A stretch of 39,933 nucleotides of DNA, from IMG/VR virus record IMGVR_UViG_2778261217_000006, positions 1 through 39,933 of that record. One strand, written 5' to 3'. Numbering within the stretch: position 1 is the stretch's first letter; each line of letters opens with the position of its first letter. The DNA comes from a virus (lineage: Duplodnaviria > Heunggongvirae > Uroviricota > Caudoviricetes). The notes under the pieces are model-generated. The model did no database searches. It was given only the letters and a program-made list of their open reading frames with translations, and was not told the DNA's origin. The translations under genes and the position numbers were made by a program. Below are positions 1 through 39,933 of this stretch, piece after piece.

Positions 1-483
1 ATGACGAAGAAAAAAGCACATAAACCTGGTTCAGCGACCATCGCGCTTAACAAGCGCGCCCGTCACGAATACTTTATCGAAGAAGAGTTCGAAGCGGGAC
101 TTGCCCTGCAAGGCTGGGAGGTTAAATCCCTGCGCGCAGGAAAAGCCAATATCAGCGACAGCTACGTCCTTCTGCGTGACGGAGAGGCATTTCTGTTTGG
201 CGCTAACATCACGCCAATGGCCGTGGCCTCCACGCATGTGGTGTGCGATCCTACCCGTACCCGCAAGTTACTTCTCAACCAACGCGAACTGGACTCATTG
301 TACGGTCGCGTCAATCGAGAAGGCTATACCGTAGTGGCGCTCTCCCTGTACTGGAAAAATGCCTGGTGCAAAGTGAAAATCGGCGTCGCCAAAGGTAAAA
401 AACAGCACGATAAACGTTCAGATATCAAAGAACGCGAATGGCAGGTGGATAAAGCACGTATCATGAAAAACGCCCACCGTTAA
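1..483 (+). CDS. smpB: SsrA-binding protein SmpB, full length (160 aa)
   Basis: Translation recognisable over its whole length as enterobacterial SmpB; sits immediately upstream of the tmRNA gene as in E. coli. Confidence 0.95.
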
Positions 484-697
484 ACCTGCACTCCAATTAT
501 TGACCAGTTCCTCACCGCGCCTCCCTCTCCGGCGGCGCGAATGAACATCTTATTGGCTATCACATCCGACACAAATGTTGCCATCCCATTGCTTAATCGA
601 ATAAAAATCAGGCTACATGGGTGCTAAATCTTTAACGATAACGCCATTGAGGCTGGTCATGGCGCTCATAAATCTGGTATACTTACCTTTACACATT

Positions 698-1060
698 GGG
701 GCTGATTCTGGATTCGACGGGATTTGCGAAACCCAAGGTGCATGCCGAGGGGCGGTTGGCCTCGTAAAAAGCCGCAAAAAATAGTCGCAAACGACGAAAA
801 CTACGCTTTAGCAGCTTAATAACCTGCTTAGAGCCCTCTCTCCCTAGCCTCCGCTCTTAGGACGGGGATCAAGAGAGGTCAAACCCAAAAGAGATCGCGT
901 GGAAGCCCTGCCTGGGGTTGAAGCGTTAAAACTTAATCAGGCTAGTTTGTTAGTGGCGTGTCCGTCCGCAGCTGGCAAGCGAATGTAAAGACTGACTAAG
1001 CATGTAGTACCGAGGATGTAGGAATTTCGGACGCGGGTTCAACTCCCGCCAGCTCCACCA
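698..1060 (+). ncRNA. ssrA: tmRNA (transfer-messenger RNA, SsrA)
   Basis: Starts GGGGCTGATTCTGGATTCGACGGG, contains the tag-reading-frame region (GCAAACGACGAAAACTACGCTTTAGCAGCTTAA) and ends ...GGTTCAACTCCCGCCAGCTCCACCA; 363 nt. Confidence 0.95.
1016..1060 (+). repeat. attL core: ssrA 3'-end copy of a 45-bp direct repeat
   Basis: Identical 45-mer ATGTAGGAATTTCGGACGCGGGTTCAACTCCCGCCAGCTCCACCA recurs at 34500..34544. Confidence 0.85.
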
Positions 1061-1070
1061 AATAAATCAA

Positions 1071-1100
1071 GGGGTTACGTGAAAGCGTAGCCCCTTTTTC
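1071..1100 (+). terminator. Rho-independent terminator after ssrA (now phage-derived sequence)
   Basis: Hairpin GGGGTTACG / CGTAGCCCC followed by TTTTTC. Confidence 0.55.
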
Positions 1101-1183
1101 TTTGGTAGTGGCGGCAAAATGGCGACAGACTTTTGCGTCCATCTTGCCTGTCGCCATCTTGAAATCATGCAAAGAGGTTTCAC

Positions 1184-1666
1184 ATGGAAGAACTTCACTT
1201 TGTTTACATCAATGCAAATGGTCGTATCGCTGTTCACTCTATACAGAGCATCAGTTATAGCGAAAATCATATACAGGGCATTTGTAAGAACACCGATCGA
1301 ATAAAAACCTTCCGAAAAGACCGCATTCTTAAACAGTACGATTCACCAGAACAAGCCATTCAGGAATGCGCGTCATTCCTCCCCGAAAGCTACTCACATC
1401 TCACTAAGCAGTCTGGTCCGAAAAAAAATACATTCGATGTGTGTTTCACCGGATTTAAGAAAGCAGATAAAGAAAGATTGGTTGATAAGGCGAATGAACA
1501 AGGATTAACGGTAAGAACCTCTATAACCCAAAGCCTTCAGATGCTCTGTTGCGGTTACAATGCAGGCCCATCAAAAGTATCGGCAGCCAGGATGAAAGGC
1601 ACAATCATCATAGATGAGCCTGGCTTTATACATTTTCTTGAAACGGGTGAGATCCCAGATGAATAA
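1184..1666 (+). CDS. Hypothetical protein with C-terminal BRCT-like domain (prophage moron between attL and ogr)
   Basis: ATG preceded by AGAGG. C-terminal ~75 aa (FDVCFTGF...GPSKVSAARMKGTIIIDEPGFIHFLETG) follows the BRCT pattern of NAD-ligase C-termini; N-terminal ~80 aa unrecognised. Confidence 0.6.
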   Translation: MEELHFVYINANGRIAVHSIQSISYSENHIQGICKNTDRIKTFRKDRILKQYDSPEQAIQECASFLPESYSHLTKQSGPKKNTFDVCFTGFKKADKERLVDKANEQGLTVRTSITQSLQMLCCGYNAGPSKVSAARMKGTIIIDEPGFIHFLETGEIPDE

Positions 1667-1692
1667 AAACCTGCCGTAGCAGGTTCTCTTTC

Positions 1693-1911
1693 TCAAAAAT
1701 TCATATGCCCCTGACCACCTGGCAATGGATGTGGAGGAGCAGTAGCAATCAGTGCGGGTGTCACAATAAACCGGACCACTGTTTCATGAGTAACAAAAGT
1801 GCTCCCGCAGTTAATATTTTGGCACTGGCAGTAACGCTCTTTGGTGCTTTCAGTTACTTGAAAACTGCTCCTTGTGTGTGCCGCATGACCACACTTTGGA
1901 CAATTCATCAT
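1693..1911 (-). CDS. ogr: Ogr/Delta-family zinc-finger late-gene transcription activator
   Basis: MNCPKCGHAAHTRSS...ERYCQCQNINCGSTF...PHPLPGG, a C4 zinc finger like P2 Ogr. The ORF track extends to 1956; start chosen at the internal ATG-ATG. Confidence 0.8.
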   Translation of the reverse strand: MMNCPKCGHAAHTRSSFQVTESTKERYCQCQNINCGSTFVTHETVVRFIVTPALIATAPPHPLPGGQGHMNF

Positions 1912-1979
1912 ATCCAGATCCCTACCTTTGCTATCAGAATCATTATAATGATACACAAAATATCAATATTGAGAACACT

Positions 1980-3080
1980 TTATTCCATTTCAAGATCATT
2001 AATCTTCACTTCGAGTTCAATACTGGTTGTAAAACCGTTATCCGGGCTGACGGTATGTGTCAGAGTCGTAATGGTCCATTCCGCATCATCTATCGGCTGT
2101 TTAAAACCACTGACCTTCACAGGCATTTCCGTGTAGAGATCTGCCCGCCCTTCTGCCAGTTGTAGCGAAAATGACGCAACGCCGCGTTGCAGGCGTTCCC
2201 ACTGCATTTTCGCCGCTCGTTCGGCGTTGCTCCGGTTGGCATAAGTGCGATTAAGTACCAGCACGTTTTCATCCGTACCCACCAGGTAATCGCCCTGCTT
2301 CGCTTCTGGCTCTTTCTTCTGCTTCTTAGTTCTGCGCTTACGCTTCACCGTGGTGCTTTCTTTCTTCGCAGGTTCGCGGGTATGCAACCAGCTGGCAATT
2401 ACGCCCGTGTAGGCTCCGCGATCTGCCAGGGTAAATCGGTGACTGTCGCCGTCCTTGCGTGTGATAGTGATCACTGGCAGAGGTTTACCAGTGGCGCTTT
2501 TGCCCTGCCCCTGCCGGATGAATAACAGATTGCCATTTTTCACCGACGCGATGGCACCGTACTGTCGCGCCAGCCGCATCAGAAAACTGCCGTCACTCTC
2601 ATTAGTCTGGTCTATATGCTCCACTGGCTTATCCGACAGGTCTTTACCCAGTGCCATCTTCAGCTTGTGCCGCGCGGCTATTTCCTTCACCACTTCCCCG
2701 ACGGTGGTCTTATGCCACGATTTTTCACGGCGGGTATTCAGCGTTTCCCGAAAATCAGCACTTCGCGCCCGGATAGTCAGGCGGTCCGGTGCGCCAGTGT
2801 GTTCAATCTCGTCCACTGTGAATGCCCCTTTCGGGAAAAGCGGCTGCCCCTTCCAGCCCAGCGCCAGCGTAATAACCGCACCACGGCGCGGCAGCACGAT
2901 TTTTCCGTCAGCGTCATCCAGCTCCAGATCAAGCTGGTCCGCTTCAAAGCCCCGGTTATCCGTCAGCGTCAAACTCATCAGGCGGTTATCCAGCACAGTG
3001 GTGATATCCCTGCCCTCAATACTGATGCTGAATGCGGGAGTTTTGTTGCCTTTGTTAAGCAGTTCAGAGCTGAAATTCAC
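1980..3080 (-). CDS. D: Tail protein gpD
   Basis: 366 aa, P2 gpD-like, at the end of the tail operon next to ogr. Confidence 0.85.
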   Translation of the reverse strand: MNFSSELLNKGNKTPAFSISIEGRDITTVLDNRLMSLTLTDNRGFEADQLDLELDDADGKIVLPRRGAVITLALGWKGQPLFPKGAFTVDEIEHTGAPDRLTIRARSADFRETLNTRREKSWHKTTVGEVVKEIAARHKLKMALGKDLSDKPVEHIDQTNESDGSFLMRLARQYGAIASVKNGNLLFIRQGQGKSATGKPLPVITITRKDGDSHRFTLADRGAYTGVIASWLHTREPAKKESTTVKRKRRTKKQKKEPEAKQGDYLVGTDENVLVLNRTYANRSNAERAAKMQWERLQRGVASFSLQLAEGRADLYTEMPVKVSGFKQPIDDAEWTITTLTHTVSPDNGFTTSIELEVKINDLEME

Positions 3081-3562
3081 GACAGCAGCCCTCCCACCGT
3101 TTTACTGATATCGCTTAAGGCAGACGTTGCCGTGTCCTGCAGATTATTCAGTTGCGCACTGAGATCACCGAACATATCGGACAGGGATTCATCCACTCGT
3201 TTGAGCGACAGGGTGAACTCAATCCGGCGCGGCATACCGTCGCGGAAAAACTCCGTTTTAGTCTGATTCAGTCCCTCAATCACATACATGCCGTAAATCG
3301 TGCCGCTGCCTTCAATCAGGGGCCATGCTTTCCCCTGTTCTGCCATCTGCTCCAGTGCCAGCAACGACAGCCTGCCGCCTGTTATTTCCGGCATAAGAAT
3401 ACCGGAAAGCGTCAGCATGTCGTTTTCCGGTCCCAGAAACTGCGTGGACGGACGTCGGTTTACCCGACTGTTTGCCGCATGTCGCCAGCTGCGTTGATAC
3501 TGCAGTTCCTGATACGGAACGGTGCGCAGCATAAACACGTACAATCCCAGCACCATCATCAT
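3077..3562 (-). CDS. U: Tail protein gpU
   Basis: 161 aa; position and size match P2 gpU; overlaps D and T by 4 nt. Confidence 0.8.
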   Translation of the reverse strand: MMMVLGLYVFMLRTVPYQELQYQRSWRHAANSRVNRRPSTQFLGPENDMLTLSGILMPEITGGRLSLLALEQMAEQGKAWPLIEGSGTIYGMYVIEGLNQTKTEFFRDGMPRRIEFTLSLKRVDESLSDMFGDLSAQLNNLQDTATSALSDISKTVGGLLS

Positions 3563-6500
3563 GCGTCGTATCCCCCCTGATCGCTGTAGTTACTCCTGGC
3601 TTTTGCCTTCAGCCTGCGTTCACGTTCATCAAGCTGGCGTGCCACCTCCCGCGCAATATCCTGCGCACTTTGTCCTGGCTGCGTCTGAATGATGATCTGC
3701 GTCGGTGCCTCAATCCGTTGAACGAGCGGCACAGTGGCTGCGCGACTCACAATTGCTTCTCCACCTTTCGCGGGAAGTGCCAAAGGGTGCAACGGTGGAA
3801 GCTCTGCTGGCGCGGCAGCAACGCCCATCATTCCGGCAACAACGGCAGCCAGTGCAGCTGTATTTCTCCGGCTGGTCACATTTGCCGGGCCGTTAACAAT
3901 TTCCGGCCCGTTTTCACCGACGATGCCAAACTGCCCGCGCGGGATATACCCGCCGCTGTCATACATCCCCGCAAAGCCATATCCCCATGATGGAAAACCA
4001 CCCGATGGCATCATCACTTTACCGTCTGCATTCACCGTCGCAGGTTGCTGACGCGTCACGCTTTCCGGCAGTTTTGCCTTTGCGGCCTCTTTACTGACAA
4101 TGCCGAGCTTCTCCAGCAACCAGGAAACGCCGGATTTCAGGGAGTCCAGCGGATGCATGACCATATTCAGCCCTTCCGCCAGTGCCTCCCCGAATCGCCG
4201 CCCCATTGCCGCTGCGCTCTGCAGTTCGGCAGAGGTCGACTTAACGGGCGTCAGCAGATCAGTAAACCAGCCCCACAGCGCCTGCACTTTGTCGCCAATC
4301 CACTGGAACACGGGCTTAAGCGGTTCGAACGCTGCACTGATGGGACCTGCCGCCGCTTTGAATCCTTCCACCACGCCACCGAGAAATGCGGTGATGGGTT
4401 GCCAGTATTTCCAGACAACCAGCGCCACGCCCGCCAGTGCAGTAACCACAAGACCTATCGGACTGAGCAGAGCACCTAACAGACCAGATATGGCATACAG
4501 GGCAACGCGCAGCATCGCCAGTGGACCAGATGCCAGTACTCGCAGCACCGTGCCTGCGGCGGCCAGTCCACCGCGCAGTACCGCCAGAGGATTCATAAAC
4601 ATCACAGCAACAGCACGTAAACCGGATAATCCAGACCGCAAAAGTACAACCGGCGCACCTGCTACAGTTTTCAGGACATTTCCCGTCAGTGATGCCGTGC
4701 GGCGCAAAGACGACAACGGCGCAGTAAGTAAACCTGCGGCGTTGCCCGATGAAGCAAGCCCGCGTCGCAGCAGTGCCAGTGGTGCGCCAGCCAGCCAGGA
4801 CAACGCGCTGCTGGTTCGAGTTACTGCTGCCGTAACGGAAGATAACGTTTTGATACCCAACACAGAGAATCCCAGACGGATCACTGCCAGCGGCCCCAGC
4901 ACTGCAGCCAGCGCCAGCGCTAAGGTGCCAAGGCCGACGGTAACCGCAGCCACAACAGCCGATGCTTTCATCAGTGTGCCTGTCAGTTCCGGGTTAGCTT
5001 CCACCCAGCGACGCAACGCCCCCGTGACGATTTTCACCGTGTACAGAATATCCATCAGCGGCTGGCGCAGCGTTTCGCCCAGGCTGCTGAAGGTGTTCTG
5101 CGCTCCGGTTTTGACCAGCAACCACTGCGCAGAAAGTGAATCCTTGTTAATGTCGGATTCTTTCTGCATGGAGCCGAGCGCATCATTGCCCGCTGTCAGT
5201 TTTAACTGACGCTGCAGTTCCGGCAGGTTGTTTGCCAGTTTCGCCGCGTCATCGCCAAACTCTTTACCAAACAACATAGTCATGGCAGACAGGCGCTTGT
5301 CCTGCGGCAGCGCGTTTACCTTCTCCAGCACGCGCTGGATGGTTCCCATCGCATCCTTCGTCATCTGCTTTTCAATCACTTCAGGATTGAGTTTCAGCAG
5401 ATTCATCCCTTCAAAGAAACTCTTGCTTTGCATGGTGGCAATGGACAATTCACGCACCATCGCGTTTGCTGCACTGGCTGCAACCTCTGGCGCAGCGCCC
5501 AGTGTCAGGAAGGTGGAACCCAGCGCCGCCGCTTTACGATAATCCAGACGGTCAGCCACACCGCCCAGACGTTGCATCACATCAATGATGTCTGCCCCTT
5601 TCGACATGGCGTTATCATCCAGATAGTTCAGCGCATCACCGAGCTGTTCAATATTGCGGGTGGGGATTTTGTAGAGCTGGGCGATTTTCCCCAGACTTTC
5701 TGACAGTTCATCCGCTGGCAGCTCAAAGGCTGTTGCCGCCTTTGCTGCCGTACTGGCGAAGGCCAGCAGGTCACGTTTCTGATCTTCCCAGCTGTCGTCA
5801 GGGTTTGCGACGTTCATGCGCGCACCACCTTCAACCAGTGCAGCGAAGTCCACCGCACCGTTTTCCATCGGCAACTGTTCGCTGGCAGCCTTGATGGCAT
5901 CCTGCATTTCATAAAAACGTGCAGTGCGGTTGCCATTATCGTCACGCAGACCATTGACCTGCTTTGCCACACCTTTCATGGCATCTTCCATGCTGGTATA
6001 GCTTTTTACTGCCGCCATCACTGGCGCACCCATTGCCAGCCCTGCAGCCGTGGTGGTGGCTCCGGCACCTGCAATACGATCACGCACCTCCAGCGAACGG
6101 GCATAACTGGCACGCGCTGCATTCATCCTGCGCTGAGCTTCCCCCAGTCGCTTCAGCCGCGCCTCCTGTTTCGAAAGTTCCTGGTTATAACGTGATGTTT
6201 CACGGGCTAAACGGGCAGTTGCTCCCGCATCGTCTTTCGCAGAAATTCCCGCCCGGTACAGTTCAGCACGCACAAGCGCCGTCTGCTGCTGCAGCTTTTT
6301 CTGGCGTTCTTCCAGGCGCTGAACAGCCAGCCGTTGACGGCCCAGAGCAACAACCTGACGTTGCGAAGGCGGCCCCATCGCTCCCAGTTCCTGACTGAGC
6401 AAATTTGCACGCTGGCGGGCATAGTTCAGCCTGTCGCCTAATTTCTGATTTTCTGCCTGCAGCTTTCGGAAGCTGTCCAGACTGCTCCCGGCCTGATCAA

Positions 6501-6636
6501 GCTGCTTTATTGCATCGCGGGATTTTTTGACAGCAGCAGCCAGTTCTCTTGAACTGGCCTGCGCAGATCGAAATGGGCGGGTGAGCTTGTCAACCGCATT
6601 AAGAATGACCTGCAGACGCAGGTTGTTATCACTCAT
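3559..6636 (-). CDS. T: Tail tape measure protein gpT
   Basis: 1025 aa, coiled-coil and Ala/Gly-rich hydrophobic repeats typical of tape measure proteins; follows E/E'. Confidence 0.9.
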   Translation of the reverse strand: MSDNNLRLQVILNAVDKLTRPFRSAQASSRELAAAVKKSRDAIKQLDQAGSSLDSFRKLQAENQKLGDRLNYARQRANLLSQELGAMGPPSQRQVVALGRQRLAVQRLEERQKKLQQQTALVRAELYRAGISAKDDAGATARLARETSRYNQELSKQEARLKRLGEAQRRMNAARASYARSLEVRDRIAGAGATTTAAGLAMGAPVMAAVKSYTSMEDAMKGVAKQVNGLRDDNGNRTARFYEMQDAIKAASEQLPMENGAVDFAALVEGGARMNVANPDDSWEDQKRDLLAFASTAAKAATAFELPADELSESLGKIAQLYKIPTRNIEQLGDALNYLDDNAMSKGADIIDVMQRLGGVADRLDYRKAAALGSTFLTLGAAPEVAASAANAMVRELSIATMQSKSFFEGMNLLKLNPEVIEKQMTKDAMGTIQRVLEKVNALPQDKRLSAMTMLFGKEFGDDAAKLANNLPELQRQLKLTAGNDALGSMQKESDINKDSLSAQWLLVKTGAQNTFSSLGETLRQPLMDILYTVKIVTGALRRWVEANPELTGTLMKASAVVAAVTVGLGTLALALAAVLGPLAVIRLGFSVLGIKTLSSVTAAVTRTSSALSWLAGAPLALLRRGLASSGNAAGLLTAPLSSLRRTASLTGNVLKTVAGAPVVLLRSGLSGLRAVAVMFMNPLAVLRGGLAAAGTVLRVLASGPLAMLRVALYAISGLLGALLSPIGLVVTALAGVALVVWKYWQPITAFLGGVVEGFKAAAGPISAAFEPLKPVFQWIGDKVQALWGWFTDLLTPVKSTSAELQSAAAMGRRFGEALAEGLNMVMHPLDSLKSGVSWLLEKLGIVSKEAAKAKLPESVTRQQPATVNADGKVMMPSGGFPSWGYGFAGMYDSGGYIPRGQFGIVGENGPEIVNGPANVTSRRNTAALAAVVAGMMGVAAAPAELPPLHPLALPAKGGEAIVSRAATVPLVQRIEAPTQIIIQTQPGQSAQDIAREVARQLDERERRLKAKARSNYSDQGGYDA

Positions 6637-6762
6637 CGTTGGCCCCGCTTCTCTGAATCGCTTTATACCGCCATTCCAGCACTTCGGTCAGCGGCATAAC
6701 GTCAGTAACGGATGGCGGCCAGTGAAAAATGGTGGCGATATCTGCCACCAGATCGTCAACCG

Positions 6763-7065
6763 TCAGGCTGTCGGTAAACCGGCAAGCACCGACTTCTTCA
6801 ACAAAAAAGTGACAACCTCAACCGACATGGCAGTGAGATCTGCCGGGTCCATCTCTGCAATTTCCTGTGCAGTCAGTGCCGGACTGGAGATGCGGGGGAT
6901 CACGGTCATCATCGCGTTTACATCCATATCCATAATGGCCTGCAGGCGTGTACCGCGCAGCGCACCGGACTGCGGTTTACGCAGCACAATTTCGGTGATT
7001 TCTGTTTTACCGCGCTTGATGGGGGTATCCAGTTGAATGGTCTTTTCAGTCTGCTTATCGCTCAT
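6763..7065 (-). CDS. E: Tail chaperone gpE; -1 frameshift product E+E' would extend to 6629
   Basis: 100 aa ORF; slippery heptamer T_TTT_TTG at 6802..6808 (minus strand) with the -1 frame open to a TGA at 6629 overlapping the T start. Confidence 0.8.
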   Translation of the reverse strand: MSDKQTEKTIQLDTPIKRGKTEITEIVLRKPQSGALRGTRLQAIMDMDVNAMMTVIPRISSPALTAQEIAEMDPADLTAMSVEVVTFLLKKSVLAGLPTA

Positions 7066-7119
7066 TTTGCTGTCCTGTCAATTGGGTTCTGGCGCGGTAT
7101 CCCGCGCCGTTCAGATATA

Positions 7120-7635
7120 TCAGAGGCCGAGGGCGTTGCGGTGCGCTTCCATCAGGTCCACACCGTCCACAATTTCCACCATGTTGATAAGGTCCACTTC
7201 ATAGAGCACCTCACCATTGATGGTCAGCTTCGCGTAGCTGTTGGTACTGGTCACTTTGGTGGTGTTGCTTTCGCCCGTCTTCCACTCGCCGGAATCCACT
7301 TCTTTGTGACGTCCACGCACGACAAGCTCCACGGCCTGCACTTCCCCGGTATCGTCACGCTGAATAGAGCCGGTAAAGCGCAGCTGGATGCCATCCACCG
7401 TGGCTTTACCCATCTGTTTAAACAGCAGCAATTCAGTACCACCAATGGAAAATTCTGTGTCCAGCGCACTGTCATCAAGCCCCAGATCCACATCCACCGC
7501 ACCCGGCATTCCGCCGCCGCGATACTTCTCATATTTGCGGGTAAATTTCGGCAGCGTCAGCGACTCAACGATCCCCTGCCAGTTGTTCCCGTCGTTAAAC
7601 AGGTTCAGGTGTTTTAATTTGCGTGGTAAAGCCAT
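7120..7635 (-). CDS. FII: Tail tube protein gpFII
   Basis: 171 aa; position after the sheath gene and size match P2 FII. Confidence 0.85.
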   Translation of the reverse strand: MALPRKLKHLNLFNDGNNWQGIVESLTLPKFTRKYEKYRGGGMPGAVDVDLGLDDSALDTEFSIGGTELLLFKQMGKATVDGIQLRFTGSIQRDDTGEVQAVELVVRGRHKEVDSGEWKTGESNTTKVTSTNSYAKLTINGEVLYEVDLINMVEIVDGVDLMEAHRNALGL

Positions 7636-7644
7636 GTTGTCCCC

Positions 7645-8817
7645 TTACGCGCTGACCTGGCTGGCGAAATTCACCAGGTACTGATCGGTGATGCGCTGAC
7701 GCAGCATCAGGTTTTCAAGTGGCGGCACTGGCGTGTAGTCGTAGTCGATGGTGAGTTTTCCGGCTTTCAGCGTGTCTTTGTCGTTCACCGACTCATCCAG
7801 CCAGCAATCACCACCAATGAGATAGCCCTGACTGACCAGGCTGCGCATTTTGGCGCGGATACCCTCGATAATGTCGCGCGCCAGCGACGGGTTAAGCGGT
7901 TTATCCACCGCCCACATGTGTGCTTCTGCCATCGTGTCCATCAGCACCTGCGCCGTGCGGGTGTAGTTTTCGAAGGCAAAGAGCGGGTCATCACTCAGGC
8001 AGCGGGAACCCCAGAAGCGGAAACCGTCTTTACGCACAAGCGTGGTGACGTCGTTCTGGTTCAGCAGACCTGCATCGGTTGCCGGGTCCTGCAGATCCCA
8101 GAACACATCTGCAGAAATTCCGGTGACACCGTTCACGCCCACGTTGGACAGGCTTTTGTGCCATCCGGTCTGCTCATCAATTTTGGCGCGCAGACCAAGC
8201 GCACGGGCGGTAGCATATGCCGTTGCTTCGGCATTCAGCACCGTGTCCCAGCCAGTAAAGTCAGGCCAGATCAGCATCCCTTCGCGCTGGCTGAAGTTTT
8301 CGCGGTAAGTGATCGCCTCCTGCACTGTCTTGCAGCCATACGCTGACAGGTAAGCAAATCCACGCAGGCTTTGCGCCACGCTCAGCAACTCAGTAGCTAC
8401 CGCCTTGGTGTCGTGGCCTGGCACGCCGAGAATGCGCGGTTTAACGCCGAGCTGTGACTGGGCAGATAACAGGGCTTTCATACCTGTTTTTTTACCTTCA
8501 GCAGTCACTGCGCCGATGATATTGGTCGTGGTTTCGTCTTCCGTTTCACCCTGCGGCACACGCACAACAATGGTCACGGGTTTTGCCTGGTCAGCGATGG
8601 CATCCAGCGAACGGGCCAGAGTACCTGACTCACCCGCTTTACCGCTGGCAGTCAGCACATCAGTGATCAGCACGGGTTTATTAAGAGGAAACATTTTTGC
8701 ATCGGCATCATCGCCCGTGCAGACCATACCCACGATGGCGGTGCTCACCGTGGTAATAGATCGGGTGCCTTCGTTGACTTCAACAACGCGCACCCCGTGG
8801 TGGTAATCCTGAGCCAT
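7645..8817 (-). CDS. FI: Contractile tail sheath protein gpFI
   Basis: 390 aa, P2 FI-like. Confidence 0.9.
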
Positions 8818-8893
8818 AGTGGCGAACCTCCTGATTGGATTAGGCTTCGCCCTATGTTGAAGTGATTGTGCCTGACAAACAGCTAAGCGCAGT

Positions 8894-8911
8894 TGTGTCG
8901 TTATTCACACA
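8894..8911 (-). promoter_or_regulatory. Candidate Ogr-dependent late promoter element upstream of FI
   Basis: TGT-N12-ACA dyad (TGTGTCGTTATTCACACA) about 80 to 95 bp upstream of the FI start. Confidence 0.5.
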
Positions 8912-8959
8912 AAATAACGGTATTTGTCTGCTTGCAGGGATAATCAACATAATGCTGAT

Positions 8960-9532
8960 TCAGGGGGATTCATTGATCTTATTTGCCGGAAATTTTCTAT
9001 AAATGGTAGAAACGCCTACATCAAAAATCAGTGCAATACGCTGTCTTGATTCTCCGGCCTCGAGTAAACGCCCAATCTGTGCCCACTGTTCGGTGGTCAA
9101 CTTAGGACGGCGTCCACCTACTCTGCCTTTGGCACGAGCTGCAGCCAGCCCTGCCCTGGTACGTTCAACTATCAGTTCGCGTTCCATTTCAGCCAGGGCA
9201 CCCATGACATGAAAAAAGAAACGGCCCATTGGGGTACTGGTATCAATACTGTCAGTCAGGCTTCTGAAATTCACACCACGCTGGCGCAACTCTTCTATCA
9301 GCGTAACAAGATGCCGCATACTGCGCCCCAACCTGTCCAGCTTCCAGACAACTAGCGTGTCTCCTGCCGATAGTGTCCTGAGTAGTTTTTTCAGCCCCGG
9401 TCTGTCGGACTTAGTGCCACTGATTTTGTCCTCAAAAATCCGCTCACATCCCGCGCAGTTCAGTGCATTACGTTGCAAATCGGTGTTCTGGTCATTTGTT
9501 GACACGCGTACATAGCCAATAAGCATGATCAT
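8960..9532 (-). CDS. Serine DNA invertase (Hin/Gin/Cin/Pin family)
   Basis: N-terminal resolvase catalytic domain (GYVRVSTNDQNTDLQ, VWKLDRLGRS) and C-terminal HTH; lies immediately beside the invertible tail-fibre segment. Confidence 0.9.
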   Translation of the reverse strand: MIMLIGYVRVSTNDQNTDLQRNALNCAGCERIFEDKISGTKSDRPGLKKLLRTLSAGDTLVVWKLDRLGRSMRHLVTLIEELRQRGVNFRSLTDSIDTSTPMGRFFFHVMGALAEMERELIVERTRAGLAAARAKGRVGGRRPKLTTEQWAQIGRLLEAGESRQRIALIFDVGVSTIYRKFPANKINESP

Positions 9533-9553
9533 CCCCCTGAATAAAAACCGGAG

Positions 9554-10093
9554 ATGATGCCAGTTAGCTGTTACCTCTGCATTTTCTTAAACGTTGGTTT
9601 GGGAGAAGGCTCTGCATTACCTGTTGGTGTCCCTGTTCCGTGGCCTTCAGCCACTCCGCCAACAGGCTGGCTGAAATGCAATGGTGCAGCTTTTTCTGCT
9701 GAAGAATACCCGGAACTGGCAAAAGTTTACCCGACAAATAAATTGCCTGATTTACGTGGTGAGTTTATTCGTGGCTGGGATGACGGGCGGGGGATTGATA
9801 CAGGTCGCTCTATTTTAAGTATTCAGGGATATGCAACGGAGGATCATGCTCATGGATTACCGTCAAGATCCACGATTGTGACTGATGCAACTATTAATTT
9901 CTATTTTGATGAAAGCTGGGTAAATAGTGGCACTGACATTATCAAAAGAGGAAACACAAACGATGCCGGATTACCAGCACCGGATTATGGAACCTTTAAA
10001 ACATATAAACAATCAGTGGCTGGTTTAGGTGCCGCAGCCTCAGAAACGCGTCCGCGTAATATTGCATTTAACTATATCGTGAGGGCAGCCTGA
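9554..10093 (+). CDS. Alternative tail-fibre C-terminal variable exon (silent in this orientation)
   Basis: Begins GLGEG..VPVPWPS.TPP.GWL.CNG..F....YPEL, a tail-collar-type fibre tip; shares the GLGEG junction with H at the crossover site; the true N-terminus would be supplied by H after inversion. Confidence 0.6.
   Translation: MMPVSCYLCIFLNVGLGEGSALPVGVPVPWPSATPPTGWLKCNGAAFSAEEYPELAKVYPTNKLPDLRGEFIRGWDDGRGIDTGRSILSIQGYATEDHAHGLPSRSTIVTDATINFYFDESWVNSGTDIIKRGNTNDAGLPAPDYGTFKTYKQSVAGLGAAASETRPRNIAFNYIVRAA
9582..9607. repeat. Left hix/gix-like 26-bp inversion crossover site
   Basis: TTTTCTTAAACG TT GGTTTGGGAGAA; the 16-bp core 9594..9609 is a perfect inverted repeat of 11407..11422. Confidence 0.65.
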
Positions 10094-10695
10094 TGCATAA
10101 AGCAATATTAAATAGTGAGCTCATTGCAACAAAGGCAGGGGATGTTACCGTTTATAACTATGATGGTGAAACACGGGAATATATTTCCACTTCAAATGAA
10201 TATCTTGCCGTTGGTGTCGGCATTCCGGCATGTTCCTGTTTAGATGCCCCTGGCACACATAAGGCTGGTTATGCAATCTGCCGTTCTGCAGATTTTAACT
10301 CATGGGAATATGTGCCAGACCATCGCGGTGAAACGGTCTATAGCACCGAAACAGGAGAATCAAAAGAAATCACCGCTCCGGGTGATTACCCTGAAAATAC
10401 AACCACTATCGCCCTATTAACGCCATATGATAAATGGGATGGTGAGAAATGGGTGACGGATATCGAGGCACAGCATAGCGCCGCAGTAGATGCAGCAGAA
10501 GCACAGCACCAGTCGCTGATTGATACTGCAATGGCTTCCATTAGTCTGATTCAACTGAAATTGCAGGCCGGGAGGAAGCTGACGCAGACAGAAACCACCC
10601 GACTAAACGCTGTGCTGGATTACATTGACGCGGTGACGGCAACGGATACCAGCACCGCGCCGGATGTCATCTGGCCTGAACTGCCGGAGGCGTAG
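10093..10695 (+). CDS. Tail fibre assembly protein, alternative orientation (Tfa')
   Basis: 200 aa with C-terminal ...DTSTAPDVIWPELPEA typical of Mu U / P2 G chaperones. Confidence 0.7.
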   Translation: MHKAILNSELIATKAGDVTVYNYDGETREYISTSNEYLAVGVGIPACSCLDAPGTHKAGYAICRSADFNSWEYVPDHRGETVYSTETGESKEITAPGDYPENTTTIALLTPYDKWDGEKWVTDIEAQHSAAVDAAEAQHQSLIDTAMASISLIQLKLQAGRKLTQTETTRLNAVLDYIDAVTATDTSTAPDVIWPELPEA

Positions 10696-11080
10696 GCCAT
10701 TCAATATCTGGTGCACTGGATGTATCAACCAGTTCCAGTGCTTCCAGATAATCCAGCCACAAATTATATTGTTTCAGCTCATCTTCTTTAAGTCTTCCCA
10801 ATGCAGCCTTACCCTGCCACTGTCTGCTATTGATAAAATCAGTTGCATCAGAGATAAGCATCTGCTTTTGAAAGTTCGCATCTGCGACTTCATCATCATG
10901 AGTACGGATAACCTCTTTAATAGAAGGAGGAAAAACAGAAAAATCGATCACGCCTCCTTCAGCTTGAGATTTTAATAATGACTGCCAGTGTTCTGCCGTT
11001 ATTTCTTTAGAATCTGGCGGAATGATGCCACAGCCATCCATAAAAAAACCAACGGTATTTAAGCAACAGTATATTTTCAT
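10667..11080 (-). CDS. Tail fibre assembly protein, expressed orientation (Tfa)
   Basis: C-terminal ...LVDTSSAPDIEWPTPPA; start set at the ATG just after the H stop (the track ORF runs further upstream to 11299 in a frame overlapping H). Confidence 0.65.
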   Translation of the reverse strand: MKIYCCLNTVGFFMDGCGIIPPDSKEITAEHWQSLLKSQAEGGVIDFSVFPPSIKEVIRTHDDEVADANFQKQMLISDATDFINSRQWQGKAALGRLKEDELKQYNLWLDYLEALELVDTSSAPDIEWPTPPAVQAR

Positions 11081-11081
11081 C

Positions 11082-12470
11082 TTAATACCCAATAGCAATC
11101 CAGTTATAGTAATAACTACCCGTTTGAGCTGCGCACCGTAATAAAAACGAAGTGGTTGTATATCCCCCCGTTGCCACTGCATTGATAGGTGCGCTGACAT
11201 TGTCATAATTTGCAACAACGGCAACACAGGCATTATTAAACGCAACCGGGAATACAACTGTATTTCCATCCCCCCCAGAGGCAGATGCTTTTGCGGCATT
11301 CCACCCCCACTGAATGATTACTGATTGCTCAATACCACCAATCATAACCGGTATAGCTATGAAACCGGTGCGTCCTAATGTAGCCGTTGCTGCATTGAGT
11401 TTTGCTCCTTCTCCCAAACCAAGGTATGTGAGAAGACCAGCTACATCCTTTCCACTCAAATTGGTAAGCGTATTGTCCAGCGGTTGTTTACCTGCCAGCG
11501 CATTAAGCATTGTCGTGGCAAAGTTCGGATCATTCCCCAGTGCCGCCGCCAGTTCGTTCAGTGTATCCAGTGCAGCAGGTGCAGAACCCACCATTCCTGC
11601 AATCGCCGATTTCACAAAAGCCGTAGTGGCAATCTGTGTATTGTTGACCGACTGCGCCGCCGTGGGGGCTGTTGGCGTTCCGGTGAGTGCCGGACTCGAC
11701 AACGGTGCTTTTAGTGCCAGCGCATTGTTAATGGTGGTACTGAAATTCGGATCATTGTTAATGGCTGCGGCTATTTCTTTCAGCGTGTCCAGCGTGGCTG
11801 GCGCACCATTAATAAGGGCCGTCAGTGCCGCCTGTACAAACGCAGTGGTCGCAACCTGCGTGGTATTATTCCCCGCCGCTGGCGTTGGCGCTTTGGGGGT
11901 TCCGGTAAATGTCGGGCTGGCTTTTGGCGCGTACTGTGAATGCGGGTCCGGCGCGGCAAGATGTTTTGCCATCTGATCATCCGCGTACACCTTCAGCTCC
12001 AGTGCCTTGTCATCCACATACTTGCGGGTTGCCAGCACTACAGCAGGGTCGATTTTCAGGGTGATATTGTCCGTGCTGCTGGTAATCAGCACCATGCGCA
12101 CGGTCTGAGTGCGCCCGCTACCTTCAGCCAGTTGCGGCTTATAGCTTTCCGGGCAGTTGCCCACGGCAATCAATGCCCCGGACTCATCAAACAAGCCCAC
12201 TTCACGTATCCACCAACCGCCCTCGTTTTCAGGGATCACCTGTTCGGCAATAATCTGGCTGCTGTTCTGCGGGTCGATATAAAGCATATTCAGCGCAGCC
12301 CGGCGTTTCTCATTTACCAGTGCCGTCTGCTTTGCGTCCGGCGTTGGCAATACTCCACCGCCATCGCCCACCGCCATATGGGTAATTTTTAGCGGCACAC
12401 CGAGCGCGGCGGCGCTGGCAAGTTTCGCCGCGCCAATATCCGTCAGCAGGGTATAAAATTTTGTGCTCAT
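11082..12470 (-). CDS. H: Tail fibre protein gpH (constant N-terminus plus currently selected variable C-terminus)
   Basis: 462 aa with internal tandem ~55-aa repeats and a variable C-terminus; the right crossover site lies inside it at 11409..11434. Confidence 0.85.
   Translation of the reverse strand: MSTKFYTLLTDIGAAKLASAAALGVPLKITHMAVGDGGGVLPTPDAKQTALVNEKRRAALNMLYIDPQNSSQIIAEQVIPENEGGWWIREVGLFDESGALIAVGNCPESYKPQLAEGSGRTQTVRMVLITSSTDNITLKIDPAVVLATRKYVDDKALELKVYADDQMAKHLAAPDPHSQYAPKASPTFTGTPKAPTPAAGNNTTQVATTAFVQAALTALINGAPATLDTLKEIAAAINNDPNFSTTINNALALKAPLSSPALTGTPTAPTAAQSVNNTQIATTAFVKSAIAGMVGSAPAALDTLNELAAALGNDPNFATTMLNALAGKQPLDNTLTNLSGKDVAGLLTYLGLGEGAKLNAATATLGRTGFIAIPVMIGGIEQSVIIQWGWNAAKASASGGDGNTVVFPVAFNNACVAVVANYDNVSAPINAVATGGYTTTSFLLRCAAQTGSYYYNWIAIGY
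11409..11434. repeat. Right hix/gix-like 26-bp inversion crossover site (inside H)
   Basis: Reverse complement reads TTCTCACATACC TT GGTTTGGGAGAA; core is the inverted repeat of the left site. Confidence 0.65.
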
Positions 12471-13072
12471 GGATTCACTCTCATTGTGTCAATAACATGG
12501 ACCGCCCCGCCTTCATGCGCGGTGCCACCGGAAATAATCGTTTCGTTGATATAGGGATAGATCGTGATTTCTTCGCCAAGATAGCTGGCGGCTCCCAGCC
12601 AATGCGGGCCGCTGGTCTGCAGATTGATGGACATGCCGATCATGTGGCGGCTACATGGTTTGGCATCGCTTATCAGTCGCTCAAGTTCCAGATAGGTATC
12701 TTCAGTGATGCCCTGGTCCTGCACGCCGATATCCAGGCGAAACGTACCCGGTGTTTCTCCGGTCTGCCACCACTCAATAATGCGGATCAGGAATCCGAAC
12801 GGTTCCACCACCCGCCGCACGGCACTGGTGGTTCCTTTATGCTGATGAATATAAAAAGCATCCTTCACTACCTGGCGTTTGACGCTTTCTGTCCAGCCCT
12901 CGTCCCAGCGATCCACAGAGAACGCCCAGGCGAGATAAGGCAGGAAGCTGACCGGACAGGTAGCCGGATTCCACAAGTCACGCAGCGGCACCTGCAAATC
13001 AGAAATCCCGCTACAGGTTTGCGCCAGTCGGCGCTCCAGTGAAGTTGAACCCGGTGGCAGCAGACTATTCAT
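12467..13072 (-). CDS. I: Baseplate protein gpI
   Basis: 201 aa; position between J and H as in P2. Confidence 0.8.
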   Translation of the reverse strand: MNSLLPPGSTSLERRLAQTCSGISDLQVPLRDLWNPATCPVSFLPYLAWAFSVDRWDEGWTESVKRQVVKDAFYIHQHKGTTSAVRRVVEPFGFLIRIIEWWQTGETPGTFRLDIGVQDQGITEDTYLELERLISDAKPCSRHMIGMSINLQTSGPHWLGAASYLGEEITIYPYINETIISGGTAHEGGAVHVIDTMRVNP

Positions 13073-13973
13073 CCGTTCCTCCGTTGGTTACGCTCCACTG
13101 CGTACATGATGCCGCCTGTGTTTTGTTCAGGACCACATCCGCCAGCGGAGAAGCCAGTTCCACACGTTGAACACCCTCAACATGCAGAGCAGCAAAGATG
13201 GCGCTACGGCGAATATCCCGACCAAGCCTCGTCTGGCTGGCAATGTACTTCTGCAGACTGGCTTTTGCCGCTGCCATTACCGGCTCTGCTTCCGGTCCCG
13301 GATAGAGAAAAATGGTGGCTTCCACGCGATACGGGATGATTTCTGCGCTGCGAACCGTAAGACGGTCAGCCACCGGGCGGACGTTCTCACTGTTCAGAGC
13401 TTTTTCCACCACGTCCAGCAGGTCTTTTTCTGCAGTTCCATCGCCTTCGCGGCTAAGGACAGTCAGCACCACCTCTGCAGGTGCCGGGCTGGTTGCACTG
13501 GCATCCGCCACCCGACCGTCGGCGCTTCGGGCATGAAATTCATAAGCTGCAGTTGGCCCCGCAACAGAAAGCCCTTCAAAGGCTGCAGGCACACGCAGGC
13601 GCAACGCTTCATCGCTTTCCATCACAGCTGCAACGGGCGGCACAGCATCATTATCAGCAGGCGTCACCGTCAGGCGTGTCACGTTGTAGTTGGCAGCGAG
13701 CTGGTCAAGATCGCCGCCCATCGCGTAAGCCACCATCACCGCCTGCGCGGCTTCGTTAATACGCTGGCGCAGAAGCAACTCACGGTAAGCGTTCTCCTGC
13801 AACAATTTAGTGGCGGGTTCAGATTCCAGTTCCAGCGTGCGGATCACTGCTTCCTGCTCATCTTTCGGATGAAGCGCCACAAATTCTGCCTTGCGTTCGG
13901 CAAGCAGCGTCTCAAAGTCCGGCACATCCACAATCTGCGGTGCAGGCAACTGCGAAAGGTCAATCACTGCCAT
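13065..13973 (-). CDS. J: Baseplate protein gpJ
   Basis: P2 J-like; the track ORF extends to 14012, start chosen at the internal ATG (MAVIDLSQ...). Confidence 0.8.
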   Translation of the reverse strand: MAVIDLSQLPAPQIVDVPDFETLLAERKAEFVALHPKDEQEAVIRTLELESEPATKLLQENAYRELLLRQRINEAAQAVMVAYAMGGDLDQLAANYNVTRLTVTPADNDAVPPVAAVMESDEALRLRVPAAFEGLSVAGPTAAYEFHARSADGRVADASATSPAPAEVVLTVLSREGDGTAEKDLLDVVEKALNSENVRPVADRLTVRSAEIIPYRVEATIFLYPGPEAEPVMAAAKASLQKYIASQTRLGRDIRRSAIFAALHVEGVQRVELASPLADVVLNKTQAASCTQWSVTNGGTDE

Positions 13974-14319
13974 TCTCTGCTCCTGTTGATACGGAAAGGG
14001 ACACAGGCACACCGTTATTCCGCCGCCCGGTCAGCTCCACCACCATTGAACCGTCAAAATTGCTGTTGATGGTGATGGAATCCAGCGTCAACCGTGGCTC
14101 CCAGCGACTCAGCGCCACATACACTGCCGACATGACCTGCAGGCGTAATGCCGGATTTTGTGGCTGATCTATCAGTGCCGACAGCAGGGAACCATATTCC
14201 CGGCGGGCAATACGGCTACCCTGCGGTGTCAGCAGAATGTCCCGCACCGACTGGCGCAGATGATCAATATCAGTAATGACTTTGCCGCTGGTATTGTTCA
14301 TCCCGCTATAAAGCGTCAT
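13960..14319 (-). CDS. W: Baseplate wedge protein gpW (gp25-like)
   Basis: 119 aa; position between V and J. Confidence 0.8.
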   Translation of the reverse strand: MTLYSGMNNTSGKVITDIDHLRQSVRDILLTPQGSRIARREYGSLLSALIDQPQNPALRLQVMSAVYVALSRWEPRLTLDSITINSNFDGSMVVELTGRRNNGVPVSLSVSTGAENGSD

Positions 14320-14894
14320 ACCGGGCCTCCGGTTGTATCGCCGCCTTTCAGGACGCCAGTATGCTGATGCGCATCAACCACGATCCCGTTAGAACTCATC
14401 GCTCCGCCGCCCTGGGTAACGCCACCATTGATCACCACTTCGCTGTTAATGCGCGTGCGGTCAGCCTCCAGTACAAACTCACTGGTTTTCATGGTGATGT
14501 TGTCAGCAGCCTCAATGACCATTGATTTGATGCCCCTGACATACCAGCGCCCGGTGGCGGGTTCGTATTCAAACCAGCCACCGTCAGGATGTTCTGTCAC
14601 GCAGGCGTCCGCCGACGTCGACGGTGGTGCGAACTGATTCGAATAGACAGCGGGCAGCGCAAAGGCGGTTTCCAGATTGCCGCCCAGACTCAGCAGCACC
14701 ACCTGCTCACCTTCCGATGGTCGCCACCATGTACGGGCATTCCCGGCACGCAGCGTCAGCCAGCTGATCCAGTTGGTTTCAAGCTCGCCCGTTTTCACCC
14801 GGCAAAGCCAGTTTTCCCTGTCCACTTCGGTGACTACCCCTGTGCGGATCAGGTTGGTGATAAGGCGCATGATTTCGGTTAATTGTGCGTTCAT
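14316..14894 (-). CDS. V: Baseplate spike/assembly protein gpV
   Basis: 192 aa; first gene of the V-W-J-I-H operon. Confidence 0.8.
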   Translation of the reverse strand: MNAQLTEIMRLITNLIRTGVVTEVDRENWLCRVKTGELETNWISWLTLRAGNARTWWRPSEGEQVVLLSLGGNLETAFALPAVYSNQFAPPSTSADACVTEHPDGGWFEYEPATGRWYVRGIKSMVIEAADNITMKTSEFVLEADRTRINSEVVINGGVTQGGGAMSSNGIVVDAHQHTGVLKGGDTTGGPV

Positions 14895-14940
14895 AGGGAA
14901 AGGTTGCCATCAGGGGAAGAAAGGCGGCAGTGCTGCAACT

Positions 14941-14958
14941 TGTATCAGTGCTGATACA
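14941..14958 (-). promoter_or_regulatory. Candidate Ogr-dependent late promoter element upstream of V
   Basis: Perfect dyad TGTATCAGTGCTGATACA (TGT-N12-ACA) in the S-V junction. Confidence 0.5.
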
Positions 14959-14962
14959 AAGA

Positions 14963-15409
14963 TCACCCCGCCAGCCATTGCAGAATCATGTCGCGGGTCA
15001 TTGCCTCAACATCATCATTTACACCCAGCAGGCGGCGCTCTGCGTAACGGACCTCCGGTCCTTTGCGACTGACGCGATCACGCAGGCCGTAATGGTGAAC
15101 ACGGGCAATACGCTGCACCTTGCCTTCAAACTGTACGCTGGCAGAGTCGGCGCTGGCGGCAGTTTTCAGGTATTTTGTGGTGCGCAACTTTGCAAACATC
15201 TGACGTTTGATGCGGCCTTTTTTGCTGCGTGCTGTTACCCTGCGCGGTTCATAACTGCTGCCATCTGGATTGCGCTGCATCCTGATATTCTGCTGCTGTG
15301 TCCGGCGCAGTTCCTGCGCCAGCTGGCGCATCATGCGGCTTCTCGTGGCTGGTTCCAGATTCGCCAGCAAGGCACTCAGCCAGTCGTCCACCTTCTGCAG
15401 TTCAGCCAC
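14963..15409 (-). CDS. S: Tail completion protein gpS
   Basis: 148 aa; position after R. Confidence 0.75.
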   Translation of the reverse strand: MAELQKVDDWLSALLANLEPATRSRMMRQLAQELRRTQQQNIRMQRNPDGSSYEPRRVTARSKKGRIKRQMFAKLRTTKYLKTAASADSASVQFEGKVQRIARVHHYGLRDRVSRKGPEVRYAERRLLGVNDDVEAMTRDMILQWLAG

Positions 15410-15854
15410 GTTTCACCGTCCACATTTCTTCAGGTTCATCGGGTTCTGTTACAGCTTCAACGCTCGACACACTGCCGTCAGTACTGACCAGCACACGTTC
15501 CGTCAATTGCAGGTTAAGGCTGATATCACAGACATCGTTGCGCAAAATATCCACCTCAAAGGTGAATAGCTTTTCCCGTAACGCCGGGTTATTGATGGCA
15601 TCGGGCTGGTTATCCCGAAGCCACAGTAAAACCGGGGCCATCAGCAGATTCTGGTCGCCGCTGAAATCCTCTATCACCACGTTCAGGGTATAGCGGTACT
15701 CCCATGACATGGAGCTGGCCCCCGTGGCAACCAGCGAACCGTTATCCACAAACAGATGCAGTTTGTCCGGGTTATTGCGGACATAAGGCACCGCTTTATT
15801 GAGGGCGTGGCGCAGGGATTGTGGTTTGTTCACTGTTTCGCTCCTGACACGCAA
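15402..15854 (-). CDS. R: Tail completion protein gpR
   Basis: 150 aa; position after the lysis genes. Confidence 0.75.
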   Translation of the reverse strand: MRVRSETVNKPQSLRHALNKAVPYVRNNPDKLHLFVDNGSLVATGASSMSWEYRYTLNVVIEDFSGDQNLLMAPVLLWLRDNQPDAINNPALREKLFTFEVDILRNDVCDISLNLQLTERVLVSTDGSVSSVEAVTEPDEPEEMWTVKRG

Positions 15855-16086
15855 TAATCATGTCCACTTTGTCTGCACAGACCGCCCAGGCGGCCTCCGT
15901 TTCATCCAGCAACGCGTTCAGGCCACCGTTAGTGCGCGGCGCTGCCTGTCTCAGCCGACACGGCGTCACTCGCGGACAACCACTGACGGTAAGCTGCACC
16001 TCCGGTGAGTGTGGGGCGTTCCCGCAGCCGGATAATGTCAGCAGGCAAAGGAGTATCAGCCCAGCGGCGTAAATCCTCGTTCTCAC
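15796..16086 (-). CDS. lysC: LysC, Rz1-like outer-membrane lipoprotein spanin, overlapping lysB and R in another frame
   Basis: N-terminal lipoprotein signal with lipobox LSGC; Pro-rich; embedded in or overlapping the Rz-like gene. Confidence 0.55.
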   Translation of the reverse strand: MRTRIYAAGLILLCLLTLSGCGNAPHSPEVQLTVSGCPRVTPCRLRQAAPRTNGGLNALLDETEAAWAVCADKVDMIIACQERNSEQTTIPAPRPQ

Positions 16087-16357
16087 GTTTCAGTTCCTCA
16101 ATCCGGTGTTGTCGTTGTCTCAGCAGTACACTGGTCTGTTCTGCTTCGGCATAGAGCCGCGCCTGCTCCCGGTTATTGGTTTCAGTCAGAATGGACAGGC
16201 TAATAAGCTGGCTGTTGCTCTTTGCCAGTGCCTGGCTTTTGCTCTGCAGCTCGTCTGACTGCGTGCTGATGGTCTGGCTGGCATCAGCCAGCCGCCACGT
16301 CTGCCAGCCCAGCGCCGCCAGTAATAACGCCAGCACAACCAGCAGCAACCGGTTCAT
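15929..16357 (-). CDS. lysB: LysB, Rz-like inner-membrane spanin
   Basis: N-terminal transmembrane segment followed by a coiled-coil-rich periplasmic domain. Confidence 0.7.
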   Translation of the reverse strand: MNRLLLVVLALLLAALGWQTWRLADASQTISTQSDELQSKSQALAKSNSQLISLSILTETNNREQARLYAEAEQTSVLLRQRQHRIEELKRENEDLRRWADTPLPADIIRLRERPTLTGGAAYRQWLSASDAVSAETGSAAH

Positions 16358-16731
16358 GCTGCTACCTGTTGCGCCATCTGATTACGGGTGATCCAGAAGG
16401 CAATAACGGTCAGCAGATAAAAGACCAGGGTAATAGCCCACCCCGTCCAGGCGAGACTTACGACAATCAGCAATCGCATCACCCAACTGATAAATACGTT
16501 TTCTTTTCGGGTAATTGTCTTCAGCAAAGATGCCCTTAACTCCTGCCAGAGCGGGCTATTCTTAATTAACGCAGCCAGTGCTACCGGAATTACCGCCCAT
16601 GTCAGCAAACAGGCTACCCAAACGCCGGACGCTGCCAGTACCGGAAGAATCCCCTGCGGATACACCATTGCTGCGATTAACAACGCCATCCATAACATCA
16701 GAAACAGTCCGCTGATTAATTTCTTTTTCAT
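16354..16731 (-). CDS. lysA: LysA-like membrane protein (lysis timing)
   Basis: Multi-pass hydrophobic protein between endolysin and lysB; start set at the internal ATG (MKKKLISG...) abutting the K stop. Confidence 0.6.
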   Translation of the reverse strand: MKKKLISGLFLMLWMALLIAAMVYPQGILPVLAASGVWVACLLTWAVIPVALAALIKNSPLWQELRASLLKTITRKENVFISWVMRLLIVVSLAWTGWAITLVFYLLTVIAFWITRNQMAQQVAA

Positions 16732-16732
16732 T

Positions 16733-17245
16733 TCAGTTTGCTCCCTGTAAACACCAGGCCATCTCCCGCGCACGGCGGTTATCCAGCCCCTGATTAAACA
16801 CACCTTTTACATAAACCCAGCGCGGCAACTGTCGGCACGCATCCGCCCAGCGCCGCTGATTGAGCAATTTCACCAGCGTGGAGCTGCAGGCATTGCCTGT
16901 CCCCACGTTGAAGGCAAACGACACCACCGAGTCATACACCTTTTGTGGCGGCTGTTGCTTCACACATCTTTCCAGCGCCCGCTCCACACGCAGCACGTTG
17001 GAGATAAGCCCTTCTGCTGCCTGTCGTTCCGTAATGGTTTTGCCGGGAATGACGCCCGACGTATTACCAATGCCGTCAGTCCATACACCCGCGCTGCACT
17101 GATACGGCTGCAGACGACAGCCTTCGTAATCGGCAATCAGTTTCAGTCCTTCCACGGAGGTGTGAAGCTGCTGAAAACCCGGCAGCGTGGCAGCAATAGC
17201 CAGCACGGTCCCGACAAGGCAGCGTTTAACGATTGATGGATTCAT
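16733..17245 (-). CDS. K: Endolysin (lysozyme) gpK with N-terminal signal-anchor-like segment
   Basis: 170 aa; lysozyme-like motifs (GIGNTSG...TITERQA, FNVGTGN). Confidence 0.85.
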   Translation of the reverse strand: MNPSIVKRCLVGTVLAIAATLPGFQQLHTSVEGLKLIADYEGCRLQPYQCSAGVWTDGIGNTSGVIPGKTITERQAAEGLISNVLRVERALERCVKQQPPQKVYDSVVSFAFNVGTGNACSSTLVKLLNQRRWADACRQLPRWVYVKGVFNQGLDNRRAREMAWCLQGAN

Positions 17246-17441
17246 AGTCCTCCCGCGTGATCTGCCCGTCGCGCAGAAGCTGGTAGGCTTTGTGTTTGTA
17301 GTACCAGTTAATAGCCAGCATCAGCACACCGATCATCAGGCCGCCCAGCGTTGAGGCATCCTTGATGGACAAATCGCCCAGCCAGGCCAGCACGACGGCG
17401 ATGCAATACGTGATAAAGGCGCTGATTCGCTCAAGCGTCAT
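17226..17441 (-). CDS. Holin (P2 Y position)
   Basis: 71 aa small membrane protein with a charged C-terminus, directly upstream of the endolysin. Confidence 0.6.
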   Translation of the reverse strand: MTLERISAFITYCIAVVLAWLGDLSIKDASTLGGLMIGVLMLAINWYYKHKAYQLLRDGQITREDYESINR

Positions 17442-17444
17442 AAT

Positions 17445-17648
17445 TCAGTCCCATAGCTGGACGGTCTGCACGGTGGTGGTTGTCGGAATGTCCGGCAGCT
17501 CCACCTGCAGCCCGTGAGGTAAAAAGGGGCCATATTCGGCAAGCCCCGGATTTGCCTTCAGTACCTGCTCCGTGACACCCTGCGTGCGCCCGTAATGACG
17601 CCAGCAAAGCGCGTCCACCGTGTCATACTGATGCGCACGCACTTTCAT
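17445..17648 (-). CDS. X: Tail protein gpX
   Basis: 67 aa; P2 X position between L and the holin. Confidence 0.7.
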   Translation of the reverse strand: MKVRAHQYDTVDALCWRHYGRTQGVTEQVLKANPGLAEYGPFLPHGLQVELPDIPTTTTVQTVQLWD

Positions 17649-18175
17649 CAGATAAGCTCCACTGTGCAGTGCGGCGCGTCCTGTACCCGGCTGATGGCCC
17701 AGCGGGCGTCACGCCATAAATCACCGCTGGCTTCCGCCAGTTCCTCGCCCCGCTTCACACCGGATGCCGTGGCGTCATAGTCCTGGTAACGTTCGTTGAG
17801 CATGGCGCGTGCCCAGCAGTAAACCGCGTTGAAATAGTGCTGAATGCGCTCACTTTTGCCGTCCAGCTGTTCCGCCGGAACCTCTGCCAGCGAGGCATAC
17901 CCCAGCATCTGCTGGCGTCTGCGAAACTCATACAGCTCTGCGTTGACCTCCGAAATTGCCGACAGCGCAACCTGCTTTAAACGCGGCTGCGTCACCGTGC
18001 CGTCAGTGCGCATGACACTGCGAAACTCCGACAGGTCCACATCAGGCCAGAACGGCGTATTTCTGATGATTTCCGCCTGTTCCGGTGCCTGTTCTGGCGC
18101 AACAAACTTCATGCTGCTTTCTCCTGAAATAGAGGGCGGTGGACGGGGTTTTGATGTGGCAGTGCCTTTCGCCAC
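17648..18175 (-). CDS. L: Head completion/stabilisation protein gpL
   Basis: 175 aa; position after M. Confidence 0.8.
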   Translation of the reverse strand: MAKGTATSKPRPPPSISGESSMKFVAPEQAPEQAEIIRNTPFWPDVDLSEFRSVMRTDGTVTQPRLKQVALSAISEVNAELYEFRRRQQMLGYASLAEVPAEQLDGKSERIQHYFNAVYCWARAMLNERYQDYDATASGVKRGEELAEASGDLWRDARWAISRVQDAPHCTVELI

Positions 18176-18207
18176 CCCGTGCCGCCCGTGCGCGGGGGCA
18201 CGTTCTG

Positions 18208-18858
18208 TCAGCGGCTGTCATTGCGCAGTCTGCGCTCCAGCTGCTGTTTGTCTTTTTTCACGCCACAGCGGGGATCGAGCTGTAACGCATGGTTGAGATG
18301 ATTAAGGGCAGACGCCGGATTGCTTTCACTCAGGACCGCGCCAATCGCTTTATGCAGACGCGCCCGTGACTGGTCCGGCATATCCAGACCGTCTGTCAGC
18401 TCCAGCGTCTGCAGCAACAGATCGGCATCAAAGCCGGTGGTGGCAAGCATTGCGCTCTGCGCGGCGTCTGCCATTTCCTCTGCCAGCACGGTCTGCACGT
18501 TGCGGTTACCCAGCGGCATCACCCAGCCATGACGCAGGGCATGACGCCCGATCTCCAGCGCTCCGGCATAATCTCCGGCATCAATGCGCCACAGCATCAC
18601 GTACATCAGCACGTCATCCTGTTGAGCGCCTCCGGCAGCCAGGACACCCTCTGCCCAGGCGGCGTACTTCGGCAGCAGCTCCACCTTGATTTCCGCTTTT
18701 TTGACCGTGGACTGAACGCCCTTGAGACGGCGGCGGTCTTCCGCCAGTTGCAGCAGCATCAGGTCATAGCCCGATGCGTGGCGAACACTGCCGCCCTCGC
18801 GGGCGGCCTGTTCAGCCTGAACGCGCAGGCGATGCTGCCGTGCGGGACTCAGGCTCAT
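18208..18858 (-). CDS. M: Terminase small (endonuclease) subunit gpM
   Basis: 216 aa; position after N. Confidence 0.8.
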   Translation of the reverse strand: MSLSPARQHRLRVQAEQAAREGGSVRHASGYDLMLLQLAEDRRRLKGVQSTVKKAEIKVELLPKYAAWAEGVLAAGGAQQDDVLMYVMLWRIDAGDYAGALEIGRHALRHGWVMPLGNRNVQTVLAEEMADAAQSAMLATTGFDADLLLQTLELTDGLDMPDQSRARLHKAIGAVLSESNPASALNHLNHALQLDPRCGVKKDKQQLERRLRNDSR

Positions 18859-18861
18859 GGA

Positions 18862-19920
18862 TTACGCTCCGGTTTCGGCTGCGGCGGCGCTGAAATCACC
18901 AATCTGGATGTTTTCCACCAGTGCGGCGCAGCGGTAGTCCTCAACCACATAGGCTTCGTTAACGGATTCAAAGTTTTCAATCCGGTCACGTTTCGGGTTG
19001 TCGATAACTGAACGGCGGCGGGTGTCTTCCTGCCAGTAGATGGACAGGTTATCCAGACGGGTGATCAGCAGCGCATTCGGCGGGAAGAACGGCGCACGCA
19101 CGGCCTGCAGGCCACCCATGCGTTTCTGACTGATGATCATATCGGCAGCCAGTTTTTCACTGTTTTCCTGCTCTTTGTTGACCAGCGGGAAATACTTGTC
19201 AGACAGCAGTTCACGACCGCAAATCACCACCAGATCGTCATCGTCCTGATAGACCACGTCGATAAGCTCATTAACGGCATCCATCACCACGGCGTCCAGG
19301 TTGGCATATTCGCCACCTTTCCCGACTTTCACCGCACCCGGTGTGGTTTCACCGCCCGTGGTGGTGCTGCCCATGACGTGATCCGGTGCATCCTCACGGA
19401 TTTTCTGCAGCCAGCCTTTGTTCACATCCTGCAGCAGCGGGTTTTCGCTACGGTTGGAGGTTTTCGCACGCTTCACGCCGTTAAAGCCGATCATGATGCG
19501 GTCCAGTGCCTGACGTTTCACGATGGCGTTACGGATACGCACCTGGAAATCCTGAAACTTCGCCCACAGGTCCAGCTTCGCGTAGGTCAGCACCGTGTCA
19601 AAGTTGGTCTGCTCGCATTTATATTCCACATCGACCATCAGCGTCGGATCGACAGGCTCACGCTCTTTTGCGGTGGTATCAGTGGTTCCGGCAATGGTGC
19701 TGCCAACCCCCAGCCCCAGCAACTGCCCAGACTGCTCAGTCACTGGCGTGACGTTAATCAGCGTCAGGAAAGCGGCGGACTGCTGGATCTGGTCTTCCAG
19801 CGTCTGCTGTACAGACGGCTCCACGGTGAACTTGCTGGACAGTTCTTCAACTGCCACACCGTTCAGACGCGCCAGCTGCTGCAGGTAAGCGTTAAAAGCA
19901 AAGCGGGTATTCTTCTTCAT
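18862..19920 (-). CDS. N: Major capsid protein gpN
   Basis: 352 aa; P2 N-like. Confidence 0.9.
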   Translation of the reverse strand: MKKNTRFAFNAYLQQLARLNGVAVEELSSKFTVEPSVQQTLEDQIQQSAAFLTLINVTPVTEQSGQLLGLGVGSTIAGTTDTTAKEREPVDPTLMVDVEYKCEQTNFDTVLTYAKLDLWAKFQDFQVRIRNAIVKRQALDRIMIGFNGVKRAKTSNRSENPLLQDVNKGWLQKIREDAPDHVMGSTTTGGETTPGAVKVGKGGEYANLDAVVMDAVNELIDVVYQDDDDLVVICGRELLSDKYFPLVNKEQENSEKLAADMIISQKRMGGLQAVRAPFFPPNALLITRLDNLSIYWQEDTRRRSVIDNPKRDRIENFESVNEAYVVEDYRCAALVENIQIGDFSAAAAETGA

Positions 19921-19936
19921 CAGGTTTTGTGCTCCA

Positions 19937-20770
19937 TCAGCAATTGGTCAGAGTGTCAGCGGGGGCGTTACCGCCTGTTGCACGCTGGCGGTAGTCCTGG
20001 CGGCTGTCTTCATGGCTCAGCTTATTCACCAGTTCGTTAAAGGCGGTTTGCTGCTCCTGCAGAGCAGTCTCCAGCTCAGACAGGCGTTCTTCCTGCTCAG
20101 ACAGGGATTTTTCGGTGCGTGCGCTCAGGTTCTGCTGCTCAGTGGCGACCAGCTCCACGGCTTTATGCACATCAGAGAACCGGGCATCGTCTGACTGCTC
20201 TTTTTTGGTGAACAGCGCCGTGACGCGGGCAAACAGGGACGGTTTGTCATCCTGGATTTCTTCCAGTTCGATCACCGTTTCCTCTGCAGCGGTAAAGAGA
20301 TTGGCGGGATTCTGCTTGCGGTTTGCCAGCGGGTTATGGGCTGCACTGGCGCTGAATGTCAGCATTTCCGTACCCAGACTGGCGGGATCATCAGTGGCAG
20401 CCAGGCCAACCAGGTAGGCTTTGCCCGTATCAGCGAACTTCGGGCTGACTTCCATAGAGGTGAATAATTTCTGGCCTTTTTTCACCAATTCCACCAGGGA
20501 TTCCGTTGGCTCAACGTCGGCATACAGCGCCATCTTGCCAGCCAGCGGACCTTCCGTGATTTCTTCAGCAAACAGCGCCGTCACCTTGCCGTAGCGGTTA
20601 AAGGTGCTGTCCGGCAAATAAGACTTGATGTGCTCAAGGTTAATCAGCGCGGTATACACCGCCGGGTTGTAGCTGGCTGCCATCTGTTCCAGCCATTCAC
20701 GCTGGATTTCACGTCCGTCGGTAGTGGCACCTTCCACCCCGATGCGAAAACGCTTTGCTTTCACTGTCAT
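19937..20770 (-). CDS. O: Capsid scaffolding protein gpO
   Basis: 277 aa with acidic coiled-coil C-terminus; first gene of the O-N-M-L operon. Confidence 0.85.
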   Translation of the reverse strand: MTVKAKRFRIGVEGATTDGREIQREWLEQMAASYNPAVYTALINLEHIKSYLPDSTFNRYGKVTALFAEEITEGPLAGKMALYADVEPTESLVELVKKGQKLFTSMEVSPKFADTGKAYLVGLAATDDPASLGTEMLTFSASAAHNPLANRKQNPANLFTAAEETVIELEEIQDDKPSLFARVTALFTKKEQSDDARFSDVHKAVELVATEQQNLSARTEKSLSEQEERLSELETALQEQQTAFNELVNKLSHEDSRQDYRQRATGGNAPADTLTNC

Positions 20771-20848
20771 GAGCCGTGCTCCGTTAGAAAAAACTTACTG
20801 GAGCCTTATGGTTGCGGTGATGGGGGCAGTGAAACAATGCGCGCCGCT

Positions 20849-20866
20849 TGTACCGACAACCACACA
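20849..20866. promoter_or_regulatory. Candidate Ogr-dependent late promoter element in the divergent O/P control region
   Basis: TGTACCGACAACCACACA (TGT-N12-ACA) between the divergent O and P starts. Confidence 0.45.
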
Positions 20867-20912
20867 AACCGCAGGCGGGGAAAGCCTTCTTTCAAGGCTG
20901 TAGGTTTGTGCC

Positions 20913-22679
20913 ATGAACACCACACTGACACCCGCAGATCTCGATCCCCGTCGGCAGGCCATGCTGCTGTACTTTCAGGGATACCGCGTAGCCCGCATTG
21001 CTGAAATGCTGGGCGAGAAAGTTGCAACCGTTCACAGCTGGAAAAAACGCGACAAGTGGGGTGACTATGGGCCGCTGGATCAGATGCAGCTCACCACCGC
21101 CGCACGCTATTGCCAGCTCATTATGAAGGAGCACAAAGAAGGGAAAGATTTCAAAGAAATTGACCTGCTGGCACGCCAGTCGGAGCGCCACGCGCGGATC
21201 GGCAAGTTTAACAATGGCGGCAACGAAGCCGACTTAAACCCTAACGTCGCCAACCGCAACAAAGGGCCGCGCCGTCAGCCGGAAAAGAATGTTTTCACCG
21301 ATGAACAGATTGAGAAGCTGGAAGAAATCTTCCATTCCTCCATGTTCAACTACCAGCGCCACTGGTGGGAAGCTGGAAAAACCAACCGCATCCGTAATCT
21401 GCTGAAGTCACGCCAGATCGGCGCGACCTTTTACTTTGCCCGTGAAGCCCTGATTGACGCCCTGCTTACCGGACGTAACCAGATTTTCCTTTCTGCCAGT
21501 AAGGCACAGGCTCACGTCTTTAAGCAATACATCATCGACTTCGCCAAAGAAGTCGAGGTGGAGCTGAAAGGCGATCCGATGGTGCTTCCTAACGGGGCCA
21601 CGCTTTACTTCCTCGGCACCAATGCCCGCACTGCCCAGAGTTATCACGGCAACCTATATCTGGATGAATATTTCTGGATACCGAAATTCCAGGAGCTGCG
21701 CAAAGTGGCTTCCGGTATGGCTATTCACAAAAAATGGCGACAAACCTATTTTTCCACGCCATCCAGCCTGACACACAGTGCTTATCCGTTCTGGTCTGGT
21801 GCGCTGTTCAACCGTGGGCGCAACAAAGCCGATAAGGTGGACATCGACCTGTCCCACAGCAATCTGGCCCCCGGCCTGCTGTGCGCAGACGGGCAATACC
21901 GCCAGATAGTCACCGTGGAAGATGCAGTGCGCGGCGGATGTAACCTTTTCGACCTCGATCAGTTGCGCATGGAGTACAGCCCGGACGAATACCAGAACCT
22001 GCTGATGTGCGAGTTTGTGGACGATCTCGCGTCCGTGTTCCCGCTCAGCGAGCTGCAGGCGTGCATGGTGGACAGTTGGGAAGTCTGGAGCGACTTTCAT
22101 GCACTGGCCCTGCGCCCGTTTGGCTGGCGCGAAGTGTGGATCGGTTATGACCCGGCAAAAGGTACGCAAAACGGCGACAGCGCCGGGTGCGTGGTGGTGG
22201 CACCGCCAGCCGTGCCGGGCGGTAAGTTCCGCATTCTTGAGCGTCACCAGTGGCGCGGGATGGACTTCCGCGCCCAGGCTGACGCCATCAAAAAACTGAC
22301 TGAACAGTACAACGTGACCTACATCGGCATCGACTCAACCGGCGTCGGTCACGGGGTTTACGAGAACGTGAAAGCGTTTTTTCCTGCCGTCCGGGAGTTT
22401 GTCTACAACCCCAACGTTAAAAACGCCCTGGTACTCAAGGCCTACGACATTATTAGCCACCGCCGCCTGGAGTTTGACGCTGGGCACACCGACATAGCGC
22501 AGTCCTTTATGGCAATCCGTCGCGCCACCACTGCCAGCGGCAACCGCCCGACCTATGAAGCCAGCCGCAGCGAAGAAGCCAGCCACGCCGATCTGGCCTG
22601 GGCAACAATGCACGCACTGTTTAATGAACCGCTGCAGGGCGAGTCCGCCAATACCAGCAATATTGTGGAGATTTTTTGA
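20913..22679 (+). CDS. P: Terminase large (ATPase) subunit gpP
   Basis: 588 aa, P2 P-like. Confidence 0.9.
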   Translation: MNTTLTPADLDPRRQAMLLYFQGYRVARIAEMLGEKVATVHSWKKRDKWGDYGPLDQMQLTTAARYCQLIMKEHKEGKDFKEIDLLARQSERHARIGKFNNGGNEADLNPNVANRNKGPRRQPEKNVFTDEQIEKLEEIFHSSMFNYQRHWWEAGKTNRIRNLLKSRQIGATFYFAREALIDALLTGRNQIFLSASKAQAHVFKQYIIDFAKEVEVELKGDPMVLPNGATLYFLGTNARTAQSYHGNLYLDEYFWIPKFQELRKVASGMAIHKKWRQTYFSTPSSLTHSAYPFWSGALFNRGRNKADKVDIDLSHSNLAPGLLCADGQYRQIVTVEDAVRGGCNLFDLDQLRMEYSPDEYQNLLMCEFVDDLASVFPLSELQACMVDSWEVWSDFHALALRPFGWREVWIGYDPAKGTQNGDSAGCVVVAPPAVPGGKFRILERHQWRGMDFRAQADAIKKLTEQYNVTYIGIDSTGVGHGVYENVKAFFPAVREFVYNPNVKNALVLKAYDIISHRRLEFDAGHTDIAQSFMAIRRATTASGNRPTYEASRSEEASHADLAWATMHALFNEPLQGESANTSNIVEIF

Positions 22680-23716
22680 TGGGAAAGAGTAAGAAAAACC
22701 GCGCTGCGGCGACGAATCAGCTCAAGCATAAAAGCCAAACTTTAGCCGAAGCATTCAGCTTTGGCGATCCCGTTCCTGTTCTGGACCGCCGTGAACTGCT
22801 GGACTATGTGGAATGCGTACAGATGGATCGCTGGTATGAGCCGCCCGTCAGCTTTGACGGACTGGCACGAACCTTCCGCGCCGCCGTGCATCACAGCTCA
22901 CCAATTGCGGTGAAATGCAACATTCTGACCAGTACCTACATCCCTCACCCGCTGCTCAGCCAGCAGGCTTTTTCACGTTTTGTGCAGGACTATCTGGTAT
23001 TTGGTAACGCCTACCTGGAGAAACGCACGAACCGCTTCGGTGAAGTTATCGCCCTTGAGCCTGCTCTGGCAAAATACACCCGACGCGGGTTAGACCTGGA
23101 TACCTACTGGTTTGTGCAATACGGTATGACAACCCAGCCGTATCAGTTCACGAAAGGCAGCATTTTTCATCTGATGGAACCTGACATCAACCAGGAGATC
23201 TACGGCCTACCAGGTTATCTTTCTGCCATTCCGTCAGCCCTGCTCAACGAGTCCGCCACGCTGTTCCGCCGGAAGTATTACATTAACGGCAGCCATGCAG
23301 GCTTCATCATGTACATGACCGATGCCGCGCAGAACCAGGAGGATGTGAACAACCTCCGCAATGCGATGAAAAGCGCCAAAGGCCCTGGCAACTTCCGCAA
23401 CCTGTTTATGTACTCGCCTAACGGCAAAAAGGACGGACTTCAGATTATCCCGTTGTCAGAAGTCGCAGCGAAGGATGAGTTTCTGAATATCAAGAACGTG
23501 AGCCGTGATGACATGATGGCTGCGCACCGCGTGCCGCCGCAAATGATGGGGATTATGCCTAATAATGTCGGGGGATTTGGTGATGTGGAAAAGGCCAGCA
23601 AAGTCTTTGTCCGAAACGAGCTAATTCCGCTACAGAAGCGGCTGCAAGAACTTAACCAATGGGTTGGTGAAGAGGTAGCTCGCTTTGAATCATATTGTCT
23701 AGAACCAAGGGAATAA
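22676..23716 (+). CDS. Q: Portal protein gpQ
   Basis: 346 aa, P2 Q-like; overlaps P by 4 nt. Confidence 0.9.
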   Translation: MMGKSKKNRAAATNQLKHKSQTLAEAFSFGDPVPVLDRRELLDYVECVQMDRWYEPPVSFDGLARTFRAAVHHSSPIAVKCNILTSTYIPHPLLSQQAFSRFVQDYLVFGNAYLEKRTNRFGEVIALEPALAKYTRRGLDLDTYWFVQYGMTTQPYQFTKGSIFHLMEPDINQEIYGLPGYLSAIPSALLNESATLFRRKYYINGSHAGFIMYMTDAAQNQEDVNNLRNAMKSAKGPGNFRNLFMYSPNGKKDGLQIIPLSEVAAKDEFLNIKNVSRDDMMAAHRVPPQMMGIMPNNVGGFGDVEKASKVFVRNELIPLQKRLQELNQWVGEEVARFESYCLEPRE

Positions 23717-23719
23717 ATG

Positions 23720-23755
23720 TACTGTTTGTTCAAATTGAACACACAGTACTTTTTA
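23720..23755 (+). terminator. Hairpin with T-run after Q (likely terminator between the convergent Q and cargo operon)
   Basis: GTACTGTTTGTTCAA-A-TTGAACACACAGTAC followed by TTTTT. Confidence 0.4.
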
Positions 23756-23760
23756 ATATA

Positions 23761-24600
23761 TTAGATGGCTGGGTTGATGTAATCACCCACGTCATCACCT
23801 TGTAGACTAATGTACTCAACCCGCCACTGGTCCATTCGCCGTAACGCATACAGACTGAATTCAACGTCAGGAACTGCGTTACAAGACATAAGCGCAATGA
23901 GTTCACTTTCAGACGCATCACCATGGTACGTTACAAAGAACTCTTCAATTTGTGTTGCCGCCTGCTCTGCCTCTGCTCTTGCATCCGGCCCACCATCTAT
24001 AGAATCATAGACAAGATGAATATTCAGTTCGTAAGGTACACCTTCCTCTAAATCATTGAAACGATCTTCGCCTAAATCAAAGAATACACCTATCAAATAG
24101 ACTGAATGTTTGCTAATTATCTTTGCGAGTTCTTTTTCGAATCTAAATTTCTTTGTGTCGAAAGCTCTTAGCCTACTCTCAAAAACATCAGGAAAGGCAG
24201 GTCGCCCATAGCGGGCAGCAAGCCATTGTTTTAAACCTTGCTTTTCCTCAGGGGATATTTGGCAAGTAGGGTCACATCCCACACACGTGAAACGTTCTTT
24301 ATCAATACGAAATTTGTTGTCATGTCTTAGTTCAATTGCATTTTGATTCGCGTCACGCGCTTGCTCTAAATGCAAATGCAGAACTCTGGGATGTTTAGCA
24401 CGTGCATAATTGCTGGCCCCCTTAATGAGAGGGCCAGCAATAAGCTCAACGCTGGGTTCAGAAGAGCTTTGCAAGTCACAATCATGACTGATCACGACAA
24501 CTTTAACGCCTATTTCCTCTTCGGTAAGAATACCCAAAGAAACTGCATCCTCATGCCTAAGAACCTGGCCTTGGCGCCATGCTGTAGCAATATCAACCAT
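23761..24600 (-). CDS. Hypothetical protein, cargo operon gene 3 (279 aa)
   Basis: ATG with AAGGAG upstream; 10 bp after the gene 2 stop; no family I can recognise (Cys cluster FTCVGCDPTC, acidic C-terminus). Confidence 0.7.
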   Translation of the reverse strand: MVDIATAWRQGQVLRHEDAVSLGILTEEEIGVKVVVISHDCDLQSSSEPSVELIAGPLIKGASNYARAKHPRVLHLHLEQARDANQNAIELRHDNKFRIDKERFTCVGCDPTCQISPEEKQGLKQWLAARYGRPAFPDVFESRLRAFDTKKFRFEKELAKIISKHSVYLIGVFFDLGEDRFNDLEEGVPYELNIHLVYDSIDGGPDARAEAEQAATQIEEFFVTYHGDASESELIALMSCNAVPDVEFSLYALRRMDQWRVEYISLQGDDVGDYINPAI

Positions 24601-24610
24601 AAATGACTAT

Positions 24611-25252
24611 CTACTCCTTCATTCCTGAACCAGGTATAGAAACAGACGACATCCACCCGTCAGTTGGCGTGCTTTTGCTCCCAGTTAAATTCGCTTTTAC
24701 ACCTGCAATTTTAAGCTGGCGAGCTTCATCGATTAAGAGATTCACAGACGACTTCCAGTCATCGCCTCGCTTAATCAAATCAATAATAGATAAGCCGTCA
24801 AACGCTTTCATTTTTGACATCAACTTAGCATTTTCTACTCCTGCTTTGTTAAAGCGATCGGCTAATCTACTGAGTTCAATGATGTAACCAGCTTTCCCAA
24901 TATCATCAGGCTGACTGTCACCGGATAACCATTTGTATAATGCTTGCCTAGTAATACCCAAATCTTTAGCCAGTTCTGACATTGATGGAGAAAGAGTATC
25001 CCTAACATTACTTAAATGTTCTGAAATTGTCCTGATATCAACAGGGTCATTATCTGTATCCCCATGATTTTCAAGTTTAGATAACCCAAAATGGACTTTA
25101 GGTTGTACAAAACCACGCCACTGGTTTACATCCTTCACAGAATAGCTCGCTCCTGTTCCACTCAGGAACATAGAGGTTGCAACAAATAACGCTCCAGCAA
25201 TAGGAGCTAAACCAGGAGTCCCATAGCAACTACCAGTCATGGATTGACGCAT
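24611..25252 (-). CDS. Hypothetical protein with central XRE-type helix-turn-helix, cargo operon gene 2 (213 aa)
   Basis: Start set at the ATG preceded by GGGGAGGTG (the track ORF begins at a GTG at 25279); HTH MSELAKDLGITRQALYKWLSG; hydrophobic Gly-rich N-terminal segment. Confidence 0.7.
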   Translation of the reverse strand: MRQSMTGSCYGTPGLAPIAGALFVATSMFLSGTGASYSVKDVNQWRGFVQPKVHFGLSKLENHGDTDNDPVDIRTISEHLSNVRDTLSPSMSELAKDLGITRQALYKWLSGDSQPDDIGKAGYIIELSRLADRFNKAGVENAKLMSKMKAFDGLSIIDLIKRGDDWKSSVNLLIDEARQLKIAGVKANLTGSKSTPTDGWMSSVSIPGSGMKE

Positions 25253-25269
25253 ATTACACCTCCCCGGTG

Positions 25270-26076
25270 TTATACCCACCTATTAATGGCATGTTGGGAT
25301 ACCATTTTATTAAAGCTTTCCTTTACAACACCATGTAGTGAATTGAACTGTTGCTCAATTGAATCTATTTCTGGCGGCATGTTTCCTTCAACATAATGGT
25401 CTGTATCAATAATTCCATGCCAAAGAGCCTTGTCGCTCCTGAACCGCTCAAGCATTTCAACCCCAAAGGGCAAGATATCTGGAGGAAAACTCAACTGACC
25501 AAACATCTTATGCAAACGAGTTACTAAAAAGCCAGTACTTATAACAGGACCAACATTTGTTTGGAAAACCATCTCGTTAACCGATTGTATCGGAGATAAA
25601 TCCAAATCTACACCATGTAAGCCATTGCAAAGGTACTGCTCAATCTTTTCACCCTCACTAGGTATTACGGCATCCAGATACCTCAAACCAAGTCTTGTCA
25701 AAAGGGCTGGGTTAGCATGTTCTATTACGACAGACAATCCTTCCATCAATGCTTTAAAGAACGGTTCATGTTCTTTGTAATCAGTCGTCTGGAAAGTAAT
25801 AAAATCGTTACCCAAGACAAAACCTGAAGTCTTAGTGATGTCAGACATATACCACTGCTGGACCATTTCAAAAGATGGCTGAGGCGATTCACCGGGCGTA
25901 TTAACATCAAACACCATTTGCATTGCCTCTCTTCTTTCAAAGAGTGGATAGCCCCTTAAACGCAATGCTTCCTGAATGTCATCGACATACTTTTTCATCG
26001 CCTTGATAGGCGTAAACTTAACTTGCGCCAGCACATAGTATACGGGTGCATTGGACATGCGATTGCTGTCACTCAT
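25270..26076 (-). CDS. Hypothetical protein, cargo operon gene 1 (268 aa)
   Basis: ATG preceded by AGGAGG; first gene of a co-directional trio; no recognisable P2/186 core homolog. Confidence 0.75.
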   Translation of the reverse strand: MSDSNRMSNAPVYYVLAQVKFTPIKAMKKYVDDIQEALRLRGYPLFERREAMQMVFDVNTPGESPQPSFEMVQQWYMSDITKTSGFVLGNDFITFQTTDYKEHEPFFKALMEGLSVVIEHANPALLTRLGLRYLDAVIPSEGEKIEQYLCNGLHGVDLDLSPIQSVNEMVFQTNVGPVISTGFLVTRLHKMFGQLSFPPDILPFGVEMLERFRSDKALWHGIIDTDHYVEGNMPPEIDSIEQQFNSLHGVVKESFNKMVSQHAINRWV

Positions 26077-26211
26077 GTCGCCCTCCTAATTTTAAAATCC
26101 ATCAATAACGTTCTTTTCAATATAGTTTACATCTTGGTTGACACATTAACCATAACAAAGTTCCATCAAAACATCTTTTGATAACTTTATATTTAAACTA
26201 CCGGGCGCGCG

Positions 26212-26230
26212 CTCGTATCCCCGCCACGCC
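26212..26230 (-). other. Candidate cos (cohesive end) site
   Basis: Minus strand reads GGCGTGGCGGGGATACGAG; the first 13 nt match the conserved core of the P2/186 19-nt cohesive ends as I recall them (GGCG[A/T]GGCGGGGA...). Confidence 0.5.
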
Positions 26231-26275
26231 TGCCCGCTTTATGTAGTGGTTTTCATGCACCTGCATGATCTACGC

Positions 26276-26299
26276 AAAAGCCCGCCAGTTCTGGCGGGC
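26276..26299 (-). terminator. Hairpin downstream of the DinI-like gene
   Basis: GCCCGCCAG-TT-CTGGCGGGC stem-loop with a short U-run on the minus strand. Confidence 0.45.
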
Positions 26300-26434
26300 C
26301 TTAGCAAAAACGATCCTCAAACGATCATGCGATCTCATGCGGCATAGACATGCACTACAGAGCTAACGCCTCGCAAGGACTCGTTGTTCAACCTTGCTGA
26401 CGCCAGAAGCAAGTTCAGACGCCAGCAACGTTTC

Positions 26435-26668
26435 TTAATGCAGCCAGCTGTCGTCTTCCCACACCTTCTGCATAATTTTCATCACTTGTTTTCTTTCTTC
26501 GTCCTGTTGCAGCCCGGTCAGTTCCACACCGTTAGAGCTACCTTTGCGGATACGAATTACCATTTTGGGATACAGGGGGCGCAGATTGCGGTAAAGCTCG
26601 GATTCAAGGGCGTCCAGGGTAGACTGGCTAATCTTCTGCTCTTTATCGATCATTATTTCAATGCGCAT
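26435..26668 (-). CDS. DinI-family protein (78 aa)
   Basis: MRIEIMIDK...IDALESEL...VWEDDSWLH aligns along its length with E. coli DinI; start set at the ATG with GAGG upstream (the track ORF begins at 26740). Confidence 0.8.
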   Translation of the reverse strand: MRIEIMIDKEQKISQSTLDALESELYRNLRPLYPKMVIRIRKGSSNGVELTGLQQDEERKQVMKIMQKVWEDDSWLH

Positions 26669-26678
26669 AAAAGTCACC

Positions 26679-26867
26679 TCAGCTGATGACATCCATTGAG
26701 CGGTTGTATTCGTGGCTTCTGATTTTTGCCATGAGTTCATCAGTCAATTCAGAAACCCACTGCAGAGCCAGCCCCTTCTCTTCATCACTACACTCACTAG
26801 CCGCTACAAGCTTAAGAAAAAAATCAATGCGCTGGAGCTTCAAAGACTCCAAAAAAAAGTCCTGCAT
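26679..26867 (-). CDS. Small hypothetical protein (62 aa), first gene of the LexA-box operon
   Basis: ATG preceded by AGGAGGAAAG; directly downstream of the LexA box. Confidence 0.55.
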   Translation of the reverse strand: MQDFFLESLKLQRIDFFLKLVAASECSDEEKGLALQWVSELTDELMAKIRSHEYNRSMDVIS

Positions 26868-26908
26868 CTTTCCTCCTATGACACCACAAGCAATACTGTA
26901 TATATAAC

Positions 26909-26928
26909 CACTGTTTATAATTACAGTA
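26909..26928. promoter_or_regulatory. LexA operator (SOS box)
   Basis: CACTGTTTATAATTACAGTA matches CTGT-N8-ACAG with AT-rich spacer; located in the promoter region of the minus-strand small-ORF/DinI operon. Confidence 0.6.
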
Positions 26929-27021
26929 TATAATAATCTTACTGATGTAAAACGTTTTTTTTACGTTCATCAGCCTAATATGCCTGGTATTATTAAGAGC
27001 ACGAATTGTTAACCTGCGTAA

Positions 27022-29436
27022 TCAATACAGGTTCCGCCACTTATCATCTTCCTGCAAACGCTGGTTCCGATAGAAGATACGCAGGCCTGCTCCTGACGGA
27101 ATACTGCCGCCGCGAATGAGTAAATCGACCTCTTTCTCGCTGCCATCAAATCCTCTGGACTTCAGTTCATAGACGAGCTGCTGTCGTTGATGGTCAGTAA
27201 TTCGCTGTTTGTAGTCTCTACGCCGTTTCGGTTTCACCAGGCGTAACCTTGCAGCCAGTTCCCGGCGCTCTTTTTTGTTCATACTGTGCAGGTAATCGTG
27301 CAACTCCTTGTCATCCATGCGGGTGATATCCGTTCTGGTATCCCCATCAGCTGATTTGTCTTTCCCTTGTTGGTACAAATTTTCAGCAAGGGGACAGTTA
27401 TTGCCACGAGTCCAAGGGGCGCAAGCGCCCTGGTCGGCTGCCGCCTCCTGAACGTCAACGGCCTTACGAACCATTTTCCACTTCACTGCATGAGTGCAGA
27501 TCTTGCCCTCTGCAATGGGTGACCAGATGCCATAAATACGAATACCGTGATCGCCATAGGCGGTCGGCTCTTCGTTAATTTCATAAGCAGTTCTGATGAG
27601 GTGATATTTACGGGGAACCAGTACACCTCCCTGCTTCATGATATAGGTGGCAAAACAACCAGCATCAGCAGCAGCCAGAATGGCATCAAGGCGCGGGTTA
27701 TCCAGTACCGGCACACCTGCTTTTTTGTCACCCTGCTGCCTTGCCGCCTGACCAGCCAGCAATCGCAGTTCACGGTAAGCCTGACGCCCCGGAATGCCAA
27801 AGAAGCGGAATTGCTGAACACGATGCAAAGACGCCCAGGCATTCACGTATTCAGCGTTATCACGCAGAGATTTACCCGTTTCCTTGCTGATCTCGCCAGC
27901 CAGACCACGCCCGTCAATGTTCTTGCTGATATATTTCGCGATGTAGCTTGTCGGCGTTCCTTTGCGCGGGTTAATCAACTCAGACTTAAAGCGTGGTCCC
28001 GTGTTATTCCCCAGCTCCTCGCGGTCTTCACGAATGGCAAACTTACGCAACAAAGCAGTAATGGCGCGGCGATCTTTTTTGCGCATGAAACACAACAGGT
28101 GCCAGTGAACTGTGCCGTCATGATGCGGCTCAGCCACCCGCACGCCATACCAGCGCAACCCGGCTTTGTGCATAGCCTTACGAAATGCAGCAAACATACC
28201 GACCAGATAATCGCTGCTTTGTCTTACTGTCGCGTTGGTCCAGGTCGGGTTTGGCCTGCCGTTATTTAGCGTGGAATGGAAACGTGACGGACAGGTGATG
28301 GTGTAGAAAACGGCGCAGTCACCACGCATTTCCGCGATAAGCTCCAGACCTTTAACGCAGGCCATCATCTCATTGCGGCGATGCGCCGGGTTGCTGCTGC
28401 TGGCGTTTACCACATCCTCCATGTCCAGCATGTCGCCGTCTTCGTTCACCAGTTCATGAGAACGGAAAAACTCCAGCGACTTACGGCGCTGCTCACGTTT
28501 ATGCATCACGGCTTCATAGCTGACATAGGGAGATGCTTTTTTGCTGACCAGACAGACAGCACGCAACTGCTCTTCCCGCCATTCGCAACGCATCTTCCAT
28601 AATTTCCGATACCACCAGTCGGCGCACAGCATACGCGCCAGCGAACCCGGAATGAGTTCATAGGGCACAGGTTTGCGGCGGTTTCTTTTCCGGCGGAGTT
28701 GCTCAAACGCAGGCGGTATGACATCCAGTCGCAGGGTTTCTGCTGCCACCTTTTCCCATGTCTTGCGGATTTCTTCCGGCTTAACATCATCGGAGGCGTA
28801 CAAATCACCACAAGCGGCATCAAGACACATGCTCATATGCGCAGCGACAAGGGTGGACAGGCGTTTCACCTGATCCTGACTCATTTCAGGCAGGATCAGC
28901 AGACCATCCAGCCCTTCATGGCTTGCCATAAAACGAAAAGATGCAGATAGCTGGCTGTCGCGTACATGCTCCAGTCGTTCCAGGCATGGCTTAATCGTCT
29001 CACGCAAATAGCGGGAATAAGCCTTTGGCCTGCCCAGGTTGCTGAAGTATTTAATACGTTGCATCAGCGGCTTGCTGATATGGGAAGGCTGGGCGTTGAC
29101 ATCCGCCAGAATGACCATGTCTGGATTAAAACGCTGCTGCTCATGCGCCAGCTTTGCCCGGCTAATTAGCTTATCCTGCTCCATTTCGCGCTGGACAGGA
29201 TCACGGGATTCATTAAAGAAATAACGCTCCCAGACCTGATCACTCAGTGCCTCGCGGCGCAGTTGTTCCTGCTCGTTATCGGCAGCGTACAGAGTGATCA
29301 GATTTGAAAGCGCAGAAACCGGCGCAACTTCCGCCGGGTCCAGATAAGGGTTAATGGCCTTTTTCGGGCTGTTCCATGAGAATGCTGCGGCAGCCTCGTT
29401 AAAGCCGCAGCAGTTGTTCATATCGGCATGACTCAT
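27022..29436 (-). CDS. A: Replication initiation endonuclease gpA (rolling-circle)
   Basis: 804 aa, P2/186 A-like. Confidence 0.9.
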
Positions 29437-30290
29437 GCACGTACTCCGTACACGGCAGAACTGTCCACGCCACGCGAATAATCAAATCCCACCCAGCAGC
29501 GCGGCCCGGAAACAGCAATGATTTCTGTTGCTGATTTACCCTCGCCAGCTGCCACACCGATGCTGCGTTTTACCTTGATATAGTGGTGAGTAAAATTGCG
29601 ATACAGCGAACGGATCAGGGATGTGTCACTGTTAGAAACAATGACCGGATGTCCTTCTGATGACCGATGTTCAAGAACGGATGCCAGGTGATACTGGTCA
29701 TCTTCAGTGAAACCATCAGTGTGATAGCCGGAAAACGTACCGTCATACGGCGGATCGCAATACACCACATCCCCCGCCTTCAACATCGCCAGCGTTTCAT
29801 CAAAGCTGGCGCAGATAAACGTTGCTCGCTGGGCTTTTTCTGCAAATGCGCGAATTTCTTTTTCAGGGAAATACGGATTTTTATAATTACCGTAGGGAAT
29901 GTTGAAATGCCCGCTCTTGTTATAGCGACATAAACCACGGTAACCGTGACGATTGAGATACAGGAAATATACTGCTTTCATGAAATCAGTAATTTCAGTT
30001 GAGTAATTAAACTCCTGCCTTATGTTGTAATAAGCCATCTCCCTGTTTGCGTTCTCAAATAAAACTCTGGCGCGAGATATAAACGATTCACAATCAGCAG
30101 CAACCTTTTTATAGAGGTTGATTAAATCAGGATTAATATCCGCAACAAGATAGCTGGGGTACTCCGTCTCCATCATCACTGCACAGGAACCCGCGAAAGG
30201 TTCAACCAGTCGCGGGCCAGCAGGAAGATGCTTTTTCAGTTCGGACATAATGGCGGTTTTATTTCCCGCCCATTTCAGGATGGTGCTCAT
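29433..30290 (-). CDS. DNA adenine methyltransferase (Dam family)
   Basis: ILKWAGNK and DPPY motifs; start set at the ATG with GGAGGTG upstream (the track ORF begins at 30350). Confidence 0.85.
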
Positions 30291-30514
30291 ACAGCACCTC
30301 CGTTGTAATGTTTGCCTTTCAGCTCTGCGATTTCCTGACAGGTAATGCAAAGCTGCACACCCGGAATGGCACGACGGCGTGCTGGCGGAATTGGCGCTTC
30401 ACACTCAACGCAAAGCACGCGGGACACGCCCGGCGTTTTGGCACGGGCAGCACGGATATGACGTTGGCGTTCTTCTTCAACTCGCTGCTGTACGAGATCC
30501 ATTGCATCAGCCAT
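30287..30514 (-). CDS. TraR/DksA-family C4 zinc-finger protein
   Basis: 75 aa with CVECEAPIP...CITCQ. Confidence 0.7.
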   Translation of the reverse strand: MADAMDLVQQRVEEERQRHIRAARAKTPGVSRVLCVECEAPIPPARRRAIPGVQLCITCQEIAELKGKHYNGGAV

Positions 30515-30744
30515 TAGTGCCAGTCTCCCCGTGATTCAGCTTCATAACGTGCCACTTCACGGCGCAGCAATTCCGCCGCTTCCACTCCATTCATACCCTC
30601 TCGAAGAATGTGGATCGCCAGTGATTCCATTCGTATTGAAACGGAAAAAGCACAGGTGCGGCGCTCGTCAATTCTTGCTTCATTAAATAATTGCTCCAGT
30701 TCTGTTTTTCCTGTTTTGCGCGGAATTGATAAAACATTAGCCAT
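30514..30744 (-). CDS. Small hypothetical protein (76 aa), paralog of the next gene
   Basis: Shares A[AR][IL]DER..C.FS.S.R......I..E.M.G.EA.ELLRRE...YEAE with the 30737..30979 product. Confidence 0.5.
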   Translation of the reverse strand: MANVLSIPRKTGKTELEQLFNEARIDERRTCAFSVSIRMESLAIHILREGMNGVEAAELLRREVARYEAESRGDWH

Positions 30745-30979
30745 TACTTCCTACCTCCTTTGCTTCAGCTTCATAGATTTCACTTTCACGGCGCAGTAAT
30801 TCCACCGCTTCTTCTCCACTCATACTCTCTTGCGCAATTTGTAACGCCATTTGCAGCAGTCGGTTTGAAAAGGAAAACGTGCAATTTTTTCGTTCATCCA
30901 GACGAGCGGCGTTAATCATCTGGCACAGACCAGTATCATCTGGTCCGGTTTTGGTGGTGCTGGTTTCAGTATTTCGCAT
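30737..30979 (-). CDS. Small hypothetical protein (80 aa), paralog of the previous gene
   Basis: Tandem duplicate pattern; overlaps its neighbour by 8 nt. Confidence 0.5.
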   Translation of the reverse strand: MRNTETSTTKTGPDDTGLCQMINAARLDERKNCTFSFSNRLLQMALQIAQESMSGEEAVELLRRESEIYEAEAKEVGSNG

Positions 30980-31046
30980 TGTTGTTTCTCCTGAACTTTG
31001 GCAATAAGAAGCCCGGCGGGTTTACGCCATTAATTTCATTAGTTGG

Positions 31047-31388
31047 TTAATTCGGCATGGTTAGCCGTCTGGGAAATAAGCTCACCACTGCACGAAGATG
31101 ATTCATTACTTTAATCAACTCCCGCTTTTCGTCAGTGGTCAGTTCATTAATGCTGATGCTATGACGTTCAGCTGGAATTTTTGCTATAAAGAATATAGCA
31201 GCCAGTGCCCGTTTATTTCGTTCATAATTAACATCCCGTGGATCACGTATATCTTTAATAAACCGCTCAAGCTCTGACTCAATATTCAGGCCAAATACTT
31301 TCGCCCTTAACTCCGCAATATGATTAAGTCCATTCAGGCGTTCACCTGGGCTTAATGGAACAGTCGCCGCAGCGCCATTAATTGCCAT
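31047..31388 (-). CDS. Hypothetical early protein (113 aa)
   Basis: Co-directional ORF in the early operon; no recognisable family. Confidence 0.5.
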   Translation of the reverse strand: MAINGAAATVPLSPGERLNGLNHIAELRAKVFGLNIESELERFIKDIRDPRDVNYERNKRALAAIFFIAKIPAERHSISINELTTDEKRELIKVMNHLRAVVSLFPRRLTMPN

Positions 31389-31410
31389 AATTCATATCCC
31401 CCAAACGCAG

Positions 31411-31635
31411 CTATCGTTCTTTGTTCTTACGGTAACGCTCAAGAGGAGATACATTTTTTCGTATCGTCTCTTTAACCTGCTCTCCCCGTAAAAACGTCCC
31501 ATCCTTTAACGTGAAAAAGTAACTGCCATCGCCCGACAATGACGGATAGCAACAGAGCAAATCATCTTCAGGTACTGAATAACTCTCCCCTCTGTAACGA
31601 AACTGATAAACCACTTCACTTTCTGCCGCATACAT
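31411..31635 (-). CDS. Hypothetical early protein (74 aa)
   Basis: ATG preceded by GGAG. Confidence 0.45.
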   Translation of the reverse strand: MYAAESEVVYQFRYRGESYSVPEDDLLCCYPSLSGDGSYFFTLKDGTFLRGEQVKETIRKNVSPLERYRKNKER

Positions 31636-31802
31636 TTGGACTTTCTCCGTTTCCTCGTGGTCAATTCAGACAGCAATTCATCTTGTGAATGACATGGATG
31701 CCAGCGTTTTCCATCCTCACCCATGATCCAGCCGTGACCGTAGTGCATTGCCGGGCTTTGTTTAACAAGCAGCGATGCAAATGATGGTTCTTTCGTAAGC
31801 AT
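31506..31802 (-). CDS. Hypothetical early protein (about 99 aa), overlaps the previous gene in another frame
   Basis: ATG at 31802 preceded by GAGGTG; whether the whole ORF is translated is unclear. Confidence 0.35.
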   Translation of the reverse strand: MLTKEPSFASLLVKQSPAMHYGHGWIMGEDGKRWHPCHSQDELLSELTTRKRRKSKCMRQKVKWFISFVTEGRVIQYLKMICSVAIRHCRAMAVTFSR

Positions 31803-31809
31803 AAGCACC

Positions 31810-32319
31810 TCACAGCAAACCGAATGAAGCACCGAGGCCAGTCACGGTATCAACTGCACTCGCCATCGCAGGGTTAGCCTGTAAACGGGCCTGCAATGAA
31901 ACAGCAGTCAGCGCCATCAGTCGTGTTACAGAGTTAATGCTGCTGATAGCATCACGACGACCTGCACTGGTTTTTACATCGCCAGATACCGCACCTGCAG
32001 CAACACGCCCGATCTCTGCGGTTGCACTCATGACGTAATGTGGCAGTTTCTCTTTTGCCACCTCATTAATTGGTACGCATGGCAGGCAGTGAATCTGTGC
32101 CAGAAAGCCATCTACCAGCGTTGAATCTTCAGTCAGATCGGTAAGCAACCAGATTTCTGGCGCTGTGAGCTGATGCGGTTGATCTGGGTTGAGTTTGTTT
32201 CGCAGTGTCTGAACATTCATTCCTGCACGTTCTGCCAGCTTCGCCATATTGTGGCGTAGTGCAAAAGCTCTACAGGCTTCATCAAAATGCGGATGTTTGG
32301 AAATCTTGTAATCAAACAT
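31810..32319 (-). CDS. cII: CII-like lysogeny-establishment transcription activator (phage 186 CII family)
   Basis: 169 aa; near full-length resemblance to 186 CII as I recall it (HNMAKLAERAGMNVQTLRNKLNP...TDLTEDSTLVDGFLAQIHCLP). Confidence 0.8.
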   Translation of the reverse strand: MFDYKISKHPHFDEACRAFALRHNMAKLAERAGMNVQTLRNKLNPDQPHQLTAPEIWLLTDLTEDSTLVDGFLAQIHCLPCVPINEVAKEKLPHYVMSATAEIGRVAAGAVSGDVKTSAGRRDAISSINSVTRLMALTAVSLQARLQANPAMASAVDTVTGLGASFGLL

Positions 32320-32351
32320 GCTGCCCCCTTAGAAAGTTCTCATAATTGAAC

Positions 32352-32600
32352 TTAGCCACCAACGATGACATTAAAATTGAAATTGGATTGGCCCATGTTT
32401 TTCCTGACTTGTTCCTTTTTGTACTCAAGGTAACGTATACATACTCTGTCTTTCGGTTTTTCCTTTTTTTCCAAGAACTTAGCGAGCTTACCATTATGAA
32501 TCATTTGATATACCGAACCGCGAGAGCGGCCTTCCCATTCCGCGAACTCTGCAGGTGTCGCCATCACTTTTGGTACACGAATTGAAATGTCGTTGCTCAT
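32352..32600 (-). CDS. Apl/Cox-like small DNA-binding regulator/excisionase, first lytic-operon gene
   Basis: 82 aa basic protein, divergent from cI. Confidence 0.55.
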   Translation of the reverse strand: MSNDISIRVPKVMATPAEFAEWEGRSRGSVYQMIHNGKLAKFLEKKEKPKDRVCIRYLEYKKEQVRKNMGQSNFNFNVIVGG

Positions 32601-32777
32601 AGTGCAGTATCTCTTGGTTTAAGCTCGTTTTATGATGTTTAACCCCAACTTCTAAACTCTCATATTAGAAGTTAAATACAAAAATACGATCTCGTTATTG
32701 GATTGTCAAATGGAGAGTTCATCTTGAAGATTAGTACAGGTGCAAATACGGGAGGGAGAGAGACCATCAAAAGGCTG

Positions 32778-33353
32778 ATGACAGCCTATGGTTTCAACAC
32801 TCAGATAGCGTTGGTTGAACACCTCGAAGCATCAAAAAGCACCATGGCAAACAGGATGTTACGTGATAGCTTCCCTGCTGACTGGGTTATTCAATGTGCC
32901 CTTGAAACAGGTATTTCTCTTCTTTGGCTGACAACGGGCCAAGGGGAAATGTATCCTCAAACAGAAGAAAAAAATAAGTTCAAAAACGAGAGTTCACCTA
33001 CAGTTCGCCCCCTTTCAAAGATAGTTATCCCATCAGTAAGGCAGGCAACCATTGAGAACGGAACGCTCGAAGAGATGGGGGATGTTTTCCTTGATCAGAC
33101 TTTGATACCCGGAAAAGCCGAATATTGTTTGTACGTCAAAGCTAACGACGGCAATTACATTGTTGATACATCAACAAAACAGCTTAGTAACGGAATTTGG
33201 CTCATAGACATCGACGGTATGAAAAACATCGTCAAAATTGCGCGCATACCTGGAAACAAAATAGTAGTTAACCAAGATGACACTTCATTTGAATGTTCTG
33301 TAGATGATGTGGAAGTCGTAGGACGTGCAGTCAAAGTAATCAAGAACCTCTAA
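32778..33353 (+). CDS. cI: Immunity repressor CI (186 CI-like, no S24 peptidase domain)
   Basis: N-terminal HTH ending CALETGISLLWLTTGQGE; start set at the ATG at 32778 giving 191 aa (the track ORF begins at a TTG at 32703). Confidence 0.7.
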   Translation: MTAYGFNTQIALVEHLEASKSTMANRMLRDSFPADWVIQCALETGISLLWLTTGQGEMYPQTEEKNKFKNESSPTVRPLSKIVIPSVRQATIENGTLEEMGDVFLDQTLIPGKAEYCLYVKANDGNYIVDTSTKQLSNGIWLIDIDGMKNIVKIARIPGNKIVVNQDDTSFECSVDDVEVVGRAVKVIKNL

Positions 33354-33356
33354 CTT

Positions 33357-34382
33357 ATGACCATCAGAAAACAGCCGAACGGAAAGTGGTTATGTGAATG
33401 CTACCCAAACGGGAGAGATGGCAAACGCGTACGCAAACAATTTGCGACGAAAGGCGAAGCCATTGCGTTTGAGAATTTCACCATGGATGAGGTAAACAAG
33501 AAACCTTGGCTGGGAGAAAAGGAAGATCGGCGACAACTGTCAGAAGTGATTGAGCAATGGTATTCCCTGTACGGTCAGACACTCGCTGACCCTAAGCGAT
33601 TAATGGCTAAGTTAAAAATCATTTGTAATGGACTTGGCGATCCCATCGCTTCTGAATTGACAGCAGGTGATTTCACAAAGTACCGGGAAGCCAGATTAAA
33701 AGGTGAGGTCAAAAACGAAGATGGCGTGCTCATGTCACCGGTTAAGCCCAGAACGGTGAACCTTGAACAGCGTAACCTATCCTCAGTTTTTGGCACACTG
33801 AAAAAGCTGGGACATTGGTCTGCACCCAACCCCCTCGCCGGTCTGCCAACTTTCAAAATTGCAGAAGGTGAACTGGCGTTCCTTGCTGCTGATGAAATCA
33901 AACGCCTGCTTGACGCATGTGCTGAATCTCAAAGTCCCAGTCTGCTAATGATTGCCAAGATTTGCCTGGCTACCGGGGCAAGATGGAGCGAAGCCGAAAA
34001 CCTGCAAGGTAACCAGATATCAAAGTATCGAATTACCTATACCAAAACAAAAGGAAAGAAAAACCGAACTGTTCCTATTTCTCAGGAACTGTATGAAGAA
34101 TTACCCAAAAACAGAGGAAAGTTATTCACACCATGCCGAAAGGCTTTTGAGCGTGCGGTAAAACGAGCTGGAATTGAACTACCTGAAGGTCAATGTACCC
34201 ACGTTCTGCGCCACACTTTCGCCAGTCACTTTATGATGAACGGCGGAAACATTTTGGTATTGAGGGATATTTTAGGACACGCTGATATTAAAATGACCAT
34301 GATTTATGCCCATTTTGCACCGGATCATCTGGAAGATGCCGTTACCAAAAATCCACTTCATAACCTCAACTGGCATCGCTAA
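33357..34382 (+). CDS. int: Tyrosine integrase (P2/186 type)
   Basis: 341 aa with catalytic RHRY context (ARWSE, HVLRHTF, MIYAHF); 4 nt after cI and about 120 bp from the att repeat. Confidence 0.9.
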   Translation: MTIRKQPNGKWLCECYPNGRDGKRVRKQFATKGEAIAFENFTMDEVNKKPWLGEKEDRRQLSEVIEQWYSLYGQTLADPKRLMAKLKIICNGLGDPIASELTAGDFTKYREARLKGEVKNEDGVLMSPVKPRTVNLEQRNLSSVFGTLKKLGHWSAPNPLAGLPTFKIAEGELAFLAADEIKRLLDACAESQSPSLLMIAKICLATGARWSEAENLQGNQISKYRITYTKTKGKKNRTVPISQELYEELPKNRGKLFTPCRKAFERAVKRAGIELPEGQCTHVLRHTFASHFMMNGGNILVLRDILGHADIKMTMIYAHFAPDHLEDAVTKNPLHNLNWHR

Positions 34383-34499
34383 TAAATGGCGGCATTTTGG
34401 CGGCAGAACACTAAAAACAAGTAAAACAAGCAAATACAGACTAACACTAACACAATGATTTAAAATAAAAAAATATGATTTTGTTAGTATAAAAATGGT

Positions 34500-34544
34500 A
34501 TGTAGGAATTTCGGACGCGGGTTCAACTCCCGCCAGCTCCACCA
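34500..34544 (+). repeat. attR core: second copy of the 45-bp ssrA 3'-end repeat; also the left boundary of the next island
   Basis: Identical to 1016..1060. Confidence 0.85.
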
Positions 34545-34709
34545 CTTTTTAGTTGTTTGAAGTTCAATGAAGTCTACTAAGCCCACACAGCACAAGCTCT
34601 GCGGGCTTTTTTACGTCTATTGTCGTCCAGTGAGAATTGCTGAGAACTACGAGTTATGGCACCCTGAATGGGACCCATTAAGAAGGGTCCAAAAACCGAG
34701 GGTCCCAAA

Positions 34710-35939
34710 ATGGCAAAAATCGCTAAGAAGCTCACTGACACTGAAATCAAAAGCACCAAGCCAGCCGATAAAGAAATCAACTTGTTTGACGGTGATGGTC
34801 TGATTCTACGAATCGCTCCTTTGGCGAAAGGAGGCAAGAAAAATTGGTATTTCAGGTATGCAGTACCAGTGAGCAAGAAAAGAACCAAAATGAGCCTTGG
34901 GACATATCCTCACCTTACCCTTGCAAGAGCCAGAGCCTTACGTGATGAATATCTCTCCTTTCTGGCAAATGGTGTTGATCCCCAAATCCATAACAACGAT
35001 AAGGCGAAGGCATTAAAGAGTGCTACTGAGCACACTCTCCAAGCCGTAGCGCGGAAATGGTTAGATGAGAAGGTAAAGACATCAGGTATCTCACAAGACC
35101 ATGCAGCAGACATCTGGCGCAGCTTAGAGAGAAATGTCTTTCCCGGTCTGGGTAATGTCCCTATCAATGAGATCCGACCTAAGCTCTTAAAACAACACCT
35201 TGATCCTATTGAGCAACGAGGCGTATTGGAAACTCTACGCCGTATCATTTCACGTCTGAATGAAATCTTCCGGTGGGCAGCTACTGAAGAACTTATTGAG
35301 TTCAACCCGGCTGACAACCTTGGTCAAAGATTCAGTAAACCAAAAAAGCAAAATATGCCTGCCCTTCCCCCAAGCGAATTGCCAAGGTTTATGGAATCTT
35401 TGACGAATGCGTCAATCCGGTTGGAAACACGTATGCTAATTGAATGGCAATTGTTGACATGGGTTCGTCCGGGTGAAGCCGTTCGCGCAAGGTGGTCTGA
35501 TATTGATACAACCAACAGCATTTGGAACATTCCTGCTGATTTCATGAAAATGAAAAAGCTTCACAAAGTTCCTTTGAGTAAAGAAGCTTTGCGCATCCTT
35601 GAATTAATGAAATCAATAAGTGGGCATAGAGAATGGGTTTTCCCCAGCATAAAAGCGCCTCTTAATCATATGCATGAACAAACAGCCAACGCAGCTATCA
35701 TCCGAATGGGGTTCGGAGGCGAGCTTGTAGCTCACGGTATGCGTTCTATTGCACGAACAGCGGCAGAGGAGTCTGGTAAATTCAGAGCTGAAGTTCTTGA
35801 GGCAGCGCTTGCCCACTCGAAAAAAGATGAAATTATCGCAGCATACAATCGTGCAGAATATCTGATAGAGCGACAGAGTTTGATGCAATGGTGGAGTGAT
35901 TACGTTCAAGCTCAAAGATCAAATGCTCTGGTAGCCTAA
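34710..35939 (+). CDS. P4-type tyrosine integrase (IntA-like)
   Basis: Begins MAKIAKKLTDTEIKSTKPADKEINLFDGDGL..., the typical P4-integrase N-terminus; ATG at 34710 has GAGGG upstream (the track ORF starts at 34668). Confidence 0.85.
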   Translation: MAKIAKKLTDTEIKSTKPADKEINLFDGDGLILRIAPLAKGGKKNWYFRYAVPVSKKRTKMSLGTYPHLTLARARALRDEYLSFLANGVDPQIHNNDKAKALKSATEHTLQAVARKWLDEKVKTSGISQDHAADIWRSLERNVFPGLGNVPINEIRPKLLKQHLDPIEQRGVLETLRRIISRLNEIFRWAATEELIEFNPADNLGQRFSKPKKQNMPALPPSELPRFMESLTNASIRLETRMLIEWQLLTWVRPGEAVRARWSDIDTTNSIWNIPADFMKMKKLHKVPLSKEALRILELMKSISGHREWVFPSIKAPLNHMHEQTANAAIIRMGFGGELVAHGMRSIARTAAEESGKFRAEVLEAALAHSKKDEIIAAYNRAEYLIERQSLMQWWSDYVQAQRSNALVA

Positions 35940-35977
35940 GTATCAGAATAGCTAATATAATCCTGAAGGTAAAGAAA

Positions 35978-36394
35978 ATGGAAACCCTATTCAAAGTTTT
36001 TGAAAAATTTAGTTCCAGACCACTTTTTTTTATTTTTTTCGGACTCTCACTTTGTGAATTTTTTCAGAAACAATCTGTTCTGATGAATCCATCAGCAGAT
36101 AACATCGCGAAATTATTCGCAGCCATGATATTAGTTGTTTTTTTTACTTGGGGATTTGAATGGCTAATCTTCAAGTTCAATGTAAACCTTGAACCTCATG
36201 ATCAAGGCGATATTGGACCAACAATTGGAACGGCTACTTTAGCTGTATACTTAGTTTATGCCTTTCACTTTCTCAGTGAAAATCCTGAAGCATTAAATTT
36301 AAAGTTATTAACTAACTCTGGCTTTATATACAGCACAACTCTATTATTATTCTCATTAGAATGCATGAAGCTTAGAAGACTTAAACAAAAATAA
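35978..36394 (+). CDS. Small hydrophobic membrane protein (138 aa), hypothetical
   Basis: Several predicted transmembrane stretches; AT-rich; AAGG upstream of the ATG. Confidence 0.45.
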   Translation: METLFKVFEKFSSRPLFFIFFGLSLCEFFQKQSVLMNPSADNIAKLFAAMILVVFFTWGFEWLIFKFNVNLEPHDQGDIGPTIGTATLAVYLVYAFHFLSENPEALNLKLLTNSGFIYSTTLLLFSLECMKLRRLKQK

Positions 36395-36465
36395 ACAACA
36401 TCATTGTGATGATAAATATAAAATAGGCATGGCGAAAAAAAATCACCACGCCTAAAATATAATAA

Positions 36466-38214
36466 TTATGGTAGCATCATTGATACATAATCCACACCAA
36501 TCCTTGAGCTATACTGAGACGCTATAGCCTGATATCTTTCTGCATAACCAGTTCTCAGTTGAGATTTAAGTTTGAGTCGGACAGGAACATTTTGCACGTT
36601 GCCATCCATATTACTTAAAAACACGGCAGAAATAATATTTTTTTCTTCGCCATCAACTGTTGTTCCATGATTCAACACCACCATATAATCAACAACAGGA
36701 AGCGTTTTATCCCCTTCGAAAATAGAGAGATATTTTCTTTGATTTTTATGCATTACATATATATATTTCGAATGTTCAGCAAATGGCAATGCTTTACTCT
36801 GACTGGCGTTAAAAAGCTCCAGAACTTTAATGAGCCTGTGCGGACTTAATCTTACATGGTGAGGGTCGTTACCCTGAGTAGGAACCAAATCACATGCCGC
36901 AGATACACATAAATACCATTTGTTCGACTCTGTATCAAAGAAAATAGTGCCAGTAGAAATATGACCATCTTCAAAATTCTTTGAAGACAAATTCATATTT
37001 AAAGCATGATACATTTCGTGATAAGTATCATTATTTGATGGCAGATCCATTTTTGAAGAGCAATATTGGAGCAATGCAGCAACTCCGCTGTTAGCGTATT
37101 CATTTGAATAGCTATCAAAAACACTTTTGATAAATTCATCCAGCGTATTATTATTTTTAAGTCTTTGATAAAGCTCTTCTGATAAATTACCAAATACAAA
37201 GTCAATATTTCTACATCTAATATCAGGCGAGTCTGATTTTAATATCTCATTTAACCACGCAGCTTGACCGTAATGATCGTTAGCCAAATGATTTACAAAA
37301 GATAAAGCCTCAGCTTCGATTGCATTCTGAATTTCAGATTTTATTAACTGATAATAAGATGGTTTCCATTCAATGAGAGAATCATTGAGAGTTTGCCAAA
37401 TCCTATCTCCATCGTTTTCATGATCATCTTGAACCTTATGAAATAGGGAGACAAAGATATTACCACATTGAATCCATTTTACTCCGCTTTCATCACCCCG
37501 AATGACATTGCCAGATGTGTTGCTAGAAATAATTGCATTTCTAGACACAGCATATTCTGCAATCATTTTTGCAATGAAGTTTTTATCCTTTTGATCCTCC
37601 AACACAGCATCATCATGTATTAATCTTTTAATTCTTCTACAAGGCTTACTGTCTTTAATATAGGCTATTGTTTCATCTCTTGTGAGAGCTTTATTACCAT
37701 TATCATTTAAGTTCGGTAATACAACGTCTTCCCAATAACTTTGGACATCTTCATTATCGTAGTCAATGATCAAGCTGTTGATATCCAGAGCACCTTTGAG
37801 AGTCGATGATATCTGCATCCAAACCGTTTCTAAATTCTCTCTAGTATATATTACAATCATATTTAAATGATCGGAGTCTTTCAAATCTTGTAATAGTTTA
37901 AGTGTTTTATCAGGTGCATTATTATCAAGATGATAATCTACAATAATAAGATCTGATTTTCTAATCCGATCCACATCGAAATTAACAGAACCATTGTCAA
38001 CATCACAAATCATATTTTTAGATTGAAAAAAGCTCTCAAGAGTAGCGGCTCGTTTAGATGAGTCAATTTTGTTGTAGTCTAAATCAACTTCGTTATTCAA
38101 CGCCCTGATTGATTCAGAATACGTCAGAAAATCGTCATCAATCATGACAACGGAACGAATTGCATTTTCGCAGAAAGTTTTCTGGACAAGAGAATTATAA
38201 TTTGCCACTGTCAT
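36466..38214 (-). CDS. Receiver (REC)-like domain protein with large uncharacterised C-terminal domain
   Basis: N-terminus has receiver-like landmarks (VVMIDDD, DLIIVDYHL, NMIVIYT); about 440 aa C-terminal region unrecognised; start set at the ATG overlapping the kinase stop (TAATATG); the track ORF extends to 38232. Confidence 0.65.
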   Translation of the reverse strand: MTVANYNSLVQKTFCENAIRSVVMIDDDFLTYSESIRALNNEVDLDYNKIDSSKRAATLESFFQSKNMICDVDNGSVNFDVDRIRKSDLIIVDYHLDNNAPDKTLKLLQDLKDSDHLNMIVIYTRENLETVWMQISSTLKGALDINSLIIDYDNEDVQSYWEDVVLPNLNDNGNKALTRDETIAYIKDSKPCRRIKRLIHDDAVLEDQKDKNFIAKMIAEYAVSRNAIISSNTSGNVIRGDESGVKWIQCGNIFVSLFHKVQDDHENDGDRIWQTLNDSLIEWKPSYYQLIKSEIQNAIEAEALSFVNHLANDHYGQAAWLNEILKSDSPDIRCRNIDFVFGNLSEELYQRLKNNNTLDEFIKSVFDSYSNEYANSGVAALLQYCSSKMDLPSNNDTYHEMYHALNMNLSSKNFEDGHISTGTIFFDTESNKWYLCVSAACDLVPTQGNDPHHVRLSPHRLIKVLELFNASQSKALPFAEHSKYIYVMHKNQRKYLSIFEGDKTLPVVDYMVVLNHGTTVDGEEKNIISAVFLSNMDGNVQNVPVRLKLKSQLRTGYAERYQAIASQYSSRIGVDYVSMMLP

Positions 38215-38215
38215 A

Positions 38216-39052
38216 TTAGAACTCCACTCCATTGAACTGGATCACAAAATTAGCGCCATCTTTTATTAAATAGTTATCGCCTTCATCAGGTTCTGAATAC
38301 CATATTTTATGATGTGCAACAGCAAGGTTTTCTCGACATAGATACAGACCTACCCCATGTCCATTTGCTCTTTTGCTATAAAATAGTTCAAATAGTCGCG
38401 GGATATCATCGGTATCAATTGCCGGACCAGAATTTGCTATGATAACCAAAGAATTCACAAAACCAATCTTTATGAGCCTATTATTTGACAGACTGACCCA
38501 ATACATTGCATTGTTGATAATATTAGTAAAAACAGGATAGATCCTTGATGGTATATCTGTTATTGCGATTTGCTTAAACTCTTCACTAAATTCAATAGTT
38601 ATTCGTTGCCGTTCGAAACGCTCCCCAAAGAACTTCAGGACATAATCCATGATATTTTTTCCAGTTATTCTCTGCCTGGATTGATAACCTGATATTTTCA
38701 AAGGTGATAAGAAACGTATTTGTTGAGTAAGCGATCTGTGAGCATTTAACGCCAATGAAAAACCAGGGTGTTCTTTTACAGAAGTAGGAAGAGAGTTTAG
38801 TCCTCTGGTTACCATAGAATCCATTTCTTCAAGTTCATGAGATATTATCTCAACACTAATACCTAACTGTGCAAGCGCGTTTAAACTTTTAGCTTTTTCT
38901 TCAAAATATGAGCGTTCTTCTTCAGATAATGAGAATGCTGAATCTAAGTTTATACCTTCAAATAATCTATCGAGACCTTTTATTATTGATTGATATTTGA
39001 AAGTTAGGGTATCAACTGACTCAACATATAAACTATCGAGCAAATTAAACAC
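38216..39052 (-). CDS. Histidine-kinase-like protein (HisKA H-box plus HATPase_c N, G1, G2 boxes); frame is open upstream to 39226 with no start codon
   Basis: H-box ISHELEEM, N-box NIINNAMYW, G-boxes IANSGPAID and GHGVGLYL; the track start is a GTG; the frame continues upstream into the overlap with the next ORF. Confidence 0.7.
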   Translation of the reverse strand: MFNLLDSLYVESVDTLTFKYQSIIKGLDRLFEGINLDSAFSLSEEERSYFEEKAKSLNALAQLGISVEIISHELEEMDSMVTRGLNSLPTSVKEHPGFSLALNAHRSLTQQIRFLSPLKISGYQSRQRITGKNIMDYVLKFFGERFERQRITIEFSEEFKQIAITDIPSRIYPVFTNIINNAMYWVSLSNNRLIKIGFVNSLVIIANSGPAIDTDDIPRLFELFYSKRANGHGVGLYLCRENLAVAHHKIWYSEPDEGDNYLIKDGANFVIQFNGVEF

Positions 39053-39195
39053 ATTTTCAATTTGTGAATCATTATCTATTGAATCAACAACTGATATAGT
39101 TTTAGCATAATAATCACTTCGATCAACCTTTATTTCATCGGCCCATTTTTTTAAAAGAGAATGTATCTTCTCCTCTATCGTGTTATTAAACTTAG

Positions 39196-39933
39196 TTAGT
39201 TTAGAATTAATAATACCTTGATTTTTTCAAGGTGATTTTTCGCTGACAATGAAGGCTCAAGTTTATTTAATTCAGAATCAAGTTTATTAATTGCTAACTT
39301 CATTTGTAGAATATACGCAGAGAACTCATTAAATTTATCTCTGTAGTCTCTATATTTCTCTTCATACATTCCAAGTTTTGGAGGTTTGATAGGCGTTTTA
39401 ATTTCACTGCGCAACGCATCTAAGTTTGTAAGATCACTGTCTATAATTTTAAGATAGTTTAAATCTAACGAACCATCAGTTTTATCAAGCTTAGTTTTCA
39501 GCCTTTTAACAGCCTCCAAGGAAGCATCAAGAACTGGTGTCTGATTCTTCAAAGCTTCTGAAAAACTTTTTTGTGTTGATTTTCGAGCTTGTTGTTGAGC
39601 AGATTTTCTTAACTCTTTTTCACGCTTAACTTGTTCTAAAAGCTCTTTACGGTCATCAGAACGTGAACCAAAAAATCTATCAGCAAGTTCAGTTAACAAA
39701 TTAGATATAATAGTTTTCAGTTCTCTTGCAGCCTGGTTTCTTATGAATCCCTCTCTCCCCGACTTATCTTTCAGCTCTTTATTACTGGATTGAGTAATTC
39801 CAATATAACCAAAAATCCTTCTATTAGACCAATAATATCGCCCTGCATTCCATGAACGTCTTTCTTCTATCTGGAAGAAATCATTATCTACTCGACCATA
39901 AGGTAATACTCTCAAGCTATCCCTAAAAATCAT
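39196..39933 (-). CDS. Coiled-coil-rich ORF, 5' end beyond the window; probably the N-terminal part of the kinase gene separated by a frameshift
   Basis: Ends 30 nt inside the open upstream extension of the kinase frame; an A6 run lies at the frame junction. Confidence 0.55.
   Translation of the reverse strand: MIFRDSLRVLPYGRVDNDFFQIEERRSWNAGRYYWSNRRIFGYIGITQSSNKELKDKSGREGFIRNQAARELKTIISNLLTELADRFFGSRSDDRKELLEQVKREKELRKSAQQQARKSTQKSFSEALKNQTPVLDASLEAVKRLKTKLDKTDGSLDLNYLKIIDSDLTNLDALRSEIKTPIKPPKLGMYEEKYRDYRDKFNEFSAYILQMKLAINKLDSELNKLEPSLSAKNHLEKIKVLLILN

What the first reader, a model, noticed from the sequence alone, without database searches (positions are those of the whole stretch)
32601..32777. 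Divergent apl/cI switch region
The ~180-bp interval between the divergent apl and cI starts should contain the lytic and lysogenic promoters and CI operators of the genetic switch. I did not resolve individual operators by eye.
Basis: inference. Interest (0 to 1): 0.2.

Follow-up and report, generated by a model that had tools for sequence, protein, structure and literature searches.

The report
Phage 186-type lysis–lysogeny switch
This is the ordinary control region of a phage 186/Fels-2-like prophage, with two promoters that face each other plus repressor and excisionase binding repeats; its immunity type is rare and unstudied, but its design is already well known.

Summary
The interval holds the core of a phage 186-type genetic switch in a 33.5-kb prophage integrated in ssrA. 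apl starts at 32600 as stated. cI most likely starts at TTG 32724, not ATG 32778, so the true spacer is 123 bp (32601-32723).

By alignment with the annotated 186 record and relatives:
- The lytic promoter pR (- strand) is TTGACA 32709-32704, 17 bp, TATTTT 32686-32681.
- The lysogenic promoter pL (+ strand) is TTGAAA 32582-32587, 17 bp, CAGTAT 32605-32610.

The two promoters face each other, with predicted starts about 56 bp apart. They are not back to back.

- A 19-bp operator-like palindrome sits over the pR start (32655-32673).
- It recurs 320 bp to each side: at the apl/cII junction over the pE -10 (32335-32353) and inside cI (32976-32994). These match 186 FR and FL in position.
- Three 10-bp-phased TWAAAC repeats (32617-32642) recur next to att, as Apl sites do in 186.

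This is a new member of a known kind, of low interest. All binding and start sites are predictions from sequence.

The parts
32352..32600 (-). apl: Cox/Apl-type excisionase and switch repressor, first gene of the lytic operon
   Evidence: PHROG 6912 and 575. Aligns from Met1 with 186 Apl and Fels-2 Apl.
   Evidence: Pfam Phage_CI_repr and Phage_CI_C. PDB 2FJR E=2.5e-26, aligned from residue 13. Start aligned with the 186, Fels-2 and E. coli CIs. Synonymous substitution pattern in 32724-32777.
32712..32717 (+). Shine-Dalgarno GGAGAG for cI; overlaps the operator-like half-site GAGAGTT (32713-32719)
   Evidence: Sequence. Invariant within the immunity class.
32704..32709 (-). pR -35 TTGACA (lytic promoter)
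   Evidence: Consensus scan, 10 of 12. Aligns with the 186 pR -35. TTGAC(A/G) with a 17-bp spacer in all Fels-2-like relatives.
32681..32686 (-). pR -10 TATTTT; predicted start about 32672-32674 (- strand)
   Evidence: Every relative has TAnnnT at the aligned position.
32688..32691 (.). GATC (Dam site) at -17 to -14 of pR
   Evidence: Same offset in all enterobacterial relatives across at least 5 operator classes; absent in 186.
32690..32704 (-). Possible operator in the pR spacer (AATCCAATAACGAGA), at the position of the main 186 pR operator
   Evidence: Position from the 186 annotation. Weak resemblance ATCTC..ATTG. Shares CAAWAACGAGA with the FL-like site (I14). Inference only.
32655..32673 (+). 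Central CI operator candidate AACTCTC-ATATT-AGAAGTT, covering about +1 to +19 of pR
   Evidence: Half-sites invariant while the 5-bp centre and flanks vary among relatives. An equivalent palindrome sits at the same place in other classes.
32647..32653 (+). Third half-site AACTTCT. With 32667-32673 it forms a perfect 9-9-9 inverted repeat (32647-32673).
   Evidence: I17. AACTTCT occurs only twice in the 39.9-kb window on both strands, both copies here.
32713..32719 (+). Half-site GAGAGTT just upstream of the pR -35
   Evidence: Invariant in the class.
32617..32642 (-). Three Apl-type direct repeats (TTAAAC, TAAAAC, TTAAAC) at exact 10-bp spacing, between the pL start and the CI sites
   Evidence: 5 matches to the two-repeat pattern in the window, 0.7 expected, 0 of 100 shuffles reach 5. 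This is one of only two such clusters in the window. The same periodic repeats occur in Fels-2 and others.
32605..32610 (+). pL -10 CAGTAT; predicted start about 32616-32617 (+ strand)
   Evidence: Aligns with the 186 pL -10. Invariant in all Fels-2-like relatives.
32582..32587 (+). pL -35 TTGAAA, inside apl codons 5-7
   Evidence: Aligns with the 186 pL -35, which is also inside apl. Invariant at synonymous sites in 9 relatives, and present in Photorhabdus and Xenorhabdus loci.
32335..32353 (+). FR-like site AGTTCTC-ATAAT-TGAACTT; overlaps the apl stop codon and the pE -10
   Evidence: D2.. Aligns under 186 FR. Centre lies 320 bp from the central site.
32976..32994 (-). FL-like site AACTCTC-GTTTT-TGAACTT, inside cI codons 85-91 (inter-domain linker)
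   Evidence: I1.. 186 FL lies in codons 90-96 of its cI. Centre lies 321 bp from the central site.
32293..32319 (+). CII-binding inverted repeat ATGTTTG-N13-CAAACAT at the cII start (pE activator site)
   Evidence: Same sequence and position as the annotated 186 CII site.
32341..32346 (+). pE -10 CATAAT (establishment promoter reading towards cI)
   Evidence: Aligned with 186 CATAAA inside the annotated pE. Inference.
31810..32319 (-). cII activator gene
   Evidence: Pfam Phage_CP76 E=3.5e-44. PHROG 101.
34412..34453 (+). Apl-type repeats next to att, between the int stop (34382) and the att core (34500-34544), in the opposite orientation to those in the switch
   Evidence: Same layout as the five Apl sites at 186 attP.

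Best explanation
The interval is the core of a phage 186-type lysis-lysogeny switch.

**Promoters.** A strong leftward lytic promoter pR (-35 at 32709-32704, -10 at 32686-32681) drives apl-cII and the downstream early genes. A weaker rightward lysogenic promoter pL (-35 at 32582-32587, -10 at 32605-32610) drives cI-int. They fire into each other across about 56 bp, so pR activity suppresses pL by transcriptional interference.

[quoted passage not shown] It is proposed to bind the repeats at and around the pR start (32647-32673, 32713-19, and perhaps the pR spacer). This would shut pR and so relieve pL. Distal sites 320 bp away on each side (32335-32353 and 32976-32994) would loop to the same CI complex. 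The one at the apl/cII junction would also cover the pE -10.

**Apl.** Apl is proposed to bind the three 10-bp-phased TWAAAC repeats (32617-32642) and the similar repeats beside att. It would damp both promoters and direct excision.

**CII.** CII is proposed to bind ATGTTTG-N13-CAAACAT (32293-32319) and fire pE to establish lysogeny.

**Shown here:** gene identities, homology, and the positions and conservation of the sequence elements.

**Inferred:** all binding events, start sites and regulatory effects.
For: - **Gene set and order:** int-cI / apl-cII-fil, as in 186. CI matches PDB 2FJR and 2FKD.
- **pR and pL:** alignment to the fully annotated 186 record places both hexamer pairs at matching positions. 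The 14-bp gap between the cI start and the pR -35 is the same as in 186.
- **pR conservation:** TTGACx-17-TAnnnT is conserved in every Fels-2-like relative.
- **pL conservation:** TTGAAA-17-CAGTAT is invariant, even at synonymous apl sites.
- **Central site:** half-sites are invariant while the centre and flanks vary. AACTTCT is unique to this spot in 39.9 kb.
- **Distal sites:** the 19-bp pattern recurs exactly at the positions homologous to 186 FR and FL.
- **Apl-type repeats:** they cluster only in the switch and beside att, with inverted relative orientation as in 186.
- **CII site:** its half-sites and N13 spacing match those of 186.
- **Literature model of 186:** PMC3675496 and PMC7498355.
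Against: - No experimental data exist for this immunity class.
- The three-operator, two-helical-turn pattern of 186 pR is not clearly recognisable. The strongest palindrome lies over +1 rather than in the -35/-10 spacer.
- Only three clear Apl-type repeats are present, against seven in 186.
- The FR-like site is nearly identical in relatives whose pR operators differ. Its conservation could therefore reflect the pE -10, the apl stop codon or the cII ribosome site rather than CI binding.
- The 19-bp pattern was derived from the same three sites it then finds, so that search is partly circular.
- The site expected at the late activator promoter pB is weak, with 3 mismatches.
Confidence: 0.88

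Rival explanations
1. A lambda-style switch. Back-to-back divergent promoters share a tripartite operator between them, as the reader's wording 'divergent' suggests. A cI promoter near 32631-32659 (TTATGA-17-TAAACT) would fire away from pR.
For: The genes are divergent. A weak promoter-like match can be read by eye at 32631-32659.
Against: That match did not pass the scan and is not conserved even in the nearest relatives. CI lacks a lambda-type S24 peptidase domain and has the 186 C-terminal domain instead. The conserved TTGAAA-17-CAGTAT aligns with the mapped 186 pL.
Confidence: 0.04
2. A P2-type C/Cox switch. The repressor binds two direct repeats at the early promoter, with no CII, no establishment promoter and no distal sites.
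For: The tail and late genes are P2-like, and Apl is a Cox homologue.
Against: The repressor is of the CI (186) type, not the P2 C type. cII and its binding site are present. The repeats are inverted, not direct.
Confidence: 0.02
3. Same 186-type switch, but with operators assigned differently. The main CI operator would be the pR spacer element (32690-32704), as in 186. The 27-bp inverted repeat over +1 and the FR-like site would then serve something else, such as Apl spreading, pE promoter elements or mRNA leader structure.
For: - In 186 the strongest operator lies in the spacer.
- Other classes (L006, L007) carry a clear palindrome in the spacer.
- The FR-like site is conserved across classes that differ in their pR repeats.
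Against: - The window's spacer element is a poor palindrome and varies within the class (CTCGTT, CCCATT, CCCGAT).
- The +1 half-sites, by contrast, are invariant.
- The +1 motif recurs inside cI at the FL position.
Confidence: 0.12

Closest known systems
Coliphage 186 pR-pL switch (CI, Apl, CII; FL and FR sites)
   Same: - Same gene order and homologous CI, Apl and CII.
- Face-to-face pR and pL, with the pL -35 inside apl.
- The same 14-bp gap between the cI start and the pR -35.
- Distal operator-like sites inside cI and at the apl/cII junction.
- Apl repeats both in the switch and beside att.
- Identical CII inverted-repeat half-sites at the same N13 spacing.
   Different: - CI is only 34% identical and Apl 33%.
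- The operator sequences differ (AACTCTC and AACTTCT here; ATCTC or ATTCAC in 186).
- The strongest palindrome lies over +1, not in the spacer.
- Predicted promoter start separation is about 56 bp here and 62 bp in 186.
- There are 3 clear Apl repeats here and 7 in 186.
- cI uses a TTG start.
- A GATC sits in the pR spacer.
- The prophage integrates in ssrA, whereas 186 integrates at a tRNA-Ile gene.
Fels-2 / SopEPhi / RE-2010 group (Felsduovirus) prophages integrated in ssrA
   Same: Closest overall relatives, at 74-81% DNA identity across the region. They share the ssrA attachment site, identical pL and Apl-side sequence, a near-identical FR-like site, and the GATC at the same pR position.
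   Different: CI is 61% identical to Fels-2 CI. The repeats around the pR start are unrelated in sequence (GGTTTG/CAAACC in Fels-2), so this is probably a different immunity class. None of these switches has been dissected experimentally, to my knowledge.
P2 C-Cox switch
   Same: Convergent early and lysogenic promoters, and a Cox/Apl-type dual-function excisionase.
   Different: The repressor family is unrelated and uses direct-repeat operators. P2 has no cII, no pE and no distal looping sites.

Membership tests
Phage 186-type (CI/Apl/CII) lysis-lysogeny switch | Repressor with the 186 CI N-terminal HTH domain and the wheel-forming C-terminal domain | tested here: met
   Pfam PF07022 (E=1.5e-28) and PF16452 (E=2e-30). 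PDB 2FJR E=2.5e-26 and 2FKD E=9e-11.
Phage 186-type (CI/Apl/CII) lysis-lysogeny switch | Cox/Apl-type gene first in the lytic operon, divergent from cI and followed by cII | tested here: met
Phage 186-type (CI/Apl/CII) lysis-lysogeny switch | Face-to-face lytic and lysogenic promoters with starts 40-62 bp apart | tested here: met
   Met at sequence level only. The hexamers align with the mapped 186 pR and pL and are conserved in relatives. Predicted starts are about 56 bp apart. Start sites were not mapped.
Phage 186-type (CI/Apl/CII) lysis-lysogeny switch | Three CI operators at pR spaced two helical turns apart | tested here: inconclusive
   Operator-like half-sites lie at 32647-53, 32655-73 and 32713-19, with a weak spacer element. 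No clean 21-bp series could be resolved.
Phage 186-type (CI/Apl/CII) lysis-lysogeny switch | Distal CI sites about 300 bp to each side (FL inside cI, FR at the apl/cII junction) | tested here: met
   19-bp sites at 32976-32994 and 32335-32353, 321 and 320 bp from the central site, at positions homologous to 186 FL and FR. Binding was not tested.
Phage 186-type (CI/Apl/CII) lysis-lysogeny switch | Apl direct repeats at 10-11 bp spacing between pR and pL, and again at att | tested here: met
   Three exact 10-bp-phased TWAAAC repeats at 32617-32642, and related repeats at 34412-34453. These are the only two such clusters in the window.
Phage 186-type (CI/Apl/CII) lysis-lysogeny switch | CII-activated establishment promoter with an inverted repeat at the cII start | tested here: met
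   ATGTTTG-N13-CAAACAT at 32293-32319, with the same half-sites and N13 spacing as the annotated 186 CII site.
Phage 186-type (CI/Apl/CII) lysis-lysogeny switch | CI represses pR and indirectly activates pL; Apl represses both | not testable with these tools
   Needs reporter fusions and footprinting.
Lambda-type switch | Back-to-back PR and PRM promoters with OR1-3; repressor with a RecA-cleavable S24 peptidase domain | tested here: not met
   No S24 domain. The promoters converge.
P2-type C/Cox switch | P2 C-family repressor with direct-repeat operators; no cII | tested here: not met
   The repressor is of the CI type, cII is present, and the repeats are inverted.

The most novel reading that the evidence does not exclude
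This reading concerns the switch class as a whole (window, Fels-2, RE-2010 and other enterobacterial relatives). The class may add a layer that 186 lacks. An invariant GATC at -17 to -14 of the lytic promoter is kept at the same offset across at least five operator classes, in phages that encode their own Dam methylase. It could make pR firing or CI binding sensitive to methylation state, for example after replication.

In addition, the CI recognition helix is almost invariant across these classes, while the repeats at pR differ. This suggests a shared specificity for FR-type sites plus a class-specific specificity at pR.
Probability: 0.15. Interest if true: 0.45.

Novelty: new member of a known kind. 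Interest (0 to 1): 0.15.

Why it matters
It matters little on its own. The work gives a corrected, element-by-element annotation of an uncharacterised immunity class of 186/Fels-2-like prophages. This class is present in 22 of 5426 complete E. coli genomes and in no deposited phage record at megablast level. The annotation shows that the whole 186 design is conserved far from 186 itself: convergent promoters, distal operator-like sites, dual-site Apl repeats and a CII-dependent pE. That could help prophage annotation and the choice of orthogonal repressor-operator pairs. The conserved GATC in pR is a small, testable lead.

Tried and rejected
- **Consensus promoter scan alone**: 2 hits found, 1.6 expected. 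It is not significant by itself, and pL falls below its threshold.
rejected.
- **Automated distal-site search over 32 loci**: I picked the best palindrome in each locus and looked for copies at about 300 bp. It was uninformative. The palindrome choice was unstable, and in 186 the distal sites are of a different sequence type from the pR sites.
- **CI site at the late activator promoter pB** (186 has two there): only a weak match, TGTTCTCAATATTGATATT at 1959-1977 on the - strand, with 3 mismatches, directly after the D stop codon.
- **Extending the Apl repeat phase beyond 32642:** no convincing further repeats.
- **Megablast of the immunity module against phage records:** no match.
- **Literature search for Dam/GATC control of P2-like early promoters:** nothing relevant.
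- **Rfam:** only the tmRNA gene in the window.

Full report
**Context.** The window carries a prophage of about 33.5 kb inserted in the 3' end of ssrA.
- The tmRNA gene lies at 698-1060.
- A 45-bp direct repeat at 1016-1060 and 34500-34544 marks the attachment sites.
- At the right end the gene order is cII (31810-32319, -), apl (32352-32600, -), cI (+), int (33357-34382, +).
- Pfam, PHROG and PDB searches identify these genes. CI is of the phage 186 type (Phage_CI_repr and Phage_CI_C; PDB 2FJR E=2.5e-26). Apl is a Cox/Apl-type excisionase-repressor. CII is a 186-type activator.
- The nearest deposited relatives are Fels-2-like Peduoviridae at 74-81% DNA identity. E. coli prophages reach 93%.

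**Checking the observation.** The left boundary is right. Apl aligns from its first residue with 186 Apl and Fels-2 Apl. The right boundary is not.
- The Pfam HTH model, the 2FJR alignment, and the CIs of 186, Fels-2 and an E. coli protein of 209 aa (99% identical) all extend upstream of Met 32778.
- That Met is Ile or Leu in other classes.
- The stretch 32724-32777 differs from the Klebsiella relatives mainly at third codon positions.
- The best start is TTG 32724, preceded by GGAGAG at 32712-32717.
- The spacer is therefore 123 bp (32601-32723). This falls within the 88-125 nt reported for CI-type P2-like phages (PMC3448106).

**Promoters.** The GenBank record of phage 186 annotates pR, pL, pE and the CI, Apl and CII sites. 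I aligned it with the window.
- **pR** (- strand) is TTGACA 32709-32704, 17 bp, TATTTT 32686-32681.
  - It is the only strong hit of the consensus scan, at 10 of 12.
  - The 14-bp gap between the cI start and the -35 is the same as in 186.
  - Every Fels-2-like relative has TTGAC(A/G)-17-TAnnnT at this place, although the spacers differ.
- **pL** (+ strand) is TTGAAA 32582-32587, 17 bp, CAGTAT 32605-32610.
  - It aligns with 186 TTGCGA-17-CATGAT.
  - As in 186, the -35 lies inside apl and the apl start codon lies in the promoter spacer.
  - Both hexamers are invariant in nine relatives, even at synonymous apl positions. They recur in the Photorhabdus and Xenorhabdus loci.
- Predicted starts are about 32672-32674 for pR and about 32616-32617 for pL. 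They face each other about 56 bp apart. This is within the 40-60 bp typical of P2-like phages (PMC7498355), and 186 has 62 bp.
- The switch is therefore convergent, not back to back. By consensus match, pR (10 of 12) is stronger than pL (8 of 12). This is the precondition for the transcriptional interference described for 186 (PMC3675496).

**Operator-like repeats.**
- A perfect 9-9-9 inverted repeat, AACTTCTAA-N9-TTAGAAGTT, spans 32647-32673.
- Nested in it is a 19-bp site, AACTCTC-ATATT-AGAAGTT (32655-32673), which covers about +1 to +19 of pR.
- A further GAGAGTT lies just upstream of the -35 (32713-32719).
- AACTTCT occurs only twice in the whole 39.9-kb window on both strands, and both copies are here. 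Three of the six AACTCTC copies lie within 340 bp of each other.
- Among the E. coli prophage loci compared (L003, L033, L034) and the two Klebsiella relatives (CI 83% identical in L010), the half-sites are invariant. The 5-bp centre (ATATT, ACATT, ACTTT) and the flanks vary. This is the pattern expected of a protein-binding site.
- Other classes carry a different palindrome at the same place.
- I could not resolve a clean series of three sites two helical turns apart, as described for 186.
- The element in the pR spacer, where the main 186 operator lies, is only weakly palindromic here and varies within the class.

**Distal sites.** The 19-bp motif recurs twice.
- One copy is at 32335-32353 (AGTTCTC-ATAAT-TGAACTT).
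- The other is on the - strand at 32976-32994 (AACTCTC-GTTTT-TGAACTT).
- Their centres lie 320 and 321 bp from the central site.
- The first overlaps the apl stop codon and a CATAAT that aligns with the pE -10 region of 186. It sits exactly under 186 FR in the alignment.
- The second lies in cI codons 85-91, in the inter-domain linker. 186 FL is in codons 90-96.
- In 186 these sites loop to the CI wheel at pR. They strengthen repression and allow CI to activate pL (PMC3675496).
- Caveat 1: the pattern search is partly circular, because the pattern was derived from these same sites.
- Caveat 2: the FR-like site is nearly identical in relatives whose pR repeats differ. Its conservation may therefore owe something to pE, the apl stop codon or the cII ribosome site.
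- The CI recognition helix (SKSTMANRxLRD) is almost invariant across these classes. A shared specificity for FR-type sites is therefore also possible.

**Apl and CII elements.**
- Three hexamers (TTAAAC, TAAAAC, TTAAAC on the - strand) sit at exact 10-bp spacing at 32617-32642, between the pL start and the CI repeats.
- The two-repeat pattern gives 5 matches in the window with 0.7 expected, and none of 100 shuffles reaches 5.
- Only one other place in the window has three or more same-strand copies of the loosened hexamer T[AT]A[AC]AC within 45 bp. It is at 34412-34453, between int and the att core, in the opposite orientation.
- This mirrors the 186 layout of seven sites in the switch and five at attP. 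Three adjacent sites is the minimum that bound Apl in vitro (PMC7498355).
- The CII inverted repeat ATGTTTG-N13-CAAACAT lies at 32293-32319. It has the same half-sites and N13 spacing as the 186 site, and it spans the cII start.

**Distribution.** The stretch 32601-33000 is at least 99% identical in 19 of 5426 complete E. coli genomes, and 22 genomes match in all. It has no megablast match among 50,697 phage records. One E. coli prophage is 100% identical over the searched stretch 32601-33000, and by alignment from about 32593. Its Apl, however, is only 73% identical. The exchanged immunity module therefore runs from the pL spacer through cI.

**Verdict.** This is a standard 186-type switch of an unstudied immunity class. 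It needs three corrections: the cI start, the promoter geometry, and the elements that lie outside the interval. Nothing here is unexpected for a specialist. All binding events and start sites are predictions.

Noticed in passing
window 32688-32691, and the aligned position in L002-L010 and L029-L033: A GATC (Dam site) lies at -17 to -14 of the predicted lytic promoter. It keeps the same offset in every enterobacterial 186/Fels-2-like locus examined, across at least five classes whose spacers otherwise differ. It is absent from 186 and from two Xenorhabdus loci. The prophage encodes its own Dam methylase (ORF listed at 29433-30350, -). No paper on this was found.
   Followed up: partly
window about 32593, compared with L034 and L003: There is a mosaic boundary just inside apl. 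To its right, the pL spacer, operators and cI N-terminal half are 100% identical to an E. coli prophage. To its left, apl is only 73% identical at protein level. The FR-like site and pE lie outside the exchanged immunity module.
   Followed up: partly
CI residues about 40-55 (window 32840-32890) compared with L002, L006, L007, L013, L015: The predicted recognition helix SKSTMANRxLRDSFP is almost invariant among classes whose pR repeats are unrelated in sequence. Only one helix position and the start of helix 2 vary. How specificity differs between these classes is unexplained.
   Followed up: partly
window 32724-32726: cI appears to use a TTG start codon. This is shared by the relatives with the same or near-same pR repeats (the E. 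coli loci and L005/L010), whereas other classes use ATG a few bases upstream. Its Shine-Dalgarno overlaps an operator-like half-site.
   Followed up: partly
window 1016-1060 and 34500-34544; 34668-35939: A 45-bp att duplication of the ssrA 3' end brackets the prophage. Immediately beyond attR lies a second integrase ORF of 423 aa (family not checked; it may be P4/CP4-57-like), which suggests a tandem island at ssrA.
   Followed up: no
window 1959-1977 (- strand): A weak operator-like sequence, TGTTCTCAATATTGATATT, lies directly after the D stop codon and upstream of the ogr/B-like late activator gene. In 186, CI binds at this position to repress pB.
   Followed up: partly
window 34383-34405 and about 1110-1125: Repeated TGGCGGCA motifs lie next to int and at the other prophage end. 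They are likely arm-type integrase sites.
   Followed up: no

Follow-up and report, generated by a model that had tools for sequence, protein, structure and literature searches.

The stretch of DNA that was analysed (the window, 39,933 bp) comes from the E. coli chromosome at ssrA and contains a P2-like prophage with a small AT-rich island behind it. The features on which the analysis relies are listed below by window position.

698-1060: tmRNA gene (ssrA), with its 3' end at 1016-1060
34500..34544, plus strand: 45-bp duplicate of the ssrA 3' end (att repeat), an exact repeat of 1016-1060
34668..35939, plus strand: P4-type tyrosine integrase of the island, 423-aa ORF (409 aa in the RefSeq annotation)
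35978..36394, plus strand: predicted hydrophobic ORF of 138 aa, function unknown (PHROG 6556, E 1e-70)
36424..36454, minus strand: terminator-like hairpin with T run, 12 nt past the receiver stop; operon end
36466..38214, minus strand: receiver-domain protein, 582 aa, intact (WP_000214990.1 in RefSeq genomes)
36469..37431, minus strand: C-terminal output region of the receiver protein (aa 262-582), a helical domain plus a beta-rich domain
37435..38160, minus strand: REC domain (~aa 19-260), with a helical insertion at ~aa 145-226
38216..39227, minus strand: kinase gene, 3' part downstream of a frameshift (end of the coiled coil, DHp domain, catalytic ATP-binding domain)
38276-38551, minus strand: HATPase_c catalytic domain (Pfam E 7e-12)
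38693-38869, minus strand: DHp domain, HEF_HK (Pfam E 6e-6, 27.1 bits, cut-off 24.1)
39196..39933, minus strand: remnant kinase ORF, 5' part, from internal Met417 of an ancestral 988-aa protein
39222..39227, minus strand: A6 homopolymer; relatives have A7, and the 1-nt deletion puts the kinase out of frame

With the att repeat at 34500..34544 the P2-like prophage ends on its right and the island on its integrase-proximal side. The island holds the P4-type integrase, the 138-aa ORF, the receiver protein and the histidine-kinase gene. A preliminary description, made from the sequence alone, had proposed an AT-rich island beside a P4-type integrase. The GC content indeed falls to 0.33-0.35 over 36-39.9 kb, compared to ~0.45-0.60 in the rest of the window, and the integrase matches Pfam Arm-DNA-bind_3, Phage_int_M and Phage_integrase as well as NCBIfam PRK09692 (E 4.8e-132). 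The placement of the module directly downstream of the integrase had to be corrected, as the 138-aa ORF intervenes. The genes lie at the ssrA att site by the integrase and were found in ~10% of E. coli complete genomes, which agrees with their proposed status as island cargo. Together with the lack of an HTH in 53 family members, this speaks against a housekeeping two-component regulator. In other species the kinase-receiver genes are carried on integrative mobilizable elements, ICEs and Tn7-like transposons.

Kinase gene and receiver protein

The canonical kinase core that had been read from the sequence was recovered by both Pfam domains and by the H-box ISHELEE, the N box NIINNAMYW and the G2 box GHGVGL, with the phospho-His codon at 38837-38839. 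The His, N-box, G1 and G2 residues were invariant in 18 homologues, as was the H-E pair; the NCBIfam search gave sub-threshold generic histidine-kinase matches only. We identified the frameshift by alignment to E. coli UTAK-18 (A7, in frame) and by reading-frame analysis. The affected A run lies in the loop of a hairpin, CCTTGA-An-TCAAGG. We observed A7 in 559 of 561 E. coli genomes and the exact A6 form in 2, and the frameshift could be a homopolymer sequencing error. The segment 39196-39933, previously taken for an incomplete separate upstream gene, is thus part of the same kinase gene, split by the 1-nt deletion. Encoded in it are a conserved FRD-LRVLPYGR...EERRS segment and the first part of the coiled coil, before the shifted frame meets a premature stop. 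The annotated E. coli kinase ORF (RefSeq) has 572 aa, aligns from Met417 onward of full-length kinases and starts exactly at window position 39933, and therefore lies wholly within the window. Between the kinase stop and the start of the 582-aa frame there is a single nucleotide (TAA-T-ATG), where a 4-nt overlap had first been described; an alternative ATG of the receiver gene at 38232, giving 588 aa, would overlap by 17 nt.

For the receiver protein a phospho-receiver N-terminus had been predicted, and the match to PF19192 (Response_reg_2, Pfam E 3.7e-31) and the DD, D, T and K residues, invariant among the compared homologues, bear this out. The predicted phospho-acceptor is D93 (codon 37936-37938). 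In the AlphaFold model (pLDDT 85.5) the output region is divided into a helical domain at ~aa 268-410 and, beyond it, a beta-rich domain that ends in a helix (~aa 411-566, bases 36517-36984). The latter carries the conserved motifs ISTGT, CVSAACD-VP and QLR, and a further conserved motif, RIGVD (aa 571-575), lies just past it in the C-terminal tail. The hairpin that ends the operon was placed via the 99.7%-identical locus L001 (16055-16025, 12-bp stem; constant offset +20399).

The C-terminal part matched nothing known, in agreement with the first reading: no family was found in Pfam, NCBIfam, PADLOC or PDB sequences. Across 53 receiver homologues, Pfam at E <= 1 returned only noise and no C-terminal family, and no HTH or other DNA-binding family was detected by Pfam in any member. 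The NCBIfam search with the receiver and the profile search of PDB sequences were likewise empty. The structural comparison suggested at the outset was run as Foldseek of the C-terminal model against the PDB and yielded nothing below E 0.057. Aligning the family profile to E. coli MazF and CcdB with hhalign gave no signal with the approximate toxin sequences used. We also considered a stand-alone or differently fused form of the C-terminal domain and dropped it, as phmmer against 1.84 billion representatives returned only this architecture and fragments. The beta-rich domain is possibly a MazF/CcdB-fold toxin.

The intact cassette and its relatives

A 99%-identical intact island was found beside smpB in other species (L002), comprising methylase, 988-aa kinase, receiver, 138-aa ORF, integrase and relaxase. 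The integrase is conserved there and adjoins the cassette. The cassette genes are arranged in the order C5 DNA methylase, 988-aa kinase, receiver protein. The intact kinase is soluble and consists of an N-terminal paraMORC GHKL ATPase (HATPase_c_3), a coiled coil, the HEF_HK DHp domain and HATPase_c; the GHKL motifs of the full-length kinases were invariant among the compared homologues. The receiver combines the Response_reg_2 REC domain with a family-specific output of ~320 aa.

We surveyed co-occurrence among homologues, as had been proposed, with one genome per species. The full-length kinase lay directly upstream of the receiver in all 26 loci, a C5 methylase adjoined the pair in 23 of them, and the cassette arrangement was repeated in 6/6 metagenome and genome contexts. 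The reading as a two-gene module had missed this canonical three-gene cassette with its C5 methylase and paraMORC ATPase domain. Among 132 neighbouring ORFs the recurrent partners were Vsr (8 loci), HNH_2 (3) and C-protein-like HTH (3), with no others and no conserved separate nuclease. The 138-aa ORF occurs in enterobacterial loci with the same backbone (L002, L003, L011, and a same-sized ORF in L014) and not beside the cassette in the distant loci L005-L010; it is island backbone, outside the conserved cassette.

The pair is a known family and the window copy a decayed member of it, not a new system, which had been considered at first. Both genes are the founding material of Pfam PF19191 (HEF_HK) and PF19192 (Response_reg_2), described by Bellieny-Rabelo, Pretorius & Moleleki (Genome Biol Evol 2021, PMC8011034). 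That paper, which included an E. coli representative, reported a gene adjacency of 91.6%, a group 1 with N-terminal HATPase_c_3 (174/222 sequences), a group 2 without it, and a neighbourhood enriched in R-M genes, C5 methylase above all. Our loci agree in that both Pfam families are matched, the two genes lie side by side in one orientation, the kinase is a soluble protein related to paraMORC ATPases, and the pair is tied to C5 DNA methylases, Vsr and HNH_2. The window copy differs by lacking HATPase_c_3 (a majority, not obligatory, trait) and the methylase and by its frameshift. Some of group 2 may be relics of this kind or proteins with wrongly annotated starts. In Salmonella (L011) an intact ORF is annotated as 572 aa; we rejected a natural short-kinase variant there, since only the annotation is short and the ORF itself is complete. 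A look-up of a Pectobacterium 572-aa protein returned no record.

Type II R-M operons combine a C5 methylase with Vsr and a control protein, for example in the EcoRII/Dcm/Vsr type. The cassette resembles them in several respects: its methylase matches type II MTase models (E 7e-80), Vsr is found in 8/26 loci, a control-protein HTH lies beside the Acinetobacter copy (E 4e-17), and the carriage is mobile. In contrast to such operons, no restriction endonuclease is recognisable and the kinase and receiver take up its slot. ParaMORC and MORC GHKL ATPases in RM-like operons were described by Iyer, Abhiman & Aravind (2008), as related in PMC8011034. The intact kinase shares with these the N-terminal HATPase_c_3, the conserved Bergerat motifs and the RM context, whereas its ATPase module is fused to a complete histidine-kinase core and not to a nuclease, and is deleted in the window. 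Two other homes were set aside: MADS (Maestri et al. preprint), for which no receiver or kinase component is described, and the paraMORC of the V. cholerae WASA paper, which refers to Shedu and not to the HEF_HK/Response_reg_2 family (paraMORC3 is Shedu type I-D; PMC12137116).

The closest tested relative is Ambrosia and not Detocs. Ambrosia (AbrR/A/B/C/D; bioRxiv 10.1101/2025.09.30.679545, 2025 preprint) is an anti-phage system whose protection requires the receiver Asp. The intact kinase is homologous to AbrB (BLASTP E 6e-11 with 32% identity, and 4e-6; the first 399 aa of AbrB were compared), and both systems join a DNA methylase, a kinase running from HATPase_c_3 (paraMORC) to HATPase_c and a receiver protein in one operon. 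Ambrosia has five genes, with an XRE regulator, an N6-adenine methylase, a canonical receiver of 209 aa and a separate HNH nuclease, whereas the cassette has three, with a C5-cytosine methylase, a 582-aa receiver with a large output and no conserved nuclease. Neither the XRE regulator, the N6-adenine methylase, AbrC nor AbrD was found in the window, and the intact cassette is without HNH. BLAST detected no similarity between AbrC (209 aa) and the receiver studied here. PADLOC 2.0 returned no match at E < 0.01 for kinase and receiver in either the window or the intact form.

Because the three-gene cassette is without a conserved nuclease, the kinase and receiver appear to sit in the place of the restriction enzyme, and we infer that the intact cassette most likely acts as an RM-like module for the discrimination of self and non-self. 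The methylase would mark host DNA, and the MORC-like ATPase end of the kinase would engage DNA or sense infection. This would drive autophosphorylation of His782 and transfer of the phosphate to receiver Asp93, which would release the C-terminal output domain, possibly a toxin of MazF/CcdB fold, so that growth stops or the invader is attacked. That the parent cassette represents a class of methylation-linked immunity, in which a MORC-like DNA-sensing ATPase passes its signal through His-Asp phosphotransfer to a new toxin-like effector domain of MazF/CcdB fold in place of the restriction endonuclease, is a tentative proposal with about one chance in three. If it is true, the E. coli relic would be a natural experiment in which the methylase could be lost only if the sensor domain went with it.

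A different role was proposed in PMC8011034: the pair would be a transcriptional regulator of linked R-M genes, in which the phosphorylated receiver uses the helical domain in its middle to bind DNA and activates either the methylase or an unlinked nuclease, without being an effector itself. The middle of the receiver C-terminal region is indeed all-helical in the predicted structure, and in Ambrosia infection raises reporter expression and a wHTH is ascribed to the receiver (10.1101/2025.09.30.679545). However, Pfam found no HTH or DNA-binding family in the 53 members, the ~320-aa output with its conserved beta-rich domain is unlike known response-regulator outputs, the cassette offers no conserved nuclease gene to regulate, and the missing BLAST similarity also sets the Ambrosia receiver apart from this one. 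We therefore regard regulation as unlikely, at around one chance in five. Both the family paper and the Ambrosia preprint nevertheless favour a transcriptional-regulation role for the receiver.

The E. coli relic

Compared to the intact allele, homology of the E. coli copies reaches 122 bp past the window end and the annotated ATG and stops at an IS3 inverted repeat. The methylase is missing from the window and from the E. coli sequence past it, and HATPase_c_3 from the window and all E. coli copies of this allele. As judged from this alignment, an IS3-bounded deletion in the E. coli lineage very likely took the rest of the element, the methylase and ~376 kinase codons, and the absence of HATPase_c_3 and methylase from the window copy is explained by it. 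The AbrB-homologous region of the kinase is also missing from the window copy. The relic was found in ~560 of 5426 E. coli complete genomes and the intact allele (methylase and kinase 5' part) in none of the 5426. Bases 34500-39933 are very likely the integrase-proximal stump of an integrative mobilizable element at ssrA that had the three-gene cassette as its cargo.

The receiver gene is at least 99% identical in 559 E. coli genomes and mostly uninterrupted, and some carriers have IS insertions or small indels inside it. The IS3 transposase gene lies immediately upstream of the kinase remnant, is co-oriented with it and reads towards it. A scan of the region for promoters gave no signal above chance. 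The module of the window is most likely a non-functional relic; with methylase and sensor ATPase gone and the kinase core frameshifted, it is probably inert and clonally inherited.

The relic may nevertheless be expressed and retain some function, given that receiver and kinase core are intact and at least 99% identical in ~560 genomes and that IS3 reads inward. Taken further, a truncated kinase (DHp and catalytic domain) expressed by IS3 read-through and an intact receiver would form a domesticated, sensor-less two-component module, kept in one lineage of E. coli for a residual role such as defence, addiction or regulation, with the frameshift of the window as a sequencing error. The A7 form in 559/561 carriers, in frame in UTAK-18, the conserved receiver, the co-oriented IS3 transposase gene and the intact motifs of the kinase core fit such a module. 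On the other hand, near-identity among carriers is what recent clonal descent would leave and is uninformative on selection, the N-terminal ATPase is kept in 26/26 species-level homologues, which suggests that it is essential, and the interrupted receiver genes and the chance-level promoter scan point the same way. A live module is thus improbable, at roughly one chance in eight. We prefer the whole reading of a cassette stump at ssrA that had an RM-like mechanism when intact and is inert here, with a probability of about 0.6.

Detocs and implications for the family

Detocs had served as the initial model for the module. This system (DtcA/DtcB/DtcC; Rousset et al., preprint 10.1101/2023.01.24.525353) comprises three genes with a stand-alone buffer receiver, a TPR-sensor kinase and usually a PNP effector. 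The likeness lies in the use of a His-Asp phosphorelay as immune switch and in the fusion of a receiver to a non-DNA-binding effector. The expected composition was not found: there is no buffer receiver gene, TPR sensor, PNP or other known Detocs effector, 34.5-39.9 kb contains no small stand-alone receiver ORF and two phosphorelay genes only, and Pfam detected no TPR or PNP domain in the kinase and receiver proteins. The tie to a methylase is a further difference, as Detocs has no such description. A methylation-independent system of this type, with a kinase that senses phage and phosphorylates a receiver-effector to kill or arrest the cell, would share the soluble kinase, the non-DNA-binding output, the conserved phospho-relay residues and the mobile carriage, but it is very improbable, for its defining parts are all missing and the near-obligate linkage to C5 methylase (23/26 loci) and Vsr points to a DNA-modification-dependent system.

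The window copy itself matters little: it is decayed, and its family has already been given Pfam entries and a paper of its own. The abundant truncated 572-aa protein of E. coli appears to mislead the annotation of intact genes in other species and probably inflates the architecture class without HATPase_c_3. Our survey refines what had been published: methylase, full-length paraMORC kinase and receiver together make up the conserved unit, and no nuclease is conserved with them. As its distant cousin Ambrosia has been shown to defend against phage, the intact cassette is a well-defined target for the study of phosphorelay-gated, methylation-linked immunity.

Organization of the ssrA locus

The window sequence originates from the ssrA locus of the E. 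coli chromosome, where we located the following features:

1-483, smpB
698-1060, tmRNA
about 1061-34499, P2-like prophage between two exact repeats of the ssrA 3' end
1016-1060 and 34500-34544, exact 45-bp repeat of the ssrA 3' end, the att copies bounding the P2-like prophage
32703-34382, CI repressor and integrase of the prophage
34668-35939, plus strand, P4-type integrase to the right of the second 45-bp repeat
35978-36394, plus strand, 138-aa hydrophobic ORF
36466-38214, minus strand, receiver-domain gene
38216-39933, minus strand, kinase gene beside the receiver gene

The ssrA gene thus holds two tandem elements, a complete P2-like prophage and, after it, what remains of an integrative mobilizable element. 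For this second element E. coli lacks a distal att copy, and none was found up to 14 kb downstream in L001, a 99.7%-identical E. coli locus. The AT-rich stretch that had been reported beside the P4-type integrase was recovered, with the GC content falling to 0.33-0.35 across the last 4 kb.

The prophage carries further cargo. Between the portal gene (22676-23716) and DinI (26435-26740) we observed a 2.7-kb insert with a GC content of 41-44% and three ORFs of 279, 222 and 268 aa (23761-26076, minus strand). None of the three had a PADLOC match and Pfam and PHROG returned almost nothing, with a weak HTH in the middle ORF alone. The same slot spans only about 380 bp in a related prophage of E. 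coli UTAK-18. This slot corresponds to the P2 tin/old cargo hotspot, where genes against phages are known to occur, which makes the insert a candidate for uncharacterised defence cargo and arguably more promising than the kinase-receiver relic. At the other end of the prophage, the first ORF past attL (1184-1666, plus strand, 160 aa) matched PHROG 2561 'DNA ligase' (E 2e-76) and, weakly, the PADLOC candidate PDC-S48 (E 4e-7).

Truncation of the kinase gene

The kinase core proposed in the preliminary description is real: it matches HEF_HK and HATPase_c, and the ISHELEE H-box, the N box and the G2 box are all there. The genes had been parsed differently, however. ORF 39196-39933 had been read as an unfinished gene of its own upstream of the kinase; it belongs to the kinase gene and forms its 5' part. 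The two pieces are out of frame owing to A6 at 39222-39227 in the window compared to A7 in E. coli UTAK-18. With A7 the kinase is one 572-aa ORF that starts exactly at 39933. Instead of overlapping by 4 nt, the kinase stop and the start of the 582-aa receiver are separated by a single base. A 71-nt probe across the A run matched the A6 form exactly in only 2 of 561 complete E. coli genomes, the other 559 being different, so the frameshift is either particular to this strain or a sequencing error in the homopolymer. The run is slippage-prone and makes up the loop of a perfect hairpin within the kinase coding sequence, CCTTGA-A(6/7)-TCAAGG (39215-39234, minus strand), which was detected by the terminator scan on both strands.

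Klebsiella, Serratia and Salmonella have 988-aa proteins that are 99% identical across the 572 residues, and the alignment to the E. coli ORF begins at their Met417. These longer kinases bear an N-terminal HATPase_c_3 (paraMORC-type GHKL) domain. Judging from these alignments, the E. coli kinase gene is the stump of a longer gene even with A7. One contig carries the intact allele. It shares 99% identity with window 34501-39933 and, past this stretch, goes on with the remaining kinase and a C5 cytosine methylase, where the methylase end and the kinase start overlap by 20 nt. Further out, past the methylase, there are a relaxase, a NikA-like protein and more recombinases. The intact element adjoins smpB, which identifies it as an integrative mobilizable element at ssrA. 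In E. coli an IS3 terminal inverted repeat lying 122 bp upstream from the annotated ATG marks the end of the homology to this element, and the chromosome picks up after IS3 with ygaQ, glaH and gabDTP. The methylase and kinase 5' region of this allele were found in none of 5426 complete E. coli genomes, about 560 of which hold the relic at an identity of at least 99%.

A conserved three-gene family

The kinase-receiver pair is an already known family and hence not the novelty it had been taken for. Bellieny-Rabelo et al. (PMC8011034), whose examples include one from E. coli, found the two genes adjacent in 91.6% over 644 regions. The kinases they described are soluble and mostly combine HATPase_c_3, HEF_HK and HATPase_c in that order. 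They proposed paraMORC ATPases as the source of the family and reported C5 methylases, Vsr and HNH_2 as enriched in the neighbourhood. Regulation of R-M by the pair was offered as speculation.

We retrieved six contexts via individual homologues (an Acidobacteria ICE, an Acinetobacter Tn7-like transposon, a metagenome contig, two Salmonella ICEs and a Vsr-bearing contig), and all six contained methylase, full-length kinase and receiver together. An R-M control protein lies beside the Acinetobacter copy (E 4e-17). Scanning a single genome from each species gave 31 loci, 26 of them with enough flank for neighbourhood analysis. In 26/26 loci the gene immediately preceding the receiver, in the same orientation, encodes a kinase of ~980-1010 aa. 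A C5 methylase was adjacent in 23 loci, lying upstream and co-oriented in 19 and downstream and convergent in 4. Among the 132 other neighbouring ORFs of the 26 loci the recurrent families were Vsr (8 loci), HNH_2 (3), HTH_3 (3), Fic (3) and mobile-element genes, with no conserved separate nuclease. These neighbourhoods indicate that the conserved unit is the three-gene cassette. The cassette is laid out like a type II R-M operon, and kinase and receiver take the endonuclease slot.

Two database records deserve mention. In Salmonella enterica serovar Bareilly (L011, GCA_009468465.1) the kinase ORF is intact at 3992-6983 (about 994 codons) and one tblastn HSP spans residues 1-987, while the record annotates the C-terminal 572 aa only. 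Entries with a length of exactly 572 aa also exist for Pectobacterium, Yersinia, Klebsiella, Morganella and Serratia. The short start was probably carried over from the truncated E. coli protein, which is very abundant, and may swell the published 'group 2', the architecture that lacks HATPase_c_3. The second record is a 7.5-kb contig (DYWT01000267.1) in a Firmicute MAG labelled as Sporosarcina psychrophila. Its receiver gene is 100% identical to that of the window, and the contig very likely derives from E. coli contamination binned into the MAG.

The N-terminus of the 582-aa protein is indeed a receiver, of the Response_reg_2 family, and residues 262-582 remained without any match in sequence-level searches. 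AlphaFold confidently modelled this output part as a helical domain and, after it, a beta-rich domain closing with a helix (pLDDT 85.5 for the full-length receiver and 85.9 for the C-terminal part). The beta-rich domain has the conserved motifs ISTGT, CVSAACD-VP and QLR, and RIGVD lies just past it in the C-terminal tail. A Foldseek search of the PDB with the C-terminal model found nothing, and a profile comparison with MazF and CcdB gave no signal; we regard a toxin fold as a lead only. With phmmer the output domain was detected in only 212 clusters out of 1.84 billion representatives, in essentially all cases as the C-terminus of Response_reg_2 proteins.

Related defence systems and proposed mechanism

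Detocs, whose logic the module had been said to follow, consists of a TPR kinase, a buffer receiver and a receiver-PNP effector (10.1101/2023.01.24.525353), none of which is present here. The nearest tested system is Ambrosia, described in a 2025 preprint (10.1101/2025.09.30.679545), which guards Pseudomonas against phages and needs the receiver Asp for this. Its genes encode an XRE regulator, an N6 methylase, AbrB (a kinase of paraMORC type), the 209-aa receiver AbrC and an HNH nuclease. The N-terminal 399 aa of AbrB are homologous to the intact kinase (E 6e-11 and 4e-6), whereas no similarity was detectable between AbrC and the 582-aa receiver. The family also differs in its C5 methylase and in the fusion of the output to the receiver, where Ambrosia uses the separate nuclease. 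The most fitting view of the family is that of a sibling of Ambrosia with three genes. The preliminary description had made a real observation and mis-parsed it: its defence reading was partly right in spirit, while it erred on novelty and nearest relative and missed that this copy is broken.

For the intact cassette we infer the following mechanism as the most likely one. The methylase would mark self DNA, and the MORC-like ATPase end of the kinase would sense DNA status or infection. The kinase would then autophosphorylate at His782 and hand the phosphate to Asp93 of the receiver, which would free the C-terminal domain to act. The DHp of the family lacks the Thr/Asn linked to phosphatase activity, consistent with a one-way switch. 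That the pair is instead a transcription regulator seems unlikely to us.

The deletion in E. coli took the methylase and the sensor ATPase together, as would be expected if loss of the methylase alone were harmful, although the argument draws on a single event. What is left in the window is an intact receiver and a frameshifted kinase core with neither methylase nor sensor domain. Expression by read-through from IS3, with some residual function, is conceivable and in our view quite improbable; the window copy is most likely an inert relic that is inherited clonally.

What the first reader, a model, noticed from the sequence alone, without database searches (positions are those of the whole stretch)
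39196..39229. Frameshift at an A6 homopolymer splits what looks like one long sensor-kinase gene
The kinase reading frame is open, with no ATG/GTG/TTG, from its annotated GTG start at 39052 up to a stop at 39227..39229, while the upstream coiled-coil ORF ends at 39196 in the adjacent frame. The 30-nt overlap contains GAAAAAATC on the coding strand. One extra or missing A would fuse the two into a single protein of well over 580 aa with an N-terminal sensor-like region and C-terminal kinase core. This is either a sequencing or assembly indel, a recent inactivating mutation, or slippage-based phase variation of the module.
Basis: seen in the sequence. Interest (0 to 1): 0.6.

Follow-up and report, generated by a model that had tools for sequence, protein, structure and literature searches.

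The report
Single-base frameshift in decaying kinase gene
One missing A in a run of seven splits an already truncated, horizontally acquired sensor-kinase gene of E. coli into two reading frames; this is an ordinary gene-killing mutation (or a sequencing slip), not a regulatory device.

Summary
On the minus strand a 245-codon ORF (39933..39196) and the kinase frame (open from TGA 39229..39227 to stop 38216) overlap at an A6 run (39222..39227).

Of 561 complete E. coli genomes carrying this locus, 559 differ from the window in the 81 nt around the run, and nearly all sampled have one extra base (A7). That gives a single 572-codon ORF (WP_000577254.1). Only 2 have A6, and RefSeq already annotates one of them as "ATP-binding protein, frameshifted". 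Residues just after the run (N238, Q239) are invariant in homologues down to 63% identity, so this is one gene.

- The "intact" 572-aa gene is itself a remnant. Full-length orthologues are 988-994 aa: a paraMORC GHKL ATPase, a coiled coil, an HEF_HK domain and HATPase_c. They sit in a C5-methylase / kinase / Response_reg_2 operon on an ssrA island. E. coli has lost the methylase and the first ~375 codons.
- The remnant carries many independent lesions in other strains: a nonsense mutation, an IS1 insertion, a 10-nt deletion, and indels in a second A7 run.

A6 recurs on several haplotypes in about 0.4-0.8% of carriers. Verdict: non-programmed A7->A6 slippage deletion, or a base-calling error, in a decaying gene. 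Phase variation and programmed frameshifting are not supported. Low interest.

The parts
39222..39227 (-). A6 homopolymer (T6 on the + strand). This is the site of the 1-nt deletion relative to the in-frame A7 allele.
   Evidence: the window, L001 and L003 have A6; L002 and L022-L024, L026-L027, L029, L031 have A7; the full-length genes L005-L007 have A7; 2 of 561 complete genomes match the window exactly over the 81 nt around the run.
39196..39933 (-). 5' fragment ORF of the kinase remnant: 237 native codons (M1..K237 of the 572-aa form), then 8 out-of-frame codons (IKVLLILN) and TAA.
   Evidence: This exact 245-aa product is on record on 105 contigs and in 154 index blocks.
38216..39223 (-). 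3' part of the same gene in the adjacent frame: codons N238..F572 plus the stop. It encodes the HEF_HK DHp domain (H366 in SHELEE) and the HATPase_c catalytic domain.
   Evidence: translation; HEF_HK 26.1 bits against cut-off 24.1; HATPase_c 44.9 bits; invariant H366 and the N and G boxes.
39050..39052 (-). GTG that formally starts the 278-aa ORF call. It is not a genuine start.
   Evidence: No Shine-Dalgarno sequence in the 30 nt upstream. The codons upstream of it are conserved as coding sequence in all homologues.
39215..39233 (-). 7-bp inverted repeat ACCTTGA / TCAAGGT with the A-run in its loop.
   Evidence: The Salmonella lineage has a similar repeat, CTTGAT-AAAA-ATCAAG. Any role in slippage is inferred only.
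39146..39152 (-). Second A7 run in the same gene (nt 777-783 from the ATG). It is intact in the window, but indel alleles occur at it in other assemblies.
   Evidence: T7 on the + strand; delA at 783 in L004 and L020; +TA at 783 in L029.
36466..38214 (-). Partner gene: a 582-aa Response_reg_2 receiver protein. Its ATG lies 1 nt after the kinase stop, with GGAG 8-12 nt upstream. It is intact in the window.
35978..36394 (+). 138-aa hypothetical protein, found next to the receiver gene in every island copy examined.
   Evidence: No family assignment.
34668..35939 (+). Integrase of the ssrA island that carries the module.
   Evidence: Arm-DNA-bind_3, Phage_int_M, Phage_integrase. A 45-nt copy of the ssrA 3' end lies at 34500..34544.

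Best explanation
The window carries a genuine, non-programmed 1-nt deletion (A7 -> A6) of the kind made by slipped-strand mispairing during replication. It lies in the coding sequence of a horizontally acquired, AT-rich gene remnant.

The ancestral gene encodes a 988-aa cytoplasmic kinase: a paraMORC-type GHKL ATPase, a coiled coil, an HEF_HK phospho-acceptor domain and an HATPase_c domain. It is the middle gene of a C5 DNA methylase / kinase / Response_reg_2 receiver-protein operon on an ssrA-integrated mobilisable island. In the E. coli lineage the methylase and the first ~375 codons of the kinase were deleted. An IS3 sits at the junction in most strains. This leaves a 572-codon ORF.

In this window the loss of one A ends translation after 237 native plus 8 aberrant codons, so the DHp and catalytic domains are not made. 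The GTG-started 278-aa ORF is a gene-caller artefact.

Shown: the deletion, the single-gene ancestry, the prior truncation, and the many independent lesions in other strains. Inferred: the slippage mechanism, that the allele is real rather than a base-calling error in this assembly, and loss of function with possible polarity on the downstream receiver gene.
For: - **A7 is the in-frame state.** 559 of 561 complete E. coli genomes differ from the window in the 81 nt around the run, nearly all sampled by one extra base, and the loci read directly have A7. Full-length 99%-identical genes from other Enterobacterales also have A7.
- **One gene.** Coding conservation runs across the junction.
- **Already annotated.** RefSeq marks the identical allele in strain OkiPb01712 as a frameshifted pseudogene.
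- **The gene is a remnant.** Homology to the 988-aa gene starts only at about codon 376, 122 nt upstream of the ATG.
- **Decay elsewhere in the gene.** Other strains carry Q67* (C199T), an IS1 insertion with a 9-bp overlap of the flanks at nt 752-760, a 10-nt deletion, +TA and delA in the second A7 run, delT at 1173, other 5' truncations, and an 'internal stop' in GPEC1201.
- **A6 recurs.** It is found on several distinct gabT-glaH flank haplotypes, both with and without IS3. L015 (A6) is identical at all 148 informative flank sites to A7 genomes of O26, O111 and O103.
- **A6 is probably real in some lineages.** One IS3-less A6 neighbourhood (L014) stands for at least 8 near-identical places in draft assemblies.
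- **The window looks like a clean assembly.** Against its closest relative, the only uncompensated homopolymer differences in about 35 kb are this run and one apparently intergenic T8/T7.
- **Frequency.** 2 of 561 complete genomes, and 154 against 18,949 index blocks.
Against: - No reads are available, so a consensus error in this assembly cannot be excluded.
- Several A6 (and A5) assemblies look error-prone. ESBL 15 and ecoli019 have frameshifted neighbouring genes. L012, L017, L018 and L020 have additional 1-nt gaps in the island.
- The complete O104:H21 genome CFSAN002236 has the one-base-longer (in-frame) version, while a protein record named for O104:H21 CFSAN002237 is the A6 product. If the two isolates are closely related (not checked here), this hints at error or very recent change.
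Confidence: 0.7

Rival explanations
1. The A6 is a sequencing or assembly error: a homopolymer under-call in the consensus. The source strain really has A7 and an uninterrupted 572-codon ORF.
For: A7 -> A6 is a typical long-read or 454 homopolymer error. One of the two A6 complete genomes (ESBL 15) and the A5 genome (ecoli019) have several other 'frameshifted' genes nearby. Several A6 assemblies with multi-Mb contigs have extra 1-nt gaps in the 5.2-kb island. Two O104:H21 records differ at the run.
Against: The window shows no other coding homopolymer discrepancy over about 35 kb aligned to its nearest relative, and none in the 5.2-kb island block. The same allele is present in draft assemblies with moderate contig sizes and no other gaps (L013, L014, L019, L021). 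One near-identical neighbourhood recurs at least 8 times.
Confidence: 0.22
2. The A-tract is a contingency (phase-variation) switch. It toggles the kinase remnant, and through polarity or coupling perhaps the receiver protein, between ON (A7) and OFF (A6).
For: A6 has arisen repeatedly on different haplotypes, with and without IS3; all four combinations of run length and IS3 presence exist only about 830 bp apart. The tract sits in the loop of a 7-bp inverted repeat. Restriction-modification-linked genes are classic phase-variable loci in other bacteria (general knowledge).
Against: - OFF alleles are rare (about 0.4-0.8%).
- By general knowledge, seven A's are short for a homopolymer switch in a mismatch-repair-proficient enterobacterium.
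- The tract is not conserved; the Salmonella lineage reads GATAAAAAT.
- The window holds 51 runs of 6 nt or more, and this AT-rich gene alone has five, so the run is not special.
- The second A7 run also shows indel alleles, and the gene is hit by nonsense, IS and deletion lesions that cannot revert.
- The ON form already lacks its sensor domain and its methylase partner.
Confidence: 0.05
3. Programmed recoding: a -1 ribosomal frameshift or transcriptional slippage on the A-run yields the full-length kinase from the A6 template.
For: A -1 shift of a Lys-tRNA on A-AAA-A would give exactly the wild-type sequence ...EKNQG. The 92 nt downstream fold somewhat better than shuffled sequences (z = -2.9).
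Against: In the 0 frame the site reads CTT GAA AAA ATC, which is not an X XXY YYZ heptamer. The predicted hairpin starts about 45 nt downstream, far beyond the usual 5-9-nt spacer. Six A's are, by general knowledge, below the length at which RNA polymerase slips efficiently. About 99.6% of carriers, and all orthologues examined, need no recoding.
Confidence: 0.02

Closest known systems
The same locus in RefSeq (E. coli OkiPb01712, ACZ45U_RS09590: 'ATP-binding protein, frameshifted'; intact form WP_000577254.1)
   Same: Identical 3,534-nt sequence including A6, and the same neighbours (receiver gene, 138-aa hypothetical, integrase, ssrA).
   Different: In that strain no prophage lies between ssrA and the island. 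In the window a P2-like prophage does. So the source strain is a different one and is not in the complete-genome collection.
HEF_HK / Response_reg_2 two-component-like module linked to C5 methylases and paraMORC ATPases (Bellieny-Rabelo et al. 2021, PMC8011034)
   Same: The Pfam domains PF19191 and PF19192 are both found. The two genes are adjacent and appear translationally coupled. Full-length orthologues have the N-terminal HATPase_c_3 domain and an upstream, overlapping C5 methylase.
   Different: The E. coli copy has lost the methylase and the GHKL sensor domain, and in this window it is also frameshifted. The family's function has never been tested experimentally.
Ambrosia anti-phage system of Pseudomonas (bioRxiv 10.1101/2025.09.30.679545)
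   Same: It combines a DNA methylase, an HSP90-like/histidine-kinase ATPase and a receiver protein in one cluster, with a type IV HNH nuclease. The Salmonella islands carry a ScoMcrA-SBD + HNH_2 gene next to the module.
Phase-variable restriction-modification genes (phasevarions) with simple-sequence tracts
   Same: A homopolymer inside the coding sequence of an R-M-associated gene, with length variants in the population.
   Different: The tract is short and not conserved, OFF alleles are rare, and the gene is already a remnant carrying irreversible lesions in other strains.
dnaX / IS3-type programmed -1 frameshifting
   Same: An A-rich site at the junction of two overlapping frames.
   Different: There is no slippery heptamer in frame and no correctly spaced stimulator, and orthologues are in frame.

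Membership tests
HEF_HK / Response_reg_2 module (PMC8011034) | HEF_HK (PF19191) DHp domain with the conserved His-Glu | tested here: met
   26.1 bits against the 24.1 cut-off on the repaired 572-aa sequence. H366-E367 are invariant in 10 homologues. In the window this region lies downstream of the frameshift.
HEF_HK / Response_reg_2 module (PMC8011034) | C-terminal HATPase_c catalytic domain | tested here: met
   PF02518, 44.9 bits. N and G box residues are invariant.
HEF_HK / Response_reg_2 module (PMC8011034) | Adjacent gene encoding a Response_reg_2 (PF19192) protein with the receiver catalytic residues | tested here: met
HEF_HK / Response_reg_2 module (PMC8011034) | N-terminal paraMORC-type HATPase_c_3 domain (present in 83% of the family) | tested here: not met
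   Absent from the E. coli copy; homology begins at about codon 376. Present in the 988-aa orthologue (PF13589, 37.1 bits).
HEF_HK / Response_reg_2 module (PMC8011034) | Upstream C5 cytosine DNA methylase | tested here: not met
   In E. coli the upstream neighbour is IS3 or an amylase-gene fragment. The methylase is present, and overlaps the kinase start, in L005, L010 and L011 (PF00145, 200 bits).
Simple-sequence phase-variable (contingency) locus | A hypermutable tract, conserved among orthologues, with frequent ON/OFF alleles | tested here: not met
   The tract is A7 in the ON state. OFF alleles are about 0.4-0.8%. The tract is interrupted in the Salmonella lineage. The switching rate itself was not measurable.
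Simple-sequence phase-variable (contingency) locus | Independent recurrence of length variants within lineages | tested here: met
   A6 occurs on several flank haplotypes, with and without IS3. A5 was also seen. Part of this may be sequencing error.
Programmed -1 ribosomal frameshift | X XXY YYZ slippery heptamer in the 0 frame, with a stimulatory structure 5-9 nt downstream | tested here: not met
   The 0 frame reads CTT GAA AAA ATC. The only notable hairpin starts about 45 nt downstream.
Programmed -1 ribosomal frameshift | The frameshift requirement is conserved in orthologues | tested here: not met
   559 of 561 E. coli genomes differ from the window at the run, and the loci read directly, like all orthologues examined, are in frame.
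Ambrosia defence system | Sequence homology of the kinase and receiver proteins to AbrB and AbrC | not testable with these tools
Ambrosia defence system | Five-gene content: XRE, N6-adenine methylase, HATPase kinase, REC-wHTH, type IV HNH | tested here: not met
   Full-length islands have a C5 methylase, no XRE gene was called, and the receiver output is not a winged helix. An HNH_2 gene is present only in the Salmonella variant.
Known anti-phage systems in PADLOC-DB v2 | A significant match of the kinase or receiver protein to any model | tested here: not met
   The best E-values were 0.026 and 0.0028, to unrelated models.

The most novel reading that the evidence does not exclude
Probability: 0.07. 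Interest if true: 0.55.

Novelty: already known. Interest (0 to 1): 0.15.

Why it matters
As a frameshift it matters little. It is one more pseudogenising indel, and RefSeq already flags it.

The context is more useful:
- **Annotation.** The widespread E. coli "ATP-binding protein" of 572 aa is itself a truncated relic. Its abundance appears to have led to a wrong start call on an intact 998-codon Salmonella gene, and possibly on the other 572-aa records in other genera.
- **An untested candidate.** The intact three-gene operon (C5 methylase, paraMORC-kinase, receiver protein with an unknown output) is an experimentally untested candidate defence module. It resembles the recently validated Ambrosia system. 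Intact copies at 99% identity exist and could be tested.

Tried and rejected
- **PADLOC, NCBIfam and PDB sequence searches** gave no informative match for the kinase remnant, the receiver protein or the 138-aa protein.
- **Natural short form of the kinase.** I suspected the 572-aa proteins annotated in Salmonella, Klebsiella, Yersinia and others at 83% identity were a genuine short isoform. I rejected this: in L008 the ORF is open for the full ~998 codons, and the unannotated 1.25 kb encodes the GHKL domain.
- **Failed look-ups.** P0052 was not on record. P0008 is a rare variant, so it was useless as a denominator. I used the exact receiver protein instead.
- **IS3 as the sole cause of the truncation.** This is not fully supported. 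IS3-less copies share the same truncation point, with a 12-nt filler ATCCTTAGAGAT in place of IS3.
- **Downstream frameshift stimulator.** A modest hairpin exists but is wrongly placed.

Full report
**1. The observation**

Reading the minus strand, an ORF starts at the window edge (ATG 39933) and ends at TAA 39198..39196 (245 codons). The adjacent frame is open from TGA 39229..39227 to the stop at 38216. It has no ATG, GTG or TTG before GTG 39052, which the ORF lister takes as the start of a 278-aa ORF. The overlap contains GAAAAAATC, and the A6 run is 39222..39227.

**2. Is it one gene?**

Yes.
- A megablast of 36400..39933 against 5,426 complete E. coli genomes found the locus in 574. One genome (OkiPb01712) matches over exactly 3,534 nt. 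The other listed 100%-identity hits match over 3,535 nt.
- A three-way alignment places the single extra base in the A run: A7 against A6.
- An 81-nt query centred on the run splits the carriers into 2 with the window's version and 559 that differ. Nearly all sampled rows of the 559 span 82 nt. One spans 80 nt and proved to be A5.
- With A7 the two frames fuse into a 572-codon ORF, annotated as WP_000577254.1 "ATP-binding protein".
- In OkiPb01712, RefSeq annotates the same sequence as a pseudogene, "frameshifted".
- In an alignment of ten homologues (63-99% identity), the residues encoded just after the run (N238, Q239, N243, L246) are invariant.
- The Salmonella lineage (83% identity) reads GAT AAA AAT CAA straight through.
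- There is no Shine-Dalgarno sequence before GTG 39052.

One correction: only +1 A restores the frame. A5 runs into TAA after five more codons, as read directly from the sequence and as seen in isolate ecoli019.

**3. What the gene is**

- The repaired protein has an HEF_HK DHp domain (PF19191, 26.1 bits against cut-off 24.1) and an HATPase_c domain.
- The gene immediately downstream (36466..38214) encodes a 582-aa Response_reg_2 protein (PF19192, 109 bits). Its ATG lies 1 nt after the kinase stop, with GGAG upstream.
- These two Pfam families were defined together by Bellieny-Rabelo et al. 2021 (PMC8011034). They describe a predicted cytoplasmic two-component-like pair, 91.6% linked. It usually has an N-terminal paraMORC-type HATPase_c_3 domain on the kinase and a C5 cytosine methylase upstream. 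No experiment has been done on it.
- The pair lies on an AT-rich island (33.6-34.3% GC against 49.6% for the window) with its own integrase, next to ssrA.

**4. The 'intact' E. coli gene is itself a remnant**

- Homologue search shows full-length proteins of 988-994 aa with PF13589 at the N-terminus. Some are 99% identical over the shared part and come from Serratia, Klebsiella and Salmonella.
- In those genomes the operon is C5 methylase (overlapping the kinase start by 20 nt), then the 988-aa kinase, then the receiver protein. The same 138-aa gene, integrase and smpB follow, and a relaxase lies upstream.
- DNA homology between the E. coli locus and the full island begins only 122 nt upstream of the E. 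coli ATG, at about codon 376.
- Upstream of that point is IS3 in most strains. In some strains there is a 12-nt filler, directly abutting an amylase-gene fragment.

So E. coli has lost the methylase and the GHKL sensor domain. The 572-aa ORF is what is left from the first in-frame ATG.

**5. The remnant is decaying in many ways**

The exact 278-aa ORF product is indexed in 1,556 blocks of the assembly collection. The loci behind it carry different lesions, with coordinates counted from the ATG:
- A7->A6;
- A5;
- C199T (Q67*);
- an IS1 insertion, with a 9-bp overlap of the flanks at nt 752-760;
- a 10-nt deletion at 737-746;
- +TA or delA in the second A7 run (nt 777-783);
- delT at 1173;
- further 5' truncations at nt 242 and 448.

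The complete genome closest to the window in prophage context (GPEC1201) has A7 but an "internal stop".

As a rough denominator, the exact receiver protein is indexed in 18,949 blocks. The exact A6 product (245 aa) is in 154 blocks. That is about 0.8%, in line with 2 of 561 complete genomes.

**6. Real mutation or error?**

Evidence that A6 recurs and is real in some lineages:
- A6 occurs with IS3 (L001, L013, L016 and others) and without it (L014, L019, L030). So does A7: with IS3 in L002, L033, L034 and L036, and without in L035. All four combinations exist within about 830 bp.
- A6 sits on several distinct gabT-glaH flank haplotypes. L015 (A6) is identical at all 148 informative flank sites to A7 genomes of O26, O111 and O103. 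The length change has therefore arisen, or been mis-called, repeatedly.
- Draft assemblies L013, L014, L019 and L021 have no other gaps. One IS3-less A6 neighbourhood stands for at least 8 places, which suggests vertical inheritance of a real allele.

Evidence that some A6 records are errors:
- ESBL 15 and ecoli019 have several frameshifted neighbouring genes.
- L012, L017, L018 and L020 have extra 1-nt gaps in the island.

The window itself looks clean. Against GPEC1201, the only uncompensated homopolymer differences in about 35 kb are this run and an apparently intergenic T8/T7 at 26955.

I therefore favour a real deletion (0.70) over an assembly error (0.22). Only reads can settle it.

**7. 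Phase variation and recoding**

The case for a switch is recurrence, plus the tract's position in the loop of a 7-bp inverted repeat. Against it:
- the ON tract is only seven A's, and OFF alleles are rare;
- the tract is interrupted in the Salmonella lineage;
- the window has 51 runs of 6 nt or more, and this gene alone has five;
- the other A7 run varies too, and irreversible lesions are common;
- the ON product lacks its sensor and its methylase partner.

For recoding, the 0 frame (CTT GAA AAA ATC) is not a slippery heptamer. The only notable downstream hairpin (z = -2.9) starts about 45 nt away. Orthologues need no recoding.

**8. How the intact module probably works (inference)**

By analogy with the domain logic set out in PMC8011034 and with Ambrosia, the likely scheme is as follows. 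Ambrosia is an experimentally validated Pseudomonas system that combines a methylase, an HSP90-like kinase, a receiver protein and a type IV HNH nuclease.
- The GHKL/paraMORC domain senses a DNA- or infection-related cue.
- The kinase autophosphorylates on the HEF_HK histidine.
- The phosphate passes to D93 of the receiver protein, which then activates its output.

In this window the module cannot work as designed. The methylase and sensor are gone and the kinase core is untranslated. Only the receiver protein remains intact.

**9. Verdict**

- The cause is an ordinary A7->A6 deletion, or its sequencing equivalent, in a gene remnant that is decaying across E. coli.
- It is already annotated as such in RefSeq.
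- Interest is low.
- The by-products worth keeping are an apparent annotation artefact (572-aa start calls copied onto intact orthologues) and the pointer to an untested methylase / paraMORC-kinase / receiver operon.

Noticed in passing
window 23761-26076 (minus strand): Three ORFs (279, 222 and 268 aa; only a weak HTH_3 hit on the middle one) sit in the P2-like prophage between the portal gene and the replication endonuclease, a typical cargo position. They have no PADLOC hit and no alignment to the nearest related prophage. They may be uncharacterised defence cargo.
   Followed up: partly
L008 3990-5265 (Salmonella Bareilly) and proteins P0052, P0059, P0062-P0064, P0068, P0070: 572-aa 'ATP-binding protein' or 'histidine kinase' records occur in other genera at about 83% identity. 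The one checked (L008) is a start-site artefact: the ORF is open for about 998 codons and the unannotated 1.25 kb encodes the GHKL domain. The abundant truncated E. coli protein may have propagated the short start. 'Group 2' (no HATPase_c_3) in PMC8011034 may be partly inflated by this.
   Followed up: partly
L014 9860-9885, L002 2620-3880 (junction upstream of the window end): Some E. coli copies lack the IS3 at the truncation point. They carry a 12-nt filler, ATCCTTAGAGAT, between the amylase-gene fragment and codon ~376 of the kinase. The order of events (IS3-mediated deletion then IS3 loss, or the reverse) is unresolved.
   Followed up: partly
window 39215-39233: The A-run lies in the loop of a perfect 7-bp inverted repeat (ACCTTGA...TCAAGGT). 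A similar palindrome exists in the Salmonella orthologue. Whether it promotes slippage is unknown.
   Followed up: no
window 1016-1060 and 34500-34544: The last 45 nt of ssrA are duplicated exactly. They bracket a P2-like prophage (about 1.1-34.4 kb, integrase at 33357-34382) inserted between ssrA and the older island. This is tandem occupancy of the ssrA site.
   Followed up: yes
window 36466-37431 (receiver protein residues 262-582): The output region of the Response_reg_2 protein, reported in the literature as having no known domain, models confidently as a helical bundle plus a beta domain. The best PDB matches are CcdB/MazF/Kid toxins, at weak Z (5.0-5.9) and without sequence support.
   Followed up: partly
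window 26955: A T8 run here corresponds to T7 in the closest related genome (GPEC1201). It lies just outside the replication endonuclease gene, apparently intergenic. It is the only other uncompensated homopolymer difference in about 35 kb.
   Followed up: no
window 36487: A 3-nt in-frame indel near the 3' end of the receiver gene relative to GPEC1201 (582 against 583 aa).
   Followed up: no
L008 9775-10650, L011 9836-10711: In the Salmonella islands a gene with ScoMcrA-type DNA-binding and HNH_2 domains (a type IV restriction-like nuclease) sits just beyond the 138-aa gene. This echoes the HNH component of the Ambrosia system. It is absent from the E. coli island.
   Followed up: no
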